This document shows positions 1 to 64,000 of a DNA stretch of 64,000 bases, one piece after another (position 1 is the stretch's first letter; each line of letters starts with the position of its first letter). Made by a program: the position numbers and the translations under genes. Source of the stretch: an uncultured bacterium (lineage in GTDB: Bacteria > Patescibacteriota > Minisyncoccia > CAIUEV01); NCBI GenBank assembly GCA_937952315.1, contig CALFZX010000010.1, forward strand, positions 5,047-69,046. The letters are read 5' to 3'. The notes beneath the pieces are model-generated. The model did no database searches. It was not told the origin of the DNA and saw only the letters and a list, made by a program, of their open reading frames with translations.

Positions 1-2
1 AT

Positions 3-1388
<1,386 letters not shown>

Positions 1389-1393
1389 AAAAC

Positions 1394-1660
1394 ATGAAAT
1401 CATCCCTGAAAGTTATCGTTAGAAAAAAAGATAAATTACTTTTTTCCGATATTGCAGAAAGCGTCAGCTCAATCAACGATGTCGGTCCGTTTGATGTTTT
1501 ACCCTATCACAAAAATTTTGTTTGCATAATTAAAAGCAATGTCGAGATTAAACAATCTGGGGGAGGGATTTTTTCTATACCTGTCAACAGAGGAATTTTC
1601 CAAGCAAGAAATAATTGCGTTGAGATCTATTTATTTCAATCAGATAAAATTAGTGATTAA
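1394..1660 (+). CDS. atpC: ATP synthase epsilon subunit, short form (88 aa)
   Basis: It sits immediately after atpD, and its size and beta-sandwich-like N-terminal sequence fit epsilon. It lacks the C-terminal helical hairpin of ~135-aa epsilon subunits. Confidence 0.55.
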   Translation: MKSSLKVIVRKKDKLLFSDIAESVSSINDVGPFDVLPYHKNFVCIIKSNVEIKQSGGGIFSIPVNRGIFQARNNCVEIYLFQSDKISD

Positions 1661-1666
1661 GCCCTC

Positions 1667-3850
1667 TTATGCCCCGATCTGAAATTGACTGAACTTAACT
1701 CCTCGGAATAACTCATAATTATCGACCGGGTTGCCTTTTTCGTCTCTTATTTTTATTTCCAAACGATGTTCTCCCGGCGTCAACATATTCAGAACCAGAT
1801 TGTAATCTCCCTTGAAATCTTCTAGCTTAATTTTTTTCACAGAGACACCGTCCAACAAAAATTCGATTTCCCTCAGATATTTAATGCCCGCCTTGAAATC
1901 TATTTTTACATTAGTCGGAGAAATCCCCAAATTAACAACTTTCATTACGGCTCCATCTTTGGCAAAACGCGCCCGGCTCTTTCCCGTTCCCTCCTTTTCT
2001 CCCCAGGCATCGGAAGTGCCAGTTTCTAAAGCCAAGAGAACCCCCGAACGATTATTCTTTTCCACTTCGAAAACTGTTAATAAATCATCTTCGTAGGTTT
2101 TTTTTAAGCCCAGACTATTTTCCAGATAATCAATTGTATTTTGCCTTGCTTTATCGGTAAATTTTGCTCCGCCCTCTCGCTTACTCACCGTCACAAAACG
2201 AATATTATAAAAACTCAAGATGGACTGCCCGATCGAATCAAAATCGGTGATAATAATGTCACCATTAGGATTTTCCGGATTTTTTTCACCGCCGTCAGGG
2301 AAACTGTAAAGGATTTTTGAAATCACCGGCGTATTTTTTTGAAAAGTCCAACGGTCTTTTTCAGCCCGCGCAAAATCGATACCGTCAATCTTGTCTTTTA
2401 AATGTTTCTGAGCGGTATACATAGTGTAAGAACCGAAACTGTAGCTGGTCGAACCGGGCACTTCCAGCAAAAAGTAGTGCTCCTTATCTTGCCTTAGTTT
2501 GTCGTAGAATGAAGAATATTGCAAGTTCATTCGCGAAATCGGAAAAGAAAGATACTCCAAAAACAACGCCCCAAAGAAAATTCCAAAAACAATCAATTTA
2601 ATTTTTCTTTTTGGCTCAAAGTCAATTTTATTCAGTTTAATCGCTAAATATTTAGCGGAAAGCCCGACCAAAATCGACCAGGCAAAAAGAGCTATCATAA
2701 AAATTCGGCTGGTGGTACGAATATAATTCCAAAAAGGCAAATAATTATAAAGCCAAATATGAGGCATCCGCTCTTTGAAAAATTCCTGCCCGGCAACATG
2801 CAAGGTTGGTCCAAGGCTCAAAACAGTGAAAAGAATAAAAATTCCACCCCAAAAAATCAACCATTTTTTATCTACCGGCAACCGATTTTTTCTTTTTATT
2901 AGCGCCAGGGACAGCAAGCCCGCAAAAAGGAGAATGATAGCGGAAAAGCCCAAATAGAATGTTTGCCGACCCTCTTCGTTGGAAGCGGTATTCTCCCGAA
3001 AAACATTGAAATATTCACCCCAAAAAGGGTGAAATTCCGCCGGTAAAATAAAGTCGATTAAGTCAGCCGAGTAATTTTCCACTTGGCTAAAAGGAGGAAT
3101 CAAAAAATTATTTTCCGAATGAGCAATCTCCCAAATTTTATTGAATTGAATGGCACCAACCAAAAAAAGCAGTGCTAGACCGGTTAAAAGGATGGACCAG
3201 AAGCGCCAACTTTTTAGACAATCAGATCGCAGATAGACTACAAATGGGAAGTAAAAAACCAGAAAAAGCATAGAAAAAGCCAACAGCTGATGTTCCGTAG
3301 CAATGATTAAAATAGCAAAAACTGCCGTCCCCAAAGCCGATAACCAAGATTTTTCCTTAACAAATTTATAAAGAAACCAAGCTAGCCAAGGCAACCATTG
3401 ATAGTTCATAGCCCCAATATTAGTCGCCACTCCGTGAGCAAAATGGAAGGGAGCAAAAGCAAAGATCACCCCGGCCGTGTAAGCCGACAGCTTGGAGCGA
3501 GTAATTTCTCTTGTAAAAAGCCAGGTACCTAAAAAAGTTAAGAAAAATGAAGCCAACCAACAAAAATTATAGCCCCCCTTTTCTCCGAGAAAATATTGAA
3601 AATAACCGATAAAAGGAAGAATCCCCCAAAAATCACTGTTTCTCTGCCATTTCAAAGTAGCCAGCCAACCTTCAGTTTCTATTTTTTGAGCCGTCATCAG
3701 GGTTCGAGCCAACACTTGATAAGTATCCGGGCCCCGACCGGGCACCTCGGAAAAAAAATACGGAAAAACCGGCCATGTCAAAATAATAGTTAAAAACAGA
3801 CCCCAAAGAATCGCTTTTTTCAGTTCCCGTTTTTTTTCTTGTTTCTTCAT
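1667..3850 (-). CDS. Large polytopic membrane protein, GT-C/YfhO-like putative glycosyltransferase
   Basis: About 12 hydrophobic segments in the N-terminal ~420 aa, followed by a ~300-aa soluble C-terminal domain. The architecture matches YfhO/PMT-like membrane glycosyltransferases. The specific family is not resolved. Confidence 0.4.
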   Translation of the reverse strand: MKKQEKKRELKKAILWGLFLTIILTWPVFPYFFSEVPGRGPDTYQVLARTLMTAQKIETEGWLATLKWQRNSDFWGILPFIGYFQYFLGEKGGYNFCWLASFFLTFLGTWLFTREITRSKLSAYTAGVIFAFAPFHFAHGVATNIGAMNYQWLPWLAWFLYKFVKEKSWLSALGTAVFAILIIATEHQLLAFSMLFLVFYFPFVVYLRSDCLKSWRFWSILLTGLALLFLVGAIQFNKIWEIAHSENNFLIPPFSQVENYSADLIDFILPAEFHPFWGEYFNVFRENTASNEEGRQTFYLGFSAIILLFAGLLSLALIKRKNRLPVDKKWLIFWGGIFILFTVLSLGPTLHVAGQEFFKERMPHIWLYNYLPFWNYIRTTSRIFMIALFAWSILVGLSAKYLAIKLNKIDFEPKRKIKLIVFGIFFGALFLEYLSFPISRMNLQYSSFYDKLRQDKEHYFLLEVPGSTSYSFGSYTMYTAQKHLKDKIDGIDFARAEKDRWTFQKNTPVISKILYSFPDGGEKNPENPNGDIIITDFDSIGQSILSFYNIRFVTVSKREGGAKFTDKARQNTIDYLENSLGLKKTYEDDLLTVFEVEKNNRSGVLLALETGTSDAWGEKEGTGKSRARFAKDGAVMKVVNLGISPTNVKIDFKAGIKYLREIEFLLDGVSVKKIKLEDFKGDYNLVLNMLTPGEHRLEIKIRDEKGNPVDNYELFRGVKFSQFQIGA

Positions 3851-3859
3851 TTTTTGAGC

Positions 3860-4798
3860 TTATTCTAGGCCCTTCTCAATCATGGGCGCAATCTGTTTTT
3901 TACGAGAAACTACTCCTCGTAAAATTAAATTATTCTCCGAGATCACAATGTCGGAAAAAACTTTCATTATCAAGGCTTTCTCCCTTTCTCCAATCAGAAG
4001 CATTTCCGTTCGATTTTTTAAAATATCCACAATTCCCAGATAGATCAAATCTAAATTTTCTTCTTTCTTGATTTCCGCCAGCGCTTTTTTCAATTCCGGT
4101 TCCAAAAATTTAATTTTTTCCGGTTTAACCGTCTCCACCACCCCGATTCCCACTTTAGTTCCTCCAAAATCAAAATTTTTATAATCCAGTTTAACAATTT
4201 CTCGGGGAGAAAAATCGCTTAAATCAGATTTGGCCTCAAAAAGATTATCGGCTAACTTTGTCGTGTCAACTCCTGTCACTGCGGAGAGTCTCCTCAACCA
4301 AAGACTGTCTTCCTCTGTGGCGGTCGGAGAAGTTAAGTTAAGCGTGTCGGAAATAATCCCCGCCAGCATTAATTTAGCCACCCATTTTTCAATCTCGATT
4401 TCTTTTTCAAAATAAAGCTTAGCCACCAAAGTGGATGTCGATCCGATTGGCTCAATCCGAAAGAGGATCGGCTCTTCTGTTTTAAAATCTCCGCTTAGTT
4501 TATGGTGATCGATAAGCCCGATTAGCTTGTAATTTTCTCCTTTTATGGGGCTTTGAGCCTTTTCGTTAAAATCAACAAAAAAGACTTCTTCGCCTTTTAT
4601 CTCATCGTTTTTGATTGACTTTACTTTTTTAGTGGCTCCGGCGAACTCAAGCGCAAAGGCGGTTTCTTTATTGAGACTGCCTTTTCTCATCGCCACAGCT
4701 TTTTTGCCCTTCGCTTTTAGCAACTCCGCCATAGCAACTGCGGCACAAACGCTGTCTGTGTCGGAATTGTCATGACCGATTACGATAGTTTTCTTCAT
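3860..4798 (-). CDS. ppaC: Manganese-dependent inorganic pyrophosphatase (family II, DHH/DHHA2)
   Basis: N-terminal 'IGHDNSDTDSVCAAVAMA' and 'DHHK' motifs of DHH phosphoesterases. The 312-aa length is typical of PpaC. Confidence 0.75.
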   Translation of the reverse strand: MKKTIVIGHDNSDTDSVCAAVAMAELLKAKGKKAVAMRKGSLNKETAFALEFAGATKKVKSIKNDEIKGEEVFFVDFNEKAQSPIKGENYKLIGLIDHHKLSGDFKTEEPILFRIEPIGSTSTLVAKLYFEKEIEIEKWVAKLMLAGIISDTLNLTSPTATEEDSLWLRRLSAVTGVDTTKLADNLFEAKSDLSDFSPREIVKLDYKNFDFGGTKVGIGVVETVKPEKIKFLEPELKKALAEIKKEENLDLIYLGIVDILKNRTEMLLIGEREKALIMKVFSDIVISENNLILRGVVSRKKQIAPMIEKGLE

Positions 4799-4830
4799 GG
4801 CAAAAATTTTAAAAATTAGAAGTTTTAGAA

Positions 4831-5451
4831 TTATTTTTCCTCCTCGCCCGAAAGCACTAAAATTACATCTTTAATCCTTTCCGGGTGGGGGATACTTTTA
4901 AAAAGAAATCTCTCTCTTTTGCCGGCCGTCTGGACATAAAGATCTCCGAAATCAAACAAAGTCGAAATTATCCCACCTATCTCCGTGGTTAGGTCCTGGA
5001 CTTTCTCTAATCTTAGCTCGGAAATTTCTCTCTTGAAAAGTCCTTTTTGCTCAATATTGATTATCCTTTCGTTCGTTATCACCCAAACATCCAGATAGTA
5101 ATCGATAAAAATAAAAAATAAAAATGCCCAAAGAAAAAGACTGATAATTGAGGCTCCGAAACTCAACATAATTTCTCCACCGCCCAACGAACCAAAGTTG
5201 ATCAGTGAAAGATAGACTATTGTCACTAAAATCAAAAATATTGCCAACGGCCAAATTTGAAGAAACAAGTTTATCCAATGTCTTCTGAGAAAAATTACCA
5301 ATTTTTCTTCGCCCGCTCCTTCCGTCAAAAGTTTTGCCACAAAAACTCGAATCTCCGAAATTTTTCTCTTTCGACTAAGCAAAATTTTGCTTTTTGCAAT
5401 TTCTTTTTCCGTAATAATTTTTTCCAGATCTCTCAGCTTTTCTTGGCTCAT
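4831..5451 (-). CDS. Membrane protein with bacterial PH (YdbS/YdbT-like) domain
   Basis: Two transmembrane helices followed by a 'WVITNERII...' PH-like fold signature. Classified by architecture. Confidence 0.5.
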   Translation of the reverse strand: MSQEKLRDLEKIITEKEIAKSKILLSRKRKISEIRVFVAKLLTEGAGEEKLVIFLRRHWINLFLQIWPLAIFLILVTIVYLSLINFGSLGGGEIMLSFGASIISLFLWAFLFFIFIDYYLDVWVITNERIINIEQKGLFKREISELRLEKVQDLTTEIGGIISTLFDFGDLYVQTAGKRERFLFKSIPHPERIKDVILVLSGEEEK

Positions 5452-5459
5452 CGATTTTA

Positions 5460-6923
5460 CTAATTAAGTTCCTTAATTTTGACTTCAAATTGGTCGGCGT
5501 ATTTCAAAACTCGATCACCATACCAGCCAAATCGTTCCCAGTTTCCTCCGGCCAAATAGATAGAAGCGGCTTTATGCTCAGCCTTTTTTTCGTGATTGGT
5601 TACACCCGGCACCTTAGCTAACTTCAAGCCCATCGCCGTCAAAGCGTCTCTCAAATTCCAGGGGTCTGCCGGATTATGCCCATTGATTCTGGCAATTTCG
5701 TCTTTATATCCCATCCAGGTGCTTGGCATAAATTGAGCCGGCCCCATCGCCCCGCCCCAACCGCTACAATTTCCGGAAGAGTCACGATAACAAGGCTTGC
5801 GCGAGACCGGTCGATCGTCGGGATCATAGCCAAGCGATGCGCAAATTGACTTAAAACGGTCCCACTGAGCCGGATTCATATCCGTTTTGTAACGACCGCC
5901 ACCTACATTATTTCCCATATTTGATTCCACTCTTAGCACCCCAAGCAAAAAGGCCGTTCTCACTCCGGTTAAACGAGCCACATCTTGTGCATCACTTAAG
6001 GCTTGGCCGAAATCTATTTTTTCACCCAAGCTTTGCATCGAGGTCAACTCTGCCGAAAGGCGATTAGCCACTTCTTGTTGTTTATTGATAGCGTTATCCA
6101 GCTTGTACTGCTCAGTTTGGGTTTCCGCCAAAAGGCTTCCTCGATCTCTCCGATTTTTTTCCAGAGTTATTCGTTGATCTTCCTGCATCGCATAGAGCGA
6201 AGCCTGTTCATTTTGCTGATCTTCAAGATTTTCTTTTTCTTTAATTAACTCGGTTTTTTTATCTTTTAAACCGTCCAGCATCTCTTTAATCCGACTTTCA
6301 AAGGCAACGATGCTTTCGATTTCTCTAAAATATTCCGACAATTGCGGTTTTTCCAAAATAACTTCCAAAAACGACTTTTTATCCATCAAATTAAGCTTTC
6401 TGACATATTCCATTAAGATTTTTTTTCGCTCCACGATCTCAAACTCCTTAATGGAAACTTCCTGTTTTTTCTGATTGACCGAAGCGGTAATTTCGTTCAA
6501 CAAAATACTGGTTTTTTCCAGTGAGGCTTCCGCTTCCGATATTTCATCGTCTAAAGCTTTGAGAATTTGCTCAATTGTATCCGTTTTTTTCTCCAGCAAA
6601 TCAGATTTTTCTTCAAAACGATCGATTTGCCTTCGAACCGAATTTAGCTGTTCCTTTTTTTTGGCAATTTCTTCCTGTTTTTTAGCCAAATCGGCCGGTG
6701 GCGGAGCCGCCGGAGCGCTCGGACCGGCGTTTGAATTTGGAGAAGCTGTGTTTGTGTTGTTGTTATTATTATCGTCAGCTGGGGTTGTGCCAATATTATT
6801 ATTTTGATTGGCGCTAAAAACGAAATTGAAAGAAACAAAAAAACCGAGCAAAACCGCTCCGGTTAGCCAATTTAAGCCTTTTAGGCTGTCTTGGTTTTTA
6901 AAAATTTTCGGCAGATGATTCAT
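5460..6923 (-). CDS. Membrane-anchored coiled-coil protein with C-terminal lytic murein transglycosylase (SLT_2/MltB-like) domain
   Basis: N-terminal transmembrane segment, then an Asn/Thr/Pro-rich low-complexity tract, then ~250 aa of heptad-like coiled coil. The C-terminus carries 'RVESNMG...GAMGPAQFMPSTW', which matches the MltB-family catalytic region. Confidence 0.6.
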   Translation of the reverse strand: MNHLPKIFKNQDSLKGLNWLTGAVLLGFFVSFNFVFSANQNNNIGTTPADDNNNNNTNTASPNSNAGPSAPAAPPPADLAKKQEEIAKKKEQLNSVRRQIDRFEEKSDLLEKKTDTIEQILKALDDEISEAEASLEKTSILLNEITASVNQKKQEVSIKEFEIVERKKILMEYVRKLNLMDKKSFLEVILEKPQLSEYFREIESIVAFESRIKEMLDGLKDKKTELIKEKENLEDQQNEQASLYAMQEDQRITLEKNRRDRGSLLAETQTEQYKLDNAINKQQEVANRLSAELTSMQSLGEKIDFGQALSDAQDVARLTGVRTAFLLGVLRVESNMGNNVGGGRYKTDMNPAQWDRFKSICASLGYDPDDRPVSRKPCYRDSSGNCSGWGGAMGPAQFMPSTWMGYKDEIARINGHNPADPWNLRDALTAMGLKLAKVPGVTNHEKKAEHKAASIYLAGGNWERFGWYGDRVLKYADQFEVKIKELN

Positions 6924-6933
6924 CTTCGATTTT

Positions 6934-8769
6934 TTATTTTTCCTTCTTTTTAAGATCTTCGAGAATTTTTCTTAAGTCATTTTTCAATTTCTCTCTTGCT
7001 TCATTCGAAACCGCCCCTTTCGGATGGTTATTTTTTTGAACGGAGTTCGTCGATCCATGGATAATAGCCGCTTTGTGACTACGAATTTCTCTTAGACATT
7101 CTTTGCAAAAAACATCTCTGCCCTCTTGAGGAACAAAGGGCACTTTAGTTTTTTGACCGCAACGATCGCAAACCGCTTCATTCCAAACCGCTTTTTTTTC
7201 AACTTCTTGAGCTGACTCCGATGATATTTTCTCTTTTTTCATTTCAACCGTGCTAATATTCTTTTCTTCTTGAGTCGGTATGAATTCGCTTATTTTTTCC
7301 TGCATTTTTTTCTCCACTTCAACTGTTCTCAAATCCGGCCCCCCGATAATTTGAGAAGGCGACATAAATTTTTCCCGATCTGAATTTTCTTTTTTCACTT
7401 CTAACGATTTTTTAGCTAAAGGCTTGGAAACGTTCTCTTTTTTTCTGTCTTCCTTTTTTCTATTCTCCCGATCAGCTACAAATCTTTTTTGAAGCCATTT
7501 TAAAATCTTGGCCTCCACCTCCTCACGCGGTCGTCCATATCTTTCTCGTGAATGTTGAATCGCTTTATCCATGCAAGAAACAGCCGGTAACGGGAAGGGC
7601 GGAAGACCTTTGGCACTGAAAGCGTCACCGGAGACTCCGTCGATCATTAACTTTAAATAAATATTGTATTTCGGTAAGTTAATTATGTCGTTCATTTTAA
7701 CTGTCGGTTCAAATTCTTTTTCTAAAAATTCCGCGTCGGAAGCCCCGACTCGAAAAGATACCAAGGTGCCGACATTCCCAAAAACAGAGTCTCTTACCGG
7801 TTCAGTCAACTGCGCTACATACTGGTGAGCCACAATTAAGCTCAAGCGGTATTTTCTGGCTTCTGACAAAATACTGGCAAAAGATTCGGTGGCGAAATTT
7901 TGAAACTCGTCCACAAAAAGAAAAAAATCTTTTCTTTCTTTTTCCGCCTGATCAACCCTTTCCATCGCGGCTAAATAGAGTCGAGTGACCACCATTCCAC
8001 CGAGCAAAGCCATTGCCTCTTCGCCGATTCGTCCCTTTGAGAGATTCACAATCAAAATCTTTTGCTGATCCATAATTTCTCGCATATTGATTGTTGATTT
8101 TGTTTGACCGACAATGTGTCGAACGATCGGCGTTGACACGAATTGTCCCACCTTATTTTGGATGGCGGCCGTTGCCTCTCGCGCAAACCGTTGATCCCAC
8201 TTGCCAAATTCCTCCAGCCAAAAAGATCGGACGATTGGATCTTTGACTCTCTCTATCACCTGATCTCTAAATTCCTTTTCGGCCATCATTCGGTTAATCC
8301 CAAGCATCGTGCTTCCCGGATAGTCCAGAAGGGCTAAAATTGTATTGTTGAGGATATATTCCATTCGCGGGGACCAGACATCCGGCCAGATTTTCTTAAA
8401 GACTCCCATCATTCCCGAGGCGATCAGGTGCTTATGATCTTCATCGACTGCTTCAAGAATATTAAAGGCTACCGGATTTTCCAAATCGGAAGGATTGAAA
8501 TAGACCAAATCGTTCACTCGACTCTTGGGAATAAATCTCAACACTTCCTCAGCGCTGTCTCCGTGAGGATCGACAAAGGCCACACCGTTCCCCTTAAGAA
8601 TATCCTGAATCACTAGATTTTTGAGCAACACAGACTTTCCCATTCCCGTTTTTCCGATAATATACATATGCCTTCTCCGATCATCCAATTTGATGCCGAA
8701 GGTTTTCTCCTCACCTCTAAAATTAGTCTTTCCAAAAACGGTAATATCTTCCTCCTTAAGAAAAGCCAT
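6934..8769 (-). CDS. TraD/TraG/VirD4-like P-loop ATPase (type IV coupling-protein-like) with C-terminal zinc ribbon
   Basis: Walker A 'IIGKTGMGKS' and Walker B 'FFLFVDEFQNF', as in T4SS coupling proteins and HerA-like ATPases. The C-terminus contains 'CDRCGQ...CKEC', a CxxC-x17-CxxC ribbon. Confidence 0.55.
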   Translation of the reverse strand: MAFLKEEDITVFGKTNFRGEEKTFGIKLDDRRRHMYIIGKTGMGKSVLLKNLVIQDILKGNGVAFVDPHGDSAEEVLRFIPKSRVNDLVYFNPSDLENPVAFNILEAVDEDHKHLIASGMMGVFKKIWPDVWSPRMEYILNNTILALLDYPGSTMLGINRMMAEKEFRDQVIERVKDPIVRSFWLEEFGKWDQRFAREATAAIQNKVGQFVSTPIVRHIVGQTKSTINMREIMDQQKILIVNLSKGRIGEEAMALLGGMVVTRLYLAAMERVDQAEKERKDFFLFVDEFQNFATESFASILSEARKYRLSLIVAHQYVAQLTEPVRDSVFGNVGTLVSFRVGASDAEFLEKEFEPTVKMNDIINLPKYNIYLKLMIDGVSGDAFSAKGLPPFPLPAVSCMDKAIQHSRERYGRPREEVEAKILKWLQKRFVADRENRKKEDRKKENVSKPLAKKSLEVKKENSDREKFMSPSQIIGGPDLRTVEVEKKMQEKISEFIPTQEEKNISTVEMKKEKISSESAQEVEKKAVWNEAVCDRCGQKTKVPFVPQEGRDVFCKECLREIRSHKAAIIHGSTNSVQKNNHPKGAVSNEAREKLKNDLRKILEDLKKKEK

Positions 8770-8812
8770 TTTTTTATTTTAAAAATCTCGACTGAATTCC
8801 TCAGTCAACTTG

Positions 8813-8897
8813 TACCGAAGGTGGGACTCGAACCCACACAAGGGGATACCTTAAGGGATTTTAAGTCCCTCGCGTCTACCAATTCCGCCACTCCGGC
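8813..8897 (-). tRNA. tRNA-Leu (anticodon TAA), type II with long variable arm
   Basis: Reverse complement folds as a cloverleaf: acceptor GCCGGAG/CTTCGGT, D-arm GCGG..CGC, anticodon loop CTTAAAA, long variable arm, T-arm GTGGGTTCGAGTCCCAC, discriminator A. Confidence 0.8.
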
Positions 8898-9096
8898 CTG
8901 TTTTGTTAAACCCAACTTAGCGTAAAAATAAAGTTTAGTCCAAAAATCCGAGTTTCGAAAAAAATTTATTAATCGGACCCAAGACTGATTTTGCTTTTGA
9001 CTAAACACTAAATCTGCTCAATATTATTAACAGTTATTGACTTTTTATAAAATCTCTGCGATAAAAAAGTAATTCAAAATCTAATTTCAAATCACC

Positions 9097-10419
9097 ATGG
9101 CTGAAATAAAAGCGCCCAATGTTGAAACTTTCGCCAGAATAAAAGTCGTAGGAGTCGGAGGGAGCGGTGGCAATGTCATTGCTCGAATGAAAGAAGTCGG
9201 TTTACGAGGTGTTGAATTGGTAGCAATAAACACCGATGCTCAAGCCTTGCATCAAAGCGGTGCGGAGGAAAAGATCCACATTGGCAAAAATTTAACCAAA
9301 GGTCTCGGAGCCGGTATGAACCCCGAAGTTGGCCGACAAGCGGCCGAAGAAAATCGAGACGAAATTCAAGATGTTCTCAAGGATGCGGATATGATTTTTA
9401 TTGCCTGCGGGATGGGTGGAGGAACCGGAACGGGCGCCTCACCGGTTGTTGCTGAAGTGGCAAAAGAATCCGGCGCTTTAACTGTAGCTGTTGTCACCAA
9501 ACCTTTCAGCTTTGAAGGAATGCAAAGATCTATGATCGCAGAGGAAGGCTTGGAGCAACTGAAAGATCGTGTTGACGCTCTGGTTGTCATTCCCAACGAT
9601 CGACTACTACAAATAATTGACAAAAAAATCAGCCTGATAAACGCTTTTAAAATCGTTGACGATGTTTTGAGACAGGGCGTGCAAGGTATTTCCGATTTAA
9701 TTACTATTCCGGGAGTCGTCAATGTTGACTTTGCCGATGTTAAAGCTATTATGCAAGATACCGGCCCCGCCTTGATGGGTATCGGTCGCGCTTCCGGCGA
9801 GAATAGGGCAAGCGAAGCGGCCAGACAAGCTATCAATTCGCCGTTGCTTGAAATGTCTATCGAGGGAGCCAAAGGAGTTCTTTTCAATGTCACCGGCGGA
9901 GATGATTTGAGTATGCTGGAAATAAACGAAGCGGCTAACACCATTACCGAGACAATTGATCCGAACGCAAAAGTTATTTTCGGTGCCGTCAGTTCCATCG
10001 CCGACAATGACTTAAAGAAGGGAGAAATTAAAATAACCGTCATCGCCACCGGCTTTGAAGACGCCGAACTTGGCAATCAGAATTTTAATCAAAGAGAATC
10101 GATCGCGGTGCCTCAAGAAGGCCAAAAAGAGGCAGACGAACCGAAGAGAAGTTTTCAAAAAGCCGAGCCGATTGTCGATGAAGGTGTTTCTGACAGTTAC
10201 TACTCAGACAACGCTCTTTTTAGACGAGAGGAAAAGCCTCTAATTAAGTCTGAGAGAAGAGACTATGATTCTTACGATTATGGATATGATGGGCTAGACA
10301 ATCCCAATATTTCTCCCGCTTCCCCCGTTGAGACCAAAGAAGAGGAAAGCGAGCCGGAGGAAGATTTGGATATCCCCGCCTTTATTCGTAGAAAAATGCA
10401 GGATCGGGAGCGAGAATAA
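9097..10419 (+). CDS. ftsZ: Cell division protein FtsZ
   Basis: Tubulin signature 'GGGTGTG', plus '[11 protein letters not shown]' and 'VVIPNDRLL' blocks. The C-terminal linker is long and acidic. Confidence 0.95.
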
Positions 10420-10464
10420 TTATCTTGTCTCTTGAGTTTTAATTTTATTTATTTATTAAAAATT

Positions 10465-10785
10465 ATGTGGGCAATTATTGAGACCGGAGGCAAACAGTAT
10501 CGTGTCGAACCGGAGGAAAAAATAGAAGTAGAAAAAATCAAAGCGGAAAAAGATTCAGTCATTAAACTGGATAAAGTTCTTTTTATTAGCAAAGATGACG
10601 AAGGCAAAGACATTATAATCGGCCAACCTTATATCGAGAAGGCGGAAGTTGAGGCTTTGGTCTTGGACGAAATCAAAGGCGACAAAGTCACTATTTTCAA
10701 ATACAAACCAAAAAAACGCTATCGAGTAAAAAAAGGCCACCGACAAACTTACACTCGACTGCAAATCAAAAAAATTATTGGCTAG
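10465..10785 (+). CDS. rplU: 50S ribosomal protein L21
   Basis: 'MWAIIETGGKQYRV' N-terminus and 'KKGHRQTYTRLQI' C-terminus are typical of L21. The ORF-track start at 10432 is probably an upstream alternative. Confidence 0.85.
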   Translation: MWAIIETGGKQYRVEPEEKIEVEKIKAEKDSVIKLDKVLFISKDDEGKDIIIGQPYIEKAEVEALVLDEIKGDKVTIFKYKPKKRYRVKKGHRQTYTRLQIKKIIG

Positions 10786-10825
10786 TTTTACTGTTCTTTT
10801 TAAATAAATTTAAAATAAAAATACA

Positions 10826-11965
10826 ATGAGAGTTTTGCTTACCGGCGGAGGAACCGGCGGACATCTTTCTCCTCTTTTAGCCATAGCTAAAGCCCTCCAG
10901 AAGGAGGCCGATCTGAAAAAAGAACCCTTAAAAATACTCTACTTAGGCCCCTGCAACAATCTCTCCGATCTTATCTTAAAATCGGCCGGTATTGAGACTC
11001 GCAATGTTATGGCCGGAAAGTGGCGTCGCTATTTTTCTTTTATGAATTTCGTTGATATTTTTAGAGGGTTTTTTGGACTTTTACAGGCCCTGGTTAAGGT
11101 TTTGATTTTTATGCCCGATGTCGTTTTCTCAAAAGGAGGCTACGGCAGTGTTCCCGTCGTTCTCGCCGCTCGTCTTTTTTTGATTCCTATTATAATTCAT
11201 GAGTCGGACGCCGTTCCGGGCAAAGCTAATCGCATTATGCAACACTTTGCCGATGTGATAGCCGTTTCTTATGAAATGACTAAAGGATTTTCCGATCCGA
11301 CCAAAACTTATTTCACCGGCAGTCCGGTGCGAGAAAATTTATTGGGAGGAGATCCCGCTCGGGCAAAAAGCATGCTTGGCATAAGAACGGAGAAGCCGAT
11401 TTTGTTGATTCTGGGAGGTAGCCAAGGAGCGAAAAAAATCAACGAAGTCATCGGTCAAATCTTAAATCGACTTGTTGAAACTTACGAAATAATCCATCAA
11501 TGCGGCGAGAAAAATTTCGATGAGACCAAAGACTTGGCCGGAAAAGCGGGCATAAAAATCAATAGAGAAAATTATCATCTCTACCCCTTTATGCGCGACG
11601 AAAAGGAAGAATTAAAAAACGCCCTCGCCTGTGCCGACTTAGTATTAAGCCGAGCCGGCGCCAGCTCTATCGCTGAAATCGCCGCTTACGGCAAACCCAG
11701 TATTTTGGTTCCTTTGCACGGATCGGCCAACGATCATCAAATTCACAACGCCTTTGAAGTGGCTAAAGCGGGAGCCGCCATTGCTCTGCGGGAGGAGAAT
11801 CTTACTCCCGAGCTACTTCTCGGGAAAATTGATATTTTAATGAATGATTTACCTCTCCGTCAGATGATGGGAGAAAAAGCTAAACTTTTTTATCATCATG
11901 AGTCAGCTACTACTATCGCCGATATCGTTCTAAAGCTAGGCAATAAAGAGAAATTAAAAGACTAA
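10826..11965 (+). CDS. murG: Undecaprenyldiphospho-muramoylpentapeptide beta-N-acetylglucosaminyltransferase
   Basis: N-terminal 'LLTGGGTGGHLSP' G-loop and C-terminal GT28 'GGSQGA' block. Confidence 0.9.
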   Translation: MRVLLTGGGTGGHLSPLLAIAKALQKEADLKKEPLKILYLGPCNNLSDLILKSAGIETRNVMAGKWRRYFSFMNFVDIFRGFFGLLQALVKVLIFMPDVVFSKGGYGSVPVVLAARLFLIPIIIHESDAVPGKANRIMQHFADVIAVSYEMTKGFSDPTKTYFTGSPVRENLLGGDPARAKSMLGIRTEKPILLILGGSQGAKKINEVIGQILNRLVETYEIIHQCGEKNFDETKDLAGKAGIKINRENYHLYPFMRDEKEELKNALACADLVLSRAGASSIAEIAAYGKPSILVPLHGSANDHQIHNAFEVAKAGAAIALREENLTPELLLGKIDILMNDLPLRQMMGEKAKLFYHHESATTIADIVLKLGNKEKLKD

Positions 11966-11967
11966 AA

Positions 11968-12408
11968 ATGAAAATCGATTTTCACAAAAAACTGAATCGT
12001 CCTAAATTTTTTGAAATTACTCTTATCGTCACCACCGTTTTAGCCGGCTTTATTCTCTATTGGCAGGAAAAAGTCAATCACAATCTCGATAGTCAAAAAA
12101 GTTGGCTCAATTTCTATTTCGTTGATCCGATCGAACCGCAGAAGGGTGTTGAGTTCAATAACCATCTTGGTTATGAAACCGAATTTCGACTTTGTCTGAT
12201 ACCCGACAGCGATGATTTGATGGAACCGAAAGATATCTCTTGCAATCTGGAAACCGTTCTGTCGGCGGAAAGAAAAAAAGTCGCCCCTACCGAAAAATTT
12301 TCTTGGCAATGGCCGAATCAAGATCGAGCAGGGAAATACTGGGTGTTGCTTCAATATGTAACCAAAGACGGCCAAGAGAATAAAAGAAGCTTGTCTTTTG
12401 TGAAATAA
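11968..12408 (+). CDS. Hypothetical small membrane-anchored protein
   Basis: Single N-terminal transmembrane helix. It lies 2 nt after the murG stop. No recognisable motif. Confidence 0.4.
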   Translation: MKIDFHKKLNRPKFFEITLIVTTVLAGFILYWQEKVNHNLDSQKSWLNFYFVDPIEPQKGVEFNNHLGYETEFRLCLIPDSDDLMEPKDISCNLETVLSAERKKVAPTEKFSWQWPNQDRAGKYWVLLQYVTKDGQENKRSLSFVK

Positions 12409-12411
12409 TTG

Positions 12412-15400
12412 CTATATTTTTTTCAATTCTATTTTTATTTTACCGCCATCCAGCTTAGCCTCAAAAGAGTAGTTAGAACTGCTCAAAGCCCCACTTTTTA
12501 TTTCATCAGCTAGCACTTCGGCGGCAATTTGTTTTTTGAATTTTTCAAAAATTTCATTTTTGCCATTATAGCCAACGATAATCCGATCCTCAATCTCAAA
12601 ACCCGCTTTTTTACGAGCTTCTTGAATCTGTCGAACCAGTTCTCTCATCTCGCCCTCCACTTTGAGCTCCTCTGTAATAGAGATATCCAGAACAACGGCG
12701 TTACCCTCTTTGTCCACTAAACCCTGGCTTTTTTCCGTTATTTTTCCGCTTTCTATTAGCTCCTTGAGATTCTCTTTATTTTTAATTTCCTTGACATTCA
12801 GCTCCTCTTTGACTAAGGCCCAAAGATTTTCCTCAATTTCATCTTTCCCTTGAACAAAAAGAGTTTTCAGCGGTTGCCTAACTTTAATGCCTTTTTTCGC
12901 TCGGCAAGAAAGACCGAGCGTCACAATCTGTCTGATTTTCTCCATATCGGCATTTAATTTTTCGTTAATAAGCATCAGATTCGGCTGAGGAAAGTCGGTT
13001 AAGTGAACGGACATTTGTTTAAAAAAATCATGAGTTTTTTCTTCCGTGTTCAGCTCTTCCTCCTCGATACGATTCAAATTCTGAAAAATTTCCTCCGTCA
13101 TAAAGGGCATAAAGGGGGCGGCCAATTGGTTAAATTTAGTAAGAACTTCATACAGAGTTTGATACGCTTCGTTTTTATCACCATCATTTTCCGTCTTCCA
13201 AAAGCGTTTGCGACTGCGACGAATATACCAATTGGAAAGCTTGTCGATGAATTCGGGCAGTAAACGAGAAGCTTTCGCAATTTCGTAGCTATCCATCAAT
13301 TCATTCATTTGTTTAATCAAAATATGCAGTTCCGAAAAGATCCAAGCATCCAAAACCGACATTGGCTTGCCTACCCAAGCTTCTTTGAAAGATTGAGGAT
13401 CACTCCACTGAAAGGGCTTCTCCCTGTTCGGTAGCCAGTTATCTATTTTGGCATAGGTGGTAAAGAAAAAATAGCTGTTCCACCAAGCGCGTAAAAATCC
13501 TTTTTGAATTTCCGCCATTTTTTCTTCGGAAAAATTGACATTTTCCGCTTCCATAATGGGGGAACTCATTAAATAAAAACGCAAAGCATCGGCCGAATAT
13601 TTATCCAGAACAATGTTCGGATCGGGGTAGTTGCCTAAAGATTTTGACATTTTTCGACCGTCCGTACCGGCAATTACCCCCGTTGTCACTACATTTTTAT
13701 AAGCCGGTCGCCCGAAAAGAGCTACTGAGAGAACATGAATGACATAAAACCAGGCTCGAGTTTGCCCGACATATTCGGAAATGAAATCGGCGGGGAACTT
13801 CTGATTAAAATCCTCTTGATTTTCAAAAGGATAGTGTCTTTCCGCAAAGGGCATAGAACCCGATTCGACCCAACAATCAAGCACTTCCGGCACCCTATGC
13901 GCCGTGCCTTCACATTCGGAACACTTGAAAGTTATATTGTCGATAAACGGCCGATGGTAATTATCTAATCTTTGACCGGACAATTTAAACAGTTCTTCGT
14001 AAGAACCGACCACCTCTCTTTTACCACATTGATCACACTCCCAAACCGGAATAGCCGTTCCCCAATAGCGATTCCGTGAAATATTCCAATCGGGAGCACT
14101 CTCCAAATTCTTCAAAAACCGACCGCGTTTTAAGTTTTCCGGATGCCAGACGATGTCTTCATTGGCCGAGATTAGCTTATCTTTGATGGTTGCCACACTG
14201 ATAAACCAAGCCGGTTGAACCTTATAAATCAACTTGGTGTGACAACGGTGACAGAAAGGATAACTATGCTCAATTTTTTCCGAATCGAGCACCAGACCTT
14301 TTTCCTTTAGATCCATCAAGATATCCGAATTGGCTTCCCAGACATTTCGATTTTTGTATTTTCCTTCGCAAAATTTACCTTCCTCATCGATATTCAACAG
14401 TATTGGTAAATTTTCCGACTTGGCCGTTCGATAATCATCTTCGCCGAAAGCCGGCGCCAAATGGACAATTCCACTGCCTTCAATATCGGTTACAAATTCC
14501 CCCGATACGACTCTCCAACCCTGTGTCGCTTCCTCTTCCGTTAGTGTCTCAGCGTTCTCCTCTAAATTTAATTTTTCATAGTGCAGACCGAGCAACTCTT
14601 CTCCCTTTATTTTTTTGATCGCTTTGCCTTTCCAGCCTTTTTCTTTCTTTAATCGCTTAAATTTCACCGAGCTTAAGATAAAGTAAAACTCTTCATCTTT
14701 TTTGCCCTTTGAAGCAACAACGGAATACTCATTATTGGGATTAACGGCTAAAGCGCTATTGGCCGGTAAAGTCCACGGAGTGGTTGTCCAAGCGACAAAA
14801 TAAGCTTCCAACTCAAGAGGTAAGCCTAGTGCGGTTTTCGCCGTATGGTGAAGATCAAACTTAACAAAAACCGCTTCATCGGTTACATCTTGATAGCTAT
14901 TATCCATTGCGATTTCAAAATTAGACAACGGCGTAGCGCACCTCGGACAGTAAAGAGAAATACGACTATCTTTATAAATCAGACCTTTATTGTACAATTC
15001 TTTGAAAGCCCACCAGACGGATTCCATATAGTCGGAGTCCATGGTTTTGTAAGAATTTTTGAAATCGACAAATCGTCCTATACGGTCAATAATATTTTCC
15101 CACTCTCCGGCTATTTTCGAAGTAGCAATAAAACATTCGTTGACGAATTTTTCGATCCCTATCTTATTTTCAATATCTTTTTTGCTTTTCGATCCCAATT
15201 TCTTTTCCACCAAATTCTCCGCCGGCAGACCGTGACAATCCCAACCCCAACGACGATCGACTCGAAAACCCTTCATCGTAAAATAACGGGGCACCACATC
15301 TTTGGCCACAGAAGATAAAATCGTTCCGAAATGAGGCACGCCGGTAATAAAAGGCGGGCCGTCAAAAAAACTGTAACTTTTTGCTTCTCTTCGATTTTCA

Positions 15401-15495
15401 ATAGTTTTTTCGAATATTTGATTTTCTTTCCAGAATTTGATCACTTCCTTTTCTCTCTCCGCGGGAGTCTTCTTGGGGTCGATCGATTTAAACAT
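12412..15495 (-). CDS. ileS: Isoleucine--tRNA ligase, type 2 (eukaryote/archaeal-like)
   Basis: 'PPFITGVPHFGT' HIGH region, 'RRWGWDCHGLP' (type-2 hallmark), 'KMSKS', and a zinc-binding CxxC pair. The 1027-aa length fits IleRS2. Confidence 0.9.
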   Translation of the reverse strand: MFKSIDPKKTPAEREKEVIKFWKENQIFEKTIENRREAKSYSFFDGPPFITGVPHFGTILSSVAKDVVPRYFTMKGFRVDRRWGWDCHGLPAENLVEKKLGSKSKKDIENKIGIEKFVNECFIATSKIAGEWENIIDRIGRFVDFKNSYKTMDSDYMESVWWAFKELYNKGLIYKDSRISLYCPRCATPLSNFEIAMDNSYQDVTDEAVFVKFDLHHTAKTALGLPLELEAYFVAWTTTPWTLPANSALAVNPNNEYSVVASKGKKDEEFYFILSSVKFKRLKKEKGWKGKAIKKIKGEELLGLHYEKLNLEENAETLTEEEATQGWRVVSGEFVTDIEGSGIVHLAPAFGEDDYRTAKSENLPILLNIDEEGKFCEGKYKNRNVWEANSDILMDLKEKGLVLDSEKIEHSYPFCHRCHTKLIYKVQPAWFISVATIKDKLISANEDIVWHPENLKRGRFLKNLESAPDWNISRNRYWGTAIPVWECDQCGKREVVGSYEELFKLSGQRLDNYHRPFIDNITFKCSECEGTAHRVPEVLDCWVESGSMPFAERHYPFENQEDFNQKFPADFISEYVGQTRAWFYVIHVLSVALFGRPAYKNVVTTGVIAGTDGRKMSKSLGNYPDPNIVLDKYSADALRFYLMSSPIMEAENVNFSEEKMAEIQKGFLRAWWNSYFFFTTYAKIDNWLPNREKPFQWSDPQSFKEAWVGKPMSVLDAWIFSELHILIKQMNELMDSYEIAKASRLLPEFIDKLSNWYIRRSRKRFWKTENDGDKNEAYQTLYEVLTKFNQLAAPFMPFMTEEIFQNLNRIEEEELNTEEKTHDFFKQMSVHLTDFPQPNLMLINEKLNADMEKIRQIVTLGLSCRAKKGIKVRQPLKTLFVQGKDEIEENLWALVKEELNVKEIKNKENLKELIESGKITEKSQGLVDKEGNAVVLDISITEELKVEGEMRELVRQIQEARKKAGFEIEDRIIVGYNGKNEIFEKFKKQIAAEVLADEIKSGALSSSNYSFEAKLDGGKIKIELKKI

Positions 15496-15567
15496 TTTAA
15501 TATATTAAAACTCGAAACAAGTTATTATAAAGGCACTTTTTTGTTTTAAGCAATGGGGAAAATCACC

Positions 15568-17049
15568 TTATTCTTTCCTATTTTTTCTCAAAGGGAAAAG
15601 AATTACATCGCGAACATTTTTTTGATCCAAAAGTAGCACCAACAGGCGATCGATTCCCATTCCCCAACCGGCCGTCGGCGGCATACCGTAACTCAAAGCT
15701 TCAAGATAATCATCATCGATGGAGTGGGCTTCGCCGTCTCCTTTTTTACGGGCCAATTCCTGCTCCTTGAATCGCAACCTCTGCTCTTCCGGATCGTTTA
15801 ACTCGTTGTAAGCTTTGATAATTTCCCAACCGTTAATTACCAATTGAAACGAGGCGATTTTTTCAGGATCTCCCTCTTTAGCTTTAGCGAGCGGAATAAG
15901 ACTTTTTGGATAGTCAAGCAAAAAAACCGGTCCTTTCAGCTTCGGCCGAATAGTTTTTTTATAAACTTCGTCAAGGATTTTAGACTCGGAAAGATTTTTT
16001 CCACCTTTTTCAAGCTCTATTTCATGTTTTTTTGCCAAGGCAAGCAGAGCGGTTCGGTCAAGTTTTTCTATTTCGACCCCCAGTTCTTTTTTGATTAAAT
16101 CAGAGAAATAAACTCTTTTAAAAGGCGGATTTAAGTCAAACTTTTTATCCTGATAAAAAATCGTTAGCGAACCGCAGATCTTCGGCACCGTTTCTTTGAG
16201 CATTTCTTCCGTAAATTTCATCAATTTTTCATAGTCGGCATAAGCCCAATAGAATTCAAGCATCGTGAAGTCGGGATTGTGCTGCGGGCTGATTCCTTCA
16301 TTGCGAAAATTGCGAGCAATTTCAAAGACCCGTTCAAACCCACCCACAATCAATCTTTTTAGGTAAAGCTCGGGAGCGATTCTCAAATAATACTCTTGAC
16401 CGAGAGCGTTATGTTTTGTCTTAAAAGGTTTGGCACTGGCACCGCCGGCTATCGGTTGAAGGATCGGCGTTTCGAATTCCGTAAAATTATGCTTGAGTAA
16501 AAAATCCCGTAAGCTTTTGACAAAAAGACTTCTTTTTTTAAATTTTTCCCTCGATTCTCGACTGGTAATTAAGTCCAAATAGCGTTTTCGATATTTTAAT
16601 TCTTCATTCTTAAGTCCCGCCCATTTTTCCGGCAGAGGACGAGTCGCTTTGGCTAACAATTTAATTTTTTTGACTTCCAGCGTCTTTTCTCTCGCTTTGG
16701 TTAAAAAAAGCTGACCTGACGCCTCGACAAAATCTCCTCTCTCAATAAGATCGCGGAATGTTTCAAACTCCTCAACTCTTAAATTATTCTTTTTAATCGC
16801 CAATTGAATCTTGTCGCTCTCGTCCTCTAAATCGGCAAAAATCAAGCCTCCGTGACCTCGTCTTCCCGTGATTCTACCGGCCAAAAAAATTTTTTGATCC
16901 GTTAATTTATCAAATTTAGCCTTAGCTTCAGCATTACTGAGAGTTTTTCTAGCGGAAGAAGGGTAGGGATTGATTGCTTTTTCTCTGATTAAATTAAGTT
17001 TTTTAGCTCGATCTTCAATTAATTGTTTCAGCGTTTGATTATGAGACAT
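15568..17049 (-). CDS. lysS: Lysine--tRNA ligase, class II
   Basis: OB-fold N-terminus, motif 2 'FEIARNFRNEG', 'GGASAKPF', and motif 3 'GMGIDRL'. Confidence 0.9.
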   Translation of the reverse strand: MSHNQTLKQLIEDRAKKLNLIREKAINPYPSSARKTLSNAEAKAKFDKLTDQKIFLAGRITGRRGHGGLIFADLEDESDKIQLAIKKNNLRVEEFETFRDLIERGDFVEASGQLFLTKAREKTLEVKKIKLLAKATRPLPEKWAGLKNEELKYRKRYLDLITSRESREKFKKRSLFVKSLRDFLLKHNFTEFETPILQPIAGGASAKPFKTKHNALGQEYYLRIAPELYLKRLIVGGFERVFEIARNFRNEGISPQHNPDFTMLEFYWAYADYEKLMKFTEEMLKETVPKICGSLTIFYQDKKFDLNPPFKRVYFSDLIKKELGVEIEKLDRTALLALAKKHEIELEKGGKNLSESKILDEVYKKTIRPKLKGPVFLLDYPKSLIPLAKAKEGDPEKIASFQLVINGWEIIKAYNELNDPEEQRLRFKEQELARKKGDGEAHSIDDDYLEALSYGMPPTAGWGMGIDRLLVLLLDQKNVRDVILFPLRKNRKE

Positions 17050-17053
17050 TGAT

Positions 17054-17932
17054 TTAACTGCGATTAAAGTTTAATTTATCAATAAAATTTTTCAATTCCG
17101 ATCGTAAATCCGGTCGATCAAAAGCGTAAGCCAAAGTCGCTTTCAAATAATTAAGCGGATCGCCGGTTGTCATCCATTCGCCATCTTCCACCTCTTTAGC
17201 CAAAAAAACACCTCCGTTTTTGACATAGGCGCGAATAGCGTCCACAATCCAAAGTTCGTTATCTTTACCCAAAGCGGTCTCGCGAAGAATATCAATGATA
17301 TCCTGATCTAGAATCATCCGGCCGAAATCGGCTAACTGGGAAGGGGCATCCTCCAAACTCGGTTTCTCAATTATATCCTCTATTTCCCGAGTTCCCTCTC
17401 GAAGTTTTACAATCCCGTAGCGATTAACCACTTCCGGCGCCACTTTCTGAACTCCAATCATCAATTTGCCATTTTTTTCGTAGTCTTCTACCATGGCTCG
17501 AGTGAAAGATTTTTTGGACTTGACCAGATCATCTCCCCAAACAAAAACAAAAGGCTCGTCATCAACCAGACTGGACGCGGATAAAACGGGAGTGCCATTT
17601 CCGTAAGGACCTTTCTGTCTGACATAAACAAAATTAGCGCTTTCGGAAACTCTTTTTATTTCTTCAAGCTTGTCGTTTTTGCCATTTTTTTCCAATTCGT
17701 ATTCCAGAGCCCAACTACGATCAAAATGATCCTCCAGCGGTTTTTTGTCCCATTTGGTTACTAAAATAATATCTTCGATTCCCGCTTCAACCAGCTCTTC
17801 AATCACCAACTGAATGATCGGTTTATCAACAATCGGCAACATTTCTTTCGGCATTGATTTGGTCGCCGGAAGCAAACGAGTGCCACTCCCGGCCACAGCC
17901 ACAACGGCTTTTTTTATTTTTTTCATCACCAA
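17054..17932 (-). CDS. galU: UTP--glucose-1-phosphate uridylyltransferase
   Basis: 'KAVVAVAGSGTRLLPATKSMPKEMLP' nucleotidyltransferase G-loop, typical of GalU. Confidence 0.85.
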   Translation of the reverse strand: MVMKKIKKAVVAVAGSGTRLLPATKSMPKEMLPIVDKPIIQLVIEELVEAGIEDIILVTKWDKKPLEDHFDRSWALEYELEKNGKNDKLEEIKRVSESANFVYVRQKGPYGNGTPVLSASSLVDDEPFVFVWGDDLVKSKKSFTRAMVEDYEKNGKLMIGVQKVAPEVVNRYGIVKLREGTREIEDIIEKPSLEDAPSQLADFGRMILDQDIIDILRETALGKDNELWIVDAIRAYVKNGGVFLAKEVEDGEWMTTGDPLNYLKATLAYAFDRPDLRSELKNFIDKLNFNRS

Positions 17933-18060
17933 AATATTAAAGCTAAAAGGCTTTTCTCCCTTAATTATTAAGCCAAATTAACGAGTCGGTCAAAGATAGC
18001 TTTCATTTACTTAATTTATTTTTCCAGTTAAAATAAAGATGATTAAAACAAAAAAATAAA

Positions 18061-19371
18061 ATGAACATCCAATCTTCAGATACTTTAAGTTTGCCCAAAA
18101 ATGAAATATATCGCCAAAGAGACTCTTGGGGCAACTTGATTCGCAAACTGATTTCATTGTTTATCGTCGTTTTTCCTTGGGTTATTTTTCCTTTCAGCGA
18201 GGGGCCTCTTGAAGCTTTAAGGGGGAAGACTTTGTTTGTTTCCATGATTTTTCTGACAGTCCTTTGGCTCCTTCGAAGCTTGGAACAAAAAAAATTTGAA
18301 TGGCGCAAGACTCGAATCAATTGGCTTTTTTTCTCCGGACTGGCCGTTCTTTTTTTATTTTTTCTTTACGCGCCCAGCTTGAGATACGCTTGGAACGGCT
18401 ATACGGGTAGCGAGACCGGCGGATTCAGCGAACACTTAGCTTTTGTTCTCTTCTTTTTTTTAGCTGTTCAGCTTTTTGATGTACCGACTTGGGAAAAGAA
18501 TATTCGTTTTTTTCTAGCTTCCGGTTTGCTCACTTTATTAGCTTCTATTTTGGCGGCTATCTTTTTTCAGGATAACAATTTGTTGACTCTCAACTTTGCC
18601 AAAACCCCCACGCTTTTCACCGCTTTCTGCGGAGTAACTGCCTTCTCTTTTTGGTGGCTAAAGAAAAAATCGGAACCGCTCCTAAAGGGAAGGATTTTTT
18701 TAGTTTCTCTGCTTTTGCTTTTCATTGCTTCGTTACTCGATTTTTATTTGGCTTGGTGGATGTGGTTCGCTGGAATTTTCACCCTTCTAATCTTGGATTT
18801 AATTGTAAAAATTGAAAAATATTTGAAAGATCGTGAATCAAGCTACCTGAATCTAAAGGGAAGCGGTAGGGCCGATTTCTTGAGTGAACTTTTCCGAGGC
18901 GATTTCAAATATCTCTCCTTGATTCTGCTTTTTACTTTTTCTCGAGCCGTTTCACCGGTTTTTTTGGGTCAAAAGGAGCTTGTCGTTATGCCTTTTTCGG
19001 CTTATTTGGAAAAATTCTCCGTCTTCGGCCAAAGAGTCTATTTTTATCTCATTTTGAACGGAATTATTTTCTTACTTGGTCTTTACCATTTTTTCAAACT
19101 AAAGAAAGAAAGACAGGCTATCGGTATTGTTCTTAGCGGTTTAGTATGTATTTCCGTCGGTCACTTGCTTTATTTTTCGGAAAGCACCTTGCTCTTTTTC
19201 TTGAATTGGATCTTGATTATTTTTGGCGGATTAACCTTTCTGCGTAAACCGCCGGAAAGAGATTTTATGTATCTGTTGGAGGGGGGCTCTCGCAAAAAAG
19301 TTTTTATTTTTATAGTTTCTGTGCTTACCATTGCATTAACTGGAATGGTTTATCTAAAATTGTTAATTTAA
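18061..19371 (+). CDS. Polytopic integral membrane protein (possibly Wzy/O-antigen-ligase-like)
   Basis: At least 10 hydrophobic helices. Divergent from galU. Function not resolved. Confidence 0.45.
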   Translation: MNIQSSDTLSLPKNEIYRQRDSWGNLIRKLISLFIVVFPWVIFPFSEGPLEALRGKTLFVSMIFLTVLWLLRSLEQKKFEWRKTRINWLFFSGLAVLFLFFLYAPSLRYAWNGYTGSETGGFSEHLAFVLFFFLAVQLFDVPTWEKNIRFFLASGLLTLLASILAAIFFQDNNLLTLNFAKTPTLFTAFCGVTAFSFWWLKKKSEPLLKGRIFLVSLLLLFIASLLDFYLAWWMWFAGIFTLLILDLIVKIEKYLKDRESSYLNLKGSGRADFLSELFRGDFKYLSLILLFTFSRAVSPVFLGQKELVVMPFSAYLEKFSVFGQRVYFYLILNGIIFLLGLYHFFKLKKERQAIGIVLSGLVCISVGHLLYFSESTLLFFLNWILIIFGGLTFLRKPPERDFMYLLEGGSRKKVFIFIVSVLTIALTGMVYLKLLI

Positions 19372-19375
19372 AGCG

Positions 19376-19645
19376 ATGAAAAAAACTGCTAAATTGGGCG
19401 GGATAGTGGACCGAGGAGGTAACAGCCTAGAGAATAAAACGGGCGCTTGGGCTTCAAAAATAGCTTTTATTGATCAAGAAAAATGTATTAAGTGCCAGCA
19501 ATGTATCCTTTTTTGTCCGGAAGGATGCATCGATCTCGGCCCGGACGGAAAGAAAGTGCAAGTTGACGGGAATTACTGCAAAGGTTGCTCCGTCTGCGCC
19601 ACCGAATGCCCCGTCAAAGCGATCTCAATGAAACCCAAAAAATAA
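19376..19645 (+). CDS. porD: Pyruvate/2-oxoacid:ferredoxin oxidoreductase delta subunit (2x[4Fe-4S] ferredoxin)
   Basis: Two CxxCxxCxxxCP motifs ('CIKCQQCILFCP' and 'CKGCSVCATECP') and a 'KTGAW' N-terminus, as in PorD. Confidence 0.8.
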   Translation: MKKTAKLGGIVDRGGNSLENKTGAWASKIAFIDQEKCIKCQQCILFCPEGCIDLGPDGKKVQVDGNYCKGCSVCATECPVKAISMKPKK

Positions 19646-19659
19646 TTTAAATCACCCCT

Positions 19660-20847
19660 ATGGCCTATTTTAAACAGAAAATTAAATATGAAGCATTAAC
19701 CGGCGGTGAAGCGGTTGCCGAGGCGATGAGACAAATTGAACCGGGAGTTGTGCCTATTTATCCGATTACACCGCAAACTCCGATTGTGGAAAAGTTCGCC
19801 TCATTCGTAGCTTCCGGCAAGATTGACAGCGAAATCATCACCGCCGAGTCGGAACATTCTGTTATGAGCATGGCCATCGGAGCGGCCTCTTCGGGCGTTC
19901 GTTCGATGACGGCCACTTCCTCCGTCGGACTTGCCTATATGTTTGAAATGCTAAATATCGCATCGGGAATGAGAATGCCAATCGTTCTCAATGTTGCCAG
20001 TCGTGCGATTTCCGCCCCGATCAATATTCATTGCGATCACTCAGATGTAATGGGAGTAAGAGATAGCGGTTTTATCCAACTGTGGAGCGAAACCGCCCAA
20101 GAGGCTTATGACAATACAATTTTAGCAGTAAGGCTGGCGGAGCAAGAAGATATTCGCCTGCCCGTTATGGTTATTCAGGATGGATTTGAAACTTCTCATA
20201 CTTTGGAAAAAGTGGAAAAAATCGAGGACGAAAAAGTAAAAAAATTCATTGGACCGTATCGTTATCCATATTCATTGCTTAAAAGTAAAACTCAAAAAAC
20301 TTTCGGCCCGCTGGTCTTACCGAATAAATATTTAGAAATCAAAACCGACCAATGGCAAGCCTTTGCCAAAGCAGAACAAGCGCACGATCAAATCGGAGCC
20401 GAATTTAAGAAAATTACCGGACGCAACTATCCAAGCATCGAGCTTTTCGGAGTCGATAACGAAACAGATGCGGTAGTCATCCTTTTGGGTGCTAGCGCAG
20501 GTACCGCGAAAAATACCGCCAAGCAATTAAAGGCGAATGGCTATAATGTCGGCGTAGTCAAAATTAAGCTCTTCCGACCATTCCCGTTTGCACAATTGGC
20601 GAAACTATTAAGCCATATCGATAAAATAGCAGTGCTGGACAGAGTTTTCAGCTTAGGTAGCCAGCCTCCTCTTTTCACGGAAGTTCGCGAGGCCCTTTGG
20701 AATAAAAGAGGAAAAACAAATATTCAAAGTTTTGTCTTCGGCCTTGGCGGTCGTTCCCTCAAAGAAAGTCAGGTCGAGGAAGTCTTTGCCGATCTGTTAA
20801 GCAATAATTTTCAAGAAGGTACAAAAATTATCGGTTTGGAAAAGTAA
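19660..20847 (+). CDS. porA: Pyruvate/2-oxoacid:ferredoxin oxidoreductase alpha subunit
   Basis: 'LTGGEAVAEA...YPITPQTPI' N-terminus. The 395-aa length matches PorA/VorA. Confidence 0.8.
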   Translation: MAYFKQKIKYEALTGGEAVAEAMRQIEPGVVPIYPITPQTPIVEKFASFVASGKIDSEIITAESEHSVMSMAIGAASSGVRSMTATSSVGLAYMFEMLNIASGMRMPIVLNVASRAISAPINIHCDHSDVMGVRDSGFIQLWSETAQEAYDNTILAVRLAEQEDIRLPVMVIQDGFETSHTLEKVEKIEDEKVKKFIGPYRYPYSLLKSKTQKTFGPLVLPNKYLEIKTDQWQAFAKAEQAHDQIGAEFKKITGRNYPSIELFGVDNETDAVVILLGASAGTAKNTAKQLKANGYNVGVVKIKLFRPFPFAQLAKLLSHIDKIAVLDRVFSLGSQPPLFTEVREALWNKRGKTNIQSFVFGLGGRSLKESQVEEVFADLLSNNFQEGTKIIGLEK

Positions 20848-20855
20848 TTGCTTTA

Positions 20856-23800
20856 TTAAACTTTGATTTTTAATCTTTCTCTTTTTTCCTCCTCTTCACC
20901 GATTAATGTCGCAAAAAGTACCGGCACGATCATCAGAGTAAAAAATGAAGACAAGCTCAAGCCGAAAATAATTGTTCCGCCAAGCGCTTTCCAGAGTTCG
21001 TTGGAAAGAGTGATCGGAATGATACCGAAAATTGTGCAGATTGAGGTGATAAAGATAGCCTCCAACCTTGATTTCCCGGCATCAACAATAGCTTCTTGAA
21101 AAGGAATATTGCTCCCCAAATTCAAATTTATTTTATCAATTAAAATAATCGCATTTTTGACCACAATCCCGAATAGAGCCAAAATTCCGATCAAACCGGG
21201 AAAACTTAAATTGATTCGAAAAATCGCTAAACCGATGAAAACCCCGATTAGCGCTAGAGGGAAAGTAGCCAGAACGATTAAGGCTTTTTTGAAGGAGTTA
21301 AATTGAATAATCATTGTTGAAAAGATCAAAAGACCGGCCACAATCATAGCTTTAAGAATTGATATCACCGACTCCGCATTCTGTTCGTTCTCTCCTCCGT
21401 AAACAATCTCGTAACCGGTCGGTAAAGTGTACTGCTCCTTCAGTTTTTTCTGAAAATCGGCTAGAACTTGATTCGGTCGCGTTTTCCCGCTGACTCCGGC
21501 CGTTAGGGAAACGGTTCGTTTCTGATCGGTTCGGGTGATGGTCTCTACCGAAGGCTTAAGCTCTACTTTCGCTATATCCTTTAGAAAAATTGCTGTTCCG
21601 GTCGGGCTTAAAATTTGCAAATTTTGCAAAGACTCCAAATCGGGCACCGCTCTTTTGTCAAAACGAGCCACGATTTTTATCTCCTTGTTATCTCTGATTA
21701 TTTTGCTCACTTCCATCTCTGAGACGGCCATTCGCAAAAAAGAAGAAACGGCCGGAATACTCAAGCCGGAGACCTTCAGTCTTTCTCGATCAATCAAAAA
21801 AGTATATTCAGCCGGTGCTTCTTTCAAGGAAATATCTTCGTTGATAACCCCGTCAATTTGGCTGAGAATTCTCTTTAGATCATTTGCCACCTTGTCTAAG
21901 ACTTGAAGATCTTCACCCTCGATTCTCGCCTCAAAAGCCGAGCCGGAAGGTGGCCCACCGCTCGGAGATTCGACTGTTATTTCCGCGTTTTTAATGCTTT
22001 TTAAATCGTTTCGAATCTTATCCGCCAAATCGTAAGAAGTAATCTCGCGACTGTTTTTATCAATTAAATTCATTGTCACAGAAGCTAAATTGGAGGAGGA
22101 GCTTCCCATTCCATCCCCTCCGCCTTGGCCGACCAAAGTTGAAAATTTTTCTATTTCCGGATATTTTAACAATTGAGCCTCAACTTTTTCCACGATTTTA
22201 TTGGTTTCTTCCAGTTTCAAGCCGGACGGCGCTTCGAGATTAAGATAGAGGCTGTCCTCGTCGGAGACGGAAAAAAATTCGGTTGCCACAATGCCGGACG
22301 CCGGCAAAGAGGCTGAGCCGAGAAAGAGGAGCAGAGTTCCGATCAAAGCTCCCCAGCGCCTTTTTCTCGTGGCTAAGATATAGCGAAGTTGCTTTTCATA
22401 GAGCGGTAAAATTATATTTATATTTGTAATTCCGGAGAAAATTCTTTGCCAAAAAGTTTTTTTTCTTCCTTCCGCCCGATCGGCTAATTTTTCTTTGATC
22501 ATTTCCGGATTTTCCCACTCGAGATTGACTAATTTTTCACTAGCCATCGCTCTTTTTCTTCCTTCCGCCAGATACCATCTCAAAAAGACTACCGCTACTG
22601 TCAGAGCGATAAAACCGATTGAGAAGCCGGCAGTATTCCGCATTAAAACAGCCGTAGCGGTGCCCCCCAAAATAATTATCGAAAAAATTCCGAAGAAAAA
22701 GCTACGAGTAAATCTTATGCGCTCCAAGATAGCAGCCATCGGATGATTTATCATTAAAGCGATCAACAGAGAGGCGGTCAATGTCACCGAGACAGTAATC
22801 GGGATCGATTTAATAAATTCTCCGATGATACCGGTTGCTAAGAGTAGGGGCAAAAAGGCCCAAACTGTTGTCAAAGTGGTCGTTACTAAAACCCATTTGA
22901 AGTCGCGCAACACTAAAATTACCGCCTGCTCCGGTGTAAATTTACCGGTTTTCAAATATTGTTTAGTCGCCGAAACAACAACAATAGCGTCATCAACGAG
23001 CAAGCCGAGCGATAACAGCAATGAAAAAATCGAAAGGAAATTTAAGCTTATCCCCGCCAATTCCATCACTCCAAAACTAATAAAAAAAGTCAGGGGAATG
23101 GCCATACCGGCCACAAAAGCCTCCTTGACACCAACCAATAGAATAAGCACCAACGAGACTAAAAATAAAGTTAGAAAAAAGTCGTGTGTCAGCTGATCGA
23201 AATCTTCTTTAATCATTTCAGACATGTCGGTCGTATAGGCGTATTCCATGCCTTCCGGAAAATTACCGCTCATCGTCTCGATTTTTTGTTTAGCCTCATC
23301 AATCGTTTTGAGAATCGATCCGCCGGTTTTTTTTATTAAGCTGATAGAAACCGCGTTTTTCGGATCTTCTCCTCCGGTGGAGAATCGTGAATAGACTGTC
23401 TTTTCAATCGCTTTTTCGCGGACATCCGCCAAGTCTTTCAAATAAACAATTGCCCCGTTTTCCGTTGAAATAATCGGTAAATTCTTGATCTGATCGGCAT
23501 TCACAAGCCGAGCATCGGATTTAATGGCATAATTATATTTTTCACCGGAAAAACTACCGGCCGGCATAAGTAAATTACCGGAAGCGATTATTTGATTAAC
23601 CTGTTCGGCGGAGATTTTGAAACTTTCCAGCTTTTCCGGATTATAAGCGACTTCGATCTCTCTTTCCTCCCCGCCTGAAACTTTAACTTCCCGCACGCCA
23701 GCAATCTTTTCCAGTTCATCTTGAAGTTCTTCAGCTTTTTGTCTCAGCGTAAAACCATCATATCTACCGGCCAATTCGATATTGAAAATCGGACGATCGT

Positions 23801-24308
23801 CAAAAGAAATCTCGTTCACCGACGAATCCCCCGCCTCTTCCGGTAATTCTCGTTGAATCGAGTCAACCTCGTCTTTCAGTCGCCTGATCGAGTCTTCAAG
23901 GTCCTCTCCCGCTTCAAACTCAACTACCAACGAGGATGTTGAGTTGGAAGAATAGGATGTGATCTTGTCGATACCTTTAAGACCGGAAACGGCCGTTTCT
24001 ATTTTTTTAGTGATTAGCTCTTCTACATCGGAAGGAGATGCTCCCGGAAGCACGGTAAAAACAGTAGCGATCGGTATTTTTACTTCCGGGTTAGATTCTC
24101 TAGGCAAACTGATAAAGGAATAGATTCCCCAGAGAGCGGAAAGCATTATCAGCAGCATTACTACTCGAAAATTGGACACAAAAAAACTCAACCAAGACTT
24201 TTTCAGTTCCGGATCCCATTTCAATTTTTGTAAATAAAGCAAATCTGAAGATTCAAAATCTTTACTATTGGGACTTTTTTTGCCAAAAATTCTATCTTTC
24301 CAGCTCAT
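20856..24308 (-). CDS. Efflux RND transporter permease (AcrB/HAE-like)
   Basis: 1150 aa with 12 transmembrane helices in a 1+5/1+5 layout and two large extracytoplasmic loops. Confidence 0.85.
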   Translation of the reverse strand: MSWKDRIFGKKSPNSKDFESSDLLYLQKLKWDPELKKSWLSFFVSNFRVVMLLIMLSALWGIYSFISLPRESNPEVKIPIATVFTVLPGASPSDVEELITKKIETAVSGLKGIDKITSYSSNSTSSLVVEFEAGEDLEDSIRRLKDEVDSIQRELPEEAGDSSVNEISFDDRPIFNIELAGRYDGFTLRQKAEELQDELEKIAGVREVKVSGGEEREIEVAYNPEKLESFKISAEQVNQIIASGNLLMPAGSFSGEKYNYAIKSDARLVNADQIKNLPIISTENGAIVYLKDLADVREKAIEKTVYSRFSTGGEDPKNAVSISLIKKTGGSILKTIDEAKQKIETMSGNFPEGMEYAYTTDMSEMIKEDFDQLTHDFFLTLFLVSLVLILLVGVKEAFVAGMAIPLTFFISFGVMELAGISLNFLSIFSLLLSLGLLVDDAIVVVSATKQYLKTGKFTPEQAVILVLRDFKWVLVTTTLTTVWAFLPLLLATGIIGEFIKSIPITVSVTLTASLLIALMINHPMAAILERIRFTRSFFFGIFSIIILGGTATAVLMRNTAGFSIGFIALTVAVVFLRWYLAEGRKRAMASEKLVNLEWENPEMIKEKLADRAEGRKKTFWQRIFSGITNINIILPLYEKQLRYILATRKRRWGALIGTLLLFLGSASLPASGIVATEFFSVSDEDSLYLNLEAPSGLKLEETNKIVEKVEAQLLKYPEIEKFSTLVGQGGGDGMGSSSSNLASVTMNLIDKNSREITSYDLADKIRNDLKSIKNAEITVESPSGGPPSGSAFEARIEGEDLQVLDKVANDLKRILSQIDGVINEDISLKEAPAEYTFLIDRERLKVSGLSIPAVSSFLRMAVSEMEVSKIIRDNKEIKIVARFDKRAVPDLESLQNLQILSPTGTAIFLKDIAKVELKPSVETITRTDQKRTVSLTAGVSGKTRPNQVLADFQKKLKEQYTLPTGYEIVYGGENEQNAESVISILKAMIVAGLLIFSTMIIQFNSFKKALIVLATFPLALIGVFIGLAIFRINLSFPGLIGILALFGIVVKNAIILIDKINLNLGSNIPFQEAIVDAGKSRLEAIFITSICTIFGIIPITLSNELWKALGGTIIFGLSLSSFFTLMIVPVLFATLIGEEEEKRERLKIKV

Positions 24309-25539
24309 CTCCTTCGTTTAAATATTTATTACCTTCCACCACCACTTCTCTATCCTCCGGCAAATCAATTTTTACTCGAGCTTTTTCTCCTTCAATTTCT
24401 TCTATTTCGACAACGATTTTTTTTGCTTTACCGTCTTCAGCAATGAAGATATAATTTTCGTTTTGATCGACCGTAATAACAGAAAGAGGAATAAGGAAGA
24501 TGTTTTTCTCCTGAATAATTTCTTTTTTTGGCACTTTTATATTTACTAAAGTGCCGGGAATCAATTCTGAATAACCCTTTGGGATTTCCGCTTCCACCAA
24601 AAACCGACGAGAGGCATCGTCTGCAGAAGGAGCAACGGCACTGATTTGCCCCTCCAAATCACGATTTTGATTTGTTTTAACCGTAATTTTTGTTCCTTTG
24701 TTTAGATGATTCAGCTCATCTTCACTCACAAAAAAAGTAATTTTTATGGTTTCTCGATCGGCGATGGTCAGCAAAGCTTGCCCGGGAGAAACATATTCTT
24801 TTTCTTCAACCATTTTAGCTGTCACTACTCCGTCGAATGTCGCGACCGGAGAAGCGCTTTCCTTTAGGCTCTTTAGCGTAAGACCGGCACTTTTTTCCTG
24901 CAATTGAGCCACTTCTTTTTGCATTTTACCCGCTTTAAGTTGAGAATTTAGATTTTTTTCCAAACTTTTGATTTGTTGATTCAATAATTCAACTTTATCC
25001 GCCTCACCGTCTGCCTCGGCCTGCTTTTTGGAGAGCTTCAAATATTTTAAATCGCTTTCCGTTGATTTTTTAAGATTTTTGTACGCTCGTTCCGCCGATT
25101 CGGTTGCCTGCTTAGCTTGTTCCAGACCCAATTCGGCCTGCTTGATGGATGTTGAATCAATGCCCTCGCCATAAGCACCTCTGTCTCTAACTTCTTCGAT
25201 TTGTAAAAGCTTGTCCCCGACAGAAACTTCGTCGCCCAAATCGAAATTAAGCTCCGTAATCGTGCCATTTGTGGACGCAACTATATTAGTTTCCGATTCG
25301 GCTACCACTTGCCCCAAATAATTGATTTCCGAAGCGGAGGATTTAAAATCGATTAGTTTTTTTAATTCGGCTTTTTTTGGAATGACTTCTTCCGCCTGCA
25401 CCGGTGTTTTTGATCCAAGCCATTGTTTTATTGTCGGCGCCAAAAAGCTGGACAAGCTGAATATTAAGGCCAGAAAAGCTCCCACGACCAAAAACTTATC
25501 CGTGGCTCTGAACGATCTTTTTCCTTTTCTAGATTGCAT
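24292..25539 (-). CDS. Efflux RND periplasmic adaptor (membrane fusion protein, HlyD-like)
   Basis: N-terminal transmembrane helix, long coiled-coil hairpin, beta-barrel C-terminus. Overlaps the RND gene by 17 nt. Confidence 0.75.
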   Translation of the reverse strand: MQSRKGKRSFRATDKFLVVGAFLALIFSLSSFLAPTIKQWLGSKTPVQAEEVIPKKAELKKLIDFKSSASEINYLGQVVAESETNIVASTNGTITELNFDLGDEVSVGDKLLQIEEVRDRGAYGEGIDSTSIKQAELGLEQAKQATESAERAYKNLKKSTESDLKYLKLSKKQAEADGEADKVELLNQQIKSLEKNLNSQLKAGKMQKEVAQLQEKSAGLTLKSLKESASPVATFDGVVTAKMVEEKEYVSPGQALLTIADRETIKITFFVSEDELNHLNKGTKITVKTNQNRDLEGQISAVAPSADDASRRFLVEAEIPKGYSELIPGTLVNIKVPKKEIIQEKNIFLIPLSVITVDQNENYIFIAEDGKAKKIVVEIEEIEGEKARVKIDLPEDREVVVEGNKYLNEGDELER

Positions 25540-25810
25540 AATCTTAATTGTCTTTAGTTCTTAATCCTGAACAACGATTTTACACACTGTTTTTTAGTTA
25601 AAGCAAGAGAAGGGGGCCGATTTCCAATTTTGGAATTTATCAGAAAAGCAATACTTTTTGTCTTCTCCAAAAATTCTGTTTCTTTCTTACTTCTTCATAT
25701 TTAAAATAAAAAATATCGATGAAAAATCCGAGTAAAAAGCGGAAAAGCAGACAGAAAACCGAGCCGTTTTGGTCGGGCGCTTTGGCACTTTAAAGAATCG
25801 GCTTGGAAAA

Positions 25811-25842
25811 GTAAAAAGTCCCGAGATCTCGAGACTTTTTAC
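25811..25842 (-). terminator. 32-bp near-perfect palindrome, putative nusA terminator
   Basis: Sequence 'gtaaaaagtcccgagatctcgagactttttac' has 2 mismatches to its own reverse complement and lies 28 nt after the nusA stop. Confidence 0.5.
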
Positions 25843-25869
25843 TTGATACTACTCAAAAAATAACTAATT

Positions 25870-27228
25870 CTATTTCTTCTCTTCAGCTTTTTCTTCTTCC
25901 TTCTCTCCCTCAACAATTTCCTCTTGTGGCATTTCCGTCAAAACTTCCTCCTGTTTTTCAGTGGTCGGCTCAGTCTTCTCCTCTGCGACCAGAGGCTTTT
26001 TCTCCTCCGTTTCTTCACCGTTCCAGACCTCGATATCGATCTCCCAGCCGGTAATACGGGACGCCAAACGAACATTTTGCCCACTGCGACCGATAGCAAT
26101 ACTTTGCTGATCTTTATCAACAAAAACTCGAACGCGTCGATTCTCCTCGTCCGTTACCATGATTTTTCTAACTTTGGCCGGCGAAAGAGCTCGCTCTAGA
26201 AAAATCATCGAATCTTCACTGTAGTTGATCAAATCGATTCTTTCTCCTCGGAGTTCATCCGTCACCGCTTGAACACGCGTACCTCGTTGGCCGATACAAG
26301 ATCCGACAGAATCAATGCTGGGATCTTCACTCCAAACAGCCACTTTGGCTCTTTGACCGGGCTCTCGTACCACTTTGTGAATTTTCACCACACCGGCAAA
26401 AATTTCCGGCACCTCCAATTTTAAGAGTCCTTCCACAAGGGCAGGATGGGTGCGAGACACAATTACCATAGTGTTCCTTGACTCGGAATCAACGCGTAAA
26501 ATATAGACTTTCAAACGCTGACCTTGTTCATAACGCTCTCCGACAACTTGTTCCTTGCGTGGCAAGAGGGCGATAGTTTTACCCAAATCAATATGAGCTT
26601 GAAAACCTTCAACTCGTTGAACGGTGCCGGGCAGAACCTCACCGACCCTTTCAGCATATTCATTATAGATAATATTTTTTTCAGTTTCTTTGATTTTTTG
26701 TAAAATCACTTGTTTGGCCGTTTGAGCGGCAATACGACCAAAATCTTTTGGGGCGGAAACGGGAATGGCCAAATACTGGCCTTTCTTTATCTTAGGCAGT
26801 AATTTTTTCGCTTCTTCAATTAAAATTTCTCGTTCCGGCCTAAAGAAAAGCTTTTTTTCTTCATCTTCCGGCGTGTTCGCGTCCTCTCGATCTTCAAGGT
26901 TTTCCTCTTTCCAAATTTTTATTTTGCGTTTTTTGTCCGGAGCGGGCAATTCAAAATTTTCTTCTTTTTCGGCAAATTCGCGGTCTTTCTTGTCAACAAC
27001 TTGATAAATTTCAAAGAAACTTCCGGCGCCTGATTGATCGTTAAAGTCTGCGCGAACGATTCGGCCTTTTCGACCGGTTTCCTTTTTGTAAGCAGCGGAA
27101 AGAGCGCTTTCAATCACTTCGATAATTACTTCTTGATCGATACCTTTTTCCTCGCAAATCTGGGCGATAGCTGCACCCCATTCGCTAAGGTGACCGGTTT
27201 GACTGTCGGAATAAAAACTTTTATCCAT
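25870..27228 (-). CDS. nusA: Transcription termination/antitermination factor NusA
   Basis: NusA N-terminal domain, S1 domain and two KH blocks, plus an acidic C-terminal tail. Confidence 0.9.
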   Translation of the reverse strand: MDKSFYSDSQTGHLSEWGAAIAQICEEKGIDQEVIIEVIESALSAAYKKETGRKGRIVRADFNDQSGAGSFFEIYQVVDKKDREFAEKEENFELPAPDKKRKIKIWKEENLEDREDANTPEDEEKKLFFRPEREILIEEAKKLLPKIKKGQYLAIPVSAPKDFGRIAAQTAKQVILQKIKETEKNIIYNEYAERVGEVLPGTVQRVEGFQAHIDLGKTIALLPRKEQVVGERYEQGQRLKVYILRVDSESRNTMVIVSRTHPALVEGLLKLEVPEIFAGVVKIHKVVREPGQRAKVAVWSEDPSIDSVGSCIGQRGTRVQAVTDELRGERIDLINYSEDSMIFLERALSPAKVRKIMVTDEENRRVRVFVDKDQQSIAIGRSGQNVRLASRITGWEIDIEVWNGEETEEKKPLVAEEKTEPTTEKQEEVLTEMPQEEIVEGEKEEEKAEEKK

Positions 27229-27351
27229 AGTTTTGGTTGATTAATAATTATTTTCGACGATTGCTTATCTTTATAAAAAATGGCCCGCCGAGGCGGACCG
27301 TCCAGATAAGTACCATCATTTTTCCTGACTAAACTAAAACACGGTTTTTTA

Positions 27352-27392
27352 TTTGAAGCAAAAAATAAAAAAGACAGGTTTGAACCTGTCTT
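27352..27392 (-). terminator. Rho-independent terminator
   Basis: On the minus strand, an 8-bp stem 'aagacagg/cctgtctt' with a 6-nt loop is followed by a U-tract. It lies 10 nt after the stop of the 73-aa ORF. Confidence 0.6.
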
Positions 27393-27402
27393 GGGTTTGT
27401 AA

Positions 27403-27624
27403 TTATAATTTTCTGTAAAAAACGAAATAACCGATTGGAGGATGACTGCAATTGATCTCCAAAATATCCAGGAGTGTGACGCCTTCACCTCCCTTGAACT
27501 CTCGGGAAACAAAAATTCCCGAAGCCCCCTTTACGGAGATTTCATCGAGCCCCAAATCTTCCATTCGATTTATTGCTTGCAAAGCGAGCTCTCGAAGGTG
27601 ATCGGAAATCTTAATCTCAACCAT
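27403..27624 (-). CDS. Small protein, possible truncated RimP-like N-terminal domain
   Basis: It sits upstream of nusA, where rimP normally is. It is 73 aa against ~150 aa for RimP, with weak resemblance in the 'DLGLDEISVKGASGIFV...GVTLLD' block. It ends at its own terminator. Confidence 0.3.
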   Translation of the reverse strand: MVEIKISDHLRELALQAINRMEDLGLDEISVKGASGIFVSREFKGGEGVTLLDILEINCSHPPIGYFVFYRKL

Positions 27625-27766
27625 AGGAAACTCCTTTCAATTTGAATGCGGACGATTTTCTTAAAAAGTACTTGGTTGTTACAATTAAAGGTCTTAAAAG
27701 AACAACTGGCTTATTTAGCACACTATTTTCAGTCTGTAAATGCCTGTTGTTAAAAAAGTTCAAATG

Positions 27767-27837
27767 AGCGGGTAACGGGAGTCGAACCCGTCTTTTAGCC
27801 TTGGGAAGGCTGCGTAATACCGATATACCATACCCGC
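27767..27837 (-). tRNA. tRNA-Gly (anticodon CCC)
   Basis: Reverse complement gives acceptor GCGGGTA/TACCCGC, anticodon loop TTCCCAA and T-arm ACGGGTTCGACTCCCGT. About 71 nt. Confidence 0.75.
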
Positions 27838-27921
27838 TTGTCTAATTTTTGCAAATTGGATTATTTAATTAAATCTATGCTAAAATAAAAAAAATAACAA
27901 CCGATTAGGTAAAAAATAAAT

Positions 27922-30900
27922 ATGGCTTTTTCAAAAAAAATCAGCTCGACAGGAAGAGAAGAATTCCAGGAGATCACTCTTAGAGACACAACCAGACGGT
28001 TAAGTCGCATTTCCGAGGAGGAGCAAGCGGCCATCAAAGCGGCCGGTTTGGGTTTACCCTATCTTGATTTGAATATTTTTCCCGTAGGCACTGAAACTAT
28101 TAGCACTTTGCCGGAGGAAGTTTCGCGCTTCGGACAGTTGGTTGTTATTCAAAAAGCGGGACGAGACTTAAAAGTCGGCGTCGTTGAACCGAAAGATCCA
28201 AAAACACAGGAAGTGCTCGAAAAAATGGAAAAAGATGAAGGCTACAATTCTAGAATTTACATTATTTCTAAAACTAGCCTAGAAAGAGCTTTGGATCGCT
28301 ACAAACAGGCGAATCTCTCGACTTCGCTTGAAGAAATGATGCTAACGCTGTCCGGTAAAGACTTGGAAAAATTTGAAAACGACATTAAAGAACTGGTTGA
28401 CCTCAAAAAAAGAATTCGAGAGTTACCCACCACGGAAGTTTTGAATGTAATTATCGCCGGCGCTATCAAATTGGAAGCGAGCGATGTTCACACAGAACCG
28501 CAAAAGGAAGATGTTCGAATCCGCTATCGTTTAGACGGTGTGCTTCACGATATTGTCCACATTCCCTATAATTTCTATCCCTATGTCCTTTCTCGCGTTA
28601 AGATGCTTTCCGGCTTGAAATTAAATATTCGAGACCGAGCTCAGGATGGTCGTTTTACTATTAAAACTAATTCTTCCGAAATTGATGTAAGAGTTTCCAT
28701 CCTGCCGGGTAATTATGGTGAAAATGTGGTGATGAGGTTGCTTAATCAAGATTCAGTTGGCTTAAAATTGGAGGATTTGGGTTTGCGAGGTCGCGCCTTT
28801 GATCAGTTGATTAGCCAGCTAAACAAGCCCAATGGTATGATCCTAAATACCGGACCGACCGGATCGGGAAAAACAACAACGCTTTATGCCTGCCTTATGC
28901 GCATTAACAGTCCGGATACGAAAATTATTACGATTGAAGACCCGATCGAGTACCGTCTGCCCGGTATCTCGCAAACACAGGTGCACAAAGAAAAAGGCTA
29001 TGATTTTTCTAACGGTTTGCGCTCAATTGTCCGTCAAGACCCGGACGCTATTCTGGTGGGAGAAATCCGAGATGAGGAAACGGGGGATATTGCGGTTCAC
29101 GCCGCTCTGACCGGTCATTTGGTTTTTTCCACTTTGCACACGAATTCAGCTTCCGGCGCTGTTCCTCGTTTGATTGACTTGGGTATTCGACCGACCTTGA
29201 TTGCTCCTTCCGTTAATTGTGTCATTGCTCAAAGATTGGTGCGAAAACTATGCCCTTATTGCAAAGAAGAGTATGTACCCGCCAAAGAAACACTGGAAAG
29301 TATGGGTCGTTTTCTCTCGATTATTTCGCCTAAGGCGGGAGTGGAAATTCCTAAAAATATTACTACTCTTTTTCGAGCCAAAGGTTGTCCTCGCTGTAAG
29401 GGTATCGGTTATAAAGGACAAATGGGCATTTTTGAAGTTTTTGAGATCAACAAGGAAACGGAAAAATTAGTTTTGGAGATGGCGCCGGCCACCGATCTCC
29501 TGGCGGCGGCGATGGAATCCGGTATGATTACCATGCTTCAAGACGGAATTTTAAAAGCCTCGGAAGGCATCACTTCAATGGACGAAGTGGAAAGAACGAC
29601 GGGCGCCGGCCAGTATCTGCAGGAGGTTTATGAGAAAATCATGACCCAACTTCTCTCCTTGCAATTGAAAATAGACAAAAAACAGATCGGGGAAACGCTT
29701 GAATGCGGTTTTGACGCTCAAAAAATGGCATCACTGATCCAAAAGGCGAGCAATAAGGAAATCCTCAATTATGTGGTCGCGGGCGGATTGGCCTTCGATG
29801 CGGGCGACATTCATATGGAACCGCAGGGAGATCTGATCAAAATTCGTTATCGTATTGACGGTATTTTGGAGGACATAACGGATATTAAGGCTCAGGACTA
29901 TTTACCAATTTTATCGCAGATCAAGCTACTTTCAGGTTTTAAAACCGATTCTCACGAGGCGGTCCAGGACAGTCGTTTCGGCATCGCTTTAGAAATGCAA
30001 ATCAACGACATTGCCGACACTAAAATCGATGTCAGAGTTTCAATCATTACGGGCGGTTACGGAGAGACGGTAGTGTTGAGATTGCTTCATAAATCGGCTC
30101 GCGCTTTAGAGGTGGAGAAAATCGGTTTCAGACCGCAATTATTGGAGAAATTATTGCGAGAAATTGAAAAACCGAACGGCATTATTCTGAATACCGGACC
30201 GACCGGATCGGGAAAAACAACGACGCTATATTCCTTGCTTAATCGTCTGAACAAACCGGAAGTTAAAATTATCACCGTAGAAGATCCGATAGAATATCGT
30301 TTGGCGGGGATTCTCCAGACCCAAGTTTCCACGGAGGAAGGTTATGATTTCGCCAACGCTTTAAAGGCACTTCTGCGTCAAAATCCGGATATAATGATGA
30401 TTGGAGAAATTCGCGATGAGGAAACGGCTAAAATAGCCATTCAAGCTTCTCTAACCGGGCATTTGGTGCTTTCCACTTTGCACACTAACAGCGCGGTAGC
30501 TTCTATTCAAAGGTTGATCAATATGAATATTGATCCTACCGATATCGCCACTTCCACTAACGCTATGATGGCGCAGAGACTGCTCCGAAAGCTTTGCCCT
30601 CATTGTCGAAAAGAGGTGTTACCGAGTGATCAAGACAAACGCAAACTTGAGGAGGTGCTAGCCACCGTCAGCAAATCTTCCGGCGTCGAAGTGCCTTCAA
30701 AAATTGAAAAATTGTTTGAGCCGGTCGGTTGCGAAAAATGTAAGAATCTCGGCTATTCCGGTCGAATCGCTGTGGCGGAGATAATGGCAATGAGTCCGAC
30801 ACTTGAAGAGATGGTCTCCCGTTTTATGATCACTTCGGAGATAGAACGACAGGCGATTAGTGAAGGGATGCTGACGATGACTCAAGATGCGGCGATTCGC

Positions 30901-30954
30901 GTGGTGAACGGCGAAACAAGTATCGCCGAAGCGGCTCGATCGACGGAGCTTTAA
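27922..30954 (+). CDS. Tandem-fused double PilB/GspE-type secretion ATPase (two complete T2SS/T4P ATPase modules in one 1010-aa polypeptide)
   Basis: Each half carries Walker A 'LNTGPTGSGKTTTLY', Asp box, Walker B 'GEIRDEET', His box 'TGHLV(F/L)STLHTNSA' and a tetracysteine zinc motif (CPYC...CPRC in the first half, CPHC...CEKC in the second). Confidence 0.85.
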   Translation: MAFSKKISSTGREEFQEITLRDTTRRLSRISEEEQAAIKAAGLGLPYLDLNIFPVGTETISTLPEEVSRFGQLVVIQKAGRDLKVGVVEPKDPKTQEVLEKMEKDEGYNSRIYIISKTSLERALDRYKQANLSTSLEEMMLTLSGKDLEKFENDIKELVDLKKRIRELPTTEVLNVIIAGAIKLEASDVHTEPQKEDVRIRYRLDGVLHDIVHIPYNFYPYVLSRVKMLSGLKLNIRDRAQDGRFTIKTNSSEIDVRVSILPGNYGENVVMRLLNQDSVGLKLEDLGLRGRAFDQLISQLNKPNGMILNTGPTGSGKTTTLYACLMRINSPDTKIITIEDPIEYRLPGISQTQVHKEKGYDFSNGLRSIVRQDPDAILVGEIRDEETGDIAVHAALTGHLVFSTLHTNSASGAVPRLIDLGIRPTLIAPSVNCVIAQRLVRKLCPYCKEEYVPAKETLESMGRFLSIISPKAGVEIPKNITTLFRAKGCPRCKGIGYKGQMGIFEVFEINKETEKLVLEMAPATDLLAAAMESGMITMLQDGILKASEGITSMDEVERTTGAGQYLQEVYEKIMTQLLSLQLKIDKKQIGETLECGFDAQKMASLIQKASNKEILNYVVAGGLAFDAGDIHMEPQGDLIKIRYRIDGILEDITDIKAQDYLPILSQIKLLSGFKTDSHEAVQDSRFGIALEMQINDIADTKIDVRVSIITGGYGETVVLRLLHKSARALEVEKIGFRPQLLEKLLREIEKPNGIILNTGPTGSGKTTTLYSLLNRLNKPEVKIITVEDPIEYRLAGILQTQVSTEEGYDFANALKALLRQNPDIMMIGEIRDEETAKIAIQASLTGHLVLSTLHTNSAVASIQRLINMNIDPTDIATSTNAMMAQRLLRKLCPHCRKEVLPSDQDKRKLEEVLATVSKSSGVEVPSKIEKLFEPVGCEKCKNLGYSGRIAVAEIMAMSPTLEEMVSRFMITSEIERQAISEGMLTMTQDAAIRVVNGETSIAEAARSTEL

Positions 30955-30996
30955 ATCAAAATATTACGGAAAATAAAAATTAATTCCTTTCCCCCT

Positions 30997-32781
30997 ATGT
31001 TTATCAGCGACAAACAATTAAAAGGATTTTTACTGGAATCGGAAATCGTTCCCGCTTCTTTGTTGGAGGAAGCTTCTCTGGAGGCGGAAGATACCAAAAT
31101 AAAACTCGGCACCGTTCTGATGGAAAAAGGTCTGATTCAGGAAGAGCAGCTAAGAAAAACTTATGCTTACTTGCTGGGGATACCCTTTGTCAATCTTGAA
31201 AATCAGTATGTTCCCAAGGAAGTTTTGACAATTATTCCCGAGCCTATTGCTCGCAAACACAACATTGTAGCTTTCGAAAAAGAAGGAACAAAAATTAAAG
31301 TGGCAATGCTTGATCCGGAAGATCTTCAAACGATTGATTTTATTCGCAAGAAGACCCAAAGCAAAATTCTTCCCTGTCTGACTTCGGAAAAATCAATTAA
31401 ACATATTCTGACCCAATATCAAAAGTCTCTCAAAGCCGAATTTGGCGAAATAATCAACGAAAATGTCAAGTTTGCTTCAATCGCCGACAGGGCGAAAAAT
31501 CCGGTTAGGGACGATAAAAATTCGATCGGCAAAGAGATTGATCTTCTCAAAAAAAGAGCGGAGGAACTACCGGTAATCAAAATTGTCGATGTTCTGTTGA
31601 AGCACGCAATTTTACAGCAGGCCAGCGATATTCACATTGAACCGGAGGAAAAAGAAGTAGTGGTGCGTTATCGCATTGACGGTCTTCTGCACGATGTTAT
31701 GTTTTTGCCCAAAGAGGTTTTACCGGCCATCATCGCTCGAATAAAGGTTTTGGCCAATTTAAAACTAGATGAACATCGATTACCTCAAGATGGTCGTTTT
31801 AAGATCGAGAATAGCGATTATAAGTTCTCTTTTCGTGTTTCAATTTTGCCCATAATGGACGGAGAAAAAATCGTGATGAGATTGCTTAATGAATCGTCCA
31901 AGGGGCTAACTTTGGAACAGTTAGGCTTTAGAAATCGAGCTTTGGAGGCACTCCAAAAAAGTGTGCATAAATCGCACGGAATGATTTTAGTGACCGGACC
32001 AACCGGATCGGGAAAAACGACTACTCTTTACACGGTAATGGACATTCTCAATACCAACCAAGTCAATATTAGCACTGTCGAAGATCCGATTGAATATCGA
32101 ATGCCCCGAATCAATCAAACTCAAATTAATGCCAAGATAGGGCTAACTTTTGCAGCCGGTTTAAGGGCCCTTCTGCGTCAAGATCCGGATATTATCATGG
32201 TAGGAGAAATTCGAGATGAAGAGACAATGCATATTGCCATTAATGCCGCTATGACCGGGCATTTGGTGCTTTCAACCTTGCACACCAACAGTGCCTCCGC
32301 TACAATGCCTCGCTTGTTGGATATGGGGGCGGAACCTTTCTTGTTGGCATCGACTCTCAATATCGTTATTGCTCAAAGATTGGTACGCAAGATTTGTTCG
32401 GAGTGCAAAGTGGAATATCGTCTCAAGAAGGAAGAAATTGAGGAGTTGGGACGAAAAGTCGACTTAGCGGACCTCTTGGAAGCAATGAAACGGGAGAAAA
32501 TAATTCGACCCGAAGTGGCAAGCTGGGAGGAAATTATTTTCTATCGCGGTCAAGGGTGCAAGCGATGTGCCGAATCAGGCTATAAGGGCCGAATGGGTAT
32601 TTACGAAGTAATAGAAATGGACGATGATATCAGGGCGCTGGTTTCGAAGCGAGCTGATGCGGCCGAAATTGAGGCTGTAGCCATTGAGAAAGGCGTTCTA
32701 ACTATGCTTCAGGACGGATTCATCAAGTCGGCGGAGGGTCTGACTACCATTGAGGAAGTGCTGAGGGTAACTCAGGAATAA
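30997..32781 (+). CDS. pilB: Type IV pilus assembly / type II secretion ATPase PilB/GspE
   Basis: GSPII_E N-terminal domain, Walker A 'GPTGSGKTTTLY', 'GEIRDEET', 'TGHLVLSTLHTNSA', and tetracysteine 'CSEC...CKRC'. 594 aa. Confidence 0.88.
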   Translation: MFISDKQLKGFLLESEIVPASLLEEASLEAEDTKIKLGTVLMEKGLIQEEQLRKTYAYLLGIPFVNLENQYVPKEVLTIIPEPIARKHNIVAFEKEGTKIKVAMLDPEDLQTIDFIRKKTQSKILPCLTSEKSIKHILTQYQKSLKAEFGEIINENVKFASIADRAKNPVRDDKNSIGKEIDLLKKRAEELPVIKIVDVLLKHAILQQASDIHIEPEEKEVVVRYRIDGLLHDVMFLPKEVLPAIIARIKVLANLKLDEHRLPQDGRFKIENSDYKFSFRVSILPIMDGEKIVMRLLNESSKGLTLEQLGFRNRALEALQKSVHKSHGMILVTGPTGSGKTTTLYTVMDILNTNQVNISTVEDPIEYRMPRINQTQINAKIGLTFAAGLRALLRQDPDIIMVGEIRDEETMHIAINAAMTGHLVLSTLHTNSASATMPRLLDMGAEPFLLASTLNIVIAQRLVRKICSECKVEYRLKKEEIEELGRKVDLADLLEAMKREKIIRPEVASWEEIIFYRGQGCKRCAESGYKGRMGIYEVIEMDDDIRALVSKRADAAEIEAVAIEKGVLTMLQDGFIKSAEGLTTIEEVLRVTQE

Positions 32782-32783
32782 TT

Positions 32784-33890
32784 ATGGTTAATCTGATCGC
32801 ACTCAAAAGATGGTTTATGACTCAACAGTGGGTGCTTTGGGTGACCGCTGGAATGACGATTATTTTGGGCCTGAGCACGCTTTATAGTCTTTTTTATAAC
32901 TCGCCGGAAATTCGTATTTTTTATCATCAGCTTACTTACATTTTTTTGGGCTTGATTATTGCTTTTGTAATCGGTCATCAGGATTATCGTATTTTTAAGA
33001 AATTAATCGGCTATCTTTTTGCGGTTACCCTCGGTTTTATGGTGTTTGTGCTGATTGGCGGAGTTGAAATTCGCGGAACAACCGGTTGGATCGACTTTAA
33101 ATTTTTCAATTTTCAACCGGTCGAATTAGCCAAGCTAACGACTATCGTTGCTCTTTCTCTTTTTTTCGCCAAATACCACAATCTAGTCTACTCTTTCAAA
33201 GTGTTGTTAGTCTCTTTTCTTATCCCTCTACCTTTTGCGGTTTTGACTTATATGCAACCGGATATGGGCTCCACACTGGCTCTATTGGGCATTTGGCTTG
33301 GTTTTATTCTCGCGTCGAATCTGAGCTTTTATCGAAAAATAGCTATAGTTTTAGTTGGAGTGGCCATTGCTTCTTCCGGTTGGTTTTTCTTTCTGAAAGA
33401 CTACCAAAAGGCGCGTCTCAGCACTTTTTTACATCCGGAAACAGATGCACGCGGAGTGGGCTACAACACTCTTCAATCGATCACGGCTATCGGCTCCGGC
33501 GGTTTTTTGGGTAAAGGACTGGGCTACGGTTCTCAGAGCCAATTGAATTTTCTGCCGGAAGCTCATAGTGACTTTATTTTTGCCGTTTTTGCGGAAGAAG
33601 CCGGCTGGGTCGGTTCTCTGATTTTTCTTTTTATCTCAGGCTTTTTTCTTTTTTCGGTTATTTCTACCGCTTCAATCAGTCGCGACAATTTCGGTTATTT
33701 TTTGTCAATCGGCATTTTTTGGTTTTTTCTCATTCATTTTTTGGTCAATATGGGAATGAATTTGGGTATAATGCCGGTAATCGGGTTGCCCCTACCCTTC
33801 TTGAGCGCCGGCGGGACAAATTTATTTATTTCCTTTACGCTATTGGGGATTTTACAGTCAATTGCCAAATTTGGCATTCGAAAAATTTAA
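32784..33890 (+). CDS. SEDS-family peptidoglycan glycosyltransferase (RodA/FtsW)
   Basis: 10 transmembrane helices. 'FLPEAHSDFIF' and 'GLPLPFLSAGGT' blocks are characteristic of FtsW/RodA. Confidence 0.85.
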   Translation: MVNLIALKRWFMTQQWVLWVTAGMTIILGLSTLYSLFYNSPEIRIFYHQLTYIFLGLIIAFVIGHQDYRIFKKLIGYLFAVTLGFMVFVLIGGVEIRGTTGWIDFKFFNFQPVELAKLTTIVALSLFFAKYHNLVYSFKVLLVSFLIPLPFAVLTYMQPDMGSTLALLGIWLGFILASNLSFYRKIAIVLVGVAIASSGWFFFLKDYQKARLSTFLHPETDARGVGYNTLQSITAIGSGGFLGKGLGYGSQSQLNFLPEAHSDFIFAVFAEEAGWVGSLIFLFISGFFLFSVISTASISRDNFGYFLSIGIFWFFLIHFLVNMGMNLGIMPVIGLPLPFLSAGGTNLFISFTLLGILQSIAKFGIRKI

Positions 33891-33899
33891 ATTTTAGCT

Positions 33900-34613
33900 A
33901 TGTCGGGACACAGCCATTGGTCCGGGATTAAAAGAAAAAAAGCCCTGCTAGATTCAAAAAAGGCCAAAATTTTCACCAGATTGGGTCGCGCCATTGTAGT
34001 CGCCTCACGGTTGGGCGGTTCCAATCCGGATTTTAATCCAGCGTTACGGTTGGCTATTCAGAAAGCCAAAGAAGCAAACATGCCGAAAGATCGGGTGGAT
34101 AATTTGGTCAAAAAGGCAGGCGATCGCGAAAATGCTGAATTGGAAGAAATCGTCTATGAAGCGGTTGGTCCTTTCGGAACGATGTTGATGATTCTGGCTA
34201 TAACGGACAAACGAAATCGGACAGTTAGCGAGCTTCGAAAAATTTTGGAAGATCGAGGGGGAAAGATGGCGGACGGGGGAGTCGGTTGGAATTTCAGACG
34301 CGCCGGTTTTATTGACATGGAAATAGAATTCGAAAAAAAGGAGGAATGGTTGGAAAAAATCATGGAACTGGGTGTTGATGATTTTGAGGAAAGAACAAAA
34401 AATCGGTTAAGATTGTTAGTCGATCTTAATTTTTTGTTTAAAGTCAGAAACTCACTTCCAGAGGATGTAATTGACAATTTCGGCGTCGGCTACTTTCCAA
34501 AAACCCGCATAAAATTGACACCGGAAGAAAAAAAGCTTTACAATGGTCTAATCGAGGAGTTAAAAGAAAATCCGGATATTCAGGAAGTGTTCGATAATGT
34601 AGTCTGGATTTAA
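33900..34613 (+). CDS. YebC/PmpR-family DNA-binding transcriptional regulator
   Basis: 'MSGHSHWSGIKRKKA...KIFTRLGRAI' is a canonical YebC N-terminus. Confidence 0.85.
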   Translation: MSGHSHWSGIKRKKALLDSKKAKIFTRLGRAIVVASRLGGSNPDFNPALRLAIQKAKEANMPKDRVDNLVKKAGDRENAELEEIVYEAVGPFGTMLMILAITDKRNRTVSELRKILEDRGGKMADGGVGWNFRRAGFIDMEIEFEKKEEWLEKIMELGVDDFEERTKNRLRLLVDLNFLFKVRNSLPEDVIDNFGVGYFPKTRIKLTPEEKKLYNGLIEELKENPDIQEVFDNVVWI

Positions 34614-34758
34614 AAAAACTCGTCGCGGTCGATTTGACATATTATTAAGCTGTGGTATTTGGTAATAGTAAGCTTTATTAAGCGACGATACCACCTAAAA
34701 GAGCAAAAAGAAAAATGATTTTATCGATGTACAAAAGAGAGGAAGGAGGTGACAGAAA

Positions 34759-35031
34759 ATGAATAAAGAAGAATTGGTTGTTGCCGTGGCTAAAAAAGCC
34801 AGTCTCTCAAAGAAAGACGCCGAAGCCGCTATTAAAGCTGCTTTGGAGACTATCAAAGAGGCCTTGAAAAAAGGCAGTAAAGTAACTTTGACCGGATTCG
34901 GAACCTTCTTGGTGGCTAAAAGAGCTGCTCGAAAAGGTGTCAATCCTCAAACTGGAGCTGAGATTAAAATCCCGGCCCGAACCGTACCCCGATTCAAAGC
35001 CGGCAAAGGCTTGAAAGATGCGGTCAAATAG
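34759..35031 (+). CDS. hup: DNA-binding protein HU
   Basis: 'GFGTF...RAARKGVNPQTGAEIKIPAR...FKAGK' is an HU/IHF fold signature. 90 aa. A strong Shine-Dalgarno 'ggaaggaggtg' precedes it. Confidence 0.9.
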   Translation: MNKEELVVAVAKKASLSKKDAEAAIKAALETIKEALKKGSKVTLTGFGTFLVAKRAARKGVNPQTGAEIKIPARTVPRFKAGKGLKDAVK

Positions 35032-35067
35032 ACCTCATTAACGGATACGAAAGAAATTAAATAAGCA

Positions 35068-35099
35068 GTGAGAGGGGTTTATCCCCTCTCGTTGTTTTT
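35068..35099 (+). terminator. Rho-independent terminator after the HU gene
   Basis: Stem 'gagagggg/cccctctc' with a 4-nt loop, followed by 'ttgtttttt'. Confidence 0.7.
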
Positions 35100-35107
35100 T
35101 AGACTCA

Positions 35108-36280
35108 ATGATTATGCGTATTGGCATTGATGTTCGCGCTCTTTCGGGCGGAAAAAACACTGGGGTGGAGGAATATATTCGCAGTCTGTTGCCGGAGTTG
35201 TTTGTGTTGGGATCCAATCACCAATTCGTACTTTTTTTTAATAGTTTTAGCGGTCATTGTCCGCCGGAGCTGATCAGTTGGTCTTACTTGCCCAATGTCT
35301 CTCTTGTGAAACGATCTTGGCCCAATAAACTACTTAATGGTCTCTTTTGGTTCTTCGGCCAACCGTCTGTGGAATATTTTACCGGGCCGGTTGATCTGTT
35401 TTTTTTCCCCAACATGAATTTTTTTGCTCTCAAAGATAAAACTCCGTTTATAATAACATTTCACGATCTTTCTTTCGAACATTTTCCTCACTTTTTCAAC
35501 AGAAAAAGAAGAATTTGGCATTTTCTCATCAATCCTAAAAAAAAGGCGTTGGAATCGAAAAAAATAATTACGGTTTCCGCTTTCACCGCTTACGATTTGA
35601 GAAAAACCTACCGTCTTTCGAAGAACAAAATAGAAGCTATCCATTTGGGGTTGGATCAAAAATTTTTTTCAGTTGAGCGACCGGTGACTCAAATAAAGCG
35701 TAAAAAATTGATTAAAAAGTATAAATTACCCAAGAAACCTTTTTTCCTTTTTTTGGGCACTATCGAGCCACGAAAAAATTTAGCCTTTTTAATCAAGGTT
35801 TTCAATTTGTTTAAATTGAAAACCGGAAGTGATCGAGCCTTGGTTATCGCTGGTAGTGTCGGCTGGTCTTCCACTAAAGTTTTCGATGAATATGCTAAAT
35901 CACCCTTTAAAAAAGATATTTTTTTCATCGGTTCAGTCGAGGAGGCGGATCGCCCTAATCTTTATGCTTTAGCGGAAATTTTCCTTTTCCCCTCTCTTTT
36001 CGAAGGCTTTGGTTTGCCACCGTTAGAAGCGATGGCCACCGGTGTTCCCGTGCTTGCATCCGCATCTTCTTCCATGATAGAAATACTGGGGGATAAAGCT
36101 TTACTTTCGAACCCTTATGATGTGGCCGAATTCACGCGAGCGCTGGAAAAAATGTTGGAAGATCCCCTTTTTAGAGCCAACCTTTCCGTTGAAGGGAAAA
36201 AATATACCCAGAAATTTACTTGGCGAAAAACGGCGGAAAAAACTTTGGAAGTCTTCGATTCAATCGAAAAAATGAGCTAA
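35108..36280 (+). CDS. Glycosyltransferase family 4 (GT-B, group 1)
   Basis: C-terminal 'FPSLFEGFGLPPLEAMATGVPVLAS' EX7E motif. Confidence 0.8.
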   Translation: MIMRIGIDVRALSGGKNTGVEEYIRSLLPELFVLGSNHQFVLFFNSFSGHCPPELISWSYLPNVSLVKRSWPNKLLNGLFWFFGQPSVEYFTGPVDLFFFPNMNFFALKDKTPFIITFHDLSFEHFPHFFNRKRRIWHFLINPKKKALESKKIITVSAFTAYDLRKTYRLSKNKIEAIHLGLDQKFFSVERPVTQIKRKKLIKKYKLPKKPFFLFLGTIEPRKNLAFLIKVFNLFKLKTGSDRALVIAGSVGWSSTKVFDEYAKSPFKKDIFFIGSVEEADRPNLYALAEIFLFPSLFEGFGLPPLEAMATGVPVLASASSSMIEILGDKALLSNPYDVAEFTRALEKMLEDPLFRANLSVEGKKYTQKFTWRKTAEKTLEVFDSIEKMS

Positions 36281-36349
36281 AATGACGAAAACTTTTAAAC
36301 TACTCAATCGTTTCAAATGATAAGTAAAATAAAAAAATAATTTTCAATC

Positions 36350-36931
36350 TTGAGTTTATCAGTTAACTGCGAAGGAAAAACCGATTCGGAGGTGGTGGAA
36401 CTGGCAAAAAAGAACCCGGATTATTTGGCGTGCCTGATGGAACGATACGAAGAGAAACTTTTTTACTATGTTCGACGAATTTCTTTCTTCTCCAAAGAAG
36501 ATATCGAAGATATTCTTCAGGAAGTTTTCATTAAGGTATATAAAAATTTGAACGACTACGAAGACTCCCTCAAGTTTTCCAGCTGGATTTATCGTATTAC
36601 CCATAATCATACTGTTGATGAAATTCGTAAAAGAGGGGGCAAAAAAACGACTATTTCTCTAGATAAGGACGATCTTTTTAAGTTCATTAAATCGAGTGCT
36701 AATCTGGAGAAAGAAGTCGCAGTTAGAGAAAAAATGCGCGCGGTACGAAAGACTATAGATAAGATGCCGTTGAAATACCGAGAACCCATGGTTCTAAGAT
36801 TTTTGGAAGAAAAAAGCTACGAAGAAATTATGGATATTCTAAAAAAACCGAAAGGAACGGTAGCCACACTTATTAAAAGAGGCAAAAAAATGCTTTTATC
36901 TCAATTTGATAGAAGAATTCTTAGTCTTTAA
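36350..36931 (+). CDS. ECF-type RNA polymerase sigma-70 family factor
   Basis: Region 2 'DILQEVFIKVY...WIYRITHNHTVDEIRKR' and a region 4 HTH 'SYEEIMDILKKPKGTVATLIKRGKKML'. Confidence 0.8.
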   Translation: MSLSVNCEGKTDSEVVELAKKNPDYLACLMERYEEKLFYYVRRISFFSKEDIEDILQEVFIKVYKNLNDYEDSLKFSSWIYRITHNHTVDEIRKRGGKKTTISLDKDDLFKFIKSSANLEKEVAVREKMRAVRKTIDKMPLKYREPMVLRFLEEKSYEEIMDILKKPKGTVATLIKRGKKMLLSQFDRRILSL

Positions 36932-36946
36932 TTTTTTTCATAAACC

Positions 36947-37690
36947 ATGAAGAAGCAAGTAATCGAGGAAACTCTCAAGAAAATTAAACGGGAAAAAATA
37001 GAGCCGACTCCCAAATGGCAATTTGAATTGAAGAATTTTTCAGTTTGGGCGATCGTAGCGATTTTAATTGTCTCGGGCGGAGTGGCTTCGGGGCTTTTGA
37101 TTTATTTTTCTTTAGGTATGAGCCAAGAATTTTTCAGTTTGGGTGAAGGCCGACGCTGGATTTTTCTTTGGCATTTTTTTCCTCGTTTTTGGTTACTGAT
37201 TCTTTCAATTTTCTTTTTTTTGGCTTTCTTGGTCTTTCGCCAAACCAAACATGGCTATCGTTACGGTACTTGGTTGATTTCAGCCGGATTAATTTCTCTG
37301 GTGATTTTCATAGGCAGTGCACTTTATTTTTCTAACAAAAGCGAATGGACCCACGAATGTTTTTGTAATAGCGTTCCCTACTATAAGGAGCTCTCTTTCG
37401 ACAGAGAGAAAGTTTGGAGCCGTCCGGACATCGGTTTTTTGGGAGGCAAGGTGTTAACAGTGGAAGAAAATAATTTAAATTTAGAAGATTTGGTCGGGAC
37501 TGTTTGGTATGTAAAACTTGACGACGGGGTGTATATCAGTCGAAGAATCAATTTAATGCCGGAAATGATGATTAAAATAATGGGAGTCAAGGAAGCGGAA
37601 AACATTTTTCGGGCGGAGGAAATTAAACCTTGGAGCGGGCGAGGAAAGAGAAAGAGTCCGTCAACAATTTGTCCGCAAATTTCCTTTTGA
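36947..37690 (+). CDS. Membrane protein, putative anti-sigma factor (by context)
   Basis: It lies immediately downstream of the ECF sigma gene. A cytoplasmic N-terminus is followed by several transmembrane helices. No motif-level support. Confidence 0.35.
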   Translation: MKKQVIEETLKKIKREKIEPTPKWQFELKNFSVWAIVAILIVSGGVASGLLIYFSLGMSQEFFSLGEGRRWIFLWHFFPRFWLLILSIFFFLAFLVFRQTKHGYRYGTWLISAGLISLVIFIGSALYFSNKSEWTHECFCNSVPYYKELSFDREKVWSRPDIGFLGGKVLTVEENNLNLEDLVGTVWYVKLDDGVYISRRINLMPEMMIKIMGVKEAENIFRAEEIKPWSGRGKRKSPSTICPQISF

Positions 37691-37762
37691 AACTTTTTTT
37701 CCCTTCGTTCGTTATAGGTTAGTGCGTACGCAACTGTTCACTAATAAACCTAATTTAAAAAG

Positions 37763-38197
37763 ATGAAAAAGTATAATCGTAATCTAAATAGTTATCTTCT
37801 GGCCGGCGCTCTTTGCACTGCCGGAGTCGCCTCGGCGGCCATGATCGCCATCCCTACTTTCGCTTATCGTGGAGACGCTTCCCAAACAGGACCGAATTAC
37901 ACTCCGGAGCGACACGAAGCGATGGAGAAAGCTTTCGAAAATAAGGACTATGCAGCTTGGAAAAACCTTATGGCGGGCAAGGGCAGAGTAACGGAAGTCA
38001 TTAATCAAGATAATTTTGCCAAATTTGCCGAAATGCACAAGTTAAGAAAAGAGGGAAAGATTGACGAAGCTAACAAAATTCGCGCCGAACTCGGTTTAGG
38101 CCAAGGCCGAATGGGCAAAGCTGACGGGCAAAAGGGCAAGGGCATGGGCAAAGGTATGCGCAACTGCGACTGCCAAACCCAAACCGCTACTCAATAG
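37763..38197 (+). CDS. Secreted or membrane-anchored small protein with Lys/Gly-rich tail
   Basis: N-terminal signal or transmembrane segment. The C-terminus is low complexity: 'GQGRMGKADGQKGKGMGKGMRNCDCQ'. Confidence 0.45.
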   Translation: MKKYNRNLNSYLLAGALCTAGVASAAMIAIPTFAYRGDASQTGPNYTPERHEAMEKAFENKDYAAWKNLMAGKGRVTEVINQDNFAKFAEMHKLRKEGKIDEANKIRAELGLGQGRMGKADGQKGKGMGKGMRNCDCQTQTATQ

Positions 38198-38225
38198 TTA
38201 GTTTGCCGAAATTTTTAATAACCAA

Positions 38226-38252
38226 CGAGAGGTGCTTAGGCACCTCTTTTTG
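38226..38252 (+). terminator. Rho-independent terminator
   Basis: 'agaggtgc-ttag-gcacctct' followed by 'ttttgg', 30 nt after the stop of the preceding gene. Confidence 0.65.
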
Positions 38253-38345
38253 GTATATCTCCGTCTGGACAATAACCTTTAATAAAGATATATTGATTCC
38301 CAATCCATGCTCCTTGCCAAAATATTTTATCGATAGGAGAAAAAA

Positions 38346-38621
38346 ATGGTTCCGACTGTCGCCGATATGGAAAGAAGCGCCAGATATCATCTGCTTGCTT
38401 CAGTTTTCTCAGTCATCGTTTTCCCAATTTTGTTAATCGGCTCAGTTGTTATTTTCAGCTTGAGTTGGATTAGCCCGACGGTTTTTTGGTGTGCTCGGTT
38501 AGCAATGGCCGTCTTGGCGACGGGTATTGCCTTTGCCTATTTCAAAGCGGGCAATAAGTCGAAAGTTCCTCGTTGGTCGGTTGTCTCTTTGGTCATAGTT
38601 GCAACTCTTGTCATAAAATAA
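38346..38621 (+). CDS. Hypothetical small 3-transmembrane membrane protein
   Basis: 91 aa, preceded by 'aggagaaaaaaatg'. Three hydrophobic helices. Its GC content is higher than its surroundings. Confidence 0.35.
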   Translation: MVPTVADMERSARYHLLASVFSVIVFPILLIGSVVIFSLSWISPTVFWCARLAMAVLATGIAFAYFKAGNKSKVPRWSVVSLVIVATLVIK

Positions 38622-38750
38622 AAAAAACATTATTCTGTAAATGCACATCAGCACCTTCCAAAAAATTTAACAAGCACATTCCAACAAAACAACTCAACCA
38701 GCACATTCCCTCAACCCAGACCCTTTCTCAATCCCTCATCACAACCCCAA

Positions 38751-38786
38751 CCCCTCGCCGCGCGCCAGGGGTTTTTCTTTTTTTGG
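38751..38786 (+). terminator. GC-rich hairpin plus T-tract (terminator-like)
   Basis: 'cccctcgccgcgcgccagggg' followed by 'tttttcttttttt'. It follows a ~110-nt C/A-rich tract. Confidence 0.45.
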
Positions 38787-38807
38787 AGTCTTTATTTCTG
38801 ATCAATC

Positions 38808-38862
38808 TCCAAATCTACCTGCCTGCCGCCTGCCTGCCGGTAGGCAGGGTAAGCAGGTATTT
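38808..38862. repeat. GC-rich imperfect palindrome
   Basis: 'tacctgcctgccgcctgcctgcc|ggtaggcagggtaagcaggta' contains direct 'cctgcc' repeats and inverted arms. Its GC content is far above the local background. Confidence 0.5.
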
Positions 38863-38972
38863 AGGTTAAGCCCTCTCTTCCCCCATTTTTTGTTTGGGAG
38901 TAGAGTGAGAGTGAAATGCAAAACAAGAGTGATTGTTAGCTTTATCTTCTAAAAACTTTTTAGGAATAAAAG

Positions 38973-41900
38973 ATGAAAAATTTCATTACCAACAGTGGGG
39001 CGGATAATCTTAAAGATCGCTTGCTGGAACTAATAAAAAGCAGCGAGGAGTTAAAATTTTTGGTTGGATTCTTCTATTTCTCTGGGATTAGAGAGCTTTA
39101 CGAAGGATTAAAAAAGAAGCCAGATACCGTCATTAAAGTTCTTGTTGGCCTAAATGTTGATCAATCCAATTTTGGCTTAATTGAATTTTCAGAGAAAGAA
39201 CAGTTATCTGATGAGGAAAAAACTTATAAATTCTTTGAATCGATAAAAAAATCTTTAAACAACGAAAGTCTTGATAACCAAGAATTTTATGAACAGGTAA
39301 GATTTTTTATTAAGCTTATTCAAAAAGACAAATTAATTATCCGTAAAACTTTTAAGCCTAATCACTCCAAACTTTATCTTTTTAAGTTGGATGAAAGTCA
39401 AGTAGGTCAAAGAAATTTATTTATTACAGGATCGAGTAATTTAACTAGTGCCGGTCTTTCTACCCAAAATGAATTCAATGTAGAAATAGGCGATTATGGT
39501 TTTGGGGATGCCGAGCAGTATTTTGAAGATCTTTGGCAAGAAGCAGTGAAGATTACCGAATTTGATGATCTTAAAAAGAAACTCGTTCAAGTTATTGAAG
39601 CAGAAACATTAGTAAAAGATATTTCACCATTTGAAGCTTTTTGTTTAGTTTTAAAAACATATCTTGATTCGTTCGAGCAAAAAGAAATTAGCGATTCTTT
39701 GATTAAAATTCTAGAAAAAAATAATTATAAGCCGTATCAATATCAGCTAGATGCGGTTAGGCAAGCATTGGCCATAATAGAAAAAAATAACGGAGTTATT
39801 GTAGCTGATGTAGTCGGTTTGGGAAAAACAATTATTGCCTGTGCCATAGCGAAACAGCTGAAAAAACGCGGGCTGATTGTTTGTCCCCCGGGTCTTATAG
39901 GTGATAGTAACAAAAATTCTGGCTGGAAAAAATATACGGAAGAATTTAGCCTTTATGATTGGGAAGTTCGTTCATCGGGTGATCTGGGGAAAATATTGGA
40001 GTTCGTTAAAAAGGCTACGGACATTGAAGTTATAATAGTTGATGAAGCTCACAGTTTTAGGAATCAAGACACGAAAAACTATGAGCTTCTGAAAAATATT
40101 TGTCGTGGAAAACAAGTGATTTTATTGACTGCCACCCCTTTTAACAACCGTCCAGCGGATATTTTAGCTCTTTTAAAACTTTTTATAACTCCTAAAAAAT
40201 CCTCGATTACATTAGAAAACAATTTGGTTGATCAATTCAAGGGTTTCAAAGGTATGTTTGAGAAGCTTGGGCATATTAGTAAATATTGGAGTTCCACTGA
40301 CGAATCTAAAAGAAATCAAGCTATAAATTATTATAAAGCATTATTCGAAGAAGAAACCGTTGATTTGAAAAAAGTCGCCGTAAGAGCCCGCTATCTTTCT
40401 AAGCAAATTAGAAATGTTATTGAGCCGGTAACAATAAGGCGTAATCGACTTGATTTGCAGAATAATCCTTATTACAAAAATGAAGTCAAAAATCTTGCAA
40501 AAGTGGAAGATCCCATAGAGTGGCCTTTCTATTTAACAGTTGAACAGTCCAGATTTTATGATGAAGTCATAAAAAATTATTTTGGCGAGCCAGAGGAGGG
40601 GGGAAGGTTTAAAGGCTCAATTTACAGACCCTTTGAATACGAAAAAGTTGTTGAGGACAAGATGGGTAAAGATGATAATCGTCAATTTATTCAGCAAAGA
40701 AATTTGTTTGACTTCATGAGACGATTGATCGTGAAACGATTTGAAAGTTCTTTTGGGTCATTTGCGCAAAGCATCAAAAACTTCAAGAAAATTACGGAAA
40801 GTAGTCGAGATTTTATTAAAAAAACCGGAGAGTATATTCTAGATAGAGCACTTTTGGAAAAAATCTATGAATTAGAGGCTGAAGATATTGAAAAATATCT
40901 CTTAGAGTATGAGGAAAAAATAAAAAAAGGTGAATACCCCAAAAACCACAAACGATATAAATTAAGTGCATTTAAGCACAAAAATGCTTTTCTTCGGGAC
41001 ATTGATTCGGATCTAAAATTGTTTGACGAAATATTATCAGAGCTAAACAGAATGAGTCTTATTAAAAATGATCCGAAAACCGCTTGCTTGTTGAAGCACC
41101 TGAAAGAAGAATTAAACAAAAAGCCACAAAAGGATGAGCCAAAAAGAAAAATTATTATTTTTTCTGAATATATTGATACTGTTAAGTATCTTGAAAAAGC
41201 ATTAGAGAAAACATTTGAAGACAGAATTTTAGTAGTAGACGGTGGCTTGTCAGTAGCAAAAATCAATCAAATCAACAAAAATTTTGACGCCTCATACAAT
41301 AGTAAAGAAAATAATTTTGATATTTTATTGACATCCGACAAAATTTCAGAGGGTTTTAACTTGAACAGAGCGGGAATGGTCATTAATTATGACATTCCAT
41401 GGAATCCGGTTCGGGTTATTCAGCGGCTTGGTCGTATCAATCGTATTAGTAAAAAAGTTTTTAATGAGCTTTATATTGTAAACTTCTTTCCGACTGAACA
41501 AGGTGCGACACTGGTTCAATCGCGTGAAATTGCTGCCAACAAAATGTTTTTAATCCACAATACTTTGGGCGAGGATTCAAAAATTTTTAATATCGACGAA
41601 GAACCAACCCCCGCAGGACTTTTTAACCGAATTCAACGAAATCCAGATCAGCAAGAAAAAGAAGGATTTTACACTAAAGCGTTAAACCACTATTTAAAAA
41701 TAAAGAAAGATAATCCGGAGTTGATTGCTGGCTTGAAGAAATATCCTCCAAGAATCAAGGTAGCAAAAATTTACACAGAAAATGAGCTTTTGGTTTTTTT
41801 CAAAAAGGGGAGACTCTATGTCAGTGGAGCAAAAACCGACACGGAAAAGATTGAAATATTTCAAGCAAGCCTTGAAGATGTCTTTGAAAAAATTGTTTGC

Positions 41901-42293
41901 CAATCGAACGAAAAAGCACAAAACTGGAACACAGATCAATTTTGGAAAGCATACGATTCTATCCAAACATACAAAAACTTTCGTTTAGGTTCCGTTAGCG
42001 AACAAAGTCTTGAGTCAAAAGCTCTTAATAGCCTCGATTCTCTTATTTTAAGCAACACAGAAAGTCTTATCCCCCACAAGGATTTTCTGAGAATGTTGAA
42101 AGAAGATATTTTATCATACGGTACATTGGCCGATTATACTTTGCGTCGAATTATCGGATTGAAAGAAAACTCTGTCAAAGAAATTAGGGCATTAAAAAAA
42201 GAATTAGGAGAGGACTATCTAGCCAAAGAAAAGGATCGCCAGAAAGAGCAGAAAAAAGAAGTTATTATCGCTATTAATAATCTTAAAAAATGA
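38973..42293 (+). CDS. SNF2-family helicase with N-terminal PLD-like nuclease domain
   Basis: N-terminal '...NHSKLYLFKLD...ITGSSNLT' matches the HxK...D...GSxN phospholipase-D motif. Helicase motifs: I 'VADVVGLGKTIIA', II 'IVDEAHSFRN', III 'LLTATPFNN', V/VI 'DIPWNPVRVIQRLGRINRIS'. Confidence 0.85.
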   Translation: MKNFITNSGADNLKDRLLELIKSSEELKFLVGFFYFSGIRELYEGLKKKPDTVIKVLVGLNVDQSNFGLIEFSEKEQLSDEEKTYKFFESIKKSLNNESLDNQEFYEQVRFFIKLIQKDKLIIRKTFKPNHSKLYLFKLDESQVGQRNLFITGSSNLTSAGLSTQNEFNVEIGDYGFGDAEQYFEDLWQEAVKITEFDDLKKKLVQVIEAETLVKDISPFEAFCLVLKTYLDSFEQKEISDSLIKILEKNNYKPYQYQLDAVRQALAIIEKNNGVIVADVVGLGKTIIACAIAKQLKKRGLIVCPPGLIGDSNKNSGWKKYTEEFSLYDWEVRSSGDLGKILEFVKKATDIEVIIVDEAHSFRNQDTKNYELLKNICRGKQVILLTATPFNNRPADILALLKLFITPKKSSITLENNLVDQFKGFKGMFEKLGHISKYWSSTDESKRNQAINYYKALFEEETVDLKKVAVRARYLSKQIRNVIEPVTIRRNRLDLQNNPYYKNEVKNLAKVEDPIEWPFYLTVEQSRFYDEVIKNYFGEPEEGGRFKGSIYRPFEYEKVVEDKMGKDDNRQFIQQRNLFDFMRRLIVKRFESSFGSFAQSIKNFKKITESSRDFIKKTGEYILDRALLEKIYELEAEDIEKYLLEYEEKIKKGEYPKNHKRYKLSAFKHKNAFLRDIDSDLKLFDEILSELNRMSLIKNDPKTACLLKHLKEELNKKPQKDEPKRKIIIFSEYIDTVKYLEKALEKTFEDRILVVDGGLSVAKINQINKNFDASYNSKENNFDILLTSDKISEGFNLNRAGMVINYDIPWNPVRVIQRLGRINRISKKVFNELYIVNFFPTEQGATLVQSREIAANKMFLIHNTLGEDSKIFNIDEEPTPAGLFNRIQRNPDQQEKEGFYTKALNHYLKIKKDNPELIAGLKKYPPRIKVAKIYTENELLVFFKKGRLYVSGAKTDTEKIEIFQASLEDVFEKIVCQSNEKAQNWNTDQFWKAYDSIQTYKNFRLGSVSEQSLESKALNSLDSLILSNTESLIPHKDFLRMLKEDILSYGTLADYTLRRIIGLKENSVKEIRALKKELGEDYLAKEKDRQKEQKKEVIIAINNLKK

Positions 42294-43972
42294 TTATTGA
42301 GGATTTAATGAAGATTTTAGCTCAACCTTCTGAAAATGAGAATGTTGAGTTTAAAGAAGCAAAGAATAGTTTTTCAGTACTAGGAAGGGACAATAAACGA
42401 GGTAAAAAAAATCGTAAGTCGATTTATGGCTATTCTGTTGCCATCGGCAACGAAGGTGGCGGACACTTAATCTTAGGAGTTAAGGACAAAATAAATAAAA
42501 AAACCGGTAGACGAGATATCGTTGGCACAAAGGCCATTCAAAACATAACCCAAACCAAAGAAAAATTGTACGAGGCTTTAGGAAGAAGAGTCGAAATTCA
42601 AACCCTAAAGACCCCGGAGGGGACTGTTCAGGTGATAGAAATACCAGCACATCCGGTAGGGGGAACTTTTAAATTTTACAATGTTCCATTGATGAGAAAT
42701 GGTGAAAATCTAGTTCCTATGGATGACGAGACTCTCAAAAAAATATTAACTGAAAATAGAGAAGACTTTTCTGCAAAATTAAATCTCTCAGCAAATTTTG
42801 ATGATTTAGACCCAAAATTACTTAGAATTTTAAAGGACAAGTATATCCTAAAATCGGGGAACAAGGAGCTAAAAGAAGTTTCTCATAAAGATATTTTGCA
42901 AAAATTACTTTTAGTAAGAAAAGATAAAATAACAAATGCTTGTTTGTTGTTAGTAGGAAAAGAAGATTCTTTGGCTAGATTAATTCCCAACCATGAAATA
43001 TTTTTAGAATGGCGTTCAGATGAGCACAAACTTGAATTTGAAAATCGCTACACAACAAGAAAAGCCTATCTATCAGTCGAAGCTGAAATATGGAAATATG
43101 TTAACGCTCGTAATGTTCGCGTTCCTTTTAAACAGGGCTTTTTTGAGATGGATATTTGGGCATACGATAAAAATAGCGTAAGAGAATCGGTTTTGAATGC
43201 TTTTGCTCACAGAGAATATGATAATCGGACAGAGCCTGTCTATGTGCGCTTGTCTCCGAGCAATTTGTCCATAAAAAGTCCCGGAGGTTTTGTCTCCGGT
43301 GTGTCAGTAGAAAATATTTTAGATGTTGAAGGAAAGTGGAGAAATCCATTTTTGATGGATGTACTGAGCCGCATAGGTTTAGTGGAAAGGGCTGGAATCG
43401 GACTGGATCGAATTTACAAAAAAACTATTTCTGATGGAAAGGGTTTGCCGAATTTTGACGGGACTGACAATGATCAAGTTATTTTAAATATTCCCGCCAT
43501 TGTTAAAGATCCCGGCTTTATTTATTATTTAGAAAAAATTAATCAAAAAAACCAGCTTTTTTCATCAACAAAGGATTTTATCGAGTTGGAAAAAATAAGA
43601 GGAACCGGAATCCCTGAGGATAAGAATAGACTAAAATATTTTCTGAAAAACAATATTATAGAGAAAATTAATCATGGCAGGGGTACCAGGTATATCCTAG
43701 CAAAGAATTTTTATGAATTTATTGAGGGTAAAGGCGAATACACAAGAAAAAAATGGCTTAGCAAAGAACAGCAGAAAGAAGTGCTTTTAAATTATTTTAT
43801 TCAGCATAAAGAAGGCAGAATGTCGGACTTCAAGGAGCTTTTTGAGGATAAGTTGAATAAAATTCAAATTAATATTTTACTAAACAAACTCAGAGACGAA
43901 GAAATGATTTATTTCGACGGTAAGGAGAGATCAAGCAAAGCATACTGGCGCTTAAGGAAAAATACAGAGTAA
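42290..43972 (+). CDS. AlbA_2/Schlafen-like putative DNA-binding ATP-binding protein (divergent-AAA / HATPase_c_4-type regulator)
   Basis: N-terminal 'ENVEFKEAK...YSVAIGNEGGGHLILGVKD' matches the AlbA_2 signature. Its start overlaps the upstream stop as ATGA. Confidence 0.6.
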   Translation: MIIEDLMKILAQPSENENVEFKEAKNSFSVLGRDNKRGKKNRKSIYGYSVAIGNEGGGHLILGVKDKINKKTGRRDIVGTKAIQNITQTKEKLYEALGRRVEIQTLKTPEGTVQVIEIPAHPVGGTFKFYNVPLMRNGENLVPMDDETLKKILTENREDFSAKLNLSANFDDLDPKLLRILKDKYILKSGNKELKEVSHKDILQKLLLVRKDKITNACLLLVGKEDSLARLIPNHEIFLEWRSDEHKLEFENRYTTRKAYLSVEAEIWKYVNARNVRVPFKQGFFEMDIWAYDKNSVRESVLNAFAHREYDNRTEPVYVRLSPSNLSIKSPGGFVSGVSVENILDVEGKWRNPFLMDVLSRIGLVERAGIGLDRIYKKTISDGKGLPNFDGTDNDQVILNIPAIVKDPGFIYYLEKINQKNQLFSSTKDFIELEKIRGTGIPEDKNRLKYFLKNNIIEKINHGRGTRYILAKNFYEFIEGKGEYTRKKWLSKEQQKEVLLNYFIQHKEGRMSDFKELFEDKLNKIQINILLNKLRDEEMIYFDGKERSSKAYWRLRKNTE

Positions 43973-44075
43973 CTGTGTTTTTTCGAATAATTTTAATTAT
44001 TTTGGCTTAATAAAGCCAAATGATCAATAACCTAAAATACAGACCAAATACAGTTTTAAAATTAATTAAGAATCA

Positions 44076-47000
44076 ATGAGCGAATCCAGGCAAATTCTAG
44101 AAACTATAATTAATGATTTTTCCGTTGATAAATTTAGCCGGTTTTTTCGGGAAAAAAATCGCAATTTTGTTGTGCGAGAAGAAAATTACACTCGTTACGA
44201 TGATGATAATTTTAAGGATGGATTGAAAATCGGAGAAATAAATTTTTCTGAAATTGAGAAAATTATTGTTTGCTCTTTTAAAGTCAAAAATAGTTTATCT
44301 GAACGATCGGGCAAAAGAGCCCAATATGAAAAAGCTAAAAACATATTAAAATCAAACGAAAATCGCATCTTTTCTGCCGGTATTTTTATTTTTTATGATA
44401 AAGATGGCCACTTCCGCTTTTCTCTTGTCTATCCTGAGAGCATAGGCACAAAAAGACAGTGGAGTCACTTTAAGCGATTTACATATTTTGTTAATAAGGA
44501 ACTAACCAACAAAACTTTTTTGAAGCAGATTGGGGAGAAAAAGATTGAATCCGTTGATGAAATCAAAGAAGCTTTCTCAATCTCCGCGGTTACAAACTTG
44601 TTCTATGATGATTTTTTCAAGATATACGATACGATTATTCAGGAAACAAAAAAAATCAATGATATAGATGACGACAACTTATCGAGAGAATTCGTTCTTC
44701 TTTTTGCCATAAGAACTATTTTTCTCGGCTTTATCCAAAAGAGAAAATGGCTAGGTGGTGACGAAAAATTTATTGAAAATTTTTATAGAGAGTATTCAAG
44801 CTCAAACAAAAAGAACGAATTTTATTCAAACTGGCTCTGTCCTTTATTTTTTGAAGCGCTGAATTCAAGTCCCGGTCATAAAGTTGAGTACGGAAAAAAC
44901 AATTTTTCAAAAGAAACCGAACTGAAATTGCAAATGGCTCCTTTTTTGAATGGCGGGCTTTTTAAGGAAAAAAGAGGCTATGACAATAACGGTTGGATTA
45001 TTCCGGACGAACAGATAAAATCTTTTTTTGAATTTCTTTTTTCGCACAGCTTTACGATAGAAGAAAATGCTCTTGACGATGAGGATCTACAGCTTAATCC
45101 GGAGTTCTTGGGAATTATTTTTGAAAGACTTGTCAACAAAGCTGATGGAGCAGTCTATACACAAAGAATGGAAGTTGATATAATGTGTCGATGGAGCCTA
45201 ATCAAATGGTTAGAAAAAAATCTCGATTCATCCATTAGCAAAAAAAATCTTTATGAACTTTTTTTTAGGGAAAGCGGGGAGGATGAAGATGAGAAAAAAG
45301 GAAGTTTCTCAAAAAAGGAGGCGATGATGATTCTTGAAAAACTGGAGCAACTTTCTATTTGTGATCCGGCGGCGGGATCGGGAGCTTTTCTGGTTGGAAT
45401 GATGCAAGTTTTAGATGAAGTCGAACAATCTTTAAAGGAGCGTTACGGATTAAATGGGAGAAATGTTTTTGAAAGAAAAAAACAAATTATTAAAAACTCT
45501 CTTTACGGTGTCGAAGCCAAAGAATGGGCGGTTTGGATCTGCCAACTAAGGCTTTGGCTTTCTTTGTTTATCGATACGCCCGAAGAAATGAAAAATTCAA
45601 TGGAAGCAATTTTGCCGAGTTTAGATTTCAAGGTTCGAAGAGGCGATTCTTTGGTTCAAAGAGTCGGTTCAAAGAGCTTTCCGGTCGCGGGTAGAAATTT
45701 AAGTTTGAGCACGAATAACAAAATAAAAATAACAAAACTCAGAAAATATAAAATCGATTATTTCGACAATAAAATCAAGCTGCTAAAAAATGATTTCGAT
45801 GTCTGCGCTCACCGCGAATTATCAATCTATGAAAGTATTATTGATGAAGAAATCAAGACAAAAAAAGATGAAATTAAAAAAGAGAAAAATATAAAAATAT
45901 CTGAGACAATGACGCTGCTGCCCTCTTTAGGCTATCTGCAAGAACAACAACAAGCCACTCTTCAATTGGATAATAAAGAAAAAATAGAAAGATTAGAAAA
46001 GGAAATTAAAGACTTACTAGAACAAAAAGAATTATTAAAAAAAGGCAAACCATTGGTTTGGAACATAGAATTCGCTGATATTTTTTGGGGCGATAAGAAA
46101 GGCTTTGATATTGTTATCGGGAACCCTCCCTATGTTCGTCAGGAATCAATTGAAGATCCGATGGGAAAAGTTAAAGATAAAAAAGAGTATAAAAAATATC
46201 TTCAAGAGATGGTACGGCTTGATTTCCCCAATGATTTTCCACCAAAAAAGAAAATCAACGCCCAATCGGATCTTTATACTTATTTTTATATTCGCGGATT
46301 AAAAATTCTTAATTCTCAGGGAGTTCACGCCTTCATCTGCTCCAATTCTTGGTTGGATGTCGGCTACGGAACTTGGCTTCAAGAGTTCTTGCTTAAACGC
46401 TGCCCAGTTGATTTAATTATAGACAATCACGCCAAGCGTAGTTTTGGTGCCGCCGATGTGAACACAATTATTTCGATTATCCATGCTCCTCAAAAAAAAG
46501 TGGATGAAAATCATTTGGTAAAGTTCACGGCCTTCAAAAAACCTTTTGAAAAGGTTATTTTTACGAATAATCTTTTAGAAATAGAAGAGGCTAAGCAAGT
46601 CTTGAACAACGAAAATTTTCGAGTCTATCCGATTTCAATCAAAGATTTGAAGGAGGCGGGAACGGAATATGAAGATAAAACATTGGTTAAGACGGGAAAA
46701 TACGTCGGCGACAAATGGGGCGGTAAATATCTCCGCGCCCCTGATATTTTCTTTACGATTTTGGAAAAAGGAAAGGATAAATTAGTAAAATTAAGGGATG
46801 TGGCGGACGTTCGTTTTGGCATTAAGACTGGTGCCAATGATTTTTTTTATTTGACGAAATCCAAAGCTAAAGAATGGGGAATTGAGGAGGAATTTTTAAA
46901 GCCGGTCATCAAGAGTCCGAGAGAGTGCAAAAGTATTTTAGTCAATCCGAAGGATTTGAAATATAAAATTTTTATGTGTAACAAAAGCAAAGAAGAGCTC

Positions 47001-47594
47001 AAAGGAACAAACGCTTTGAAGTATATTGAGTGGGGAGAGGTGAAGGGCTTTGATGAGCGTCCAAGCTGTGGAAGTAGACGAATGTGGTGGAATTTAGGAC
47101 TGGTTGATTCTAAAATTGTGTACCCATCGACATATAATCCTGTATTTAAAATTTTTTTTAATACAGAAAAATATCCAGTTGATAAAGTATTCTACGGCAT
47201 TGAGTCAAATAAACCAGAGAACTTAATTGTTTCAGTTGTCAGCTATTTATTTACTTTACAAACAGAAGTTTATGGATATGCACTAGTCGGTGGCGGAGGA
47301 TTATTTATGACAGTAGAAAATCTTGGTCGCATCCTTGTTTTTTATGACAAAAAAATAAAAAACGATCCTTCAGTGTATAGTAAGATTCGGAAATCAATCT
47401 TTGAAGAATGTGGAATCGACCCGAAGTCTGAGATTCCGATTGAGGAGCAGGAGCCGAATCCGTTACCTGATCGGGCGGAGTTGGATAAAATTGTTTTTGA
47501 TGCGCTGGGATTAACCACAGAAGAACGCAAAGAAGTTTATCGGGCTGTTTGCCGGTTGGTTTGGAACCGCATCAGTAAGGCGAAGAGTGTATAA
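44076..47594 (+). CDS. Type IIG/Eco57I-family N6-adenine DNA methyltransferase, possibly with N-terminal PD-(D/E)xK endonuclease
   Basis: Motif I 'DPAAGSGAFLVG', 'LYGVEAKEWAVWICQLRLWLSL' (Eco57I/PglX-type), and motif IV 'GNPPYVRQ'. About 500 aa of C-terminal target-recognition-like region. The N-terminal 'DDD...EIEKIIVCSFKVK' may be a nuclease core. Confidence 0.85.
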   Translation: MSESRQILETIINDFSVDKFSRFFREKNRNFVVREENYTRYDDDNFKDGLKIGEINFSEIEKIIVCSFKVKNSLSERSGKRAQYEKAKNILKSNENRIFSAGIFIFYDKDGHFRFSLVYPESIGTKRQWSHFKRFTYFVNKELTNKTFLKQIGEKKIESVDEIKEAFSISAVTNLFYDDFFKIYDTIIQETKKINDIDDDNLSREFVLLFAIRTIFLGFIQKRKWLGGDEKFIENFYREYSSSNKKNEFYSNWLCPLFFEALNSSPGHKVEYGKNNFSKETELKLQMAPFLNGGLFKEKRGYDNNGWIIPDEQIKSFFEFLFSHSFTIEENALDDEDLQLNPEFLGIIFERLVNKADGAVYTQRMEVDIMCRWSLIKWLEKNLDSSISKKNLYELFFRESGEDEDEKKGSFSKKEAMMILEKLEQLSICDPAAGSGAFLVGMMQVLDEVEQSLKERYGLNGRNVFERKKQIIKNSLYGVEAKEWAVWICQLRLWLSLFIDTPEEMKNSMEAILPSLDFKVRRGDSLVQRVGSKSFPVAGRNLSLSTNNKIKITKLRKYKIDYFDNKIKLLKNDFDVCAHRELSIYESIIDEEIKTKKDEIKKEKNIKISETMTLLPSLGYLQEQQQATLQLDNKEKIERLEKEIKDLLEQKELLKKGKPLVWNIEFADIFWGDKKGFDIVIGNPPYVRQESIEDPMGKVKDKKEYKKYLQEMVRLDFPNDFPPKKKINAQSDLYTYFYIRGLKILNSQGVHAFICSNSWLDVGYGTWLQEFLLKRCPVDLIIDNHAKRSFGAADVNTIISIIHAPQKKVDENHLVKFTAFKKPFEKVIFTNNLLEIEEAKQVLNNENFRVYPISIKDLKEAGTEYEDKTLVKTGKYVGDKWGGKYLRAPDIFFTILEKGKDKLVKLRDVADVRFGIKTGANDFFYLTKSKAKEWGIEEEFLKPVIKSPRECKSILVNPKDLKYKIFMCNKSKEELKGTNALKYIEWGEVKGFDERPSCGSRRMWWNLGLVDSKIVYPSTYNPVFKIFFNTEKYPVDKVFYGIESNKPENLIVSVVSYLFTLQTEVYGYALVGGGGLFMTVENLGRILVFYDKKIKNDPSVYSKIRKSIFEECGIDPKSEIPIEEQEPNPLPDRAELDKIVFDALGLTTEERKEVYRAVCRLVWNRISKAKSV

Positions 47595-47740
47595 GATTTG
47601 ATTATCTAATATAATTATCGATTTCAGAGGAATTTAAATTGAATTTGTGAGCTTTAAATTAAAAATAAGATATTGTGTAAAGATCACAAGATTTTTTGTA
47701 AAAACACTTTAGAAAACATTAAACATCTTCTCATGATTCG

Positions 47741-47959
47741 GTGATGCTGAAGTCGGCCGATGTTTTGAGCAATGTGACGGAAATGATCGACGACTACGCG
47801 CGCTATCAGGATGAAGTTTTCGATCGCTTCAGAGGAACCAAAAAAGAGACGATTGCCCATTATTTAAGAGTAATTGAGGCGCTCAATTCGCGGTGGCCGG
47901 GAAATCCGTTGCGTAAAGATTTGGAGCGCGCTACCCGCGAGCTAAGCAGAATCAACTAG
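47741..47959 (+). CDS. Orphan GC-rich small ORF (72 aa), possible gene remnant
   Basis: GC content is roughly 50% by eye, against an AT-rich surrounding. No Shine-Dalgarno or motif. Coding status uncertain. Confidence 0.2.
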   Translation: MMLKSADVLSNVTEMIDDYARYQDEVFDRFRGTKKETIAHYLRVIEALNSRWPGNPLRKDLERATRELSRIN

Positions 47960-48198
47960 AGACCGCAAGAAATCAAGGAAGGAATTGCAAAGCTATGAAA
48001 GAATGCTTTTGTAGGTCTTTCAACCTTCCCAAATCTTTTCTTTGAAGCTAGAAAAACATAAAAACCTCAGGGAATCCAATGTATAATTGGTCAACAGACA
48101 CTCGAAAGCTCAAAAAAAATTACCTTCAATTCCTCCTATGGGAAAATAAGGGGGAAGTATTTTGAGTCAAAAAAGATTATTCATTAAGTTTACTCAAT

Positions 48199-48232
48199 AA
48201 AAAAACCTCTCCGGACCGGGGTCGGGAGAGGC
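48199..48232 (-). terminator. Rho-independent terminator
   Basis: On the minus strand, hairpin 'cctctcccgaccccggtccggagagg' followed by 'ttttttt', 30 nt after the stop of the 163-aa gene. Confidence 0.65.
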
Positions 48233-48264
48233 GAGTAATTGTAGGAAGTCCACGATATTTAATT

Positions 48265-48756
48265 TTAGATGGATCTTTCGCCGATTCTGGTCAAAATTTC
48301 CAGCCTTTCTTCCAATAATGAAACTCTTTTTTCTCCCTCGTAAACAAGATCTTCGAGACTCATAATCAGCAGACCAAAATGCGGAGCAAAGATCCAGCTA
48401 TCGTATCCGGGAGGAAAAACTTCAAGAGAAGAATCGATTTTATCTTTAGCAAATAATCGAACAAAGTTTCCAGCTTCGTCCAAATACAATTTTCCATCCG
48501 GCAAATCAACCAAAAAAATACCCCCCGAGCCAGCAGGTTTTCGATCCAAAAATTGATATCGATCGATAAAGATATTCGGGTTGCCGTGCAGATGAAAAAG
48601 AAAATCAAGGTGGGGCTTGATCCTATCAATCAACAAATCGACGGTCACTTTGCATTGTTTTGCAAGCTTAAGACTCGAATCGTCCGGAAGAAACCTCAAT
48701 AAATTTAAAACTCGAAAATTTAAAGTATTTAAATCAGACAAACTGATACCTGTCAT
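48265..48756 (-). CDS. Hypothetical protein, possibly a degenerate metallophosphoesterase-like fold
   Basis: 'HLHGNPNIF...KPAGSGGIFLVDL' loosely resembles the C-terminal GHTH...NPGS region of YfcE/MJ0936-type phosphodiesterases. The N-terminal DxH/GD metal motifs are absent. Confidence 0.3.
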   Translation of the reverse strand: MTGISLSDLNTLNFRVLNLLRFLPDDSSLKLAKQCKVTVDLLIDRIKPHLDFLFHLHGNPNIFIDRYQFLDRKPAGSGGIFLVDLPDGKLYLDEAGNFVRLFAKDKIDSSLEVFPPGYDSWIFAPHFGLLIMSLEDLVYEGEKRVSLLEERLEILTRIGERSI

Positions 48757-48915
48757 TGCCTAACTCCTCTTTTAATATTTTCCCTTCAAAATTTTTGAAG
48801 GTTGAAGATGACTTAAATCAATTATTTTTTCGTGGCTTCCAACAATCAATTAAAGAACTTTTTATTGAGGCCAACATTATAGCAAGTTTTGTAGCAAGTC
48901 AAGAATTTTTTAGGC

Positions 48916-50001
48916 CTAGCGAGTTATTTCAAAGGTCTCCACTTCTTCCTTCAGTTTTCTGGCCTTATCGTTTTGGCGAAAATATTCACGCACGGGCTCA
49001 ATTATTTCATCGAGATAGGTAACTAAATTATTTTTGAGATCCAGCGGGTAAATCTCACCCGATTGGTAAAGTTTTTCCAGCTCGGCGTAAGAGTTGACTG
49101 TTATGTTGCCGCCGAATTTTTCTTCGCGATGGACAACCACCTGTGAATGCTTGAGGAAAACAATGTAGCGGAAATATTCCAGAACGGGGTTTAGCTCGAT
49201 TTCATTGGGCGGACAATAAGCTTTTCCGATTTTTTCGGCAATCTCCTCGCGAGTATCCGTCATAAAGACGGCTGAATCGGGTTTTGATTTTGACATTTTG
49301 AGAGCAATCGTCTGCTCGATTTTATCTTCTCCCTCCTTCAACTGATCCACCGGTGGCTTTAAGCTGATTAACATGTGATGATGAACGGCCGCCGGTTTTT
49401 CGAGTCCCAAAGCGGGAGCGATTTGACGGGCCAGCATGTTGACTTTTCGTTGATCCATGCCCAGTTGAGCGATATCAACGCCTAGAAAAAAAATATCGGC
49501 CGCCTGCATGGCCGGATAAAAAATTTGCGCAGCCGTTAAATTATCTGACTCTTTTCGTCCCATAATTTGAGAGCAACGAATAATGCGCTTTAGTGTGGTC
49601 TCTTTGGCAATTTTCAGAACGCTAAACCAATAGCCCGGTTTTTCCACTAGATCGGAAGCCCAAATGAATTCAATGCCTTTGGTGTCAAGACCGCACGCCT
49701 TCCAAACTTCAATGAAATAGCGACCGGTTTGCTGAATTTTTTTCAGATCCCCGCCCAGTTTGTTATTGGCGTAGGCATGCCAGTCGGCAATCAAAACTTT
49801 AAAGTGGATGCCGGCCTTAATAAGTTTTTGAATTGTCATAGCGCGAACAAAACCTTGAGCGACATGAATCCGACCGGAGGGCTCAAAACCGTCGTACGCA
49901 ACAAGTTTTTTCCCCTGTTTTATTTTCTCTTCAATCTCCGAGAGACCAATTATCTCCTCGCCCACTTCCTGAATCAGTTTTATTTTTTCTTCGGTAGTCA
50001 T
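48916..50001 (-). CDS. tyrS: Tyrosine--tRNA ligase, archaeal/eukaryotic type
   Basis: 'YDGFEPSGRIH', 'LIADWHAYANNKLGG', 'KMSKS', and 'KIGKAYCP...EKFGGNITVNSYAELEKL' align closely with Methanocaldococcus-type TyrRS blocks. 361 aa. Confidence 0.85.
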   Translation of the reverse strand: MTTEEKIKLIQEVGEEIIGLSEIEEKIKQGKKLVAYDGFEPSGRIHVAQGFVRAMTIQKLIKAGIHFKVLIADWHAYANNKLGGDLKKIQQTGRYFIEVWKACGLDTKGIEFIWASDLVEKPGYWFSVLKIAKETTLKRIIRCSQIMGRKESDNLTAAQIFYPAMQAADIFFLGVDIAQLGMDQRKVNMLARQIAPALGLEKPAAVHHHMLISLKPPVDQLKEGEDKIEQTIALKMSKSKPDSAVFMTDTREEIAEKIGKAYCPPNEIELNPVLEYFRYIVFLKHSQVVVHREEKFGGNITVNSYAELEKLYQSGEIYPLDLKNNLVTYLDEIIEPVREYFRQNDKARKLKEEVETFEITR

Positions 50002-50101
50002 AGTTTAGATTAAAAGCTATCTTCAAGCTATAATAATTTAATAATCTTGGAAAATAAAAAACCTCGACTGTAATAAGCCGAGGCTTGGTTAAAAGAACGA
50101 T

Positions 50102-51442
50102 TTAGGGTTTTATTACTAAGGTCCAACGCATTTCCGGAACAACCCAACAAGCTAACTCGGAAAGCTCTTTCAAGTTTACTGAACTGATTTCTCTTTCCCA
50201 CTCATGATAAGTGGGAATCTTCCCGGTAGCGGCCATATGGTCCGCCGCCTGTTCACAAAGATCAACACCGGAAATGTCAATCAATTTCAGCTTTTGAAGG
50301 ACTTTTTTCTTCATTTGTTCAAACAAATCAGTATTATTTTGGATTTGGTTGAAACAACGAATGACTGTGGTTTCAATTTCATCAATGGCGTTAAGTGAAA
50401 GAGCGGGACATTCGACAACCAACTCTTGGACATCGCTTAAATAGTAGTTCCGAGCTGACATGGAATAAGTCCAAGATTTTTTCTCACGGACTTCTTGATG
50501 GAGAAGCTTGCCAATCATTTCTTTCAAAAAATAGACCGACCAACGCTTGGTTTTCCCGGGAAAACGGGCAACACTTCGGTATCCTCCGCTGTTGGTCAGA
50601 CTTTCCTCCGCTGATTCGTAGTATTTTGATAAGCTGAAAAGATGAAAATTTTCTTTGGGCTTCTTAAACTCTTCCAGAGCAACGGGGAGAAGGTTTCTAT
50701 TTCCGGATTTTTCCTGAGCCAAATTGCTTCGAAAAAGAAGATCCATCAGCTCGTAAATTTTCAGTCCGCCGGTTGAAACAATGCTGATATTTTTCGGTAC
50801 ATAATTTCGATCGTAAAAATCTTTCAACTTTTCCTTATTTATTTCTTTAACCGATTCACGAAGACCCAAAGGAGAAACTGAACGAGAACGGAAGTATTCG
50901 GGATAAAGGCTTTGTCTCTCAAGAAGGGCGAGGTGATACTTGTGTTCCATGCTAAAGTAACGATCAAATTCGGCAAGAACAATTTGACGATTGCTTTCCA
51001 AGTCGGCGTCGAGCGCGTTTTCAAAAATCATTCTGCCGAAAAGATTAAAACTATCGATCATAAATTTTTGATTGGTCGGGCCAAAAAAACTGTAAATCGT
51101 TGCCGCATAGCTGGTTCTACCCAAATTTACCGAGCCCCCGAAATAATCAAATTTTTTTTCAATCTCCTTTCGATTAAAACCGGAACTTTCCGAAATCAGG
51201 TGTTCCACGAAATGAGCCGTTCCCTCGGCGCCAAACGGATCGGCGTCGCTACCGCTGTGCACTACCAAAAAAACCATTTGCCAGGGCCGATTCGGCCAGT
51301 AAGCTGAATGAAGCTCCAGACCGTTTGGAAAAATTGCATGGCTAAATTCACTCAACGGATCCCACATAAAAATGCCTCCTTTTAACTCCTTTTTAAAGTA
51401 CTGTTTCCGGCCGATGATAGGGCATCTAGACTTTTTTGTCAA
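50102..51442 (-). CDS. M16-family (pitrilysin/insulinase-like) zinc peptidase
   Basis: Inverted zinc motif 'HFVEH' with a downstream Glu. The true start is probably the internal Met 'MWDPL' at about 51367. Confidence 0.75.
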   Translation of the reverse strand: MTKKSRCPIIGRKQYFKKELKGGIFMWDPLSEFSHAIFPNGLELHSAYWPNRPWQMVFLVVHSGSDADPFGAEGTAHFVEHLISESSGFNRKEIEKKFDYFGGSVNLGRTSYAATIYSFFGPTNQKFMIDSFNLFGRMIFENALDADLESNRQIVLAEFDRYFSMEHKYHLALLERQSLYPEYFRSRSVSPLGLRESVKEINKEKLKDFYDRNYVPKNISIVSTGGLKIYELMDLLFRSNLAQEKSGNRNLLPVALEEFKKPKENFHLFSLSKYYESAEESLTNSGGYRSVARFPGKTKRWSVYFLKEMIGKLLHQEVREKKSWTYSMSARNYYLSDVQELVVECPALSLNAIDEIETTVIRCFNQIQNNTDLFEQMKKKVLQKLKLIDISGVDLCEQAADHMAATGKIPTYHEWEREISSVNLKELSELACWVVPEMRWTLVIKP

Positions 51443-51508
51443 AAAAAAATTAAGCTTTTTTTAAAAAATGAATTAAAATAAAAGCGTAAAAAGGTAAAAT
51501 AAAAATTT

Positions 51509-52807
51509 ATGCCCCAAAAAAAGAAGTATGTTATTTGGTCGGTTGTTGCCGTCCTGTTTTTGTCGTTTATCGGCCTGATTTTCTATTCTTTAACTGAAGA
51601 AAAGGCGCCGGAATATACTTTGGCGACGGTTGAAAGAGGCGATATTGTCCAGACCGTTTCTGTGACGGGCAGTTTGGTCGATCAGCAGGAGATTTATGCT
51701 GATTTTGAGACAGGCGGTCGAGTTGAGGAAGTTTTTTTCAAAGAGGGCCAGCGAATCGTCAGAGGGGAAATTTTGGCGACGCTTGATGACGAGAATCTTG
51801 CCTTATTGCGTGATCAGGCGGAGGCAAATTTTAAGAAAGCTAAAGCGGAAAACGAGGGAAACGATGAAAATCTACGAGAGCTGGAAGATGAATCGGATCG
51901 AGCGGAAGAACTCTTGGATCAGACAAAAGAATTGAATGATCAAAAGCTGGAGGAGGCGGAAAAAACTATTAAAAATGCGGAAGAGTATTATGATGCGGTC
52001 AAAGATTATTATGAAGAAAACAAGACGGCTCAAAACAAAATAACGCTGACTTCGGCAGAGAATAGCCTAAGATCAGCCAAGGAAGCGAAAAAAACTTTAG
52101 AAAAACAGTCGGAGTTGAATGAAATTTCGGCGGAAAACAATTTGAAAGCTATCAAATCAAAAATTGAAACTTTCGAGTCAGACTCTTCTGACGCTTCCCG
52201 AGACGCTTTTCTGGAAAGTGCCAAAAAAAATTTAGAATTGGCGGAAAACAATTTGAAAAAATCCGCCCTTGTTTCACCGGTAAATGGAACAGTGGCCACA
52301 ATTAATTTCAAGAAGGGAGAAGTCTGGGGAGCGACGGCCGGTCATTTTGCTAAAATAATCGGAAGCGAATTGATGATAGAAGCTCAGATTCCTGAGTCGG
52401 ATGTTCCGAAATTGAAGAAAGGCGCCGAAGCGGAATTTTCGCTCGACGCTCTGTCCGAAAATGAAAAATTCAAAGCTCGCCTGGTGGAAGTTAACCCGGC
52501 CGGAACAAGTATTCAAGATGTAGTTTCATACAAAACAACTTTCGTCACGGAAAGCTCGGACGACCGTTTCAAGCCTGACATGACGGTCAATCTTGATATT
52601 CTAACGGATAAAAAAATTGACGCACTGAGAATTCCTCTGCGAGCGGTCAAAATGGATGGGGATTTGAAATATGTTGAAATTTTAAATTCGGAAAATCGAC
52701 CTGAAAAACGGGAAGTTGTGACTGGTCTGGAAGGCGATGAGGGCTTGGTGGAAATTAAATCCGGTCTGAATGAAGGCGAAAAAGTCATAACTCTTAAGAA
52801 AGAATAA
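51509..52807 (+). CDS. MacA/HlyD-like periplasmic adaptor of an ABC efflux system
   Basis: N-terminal transmembrane helix, ~200 aa of coiled coil, C-terminal beta-barrel. It precedes the ABC ATPase by 1 nt. Confidence 0.7.
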   Translation: MPQKKKYVIWSVVAVLFLSFIGLIFYSLTEEKAPEYTLATVERGDIVQTVSVTGSLVDQQEIYADFETGGRVEEVFFKEGQRIVRGEILATLDDENLALLRDQAEANFKKAKAENEGNDENLRELEDESDRAEELLDQTKELNDQKLEEAEKTIKNAEEYYDAVKDYYEENKTAQNKITLTSAENSLRSAKEAKKTLEKQSELNEISAENNLKAIKSKIETFESDSSDASRDAFLESAKKNLELAENNLKKSALVSPVNGTVATINFKKGEVWGATAGHFAKIIGSELMIEAQIPESDVPKLKKGAEAEFSLDALSENEKFKARLVEVNPAGTSIQDVVSYKTTFVTESSDDRFKPDMTVNLDILTDKKIDALRIPLRAVKMDGDLKYVEILNSENRPEKREVVTGLEGDEGLVEIKSGLNEGEKVITLKKE

Positions 52808-52808
52808 G

Positions 52809-53546
52809 TTGATGAAAGAACCGTTAATTCGCACGGAAAATCTTTGTAAAACATATGAGAACGAAGGGTCTAAAACTATAGCCGTCTGCGGTGTCTCCTT
52901 TGCGATTGAGAAGGGAGAGTTTATTTCTATTATGGGGCCGAGCGGATCCGGAAAATCAACTCTGATGCATCTTTTGGGTTTATTAGACCGACCGACGGCC
53001 GGAAAATATTATCTTTTTGGTCGAGATATCTCCCTGCTTTCAGAGGATGAGTTGGCTCATTTGAGAAATGAAAAAATCGGATTTATTTTTCAGGCTTTCA
53101 ACCTGTTGCCAAAATTGACAGTTTATGAAAATATCGAACTACCCTTAATTTACGGAGCTAATTTGGGAACGCGCGAAAGAAAGGACAGAGTGACGCAAGC
53201 GCTCGAAAGTGTTTCCATCGAACACCGCAAAGATTACTACCCGAATCAACTTTCCGGCGGAGAAAAACAACGAGTGGCGATTGCCAGAGCGTTGGTGAAC
53301 CAACCGGAAATTATTTTTGCCGACGAGCCAACGGGAAATTTGGATTCTAAATCAGGCAGTCAGGTGATGAAAATTCTTGAAGAGCTGAACGAACAGGGAC
53401 ACACCGTTATTTTGGTGACACATGAAACTGTCACCGCTAACTACGCCAAGCGGATTCTTAAGGTTTTTGACGGAAAAATAGTTGACGACTACGAGGTTTC
53501 GGAGGAAAAACGAAGGCGAGCGGAGAAAAGAAAAAGGATTAAATAA
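52809..53546 (+). CDS. ABC transporter ATP-binding protein (MacB/LolD-type)
   Basis: Walker A 'GPSGSGKST', signature '[15 protein letters not shown]', Walker B 'IIFADEPT', H-loop. Confidence 0.9.
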
Positions 53547-53561
53547 AAAGTTTTAATTATC

Positions 53562-54806
53562 ATGCGTTTTTTTATTGATGCGATAAAAATTTCCTATTTA
53601 AATTTGACCGCCTCCAAATTTCGCTCCTTCTTGACGACACTGGGCGTGATTATCGGTGTTTCTTCCGTAATTATTGTAATTTCTATCGGCAATAGCGCTC
53701 AGGCTTTGATCATCGACCAAATCAAAAAAAACGGCTCCAACTTGATAGCTGTTCTGCCGGGAGCTTCCGAAGAAAAAGGTCCACCGGCGGTAGCTTTCGG
53801 TATTATTACTACTTCGTTGAAAAATCGAGATGCAAAGGCAATCGAGAATAGCGGTATTTCCGATGTTGAAGCAGTGACTGCTTATGTGACCGGCTCGGTA
53901 TTGATTAAGAATAGAGAAACGGCCATACAGAGCGATTTTCAGGGAGTAAGTTCCAATTTATTACAAGTTGAGAACAATGTTGAAGTGGCAGATGGACGAT
54001 TTTTCAGTCAGGCTGAAGATGAAAGCTTGGCTCGTTCAGTGGTTTTGGGCAGTGAAAGAGCGAAAGAGTTTTTCCCCGATCAAAACCCGATCGGAAAAAC
54101 CCTCACGGTAAAAAATTTAAAATTCAGTGTTGTCGGGGTGCTTAAAGAGCGAGGACAATCCGGATTTTCAAATTCAGATAAAAGTGTTTATTTCCCTCTT
54201 CTGACAGCTCAAAAGTTAATTGCGGGCGTCGACTATCTAAATGCTATTCGCATTAAAATTCGGAGCGAAGAAAATTTAACGACGGTTATGGAAGAAATTC
54301 GAATGATAATTAGAGAAAAACACGGTATAGATGATCCGGCAGAGGACGATTTTTCCGTAAGAAGTATAACACAGGCACTAAATATTCTTTCCTCGGTGAC
54401 AGATGTGCTTAAATATTTTTTAGTTTCTATCTCCGCTATCTCACTTCTGGTCGGCGGAGTTGGCATTATGAACATTATGTTGATTTCCGTGAAGCAGAGA
54501 ATTTGGGAGATTGGCCTGAGAAAAGCGATCGGAGCGCAGAAAAAAAATATCTTATTTCAATTTTTAACGGAGTCTATCTTTTTGACTTTGTTCGGTGGCG
54601 TAACCGGTATCCTAATCGGGGTGGGACTGAGCTACCTGATTTCTTTGATCGTAATATCCCTGGGTTATGAATGGCGCTTTATTGTAACGACCGGCTCCGT
54701 GCTTCTTTCCTTTAGTATTTCCCTTTTGGTCGGTCTTGTTTTTGGTATGTATCCCGCCTACAAGGCGGGTAAAGTCTCGCCGATGGAAGCTCTTCGTTAT
54801 GAATAA
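53562..54806 (+). CDS. ABC transporter permease, FtsX/MacB-type
   Basis: Transmembrane helix 1, a ~230-aa periplasmic domain, then 3 transmembrane helices ending in a 'GLVFGMYPAYKA' FtsX-like C-terminus. Confidence 0.8.
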   Translation: MRFFIDAIKISYLNLTASKFRSFLTTLGVIIGVSSVIIVISIGNSAQALIIDQIKKNGSNLIAVLPGASEEKGPPAVAFGIITTSLKNRDAKAIENSGISDVEAVTAYVTGSVLIKNRETAIQSDFQGVSSNLLQVENNVEVADGRFFSQAEDESLARSVVLGSERAKEFFPDQNPIGKTLTVKNLKFSVVGVLKERGQSGFSNSDKSVYFPLLTAQKLIAGVDYLNAIRIKIRSEENLTTVMEEIRMIIREKHGIDDPAEDDFSVRSITQALNILSSVTDVLKYFLVSISAISLLVGGVGIMNIMLISVKQRIWEIGLRKAIGAQKKNILFQFLTESIFLTLFGGVTGILIGVGLSYLISLIVISLGYEWRFIVTTGSVLLSFSISLLVGLVFGMYPAYKAGKVSPMEALRYE

Positions 54807-54817
54807 TTAAACTAAAA

Positions 54818-56059
54818 ATGAAATTACTCCTTCCCCTAAAATTTGCTTTGAAGAATCTTTCCGCCAATAAAGCGCGAACGGCTTTAACTTTGGTGGGGAT
54901 TGTTATCGGAATTACTTCCGTTATCTTAATTTCGGCCAGCGGTCAAGGAGTAAAACAATTTGTTCTTGGCCAAGTAGAAAGTTTTGGCTCCGATTCGATT
55001 CAAGTTGAGCCGAAAGTGCCAACCAGCAAGACAGGCGATGTGGGAGCGACAGCCAACAATGTTCAGATTACCACCCTTAAAATTGAAGATGCGGAAGCAA
55101 CTTTAAAATTGCCGAATGTTAAAAGTTTTTATGCCGGTTCGATCGGCCAGGCGTTAGGTAGTTACGGAAATACCAATAAAAAAATAATGCTCTTCGGCGC
55201 CAGTGAAGGAGCACCGACCATCGACTCGGGGTTAAAAATTCGAGATGGTCGTTTTTATTCCGAGTCAGAAAACGATAGTTTGGCCCAAGTGACAGTCATT
55301 GGGCAAGAGGTGGAAGATATTTTTTTCGGACGGGGAGAGGGCGTCGGAAAAGAAATTCGTATTAAGGGTAAAAAATTTAGAGTGATCGGGGTGCTGGAAG
55401 AAAGAGGCACGGTTGGCTTTATCAGTTTTGACTCGATGGCCTATGTTCCCATTAAAACTTTGCAAAAGAAGATTTTAGGTGTCGACCATATTCTATTTTT
55501 TACGGTTAAAATGAAAGATGCCTCATTAACGGACGATACGGTTAACGAAATCCGATTTTTACTTCGTGATCGACACAATATCGAGGATGAAGAAAAAGAA
55601 GATTTTGCCGTAGTCTCAATGAAGGAGGCGGCGGAAATGATCAAAGATATTTTTAACTCAATAAATATATTATTGCTTGCTCTGACCTCGGTTTCTTTGA
55701 TTGTCGGCGGAGTGGGCATTATGAATGTTATGTATGTTTCAGTGGTGGAGCGAACTTTTGAGATCGGCCTGAGAAAAGCGCTAGGTGCCAGTTCGAGCAG
55801 TATTTTAAGACAATTTCTGGTAGAAGCTGTCATTATCACTTTTTTGGGAGGTCTAATCGGAATTCTTTTGGGTTTTTTACTGTCCGCTTCCGCCTCCTAC
55901 TTATTCAGTCTGCTAGGCTATAACCTTGAGTTTGAAGTAACTTGGGACGGAGTGCTTTTGGCAACCGGTTTCTCTGTTTTGGTCGGAGTAATATTTGGCT
56001 TTTATCCCGCCTACAAAGCTTCAAAGCTTAGTCCGATGGAGGCGATTAGAAGAAATTAA
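54818..56059 (+). CDS. ABC transporter permease, FtsX/MacB-type (paralog)
   Basis: Same architecture as the previous permease. C-terminus 'GVIFGFYPAYKASKLSPMEAIR'. Confidence 0.8.
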   Translation: MKLLLPLKFALKNLSANKARTALTLVGIVIGITSVILISASGQGVKQFVLGQVESFGSDSIQVEPKVPTSKTGDVGATANNVQITTLKIEDAEATLKLPNVKSFYAGSIGQALGSYGNTNKKIMLFGASEGAPTIDSGLKIRDGRFYSESENDSLAQVTVIGQEVEDIFFGRGEGVGKEIRIKGKKFRVIGVLEERGTVGFISFDSMAYVPIKTLQKKILGVDHILFFTVKMKDASLTDDTVNEIRFLLRDRHNIEDEEKEDFAVVSMKEAAEMIKDIFNSINILLLALTSVSLIVGGVGIMNVMYVSVVERTFEIGLRKALGASSSSILRQFLVEAVIITFLGGLIGILLGFLLSASASYLFSLLGYNLEFEVTWDGVLLATGFSVLVGVIFGFYPAYKASKLSPMEAIRRN

Positions 56060-56109
56060 AAAGAAGTTTTAAAATTCACTTTAATCAGTTATAAATATTA
56101 AAATCAAAA

Positions 56110-58038
56110 ATGGATTTTTTGACGGAAAGAAAAATTGAAGCTTCTGGCTGGGTGATAAAGGCTCGTTGGTTTTATATGATAGGCATCCTGATTATCGGTT
56201 TTCTAACCAAAACCCTGAGCGAGTCGAATCTCAGCTTTTCCTATGTTGAAATGGTTTCAATCGTAATAATTTTTTCCGGAGTTAATATCTTTTTTATTCT
56301 TCTGCTCAAGAAAATAAAAAAAGAGCTGGAATTAACGGGAAAAGTGAACACTTTTTGGCTGGGTTTTTTGAATAAAACCCAAATCGTAGTTGAACTGATA
56401 ACTTTTACTTTTGTGATGCATAAAGCCGGTGGAGTAGAGAGTATTTCCTCCGTTTTCTTCTTTCTGCCGATAGTTTCGTCCGCCTTGATTTGCGAGGCCT
56501 ATGCCTCGATCGTGGTGGCTATCATCGCCGGTTTGCTCATAAACGCTCTGGTGCTCGGCGAATATGTCGGTTTTATTCCTCATATAGACCGATACATGGA
56601 ACCAACTTTGGATTATACTTCGCTTTCCGTCGGTCTCACCAAAACCATCACGACAGCCGTTTTCTATGTTGTTATCGGAATTTTTTCCACTTTCAGCTCT
56701 CGTTTGATTTTAAAAAGAGAGGCGTTATTGAGAGCGCAAAAGGAAGAACTGGATAAAGAGGGGGTGGTTCGAATCAATCAATTGGAACAAATTGAAAAAA
56801 CTACCAAACTGTTGGTTTCGCGGGATCGAGAGCTTTCAAAGATGAATAAAGAACTCGACAAGAAAATAAGAGAATTGGAATACTCAAAAACTTCCTTGAC
56901 TCAAGCGCTTGATGATTTAAATAAAAATAAGAAAATTATCGAGGAAGAAAAGAATAAAACCGCTTCCATCATCGCTAATTTTTCGGATCCGATTTTAGTT
57001 TTAAACAAAGAAAACAGACTCTCGCTTTTTAATGAACCGGCTAAAAAAATTCTCGGCTTGACGGACGCTGATTTGAATAAAGAAATTTCCAATAAAGACG
57101 AATTCAGCCTGGACAATTTCCGGGAAGTTATTCGTAAACGATTTGATTTTAAAAAATTGAGAAAACCGGAACGAGAAGAAATAGATTTGCTCGAAGAACT
57201 GAATTTAACCGCCACCCAAGAAGAAGACGAAAAGACTTTTAAAGTTATCACTGTCAAGATAACCGATAGCAAAAAAGAATATCGTGGAACGATGAAAATG
57301 TTTTACGATGTGACGCGCGAAAAAAATATCGACAAAATGAAATCCGACTTTATCTCAATTGCGGCGCACCAATTGAGAACTCCGCTTTCCGCCATCAAGT
57401 GGTCGGCCGGGATGCTCCTAAAGGGAGATATCGGCGAAATAACGCCGGAACAGGCTAATTTACTTCAAAAAAGCTACGACAGCAACGAAAGAATGATCAA
57501 TTTGGTTAACGATTTGCTCAATGTTTCTCGTATTGAGGAGGGCCGATTCGGCTATCATTTTGAGAATATTGAACTTTCAGAAATAGTCAAAATCATTTTG
57601 GAAACGGCTCGACCGATGACGGAAAAATCGGGAATAGAAATTGTGGTTGATGAAAAGATTGCCAAACTAAAAATTTGTGCCGACAAAGAAAAACTACTTC
57701 TAGCTTTGCAGAATTTGGTCGATAACGCTGTTAAATATACGCCAAACGGCGGGAAAGTTGAAATTAAAGTTAAAGATCAAAAAGAAGATTTCCTGATTCT
57801 TTCAATCAAAGATAACGGCGTCGGGATTCCGAAAAAAGATTTGCCGAAATTGTTTTCGAAATTTTTCCGCGCCTCCAATGTGATTTTAATGCAAACGGAC
57901 GGCACCGGTTTAGGTCTATTTATCGTCCGAAGTATCATTGAAAAACACGGCGGTAAGATTGAAGCTCAAAGCGAGGAGAATAAAGGCACGGAATTTATCT
58001 TGACCTTGCCGACGATCTGCAAGAAGGAGAGTGACTAA
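56110..58038 (+). CDS. Sensor histidine kinase
   Basis: Six or more N-terminal transmembrane helices, a coiled coil, HisKA H-box 'SIAAHQLRTPLSAI', and HATPase_c 'GTGLGLFIVRSIIEKHGG'. No adjacent response regulator. Confidence 0.85.
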   Translation: MDFLTERKIEASGWVIKARWFYMIGILIIGFLTKTLSESNLSFSYVEMVSIVIIFSGVNIFFILLLKKIKKELELTGKVNTFWLGFLNKTQIVVELITFTFVMHKAGGVESISSVFFFLPIVSSALICEAYASIVVAIIAGLLINALVLGEYVGFIPHIDRYMEPTLDYTSLSVGLTKTITTAVFYVVIGIFSTFSSRLILKREALLRAQKEELDKEGVVRINQLEQIEKTTKLLVSRDRELSKMNKELDKKIRELEYSKTSLTQALDDLNKNKKIIEEEKNKTASIIANFSDPILVLNKENRLSLFNEPAKKILGLTDADLNKEISNKDEFSLDNFREVIRKRFDFKKLRKPEREEIDLLEELNLTATQEEDEKTFKVITVKITDSKKEYRGTMKMFYDVTREKNIDKMKSDFISIAAHQLRTPLSAIKWSAGMLLKGDIGEITPEQANLLQKSYDSNERMINLVNDLLNVSRIEEGRFGYHFENIELSEIVKIILETARPMTEKSGIEIVVDEKIAKLKICADKEKLLLALQNLVDNAVKYTPNGGKVEIKVKDQKEDFLILSIKDNGVGIPKKDLPKLFSKFFRASNVILMQTDGTGLGLFIVRSIIEKHGGKIEAQSEENKGTEFILTLPTICKKESD

Positions 58039-58131
58039 AAATAGCGGACAGATAATGACAGGCGAGCAGACCGTTTCCATTTGCCTCTATCGTTTAGTTC
58101 GATTATTCTGTGCTTGATTAAGCAAACTTTT

Positions 58132-59763
58132 ATGGCACAGAAGAAGAGAAATATCTATATCGGTTCCGCTTGGCCTTACGCTAACGGTTCTTTGCATCTC
58201 GGTCATATAGCTGGTCTGCTCGGGGCGGATTTTTTGGCGCGTTATTATCGAGCCAACGGGGATAATGTCCTTTTTGTCTCCGGCAGTGACTGCCACGGAA
58301 CGCCGATTGAAGTTAAAGCGGAGCAATTGGGGATAAAGCCGGAGGAGGTTGTGGCGGAGTTTGATGCGGAATTTCGTCACAATCTCGTTGATCAGATGGG
58401 ATTTTCTTACGATTTATTCTATCGAACGGCCGATCCGTTTCACTACGAAAAAGTGCAAAAAATGTTTTTAGATCTCTACAACAAGGGCTTAATTTACGAA
58501 AAAGTGCAAAGTTTGCCTTTCTGCGAGAGTTGCAATCGCTTTTTACCCGATCGTTACATCGAAGGCGAGTGTCCGAAATGTCACTTTTCACCGGCTCGAG
58601 GAGATCAGTGCGACGAATGCGGTTCGATTTTGGACGCCAAAGATCTTATCAATCCGAAATGTAAGAGTTGCGGCAAAAAACCGATCTGGAAAGACTCCGC
58701 TCATTTTTTTCTGAAACTGAGCGCCTTTGAAAAGGAATTGAGAAGGTGGACAAAAAAGGCGCAAGGTTGGCGACCGAATGCCCTTAATTTTACTTTAAAA
58801 TTTTTAGAAAAAGGATTGATCGATCGAGCGATTACTCGAGACTCCAAATGGGGAGTACCCGTTCCGATCAAAGGATTTGAAGAAAAAACCATTTATGTTT
58901 GGTTTGAGGCGGTTAGTGGCTATTTAACGGCCAGCCAAAAACATTCGGTTGATATCGATCGGCCGGAATTATGGAAAGATTTTTGGCAGAACGAAAAGGC
59001 TCTTCACTACTATGTCCACGGCAAAGACAATATTCCATTCCATACCGTTATTTGGCCCGCCATTTTAATGGGTTTGGGCGATTTGAAGCTGGCTGACAGG
59101 ATTATCTCCTCCGAATATTTAAGTTTTGAAGGTAAGCAATTTTCCAAGAGTCGCAATTGGGGTGTCTGGCTACCGGAATTTCTGGAAAAACGAGATCCGG
59201 AAACCTTGCGTTACTACCTCGGAATTAACGGTCCGGAAAGTGCCGATAGCGATTTCTCCTGGAAGGAATACCAAGTAAAAGTGAATACGGAATTGATTGG
59301 CAAGATTGGCAATTTTGTGAATCGAGTCTTGAGCTTCACTAAAAATAATTTTGCAAGCCAAGTGCCGGAGATTATCAGTCCGAATGCCGAAGACAAAATG
59401 ATTTTGGCTGAATCGGAAACGATTTTCATCAGAGTAGGACAATTAATTGAAGCGGGCGGTTTTCATGAGGCTTTAAAAACTATTTTAGCGTTTGCGGAGG
59501 AGTGCAATCGATATATTGATAAAAAAGAACCTTGGAAAAAAATCAAGGAAGATAGGCCGTTAGCCGGAAATGCAATCAATGTCAGTCTGCAGGCCGTTTC
59601 AGCTTTATCCGGATTGCTAAATCCGTTTCTGCCCGTTACGGCTAAAAAAATGAGAGAGCAACTTAATCTTTCGCCACAAAACAATTGGCAATATACCGCT
59701 TTAGCGACCAACCATCCGATCGGAGAACCAAAACCGTTATTTGAGCGAGTGGATATTCCATAG
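58132..59763 (+). CDS. metG: Methionine--tRNA ligase
   Basis: 'PYANGSLHLGHIAG', zinc knuckles 'CESC...CPKC...CDEC...CKSC', and 'KFSKSRN'. The ATG start at 58132 is preferred over the upstream TTG at 58081. Confidence 0.9.
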   Translation: MAQKKRNIYIGSAWPYANGSLHLGHIAGLLGADFLARYYRANGDNVLFVSGSDCHGTPIEVKAEQLGIKPEEVVAEFDAEFRHNLVDQMGFSYDLFYRTADPFHYEKVQKMFLDLYNKGLIYEKVQSLPFCESCNRFLPDRYIEGECPKCHFSPARGDQCDECGSILDAKDLINPKCKSCGKKPIWKDSAHFFLKLSAFEKELRRWTKKAQGWRPNALNFTLKFLEKGLIDRAITRDSKWGVPVPIKGFEEKTIYVWFEAVSGYLTASQKHSVDIDRPELWKDFWQNEKALHYYVHGKDNIPFHTVIWPAILMGLGDLKLADRIISSEYLSFEGKQFSKSRNWGVWLPEFLEKRDPETLRYYLGINGPESADSDFSWKEYQVKVNTELIGKIGNFVNRVLSFTKNNFASQVPEIISPNAEDKMILAESETIFIRVGQLIEAGGFHEALKTILAFAEECNRYIDKKEPWKKIKEDRPLAGNAINVSLQAVSALSGLLNPFLPVTAKKMREQLNLSPQNNWQYTALATNHPIGEPKPLFERVDIP

Positions 59764-59783
59764 TTTATTTTTTTAATTTATAT

Positions 59784-60098
59784 ATGAAAGATGCGCTATT
59801 TATAAATATAAAGGAGGGGGAAATTCAATTGACGAATTTTGACAAACAAGGCACGGCTGGATTGACAAAAAAGCTTGAAGGTTCCGGGGCCGGACAATTT
59901 CTCCAAATGCTTGACAAAATTAATAAATGTAATAAACATAAGAATATCTGTCTTTTTAATTTAAAATCGGTGACTGGACGCAAGCCGAAAAAAGTTGTAT
60001 TTAAAAGCGATGAGGGGCATTCGACCGCTTATCGGATTGTGCTTGTCAGTTTGAAAGCTTTGGCCTGGTCGGGCGCGATTCAACTAAGTGAACTATAA
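59784..60098 (+). CDS. Hypothetical protein
   Basis: 104-aa ORF between metG and rpoB. No motif. Confidence 0.3.
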   Translation: MKDALFINIKEGEIQLTNFDKQGTAGLTKKLEGSGAGQFLQMLDKINKCNKHKNICLFNLKSVTGRKPKKVVFKSDEGHSTAYRIVLVSLKALAWSGAIQLSEL

Positions 60099-60210
60099 TT
60101 TTAGCATATATAATTGTGCTTTTATCAATGGGTAATCCAATAACTAACTAAGAAAATAAACCGGTTAGCTTTCGTTTTATTTCGAAGGGTGGCTTGGTTA
60201 TTGCTTTTCT

Positions 60211-63200
60211 ATGTCTAAAGAAAAAAGTTCCAACTCAAACAAGAGCAAATCAGCTCTCAACCTGAAAGGTAAGTTCTCCGCTAAATCCAGTTTGGCGAAG
60301 AGAAAATTCTTCTACGATCTGGGCAAAATGGTCTCTCTGCCTAACCTAATAGAAGCTCAGAAAAAATCATACGATTGGTTTTTCGAGAAAGGGCTTAAAG
60401 AACTATTAGAAGAAGTATCCCCGATTGAAGATTACACTAAAAAGAATTTTTCCGTTTCTTTTCTTGATTTTCGTCAAGAAGAACCAAAAATTGACGAGCA
60501 AACGGCTAAATACAAGAACGCTTCCTATGAAATACCCTTGAAGGTTCAGGCCAGACTTTTGATTAAGGAAACGGGTGAAATTCGTGAACAGGAAATTTAT
60601 TTCTCTGACATTCCGGCGATGACTCCGCGAGGTACTTTTGTTATTAACGGAGTGGAGCGAGTGGTGGTGAACCAATTGATGCGTTCTCCGGGCGTTTTTT
60701 TCACAATGAATCATCTAAAAGGCCGAAAACTGTTCGGTGCTAAAATTATTCCGGGTCGTGGGGCTTGGCTGGAAATAGAAACTGATATTAATAATGTTAT
60801 CAATGTTAAAATCGATCGTAAGCGAAAAGTACCGGTAACTTCACTACTGAGAGCTTTTGGTTATGGATCGGACAAGCAAATAACCGATCTTTTCAAAGAT
60901 GTTGACACCGATAAGGATAATCAATTTATCGTGGAAACGATTAAAAAAGATATCGCTAAAACTCAAGGAGAAGGATATCGGGAAGTTTATAAGAGAATCA
61001 GACCGGGCGATCTGGCAACGGAAGAAAACGCCAAACAGTTGGTGGATAATATGTTTTTCTCCATTGACCGTTACGATTCCTCCGAAGTGGGCCGTCATCG
61101 TTTAGATATGCGACTCGGTCTCTCAACACCAAAGGATAAAGAACATAGAATTTTCCAAATCAACGATTTGGTTGCCATTATCAAAGAGATTATTCGTTTG
61201 AATAATGATCCCCAAGCTAAACCGGATGACATTGACCATTTGGGCAATCGACGAGTGCGTGGGGTTGGCGAGCTGTTGCAAATGAAAATGCGCGTGGCTT
61301 TTTCCCGTCTAGAACGCAATATTAAGGATAGAATGAGTACTTGTGATCCGAAAGTGGTCACACCCGCTCAATTAATCAATACTCGACCGATTACAACCTC
61401 AATCAAGGAATTTTTTTCCAGCTCACCGCTTTCTCAATATATGGATCATGTTAATCCGCTGGCTGAGTTGGAGCACAAAAGAAGGCTATCGGCGATGGGG
61501 CCGGGTGGTTTAAGCCGAGAAAGAGCGGGTATGGAAGTTCGCGATGTCCACCCAAGTCATTACGGAAGAATCTGTCCGATTCAGACACCGGAAGGAGCTA
61601 ATATCGGTTTGGTCTCTCATCTCTCTTGTTATGCTCGCGTCAACGATTTCGGTTTTATCGAAACTCCCTACCGAAAAGTAATAAGAGAAAAGGGGAAATC
61701 AAAAATTTCCGGAGAAGTGGTCTTTATGGATGCTTTAGAGGAGGAAAAATACAAAATCGCTCAGGCGAATGTTAAAATCGACAAGGACGGCTTTTTCTTG
61801 GACGCGACAGTTCAAGGCCGAGTGAACGGTGAGCCGAGCATGATTAAAGTTTCGGAAGTTGATTATATTGATGTTTCTCCCAAACAGGCGGTTAGTATCG
61901 CCGCTTCACTGATTCCCTTTTTGGAGCACGACGACGCCAACCGTTCTTTGATGGGATCGAACATGCAACGACAGGCTGTTTCTTGCATCAAACCGGAGTC
62001 TCCGATCGTCGGCACGGGCGTAGAAGACAAAGCGGCAGCCGATTCCGGACAGTTGGTTTTCGCTTCCGAAGCCGGTAAAGTGGTGGAGGTTGACTCCGAT
62101 CATATTGTGATAGAAGAATCGGTAACCGAGGGAAAGGAAACATTTAAAAGACGAAAGGAGTATCTTTTACACTCATTTTTGAAGTCAAATGCCTTTACCG
62201 CTATCAACCAGACGCCTTTGGTTAAAAAAGGAGATTGGGTTGAAAAGGGCCAAATTTTAGCCGATGGCGCCTCGACGGACAACGGAGAATTGGCTCTGGG
62301 CCAGAATTTAACGGTAGCTTTTATGTCTTGGAGGGGCTATAACTTTGAAGACGCTATTATTCTTTCTCAACGATTGGTTAAGGACGACCGTTTTAGTTCA
62401 ATTCACATCGAGGACTATAGTCTGGATGTTCGAGACACCAAACTCGGCCCCGAATTAGTGACTCGAGATATTCCGAATATTGGAGAAGATCGCCTCAGAA
62501 ATCTTAACGAAGACGGTATCGTCCAAGTTGGAGCGGAGGTTAAATCGGGTGATATCCTGGTCGGTAAAATTACTCCGCGAGGTGAAGGCGAATTGACGGC
62601 GGAAGAGAGATTGCTTCGCGCAATTTTTGGTGAGAAATCAAGAGAAGTGAAGGACAGTTCTCTTTATTTGCCACACGGCGAAAGAGGAAAAGTGATTGAA
62701 ATTAAGATTTTCTCTCGCGACAAAGGTGATAAATTACCTAGCGGAGTCATCAAGCAAGTTCAAGTGCGAGTAGCTCAATTTAGAAAAATATCCGTTGGGG
62801 ACAAATTGGCCGGGAGACATGGAAATAAAGGTGTTATTTCCCGTATTTTACCGGAAGAAGATATGCCATTCTTGCCCGACGGCACTCCGGTTGATATTAT
62901 TTTAAACACCTTAGGAGTCGCCTCTCGTATGAACATCGGGCAATTGTTGGAAACCCATTTAGGCTGGGCGGCACAAAAACTTGGTTATAAAGCGGCTAGC
63001 CCCGTTTTAGCGGGCGTCCGCGAAGATCAAATTCGTGAAGAGCTGAAGAAGGCCGGCTTACCGGAAAACAGTAAAATGAGACTCAGAGATGGTCTGAACA
63101 GCGAAAATTTTGATAACGAAACCGCTTTGGGCGTTATTTACATTATGAAATTGCACCACCTGGTTGAAGACAAGATTCATATGCGATCGGTTGGTCCGTA

Positions 63201-63507
63201 TTCCTTGATTACGCAACAGCCATTGGGCGGAAAGGCTCAATTTGGAGGACAGAGATTCGGAGAAATGGAAGTCTGGGCTTTACAAGGCTACGGAGCGGCG
63301 CATTCTTTGCAAGAAATTTTGACTATAAAATCAGATGATGTTATCGGTCGATCCCGAGCTTACGAATCCATTATTAAGGGTGAAGAAATTCGCAGTCCGA
63401 ATATTCCCGCAGCTTTAAATGTGTTGGTTCGTGAGTTAAAAGCGCTCTGTTTGAATGTGAAATTGGAACAATCGGCGGAAGAAGGAACGCGAGAAAAGAG
63501 AAAATAA
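60211..63507 (+). CDS. rpoB: DNA-directed RNA polymerase subunit beta
   Basis: Conserved blocks 'RRLSAMGPGGL', 'GDKLAGRHGNKGVIS' and 'QRFGEMEVWAL'. 1098 aa. Confidence 0.95.
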   Translation: MSKEKSSNSNKSKSALNLKGKFSAKSSLAKRKFFYDLGKMVSLPNLIEAQKKSYDWFFEKGLKELLEEVSPIEDYTKKNFSVSFLDFRQEEPKIDEQTAKYKNASYEIPLKVQARLLIKETGEIREQEIYFSDIPAMTPRGTFVINGVERVVVNQLMRSPGVFFTMNHLKGRKLFGAKIIPGRGAWLEIETDINNVINVKIDRKRKVPVTSLLRAFGYGSDKQITDLFKDVDTDKDNQFIVETIKKDIAKTQGEGYREVYKRIRPGDLATEENAKQLVDNMFFSIDRYDSSEVGRHRLDMRLGLSTPKDKEHRIFQINDLVAIIKEIIRLNNDPQAKPDDIDHLGNRRVRGVGELLQMKMRVAFSRLERNIKDRMSTCDPKVVTPAQLINTRPITTSIKEFFSSSPLSQYMDHVNPLAELEHKRRLSAMGPGGLSRERAGMEVRDVHPSHYGRICPIQTPEGANIGLVSHLSCYARVNDFGFIETPYRKVIREKGKSKISGEVVFMDALEEEKYKIAQANVKIDKDGFFLDATVQGRVNGEPSMIKVSEVDYIDVSPKQAVSIAASLIPFLEHDDANRSLMGSNMQRQAVSCIKPESPIVGTGVEDKAAADSGQLVFASEAGKVVEVDSDHIVIEESVTEGKETFKRRKEYLLHSFLKSNAFTAINQTPLVKKGDWVEKGQILADGASTDNGELALGQNLTVAFMSWRGYNFEDAIILSQRLVKDDRFSSIHIEDYSLDVRDTKLGPELVTRDIPNIGEDRLRNLNEDGIVQVGAEVKSGDILVGKITPRGEGELTAEERLLRAIFGEKSREVKDSSLYLPHGERGKVIEIKIFSRDKGDKLPSGVIKQVQVRVAQFRKISVGDKLAGRHGNKGVISRILPEEDMPFLPDGTPVDIILNTLGVASRMNIGQLLETHLGWAAQKLGYKAASPVLAGVREDQIREELKKAGLPENSKMRLRDGLNSENFDNETALGVIYIMKLHHLVEDKIHMRSVGPYSLITQQPLGGKAQFGGQRFGEMEVWALQGYGAAHSLQEILTIKSDDVIGRSRAYESIIKGEEIRSPNIPAALNVLVRELKALCLNVKLEQSAEEGTREKRK

Positions 63508-63543
63508 AATTACCATTCTTTAATTTTTTTCAATTTCAAAACT

Positions 63544-64000
63544 ATGACATCGGAAAATGTAAACAATTTTGAGGCCATTCGATTGAGGCTGGCTAGTCCG
63601 GAGGAGATTCTGGAGTGGTCCAACGGTGAAGTAACCAAACCGGAAACTATCAACTACCGAACGCAGAGATACGAAATGGACGGACTTTTCTGCGAAAGAA
63701 TTTTTGGTCCCAGTAAAGACTGGGAGTGCTATTGTGGAAAATACCGTCGAATTCGTTATAAGGGAATCGTCTGCGACAAATGTGGCGTCGAGGTGACTCG
63801 CTCTTCCGTCAGAAGAGAGCGAATGGGGCACATTCGATTATCCGCTCCGGTAGCACATATTTGGTTCACTCGCGGTAGCTCCAGTCGGATTGGAATTATT
63901 TTAGATTTAACCGTGAAACAAGTAGAAAAGATTGTTTATTTTTCCGGATATATTATTACGCAAGTCGATGAAGACAAAAAGGAAGAATTTAGAAAGATTT
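63544..64000 (+). CDS. rpoC: DNA-directed RNA polymerase subunit beta' (5' partial, continues beyond the window)
   Basis: '[30 protein letters not shown]' zinc-binding N-terminus. The ORF is open to the window end. Confidence 0.9.

Follow-up and report, generated by a model that had tools for sequence, protein, structure and literature searches.

Proteins in which a Schlafen (SLFN) nuclease domain is joined to a GHKL ATPase and an HTH region constitute the largest bacterial Schlafen class; one preprint puts the number of Schlafen+GHKL proteins in NCBI nr at about 60,000, most of them HTH-bearing. Published work on these and related proteins has (i) described the pSlfn classes, defined the Ex4(E/D)xK motif and reported tRNA cleavage (Perez Taboada et al. 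2026, PMC13056530); (ii) described the Schlatpase supradomain, its ATP-driven tetramerisation and its exchange with restriction-modification (RM) systems (Kuzmenko et al., preprint, 10.64898/2026.05.29.728809); (iii) found Schlafen+His-kinase+wHTH proteins embedded in BREX/BR loci of at least 1017 taxa and proposed them as backup effectors (PMC12839542); and (iv) reported a linkage to RM or other nucleases for more than 50% of the Schlafens associated with defence (PMC13462974). These papers establish neither trigger nor phenotype for Schlafen+GHKL+HTH proteins: they demonstrate no anti-phage phenotype for the Schlatpase-HTH class, and the two constructs that protected E. coli in PMC13056530 included none of the HisKinase-type constructs tested there.

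Here we compare with these systems a Schlafen gene from the window—the whole 64,000-nucleotide stretch of DNA analysed. Both the architecture of its product and the embedding of such proteins in RM, BREX and Hma loci are already described in papers of 2025–2026, where a backup abortive-infection RNase is proposed. The protein shares with the published Schlatpase-HTH (pSlfn HisKinase-HTH) proteins the combination of PF04326, PF13749 and a C-terminal HTH, the Ex4ExK motif, the N-box and the tendency toward defence/RM loci, and it differs from them in no architectural feature. What distinguishes the window copy is its setting, a low-GC, Patescibacteria-like genome and an HKD-SNF2/Eco57I-like host module, a context that was not found named in PMC13056530 or in 10.64898/2026.05.29.728809.

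The backup effectors of BREX and Hma (DUF499) loci (PMC12839542) are proteins of the same type, likewise co-oriented inside an operon of methyltransferase and helicase/nuclease genes, and Hma embedding is also seen within the family analysed here, at locus L042, between HmaA and HmaB. BREX/BR loci differ, however, in that the three-gene island of the window has no DUF499/BrxC ATPase, PglZ or DUF3780. The sole mechanistic model is RzAgo (SLFN-pAgo), which has a homologous SLFN+GHKL supradomain and in which ATP-driven tetramerisation rebuilds the Schlafen nuclease, whereupon tRNA is cleaved; its sensor is a guide-RNA-loaded Argonaute core, whereas the window protein has two wHTH domains only and no evident guide system. 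DIP2311 of Corynebacterium diphtheriae (PDB 3lmm, from structural genomics) gives a full-length match in Foldseek (E 4e-26) and a match in the GHKL region by sequence (E 1e-15, the alignment covering aa 272–388 of the window protein), although identity is only about 19–20%. Mammalian SLFN11/SLFN13 have a homologous nuclease lobe with Ex4ExK (5yd0) and represent antiviral tRNases gated by an ATPase and by nucleic-acid binding, but they carry two lobes per chain and an SF1 helicase ATPase, as opposed to the single lobe and GHKL ATPase found here.

The anticodon nucleases PrrC and RloC, which are linked to type I RM systems, provide an analogy, being latent tRNA cutters in an RM operon that serve as a second line of defence. 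PrrC–EcoprrI is a precedent for an RM-linked guard nuclease. This likeness is functional only: PrrC/RloC combine an ABC ATPase with a HEPN-like nuclease, an unrelated fold, and neither type of domain was detected in the window protein by Pfam, NCBIfam or PADLOC scans. Moreover, a physical guard relation to the RM enzyme has been shown for PrrC and would be hypothetical for the window protein.

The Schlafen gene and its product

The Schlafen gene (42290..43972, + strand) encodes 560 aa and begins with an ATG that overlaps the stop codon of the helicase gene ahead of it (38973..42293); read from the sequence, the ATGA at 42290..42293 (+ strand) comprises both the Schlafen start and the helicase stop, a TGA at 42291–42293. 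An alternative start, Met7 (ATG 42308), has a GAGG Shine-Dalgarno sequence at 42299–42302 ahead of it, would turn the overlap into a gap of 14 nt, and is used in the public gene call of an identical protein (P0001, and also the NCBI MAG contig in L114). We rejected this start because residues 1–6 match the N-termini of homologues, 'MIIEDLMKIL' aligning column by column with 'MTxEELxKLL'. As 42290 is, in addition, the only start in the Schlafen ORF upstream of Met7, and residues 3–10 form a confident helix in the AlphaFold2 (AF2) model, the ATG at 42290 and the overlap are favoured.

The ORF and its ATGA overlap with the upstream gene, as given in an earlier note on this DNA, were therefore borne out. 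That note had also read the overlap as implying stoichiometric co-expression; co-transcription and probable translational coupling can be retained from this, whereas stoichiometry cannot, since a 4-nt overlap implies coupling only. Since no overlap is commoner in bacterial operons than one of 4 nt, the ATGA is unremarkable by itself; an exact −4 spacing to whichever gene lies upstream was present in 13 of 70 related Schlafen loci.

The AlbA_2/Schlafen and HATPase_c_4 domains were both called correctly in the earlier note, each exceeding its Pfam cut-off. The SLFN_AlbA_2 nuclease domain (PF04326, 35.9 bits, cut-off 25.3) covers aa 15–144 (42332..42721, + strand) and opens with the Ex4ExK catalytic motif, seen in the alignment as E15-NENV-E20-F-K22 (42332–42355, + strand). 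HATPase_c_4 (PF13749, aa 316–396, 49 bits, cut-off 26) follows within the same polypeptide, as part of a GHKL ATP-binding core (43184..43477, + strand) that starts with E299...N303...H307 (43184–43210, + strand) and continues with the Gly-rich lid motifs G332, G369 and G371; from general knowledge of GHKL (Bergerat-fold) proteins, we take E299 and N303 to belong to the N-box. Across a conservation set of 90 family members, E15 and E20 are present in all 87 aligned sequences, K22 in 86 of the 87, and E299 and N303 in 89 of 89, the motifs being kept whatever the genomic context. Such near-invariance of the Ex4ExK motif and the N-box argues for an enzyme rather than an adaptor, and the conserved nuclease and ATPase residues are compatible with an effector.

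The C-terminal half, in which the earlier note had considered that a wHTH might lie, contains two in tandem, at roughly aa 405–475 and 490–558 (43502..43963, + strand), as judged from the AF2 model (pLDDT 86.4) and from Foldseek. DSSP assigns an H-H-H-E-E pattern twice in this part of the model, which Foldseek aligns locally with Z-alpha, PadR, MarR and ROK-repressor wHTH domains; a Pfam scan matched no model to the region. Foldseek further paired the N-domain with 2kyy (E 2e-4) and with the SLFN13 N-domain 5yd0 (E 1.5e-3, prob 1.00), and the GHKL region with His-kinase and PDK catalytic domains. Among the candidates scored, 625 homologues were found at E≤1e-5, and family members are often annotated as regulators or DNA-binding proteins. 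No NCBIfam model exists for the protein, and PADLOC v2, which does not name the family, gave only partial matches, to Argonaute-associated models with a GHKL region.

The host operon and related loci

The first gene of the host operon (38973..42293, + strand) encodes a 1106-aa protein in which an HKD (PLD-type) nuclease, with a single HxK...GSxN motif ('NHSKLYLF...GSSNLT'), is fused to an SNF2 helicase. It matches PLDc_2, RE_NgoFVII, SNF2-rel_dom and Helicase_C in Pfam, and the PADLOC 'HKD+Snf2' model C3a139 covers its aa 12–877; homologues that are 50–83% identical occur in many phyla, and a PDB sequence search returned only generic SNF2 remodeller motor domains. The second host gene (44076..47594, + strand) encodes an Eco57I/MmeI-type gamma-class N6-adenine DNA methyltransferase of 1172 aa, with motif I 'DPAAGSGAF', motif IV 'NPPY' and a long N-terminal region, the first 380 aa of which have no Pfam match. 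This protein matches Eco57I, MmeI_Mtase and N6_Mtase in Pfam and type IIG, DrmMI and PglX-like models in PADLOC, and a PDB sequence search gave nothing at E≤1e-3. Because its matches to type IIG/type II models extend along most of its length and through the C-terminal region, including M_Eco57I_C, the methyltransferase probably recognises its target by itself, in the manner of single-chain type IIG/IIL enzymes. The methyltransferase counterpart in locus L104 has a TaqI_C match.

A 103-nt spacer (43973..44075, + strand) with two hairpins and a terminator-like match (fold −28 kcal/mol, z −3.2) separates the Schlafen gene from that of the methyltransferase. The first hairpin (43956–43984) runs across the Schlafen stop codon, and insert-free related loci have no such spacer between helicase and methyltransferase.

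The host is a minimal two-gene HKD-SNF2+Eco57I-like methyltransferase module, RM-like and not BREX/BR. Several named systems were considered and rejected. As DISARM DrmD, the HKD-SNF2 protein scores 164 bits in NCBIfam against a cut-off of 610, with only the C-half of the helicase matched, and the operon contains no DrmA or DrmB (DUF1998) gene; as DpdE, BrxH or 'phospholipase D anti-phage' protein, it falls far below the curated NCBIfam cut-offs. For BREX, the PglX score in NCBIfam is 54 against a cut-off of 500.

Of the 17 related loci that were informative, 12 have the helicase gene abutting that of the methyltransferase, with the overlapping stop/start ATGAGTGA and no third gene; none of the 17 helicase loci contains a Schlafen orthologue. 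Consistent co-occurrence of the Schlafen gene with helicase and methyltransferase was not found in these loci, nor in 80 metagenome loci plus 9 additional contexts of relatives, where only L064 and L068 have a distant HKD-SNF2+Eco57I pair, and in a different gene order. Other guests also occupy the helicase/methyltransferase junction: in L009 it is a distant relative with the AlbA_2+HATPase_c_4+wHTH architecture, in L012 DUF3800 and in L013 PDDEXK_3.

Close relatives of the Schlafen protein (55–66% identity) are encoded in varied surroundings, including between type III mod and res genes, beside type ISP-like or MmeI-like genes (L109, L112), in a type I RM island, and alone; more distant relatives either follow type I hsdM or separate HmaA from HmaB. 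Across the family, the type III Mod-X-Res arrangement is seen in L029, L030, L110 and L113, HmaA-X-HmaB-HmaC in L042 and about 10 more loci (PADLOC E=0), type I HsdM-X in L079, L086, L099 and L106, and a standalone gene among housekeeping genes in L001 and L111. All these contexts are interleaved inside the window protein's own clade in an NJ tree, and RM components account for a third or more of the immediate neighbours of family genes. The earlier note was also right that proteins of this kind turn up repeatedly in defence settings. A 1,707-aa helicase–Schlafen fusion ORF in L074, which would be Rosetta-stone evidence, was rejected as an artefact, since its N-terminal 1,160 aa are Arg/Pro-rich, an out-of-frame read-through in high-GC DNA.

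Proposed function and alternatives

We consider it probable, with confidence somewhat above even, that the gene product is a prokaryotic Schlafen enzyme complete in itself—an SLFN RNase with a GHKL ATPase and tandem wHTH domains, the commonest prokaryotic Schlafen architecture—and that the gene is nested in an RM-like module. As part of this explanation, the gene would be a guest inserted precisely at the helicase/methyltransferase junction and no subunit of the host system. By homology to the characterised Schlafens RorSlfn5, Cash and RzAgo, a signal, most likely nucleic acid, would be read by the C-terminal wHTH region and release the RNase, which would then cut tRNA and stop translation; the outcome would be a second line of defence of the abortive-infection type. 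Embedding in the operon would let the gene be transcribed and transferred together with the first-line restriction system, of which the protein would form no structural part. Its presumptive RNase activity, ATP dependence and oligomerisation are carried over from homologues with different sensor domains, ATP-dependent oligomerisation being known only for RzAgo.

The earlier note had suggested a sensor or specificity subunit, which here would belong to the HKD-SNF2/methyltransferase system and be held in fixed proportion to it by translational coupling. Although the ATGA overlap with the helicase gene and the predicted DNA-binding wHTH domains would suit such a subunit, this suggestion was not supported: most related two-gene modules do without the Schlafen gene and none has an orthologue, the methyltransferase probably reads its own target, the closest Schlafen relatives accompany unrelated RM types or stand alone, and the nuclease and ATPase sites are conserved. 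Judged by gene content, the distribution appears largely to refute a subunit role, which we regard as very unlikely. Hardly less improbable, in our estimation, is a transcription regulator, analogous to a controller protein, that times methyltransferase against nuclease and uses its Schlafen and GHKL domains only for ligand binding or oligomerisation. The two modelled wHTH domains would suit a transcription factor as well, family members often bear such annotations, and the structured spacer precedes the methyltransferase gene; however, near-invariance of Ex4ExK and the N-box would be unexpected of a pure regulator, the host module occurs elsewhere without the Schlafen gene, and homologous Schlatpase modules are active tRNases.

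Possible, though we would not expect it to prove correct, is an effector wired to RM, whether as a guard of the PrrC kind or by reading what restriction produces, which would be silenced or signalled by the neighbouring ATP-dependent restriction enzyme; it might fire once a phage anti-restriction protein inhibits that enzyme, or upon binding by its wHTH domains of DNA ends or ssDNA arising from restriction. The protein would remain an RNase effector in this case, but its function would depend on the RM partner. In its general form, which we hold equally tentatively, Schlatpase-HTH proteins would be wired to ATP-dependent translocating restriction enzymes at large, rather than being mere passengers, and would switch defence from DNA to tRNA cutting, the wHTH pair reading DNA ends, ssDNA, stalled translocation complexes or loss of restriction activity. 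Such wiring would explain the repeated insertion exactly between R and M genes, the 4-nt overlap and the spread over at least five mechanistically different RM classes. Also in its favour are the recurrent placement of these genes within five or more kinds of RM operon, often at exactly −4 to the upstream RM gene, the second, distantly related Schlatpase-HTH protein at the same junction in L009, a similar speculation in the Cash paper for RM-linked Schlafens (PMC13462974), and the example of PrrC. The −4 coupling and the RM share of neighbours could indicate a closer functional tie to RM than the term guest gene conveys. Against it, partners vary even at 55–66% identity, L001 and L111 have no RM neighbour, and a single surface that recognises HKD-SNF2, type III Mod/Res, HmaA and HsdM is hard to envisage. 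A trigger consisting of a DNA product would, hypothetically, escape this last objection.

Setting and annotation of the locus

The locus is a clean and compact natural example, with three genes, a small genome and an insert-free ancestral arrangement in relatives, and is suited to asking whether RM-embedded Schlafens act alone or need a restriction partner. For annotation, the best description is that of a gene for a probable defence RNase lying within an RM-like operon; the terms regulator, RecG-like helicase and specificity subunit should be avoided.

Composition gives no sign of recent insertion that would separate the Schlafen gene from its two neighbours, the island being uniformly low in GC (0.33–0.36, as compared with 0.39–0.44 in the flanks). 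Promoter-like matches in the region (37, versus 27.9 ± 4.7 in shuffled sequence) are not usefully above expectation. Upstream of the island lie a sigma-factor-like ORF and ORFs without annotation, and downstream lies a gene for a class I aminoacyl-tRNA synthetase.

Organisation of the three-gene island

The Schlafen gene (42290-43972, + strand; 560 aa) carries Pfam domains SLFN_AlbA_2 (aa 15-144) and HATPase_c_4 (aa 316-396), as had been called from sequence in the earlier note. It lies between an HKD-SNF2 helicase gene (38973-42293, +; 1106 aa; PLDc_2/RE_NgoFVII, SNF2-rel_dom and Helicase_C) and, after a 103-nt spacer, a methyltransferase gene (44076-47594, +; 1172 aa; Eco57I / MmeI_Mtase / N6_Mtase). 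GC content is 0.33-0.36 across this block versus 0.39-0.44 in the flanks. The upstream flank has a sigma-factor-like ORF together with ORFs that carry no annotation, and the downstream flank has a gene for a class I aminoacyl-tRNA synthetase. The identical three-gene arrangement occurs in a public MAG contig (L114).

The Schlafen ATG and the helicase stop TGA (42291-42293) have the tetranucleotide ATGA in common. In a public gene call, an identical protein begins at Met7 (ATG 42308, behind GAGG), six codons further on, which would abolish the overlap; we disfavour this start. ATG 42290 is preferred because the resulting N-terminus, MIIEDLMKIL, aligns column for column with MTxEELxKLL of the homologues (32 family members), because it is the only start codon of the ORF upstream of Met7, and because residues 3-10 form a confident helix in the structure model. 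The overlap therefore stands. It implies that the helicase and Schlafen genes are co-transcribed, and coupling by termination-reinitiation is probable; the fixed stoichiometry that had also been read into it is not implied.

Two hairpins are located in and right after the 3' end of the Schlafen gene (43956-44025), one an AT-rich 12-bp stem across the stop codon and the other TTGGCTT-AATA-AAGCCAA, within a 146-nt stretch with a fold z of -3.2. They could represent a terminator or attenuator splitting Schlafen from methyltransferase expression, or an insertion scar. The ~770 nt 5' of the helicase gene (38198-38972) lack a convincing ORF, the sole candidate being a possible 91-aa membrane peptide (38346-38621); opened by a strong bidirectional terminator-like hairpin (38227-38248), this stretch presumably marks the left edge of the island and holds its promoter. 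Elsewhere in the window, a 1010-aa ORF (27922-30954, +) encodes, one after the other, two complete secretion ATPase units of the GspE/PilB type, an unusual tandem fusion with two copies of the Walker A motif GPTGSGKTTTLY; directly downstream is a PilB-like gene of normal length (30997-32781, +; 594 aa).

Genomic contexts of the helicase and of Schlafen relatives

The earlier note had proposed the Schlafen protein as a sensor or specificity subunit of the helicase system. Scanning genomes with the HKD-SNF2 protein as query yielded 22 loci spread over many phyla, helicase identity being 50-83%; 17 of these were informative, with 1 kb or more of sequence downstream. An Eco57I-like methyltransferase gene lies immediately 3' of the helicase gene in 12 of the 17, insert-free junctions typically showing a start/stop overlap (ATGAGTGA). 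Three others have a different guest in the junction: an unrelated AlbA_2+HATPase_c_4+Fic-like_C protein (L009; 28% identity, over 100 aa only), a DUF3800 protein (L012:13360-14145) and a PDDEXK_3 protein (L013:13456-13836). No methyltransferase was found at two loci with helicases only 50% identical (L022, L023), and in L022 a peptidase M3 gene directly follows the helicase. An orthologue of the window's Schlafen gene was found in none of the 17. From the direct adjacency in 12 loci, the other guests and the missing orthologue, we conclude that the core system consists of two genes and that their junction is a recurrent insertion point, a general hotspot, since the small L012 and L013 guest genes start at or overlap the helicase stop.

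In the L009 locus (L009:13333-19193, a Lentisphaerae MAG), all that is left of the methyltransferase gene is 46 codons from its start (14765-14902; 70% identity with the window's gene) and 25 codons from its end (19107-19193). An AAA_15/AAA_21 + DUF3226 pair and a DUF6577 + AbiEii pair occupy the space between these remnants. Other defence cassettes seem to have taken the place of the methyltransferase and to have left HKD-SNF2 without its cognate methylase. In the ~4.5 kb that follow the AbiEii gene (18840-23318), ORFs on both strands do not exceed 134 aa.

The closest relatives of the Schlafen protein are encoded alone amid housekeeping genes, adjoining DNA ligase (P0002, 66% identity) or behind LeuRS (P0010, 62%); adjoining a type ISP-like methyltransferase (P0004, 61%); between type III mod and res (P0006, P0021 and loci L029 and L030, 55-60%); behind a transposon-split MmeI-like gene (P0018, 59%); downstream of a type I RM system with SMODS/SLATT genes (P0033, 57%); and behind an HSP70/AAA cassette (P0075, 43%). 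In a metagenome survey of 80 loci (32-58% identity), whose neighbours were clustered and annotated by Pfam/PADLOC, about 10 have the cassette HmaA(SNF2+NOV_C)-X-HmaB(DUF1156)-HmaC(HEPN/DUF499), X being the Schlafen relative, with all three Hma proteins at PADLOC E=0 in L042; type III Mod-X-Res, type I HsdM-X, HKD-SNF2-Eco57I-DUF4145-X-RhuM (L064, L068) and type IIG-X (L104) also recur.

Immediate upstream neighbours (n=70 scanned) included 8 NOV_C/SNF2, 7 N6_N4_Mtase, 5 N6_Mtase and 4 Eco57I proteins, and immediate downstream neighbours (n=62 scanned) 10 DUF1156, 6 ResIII, 3 RhuM, 2 Methylase_S and 2 Eco57I, plus single Mrr or other RM matches. Thus about one in three immediate neighbours, or more, is an RM component, bearing out the suggested defence context of such proteins. 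The upstream neighbour is co-directional in 57/70 cases, with an overlap of exactly 4 nt in 13/70. A neighbour-joining tree separates, as broad tendencies, an Hma-rich and a type-III-rich clade, contexts still being interleaved, notably inside the window's own clade. Given these varied and solitary contexts, the Schlafen gene is a promiscuous RM-embedded module, able to persist on its own as well, and not a dedicated subunit of the helicase system.

A 43%-identical homologue closes a cassette of two HSP70-like, two unannotated, AAA ATPase and DUF6804 genes in a Bacteroidales MAG (L005:2946-9963). A serine recombinase is encoded alongside, and the cassette may be a so far uncharacterised HSP70-based defence system carried by a mobile element.

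Fold and predicted activity of the Schlafen protein

The AlphaFold2 model, computed from alignment A1, was confident (mean pLDDT 86.4). In Foldseek searches against the PDB, the full chain matched C. diphtheriae DIP2311 (3lmm, E 4e-26), a protein of unknown function; other matches were the N-domain structure 2kyy and the rat SLFN13 nuclease domain (5yd0), with histidine-kinase and PDK catalytic domains matching the middle and Z-alpha, PadR and MarR winged helices the C-terminus. DSSP delineates two H-H-H-beta-beta units in the model (~aa 405-475 and ~490-558), so the C-terminal part is predicted to contain two tandem wHTH domains, where the earlier note had asked about one. The Schlafen catalytic motif Ex4(E/D)xK (PMC13056530) reads E15-x4-E20-F-K22 and the Bergerat-fold N-box E299-x3-N303; among 90 family members, these residues are kept in 86-89 of 87-89 covering sequences, in any genomic context. 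The architecture is exactly that of the recently described pSlfn HisKinase-HTH, or Schlatpase with C-terminal HTH, which accounts for 19.2% of 5,930 pSlfns (PMC13056530); the window gene is a further member.

In RzAgo, the same GHKL domain binds ATP and thereby drives tetramerisation, rebuilding a bilobed Schlafen nuclease that cleaves tRNA and causes abortive infection (10.64898/2026.05.29.728809), and RorSlfn5, with an Ig-like sensor (PMC13056530), and Cash, with a Csx15 sensor (PMC13462974), are trigger-activated tRNases. By analogy, the window protein is predicted to be an RNase that is gated by ATP, oligomerises and may sense a nucleic-acid cue through its tandem wHTH region. Embedding in the RM-like operon would let it be expressed and transferred together with a first-line system that targets DNA. 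The same role, 'backup suicidal effector', has been proposed for Schlafen+His-kinase+wHTH genes from at least 1017 taxa in a BREX/BR survey (PMC12839542). Two pSlfn constructs protected E. coli, none of the HisKinase-type constructs tested being among them (PMC13056530), a result that the absence of a partner or trigger, or simply the wrong phages, could explain.

The host helicase-methyltransferase pair

The helicase contains one HKD motif (HSK...GSSN). Single-HKD proteins such as Nuc and BfiI dimerise to make a PLD-type active site, so the helicase must do likewise to form one. The methyltransferase has the gamma-class motif order (motif I DPAAGSGAF, then NPPY), and target recognition probably resides in its C-terminal region. 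The two resemble the halves of a split ATP-dependent RM system of a type ISP/type III-like kind; by operon genes and model scores, the module is not DISARM, BREX or DUF499-centred BR/Hma, and the full-length PADLOC candidate model for the helicase is HKD+Snf2 (C3a139).

Among loci L007-L026, helicase identity is 66-83% in Methylomirabilis, Smithella, Lentisphaerae, Saccharibacteria, Omnitrophica, Brocadiaceae, Planctomycetota and Cloacimonadota, versus 33-63% for the partner methyltransferase. Such helicase conservation across distant phyla is striking and unusual, and a conserved helicase with a varying methyltransferase is what one would expect if an RM system moves horizontally and diversifies its specificity. 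These sequence comparisons suggest a recent, wide horizontal spread of the HKD-SNF2 system with diversifying target recognition.
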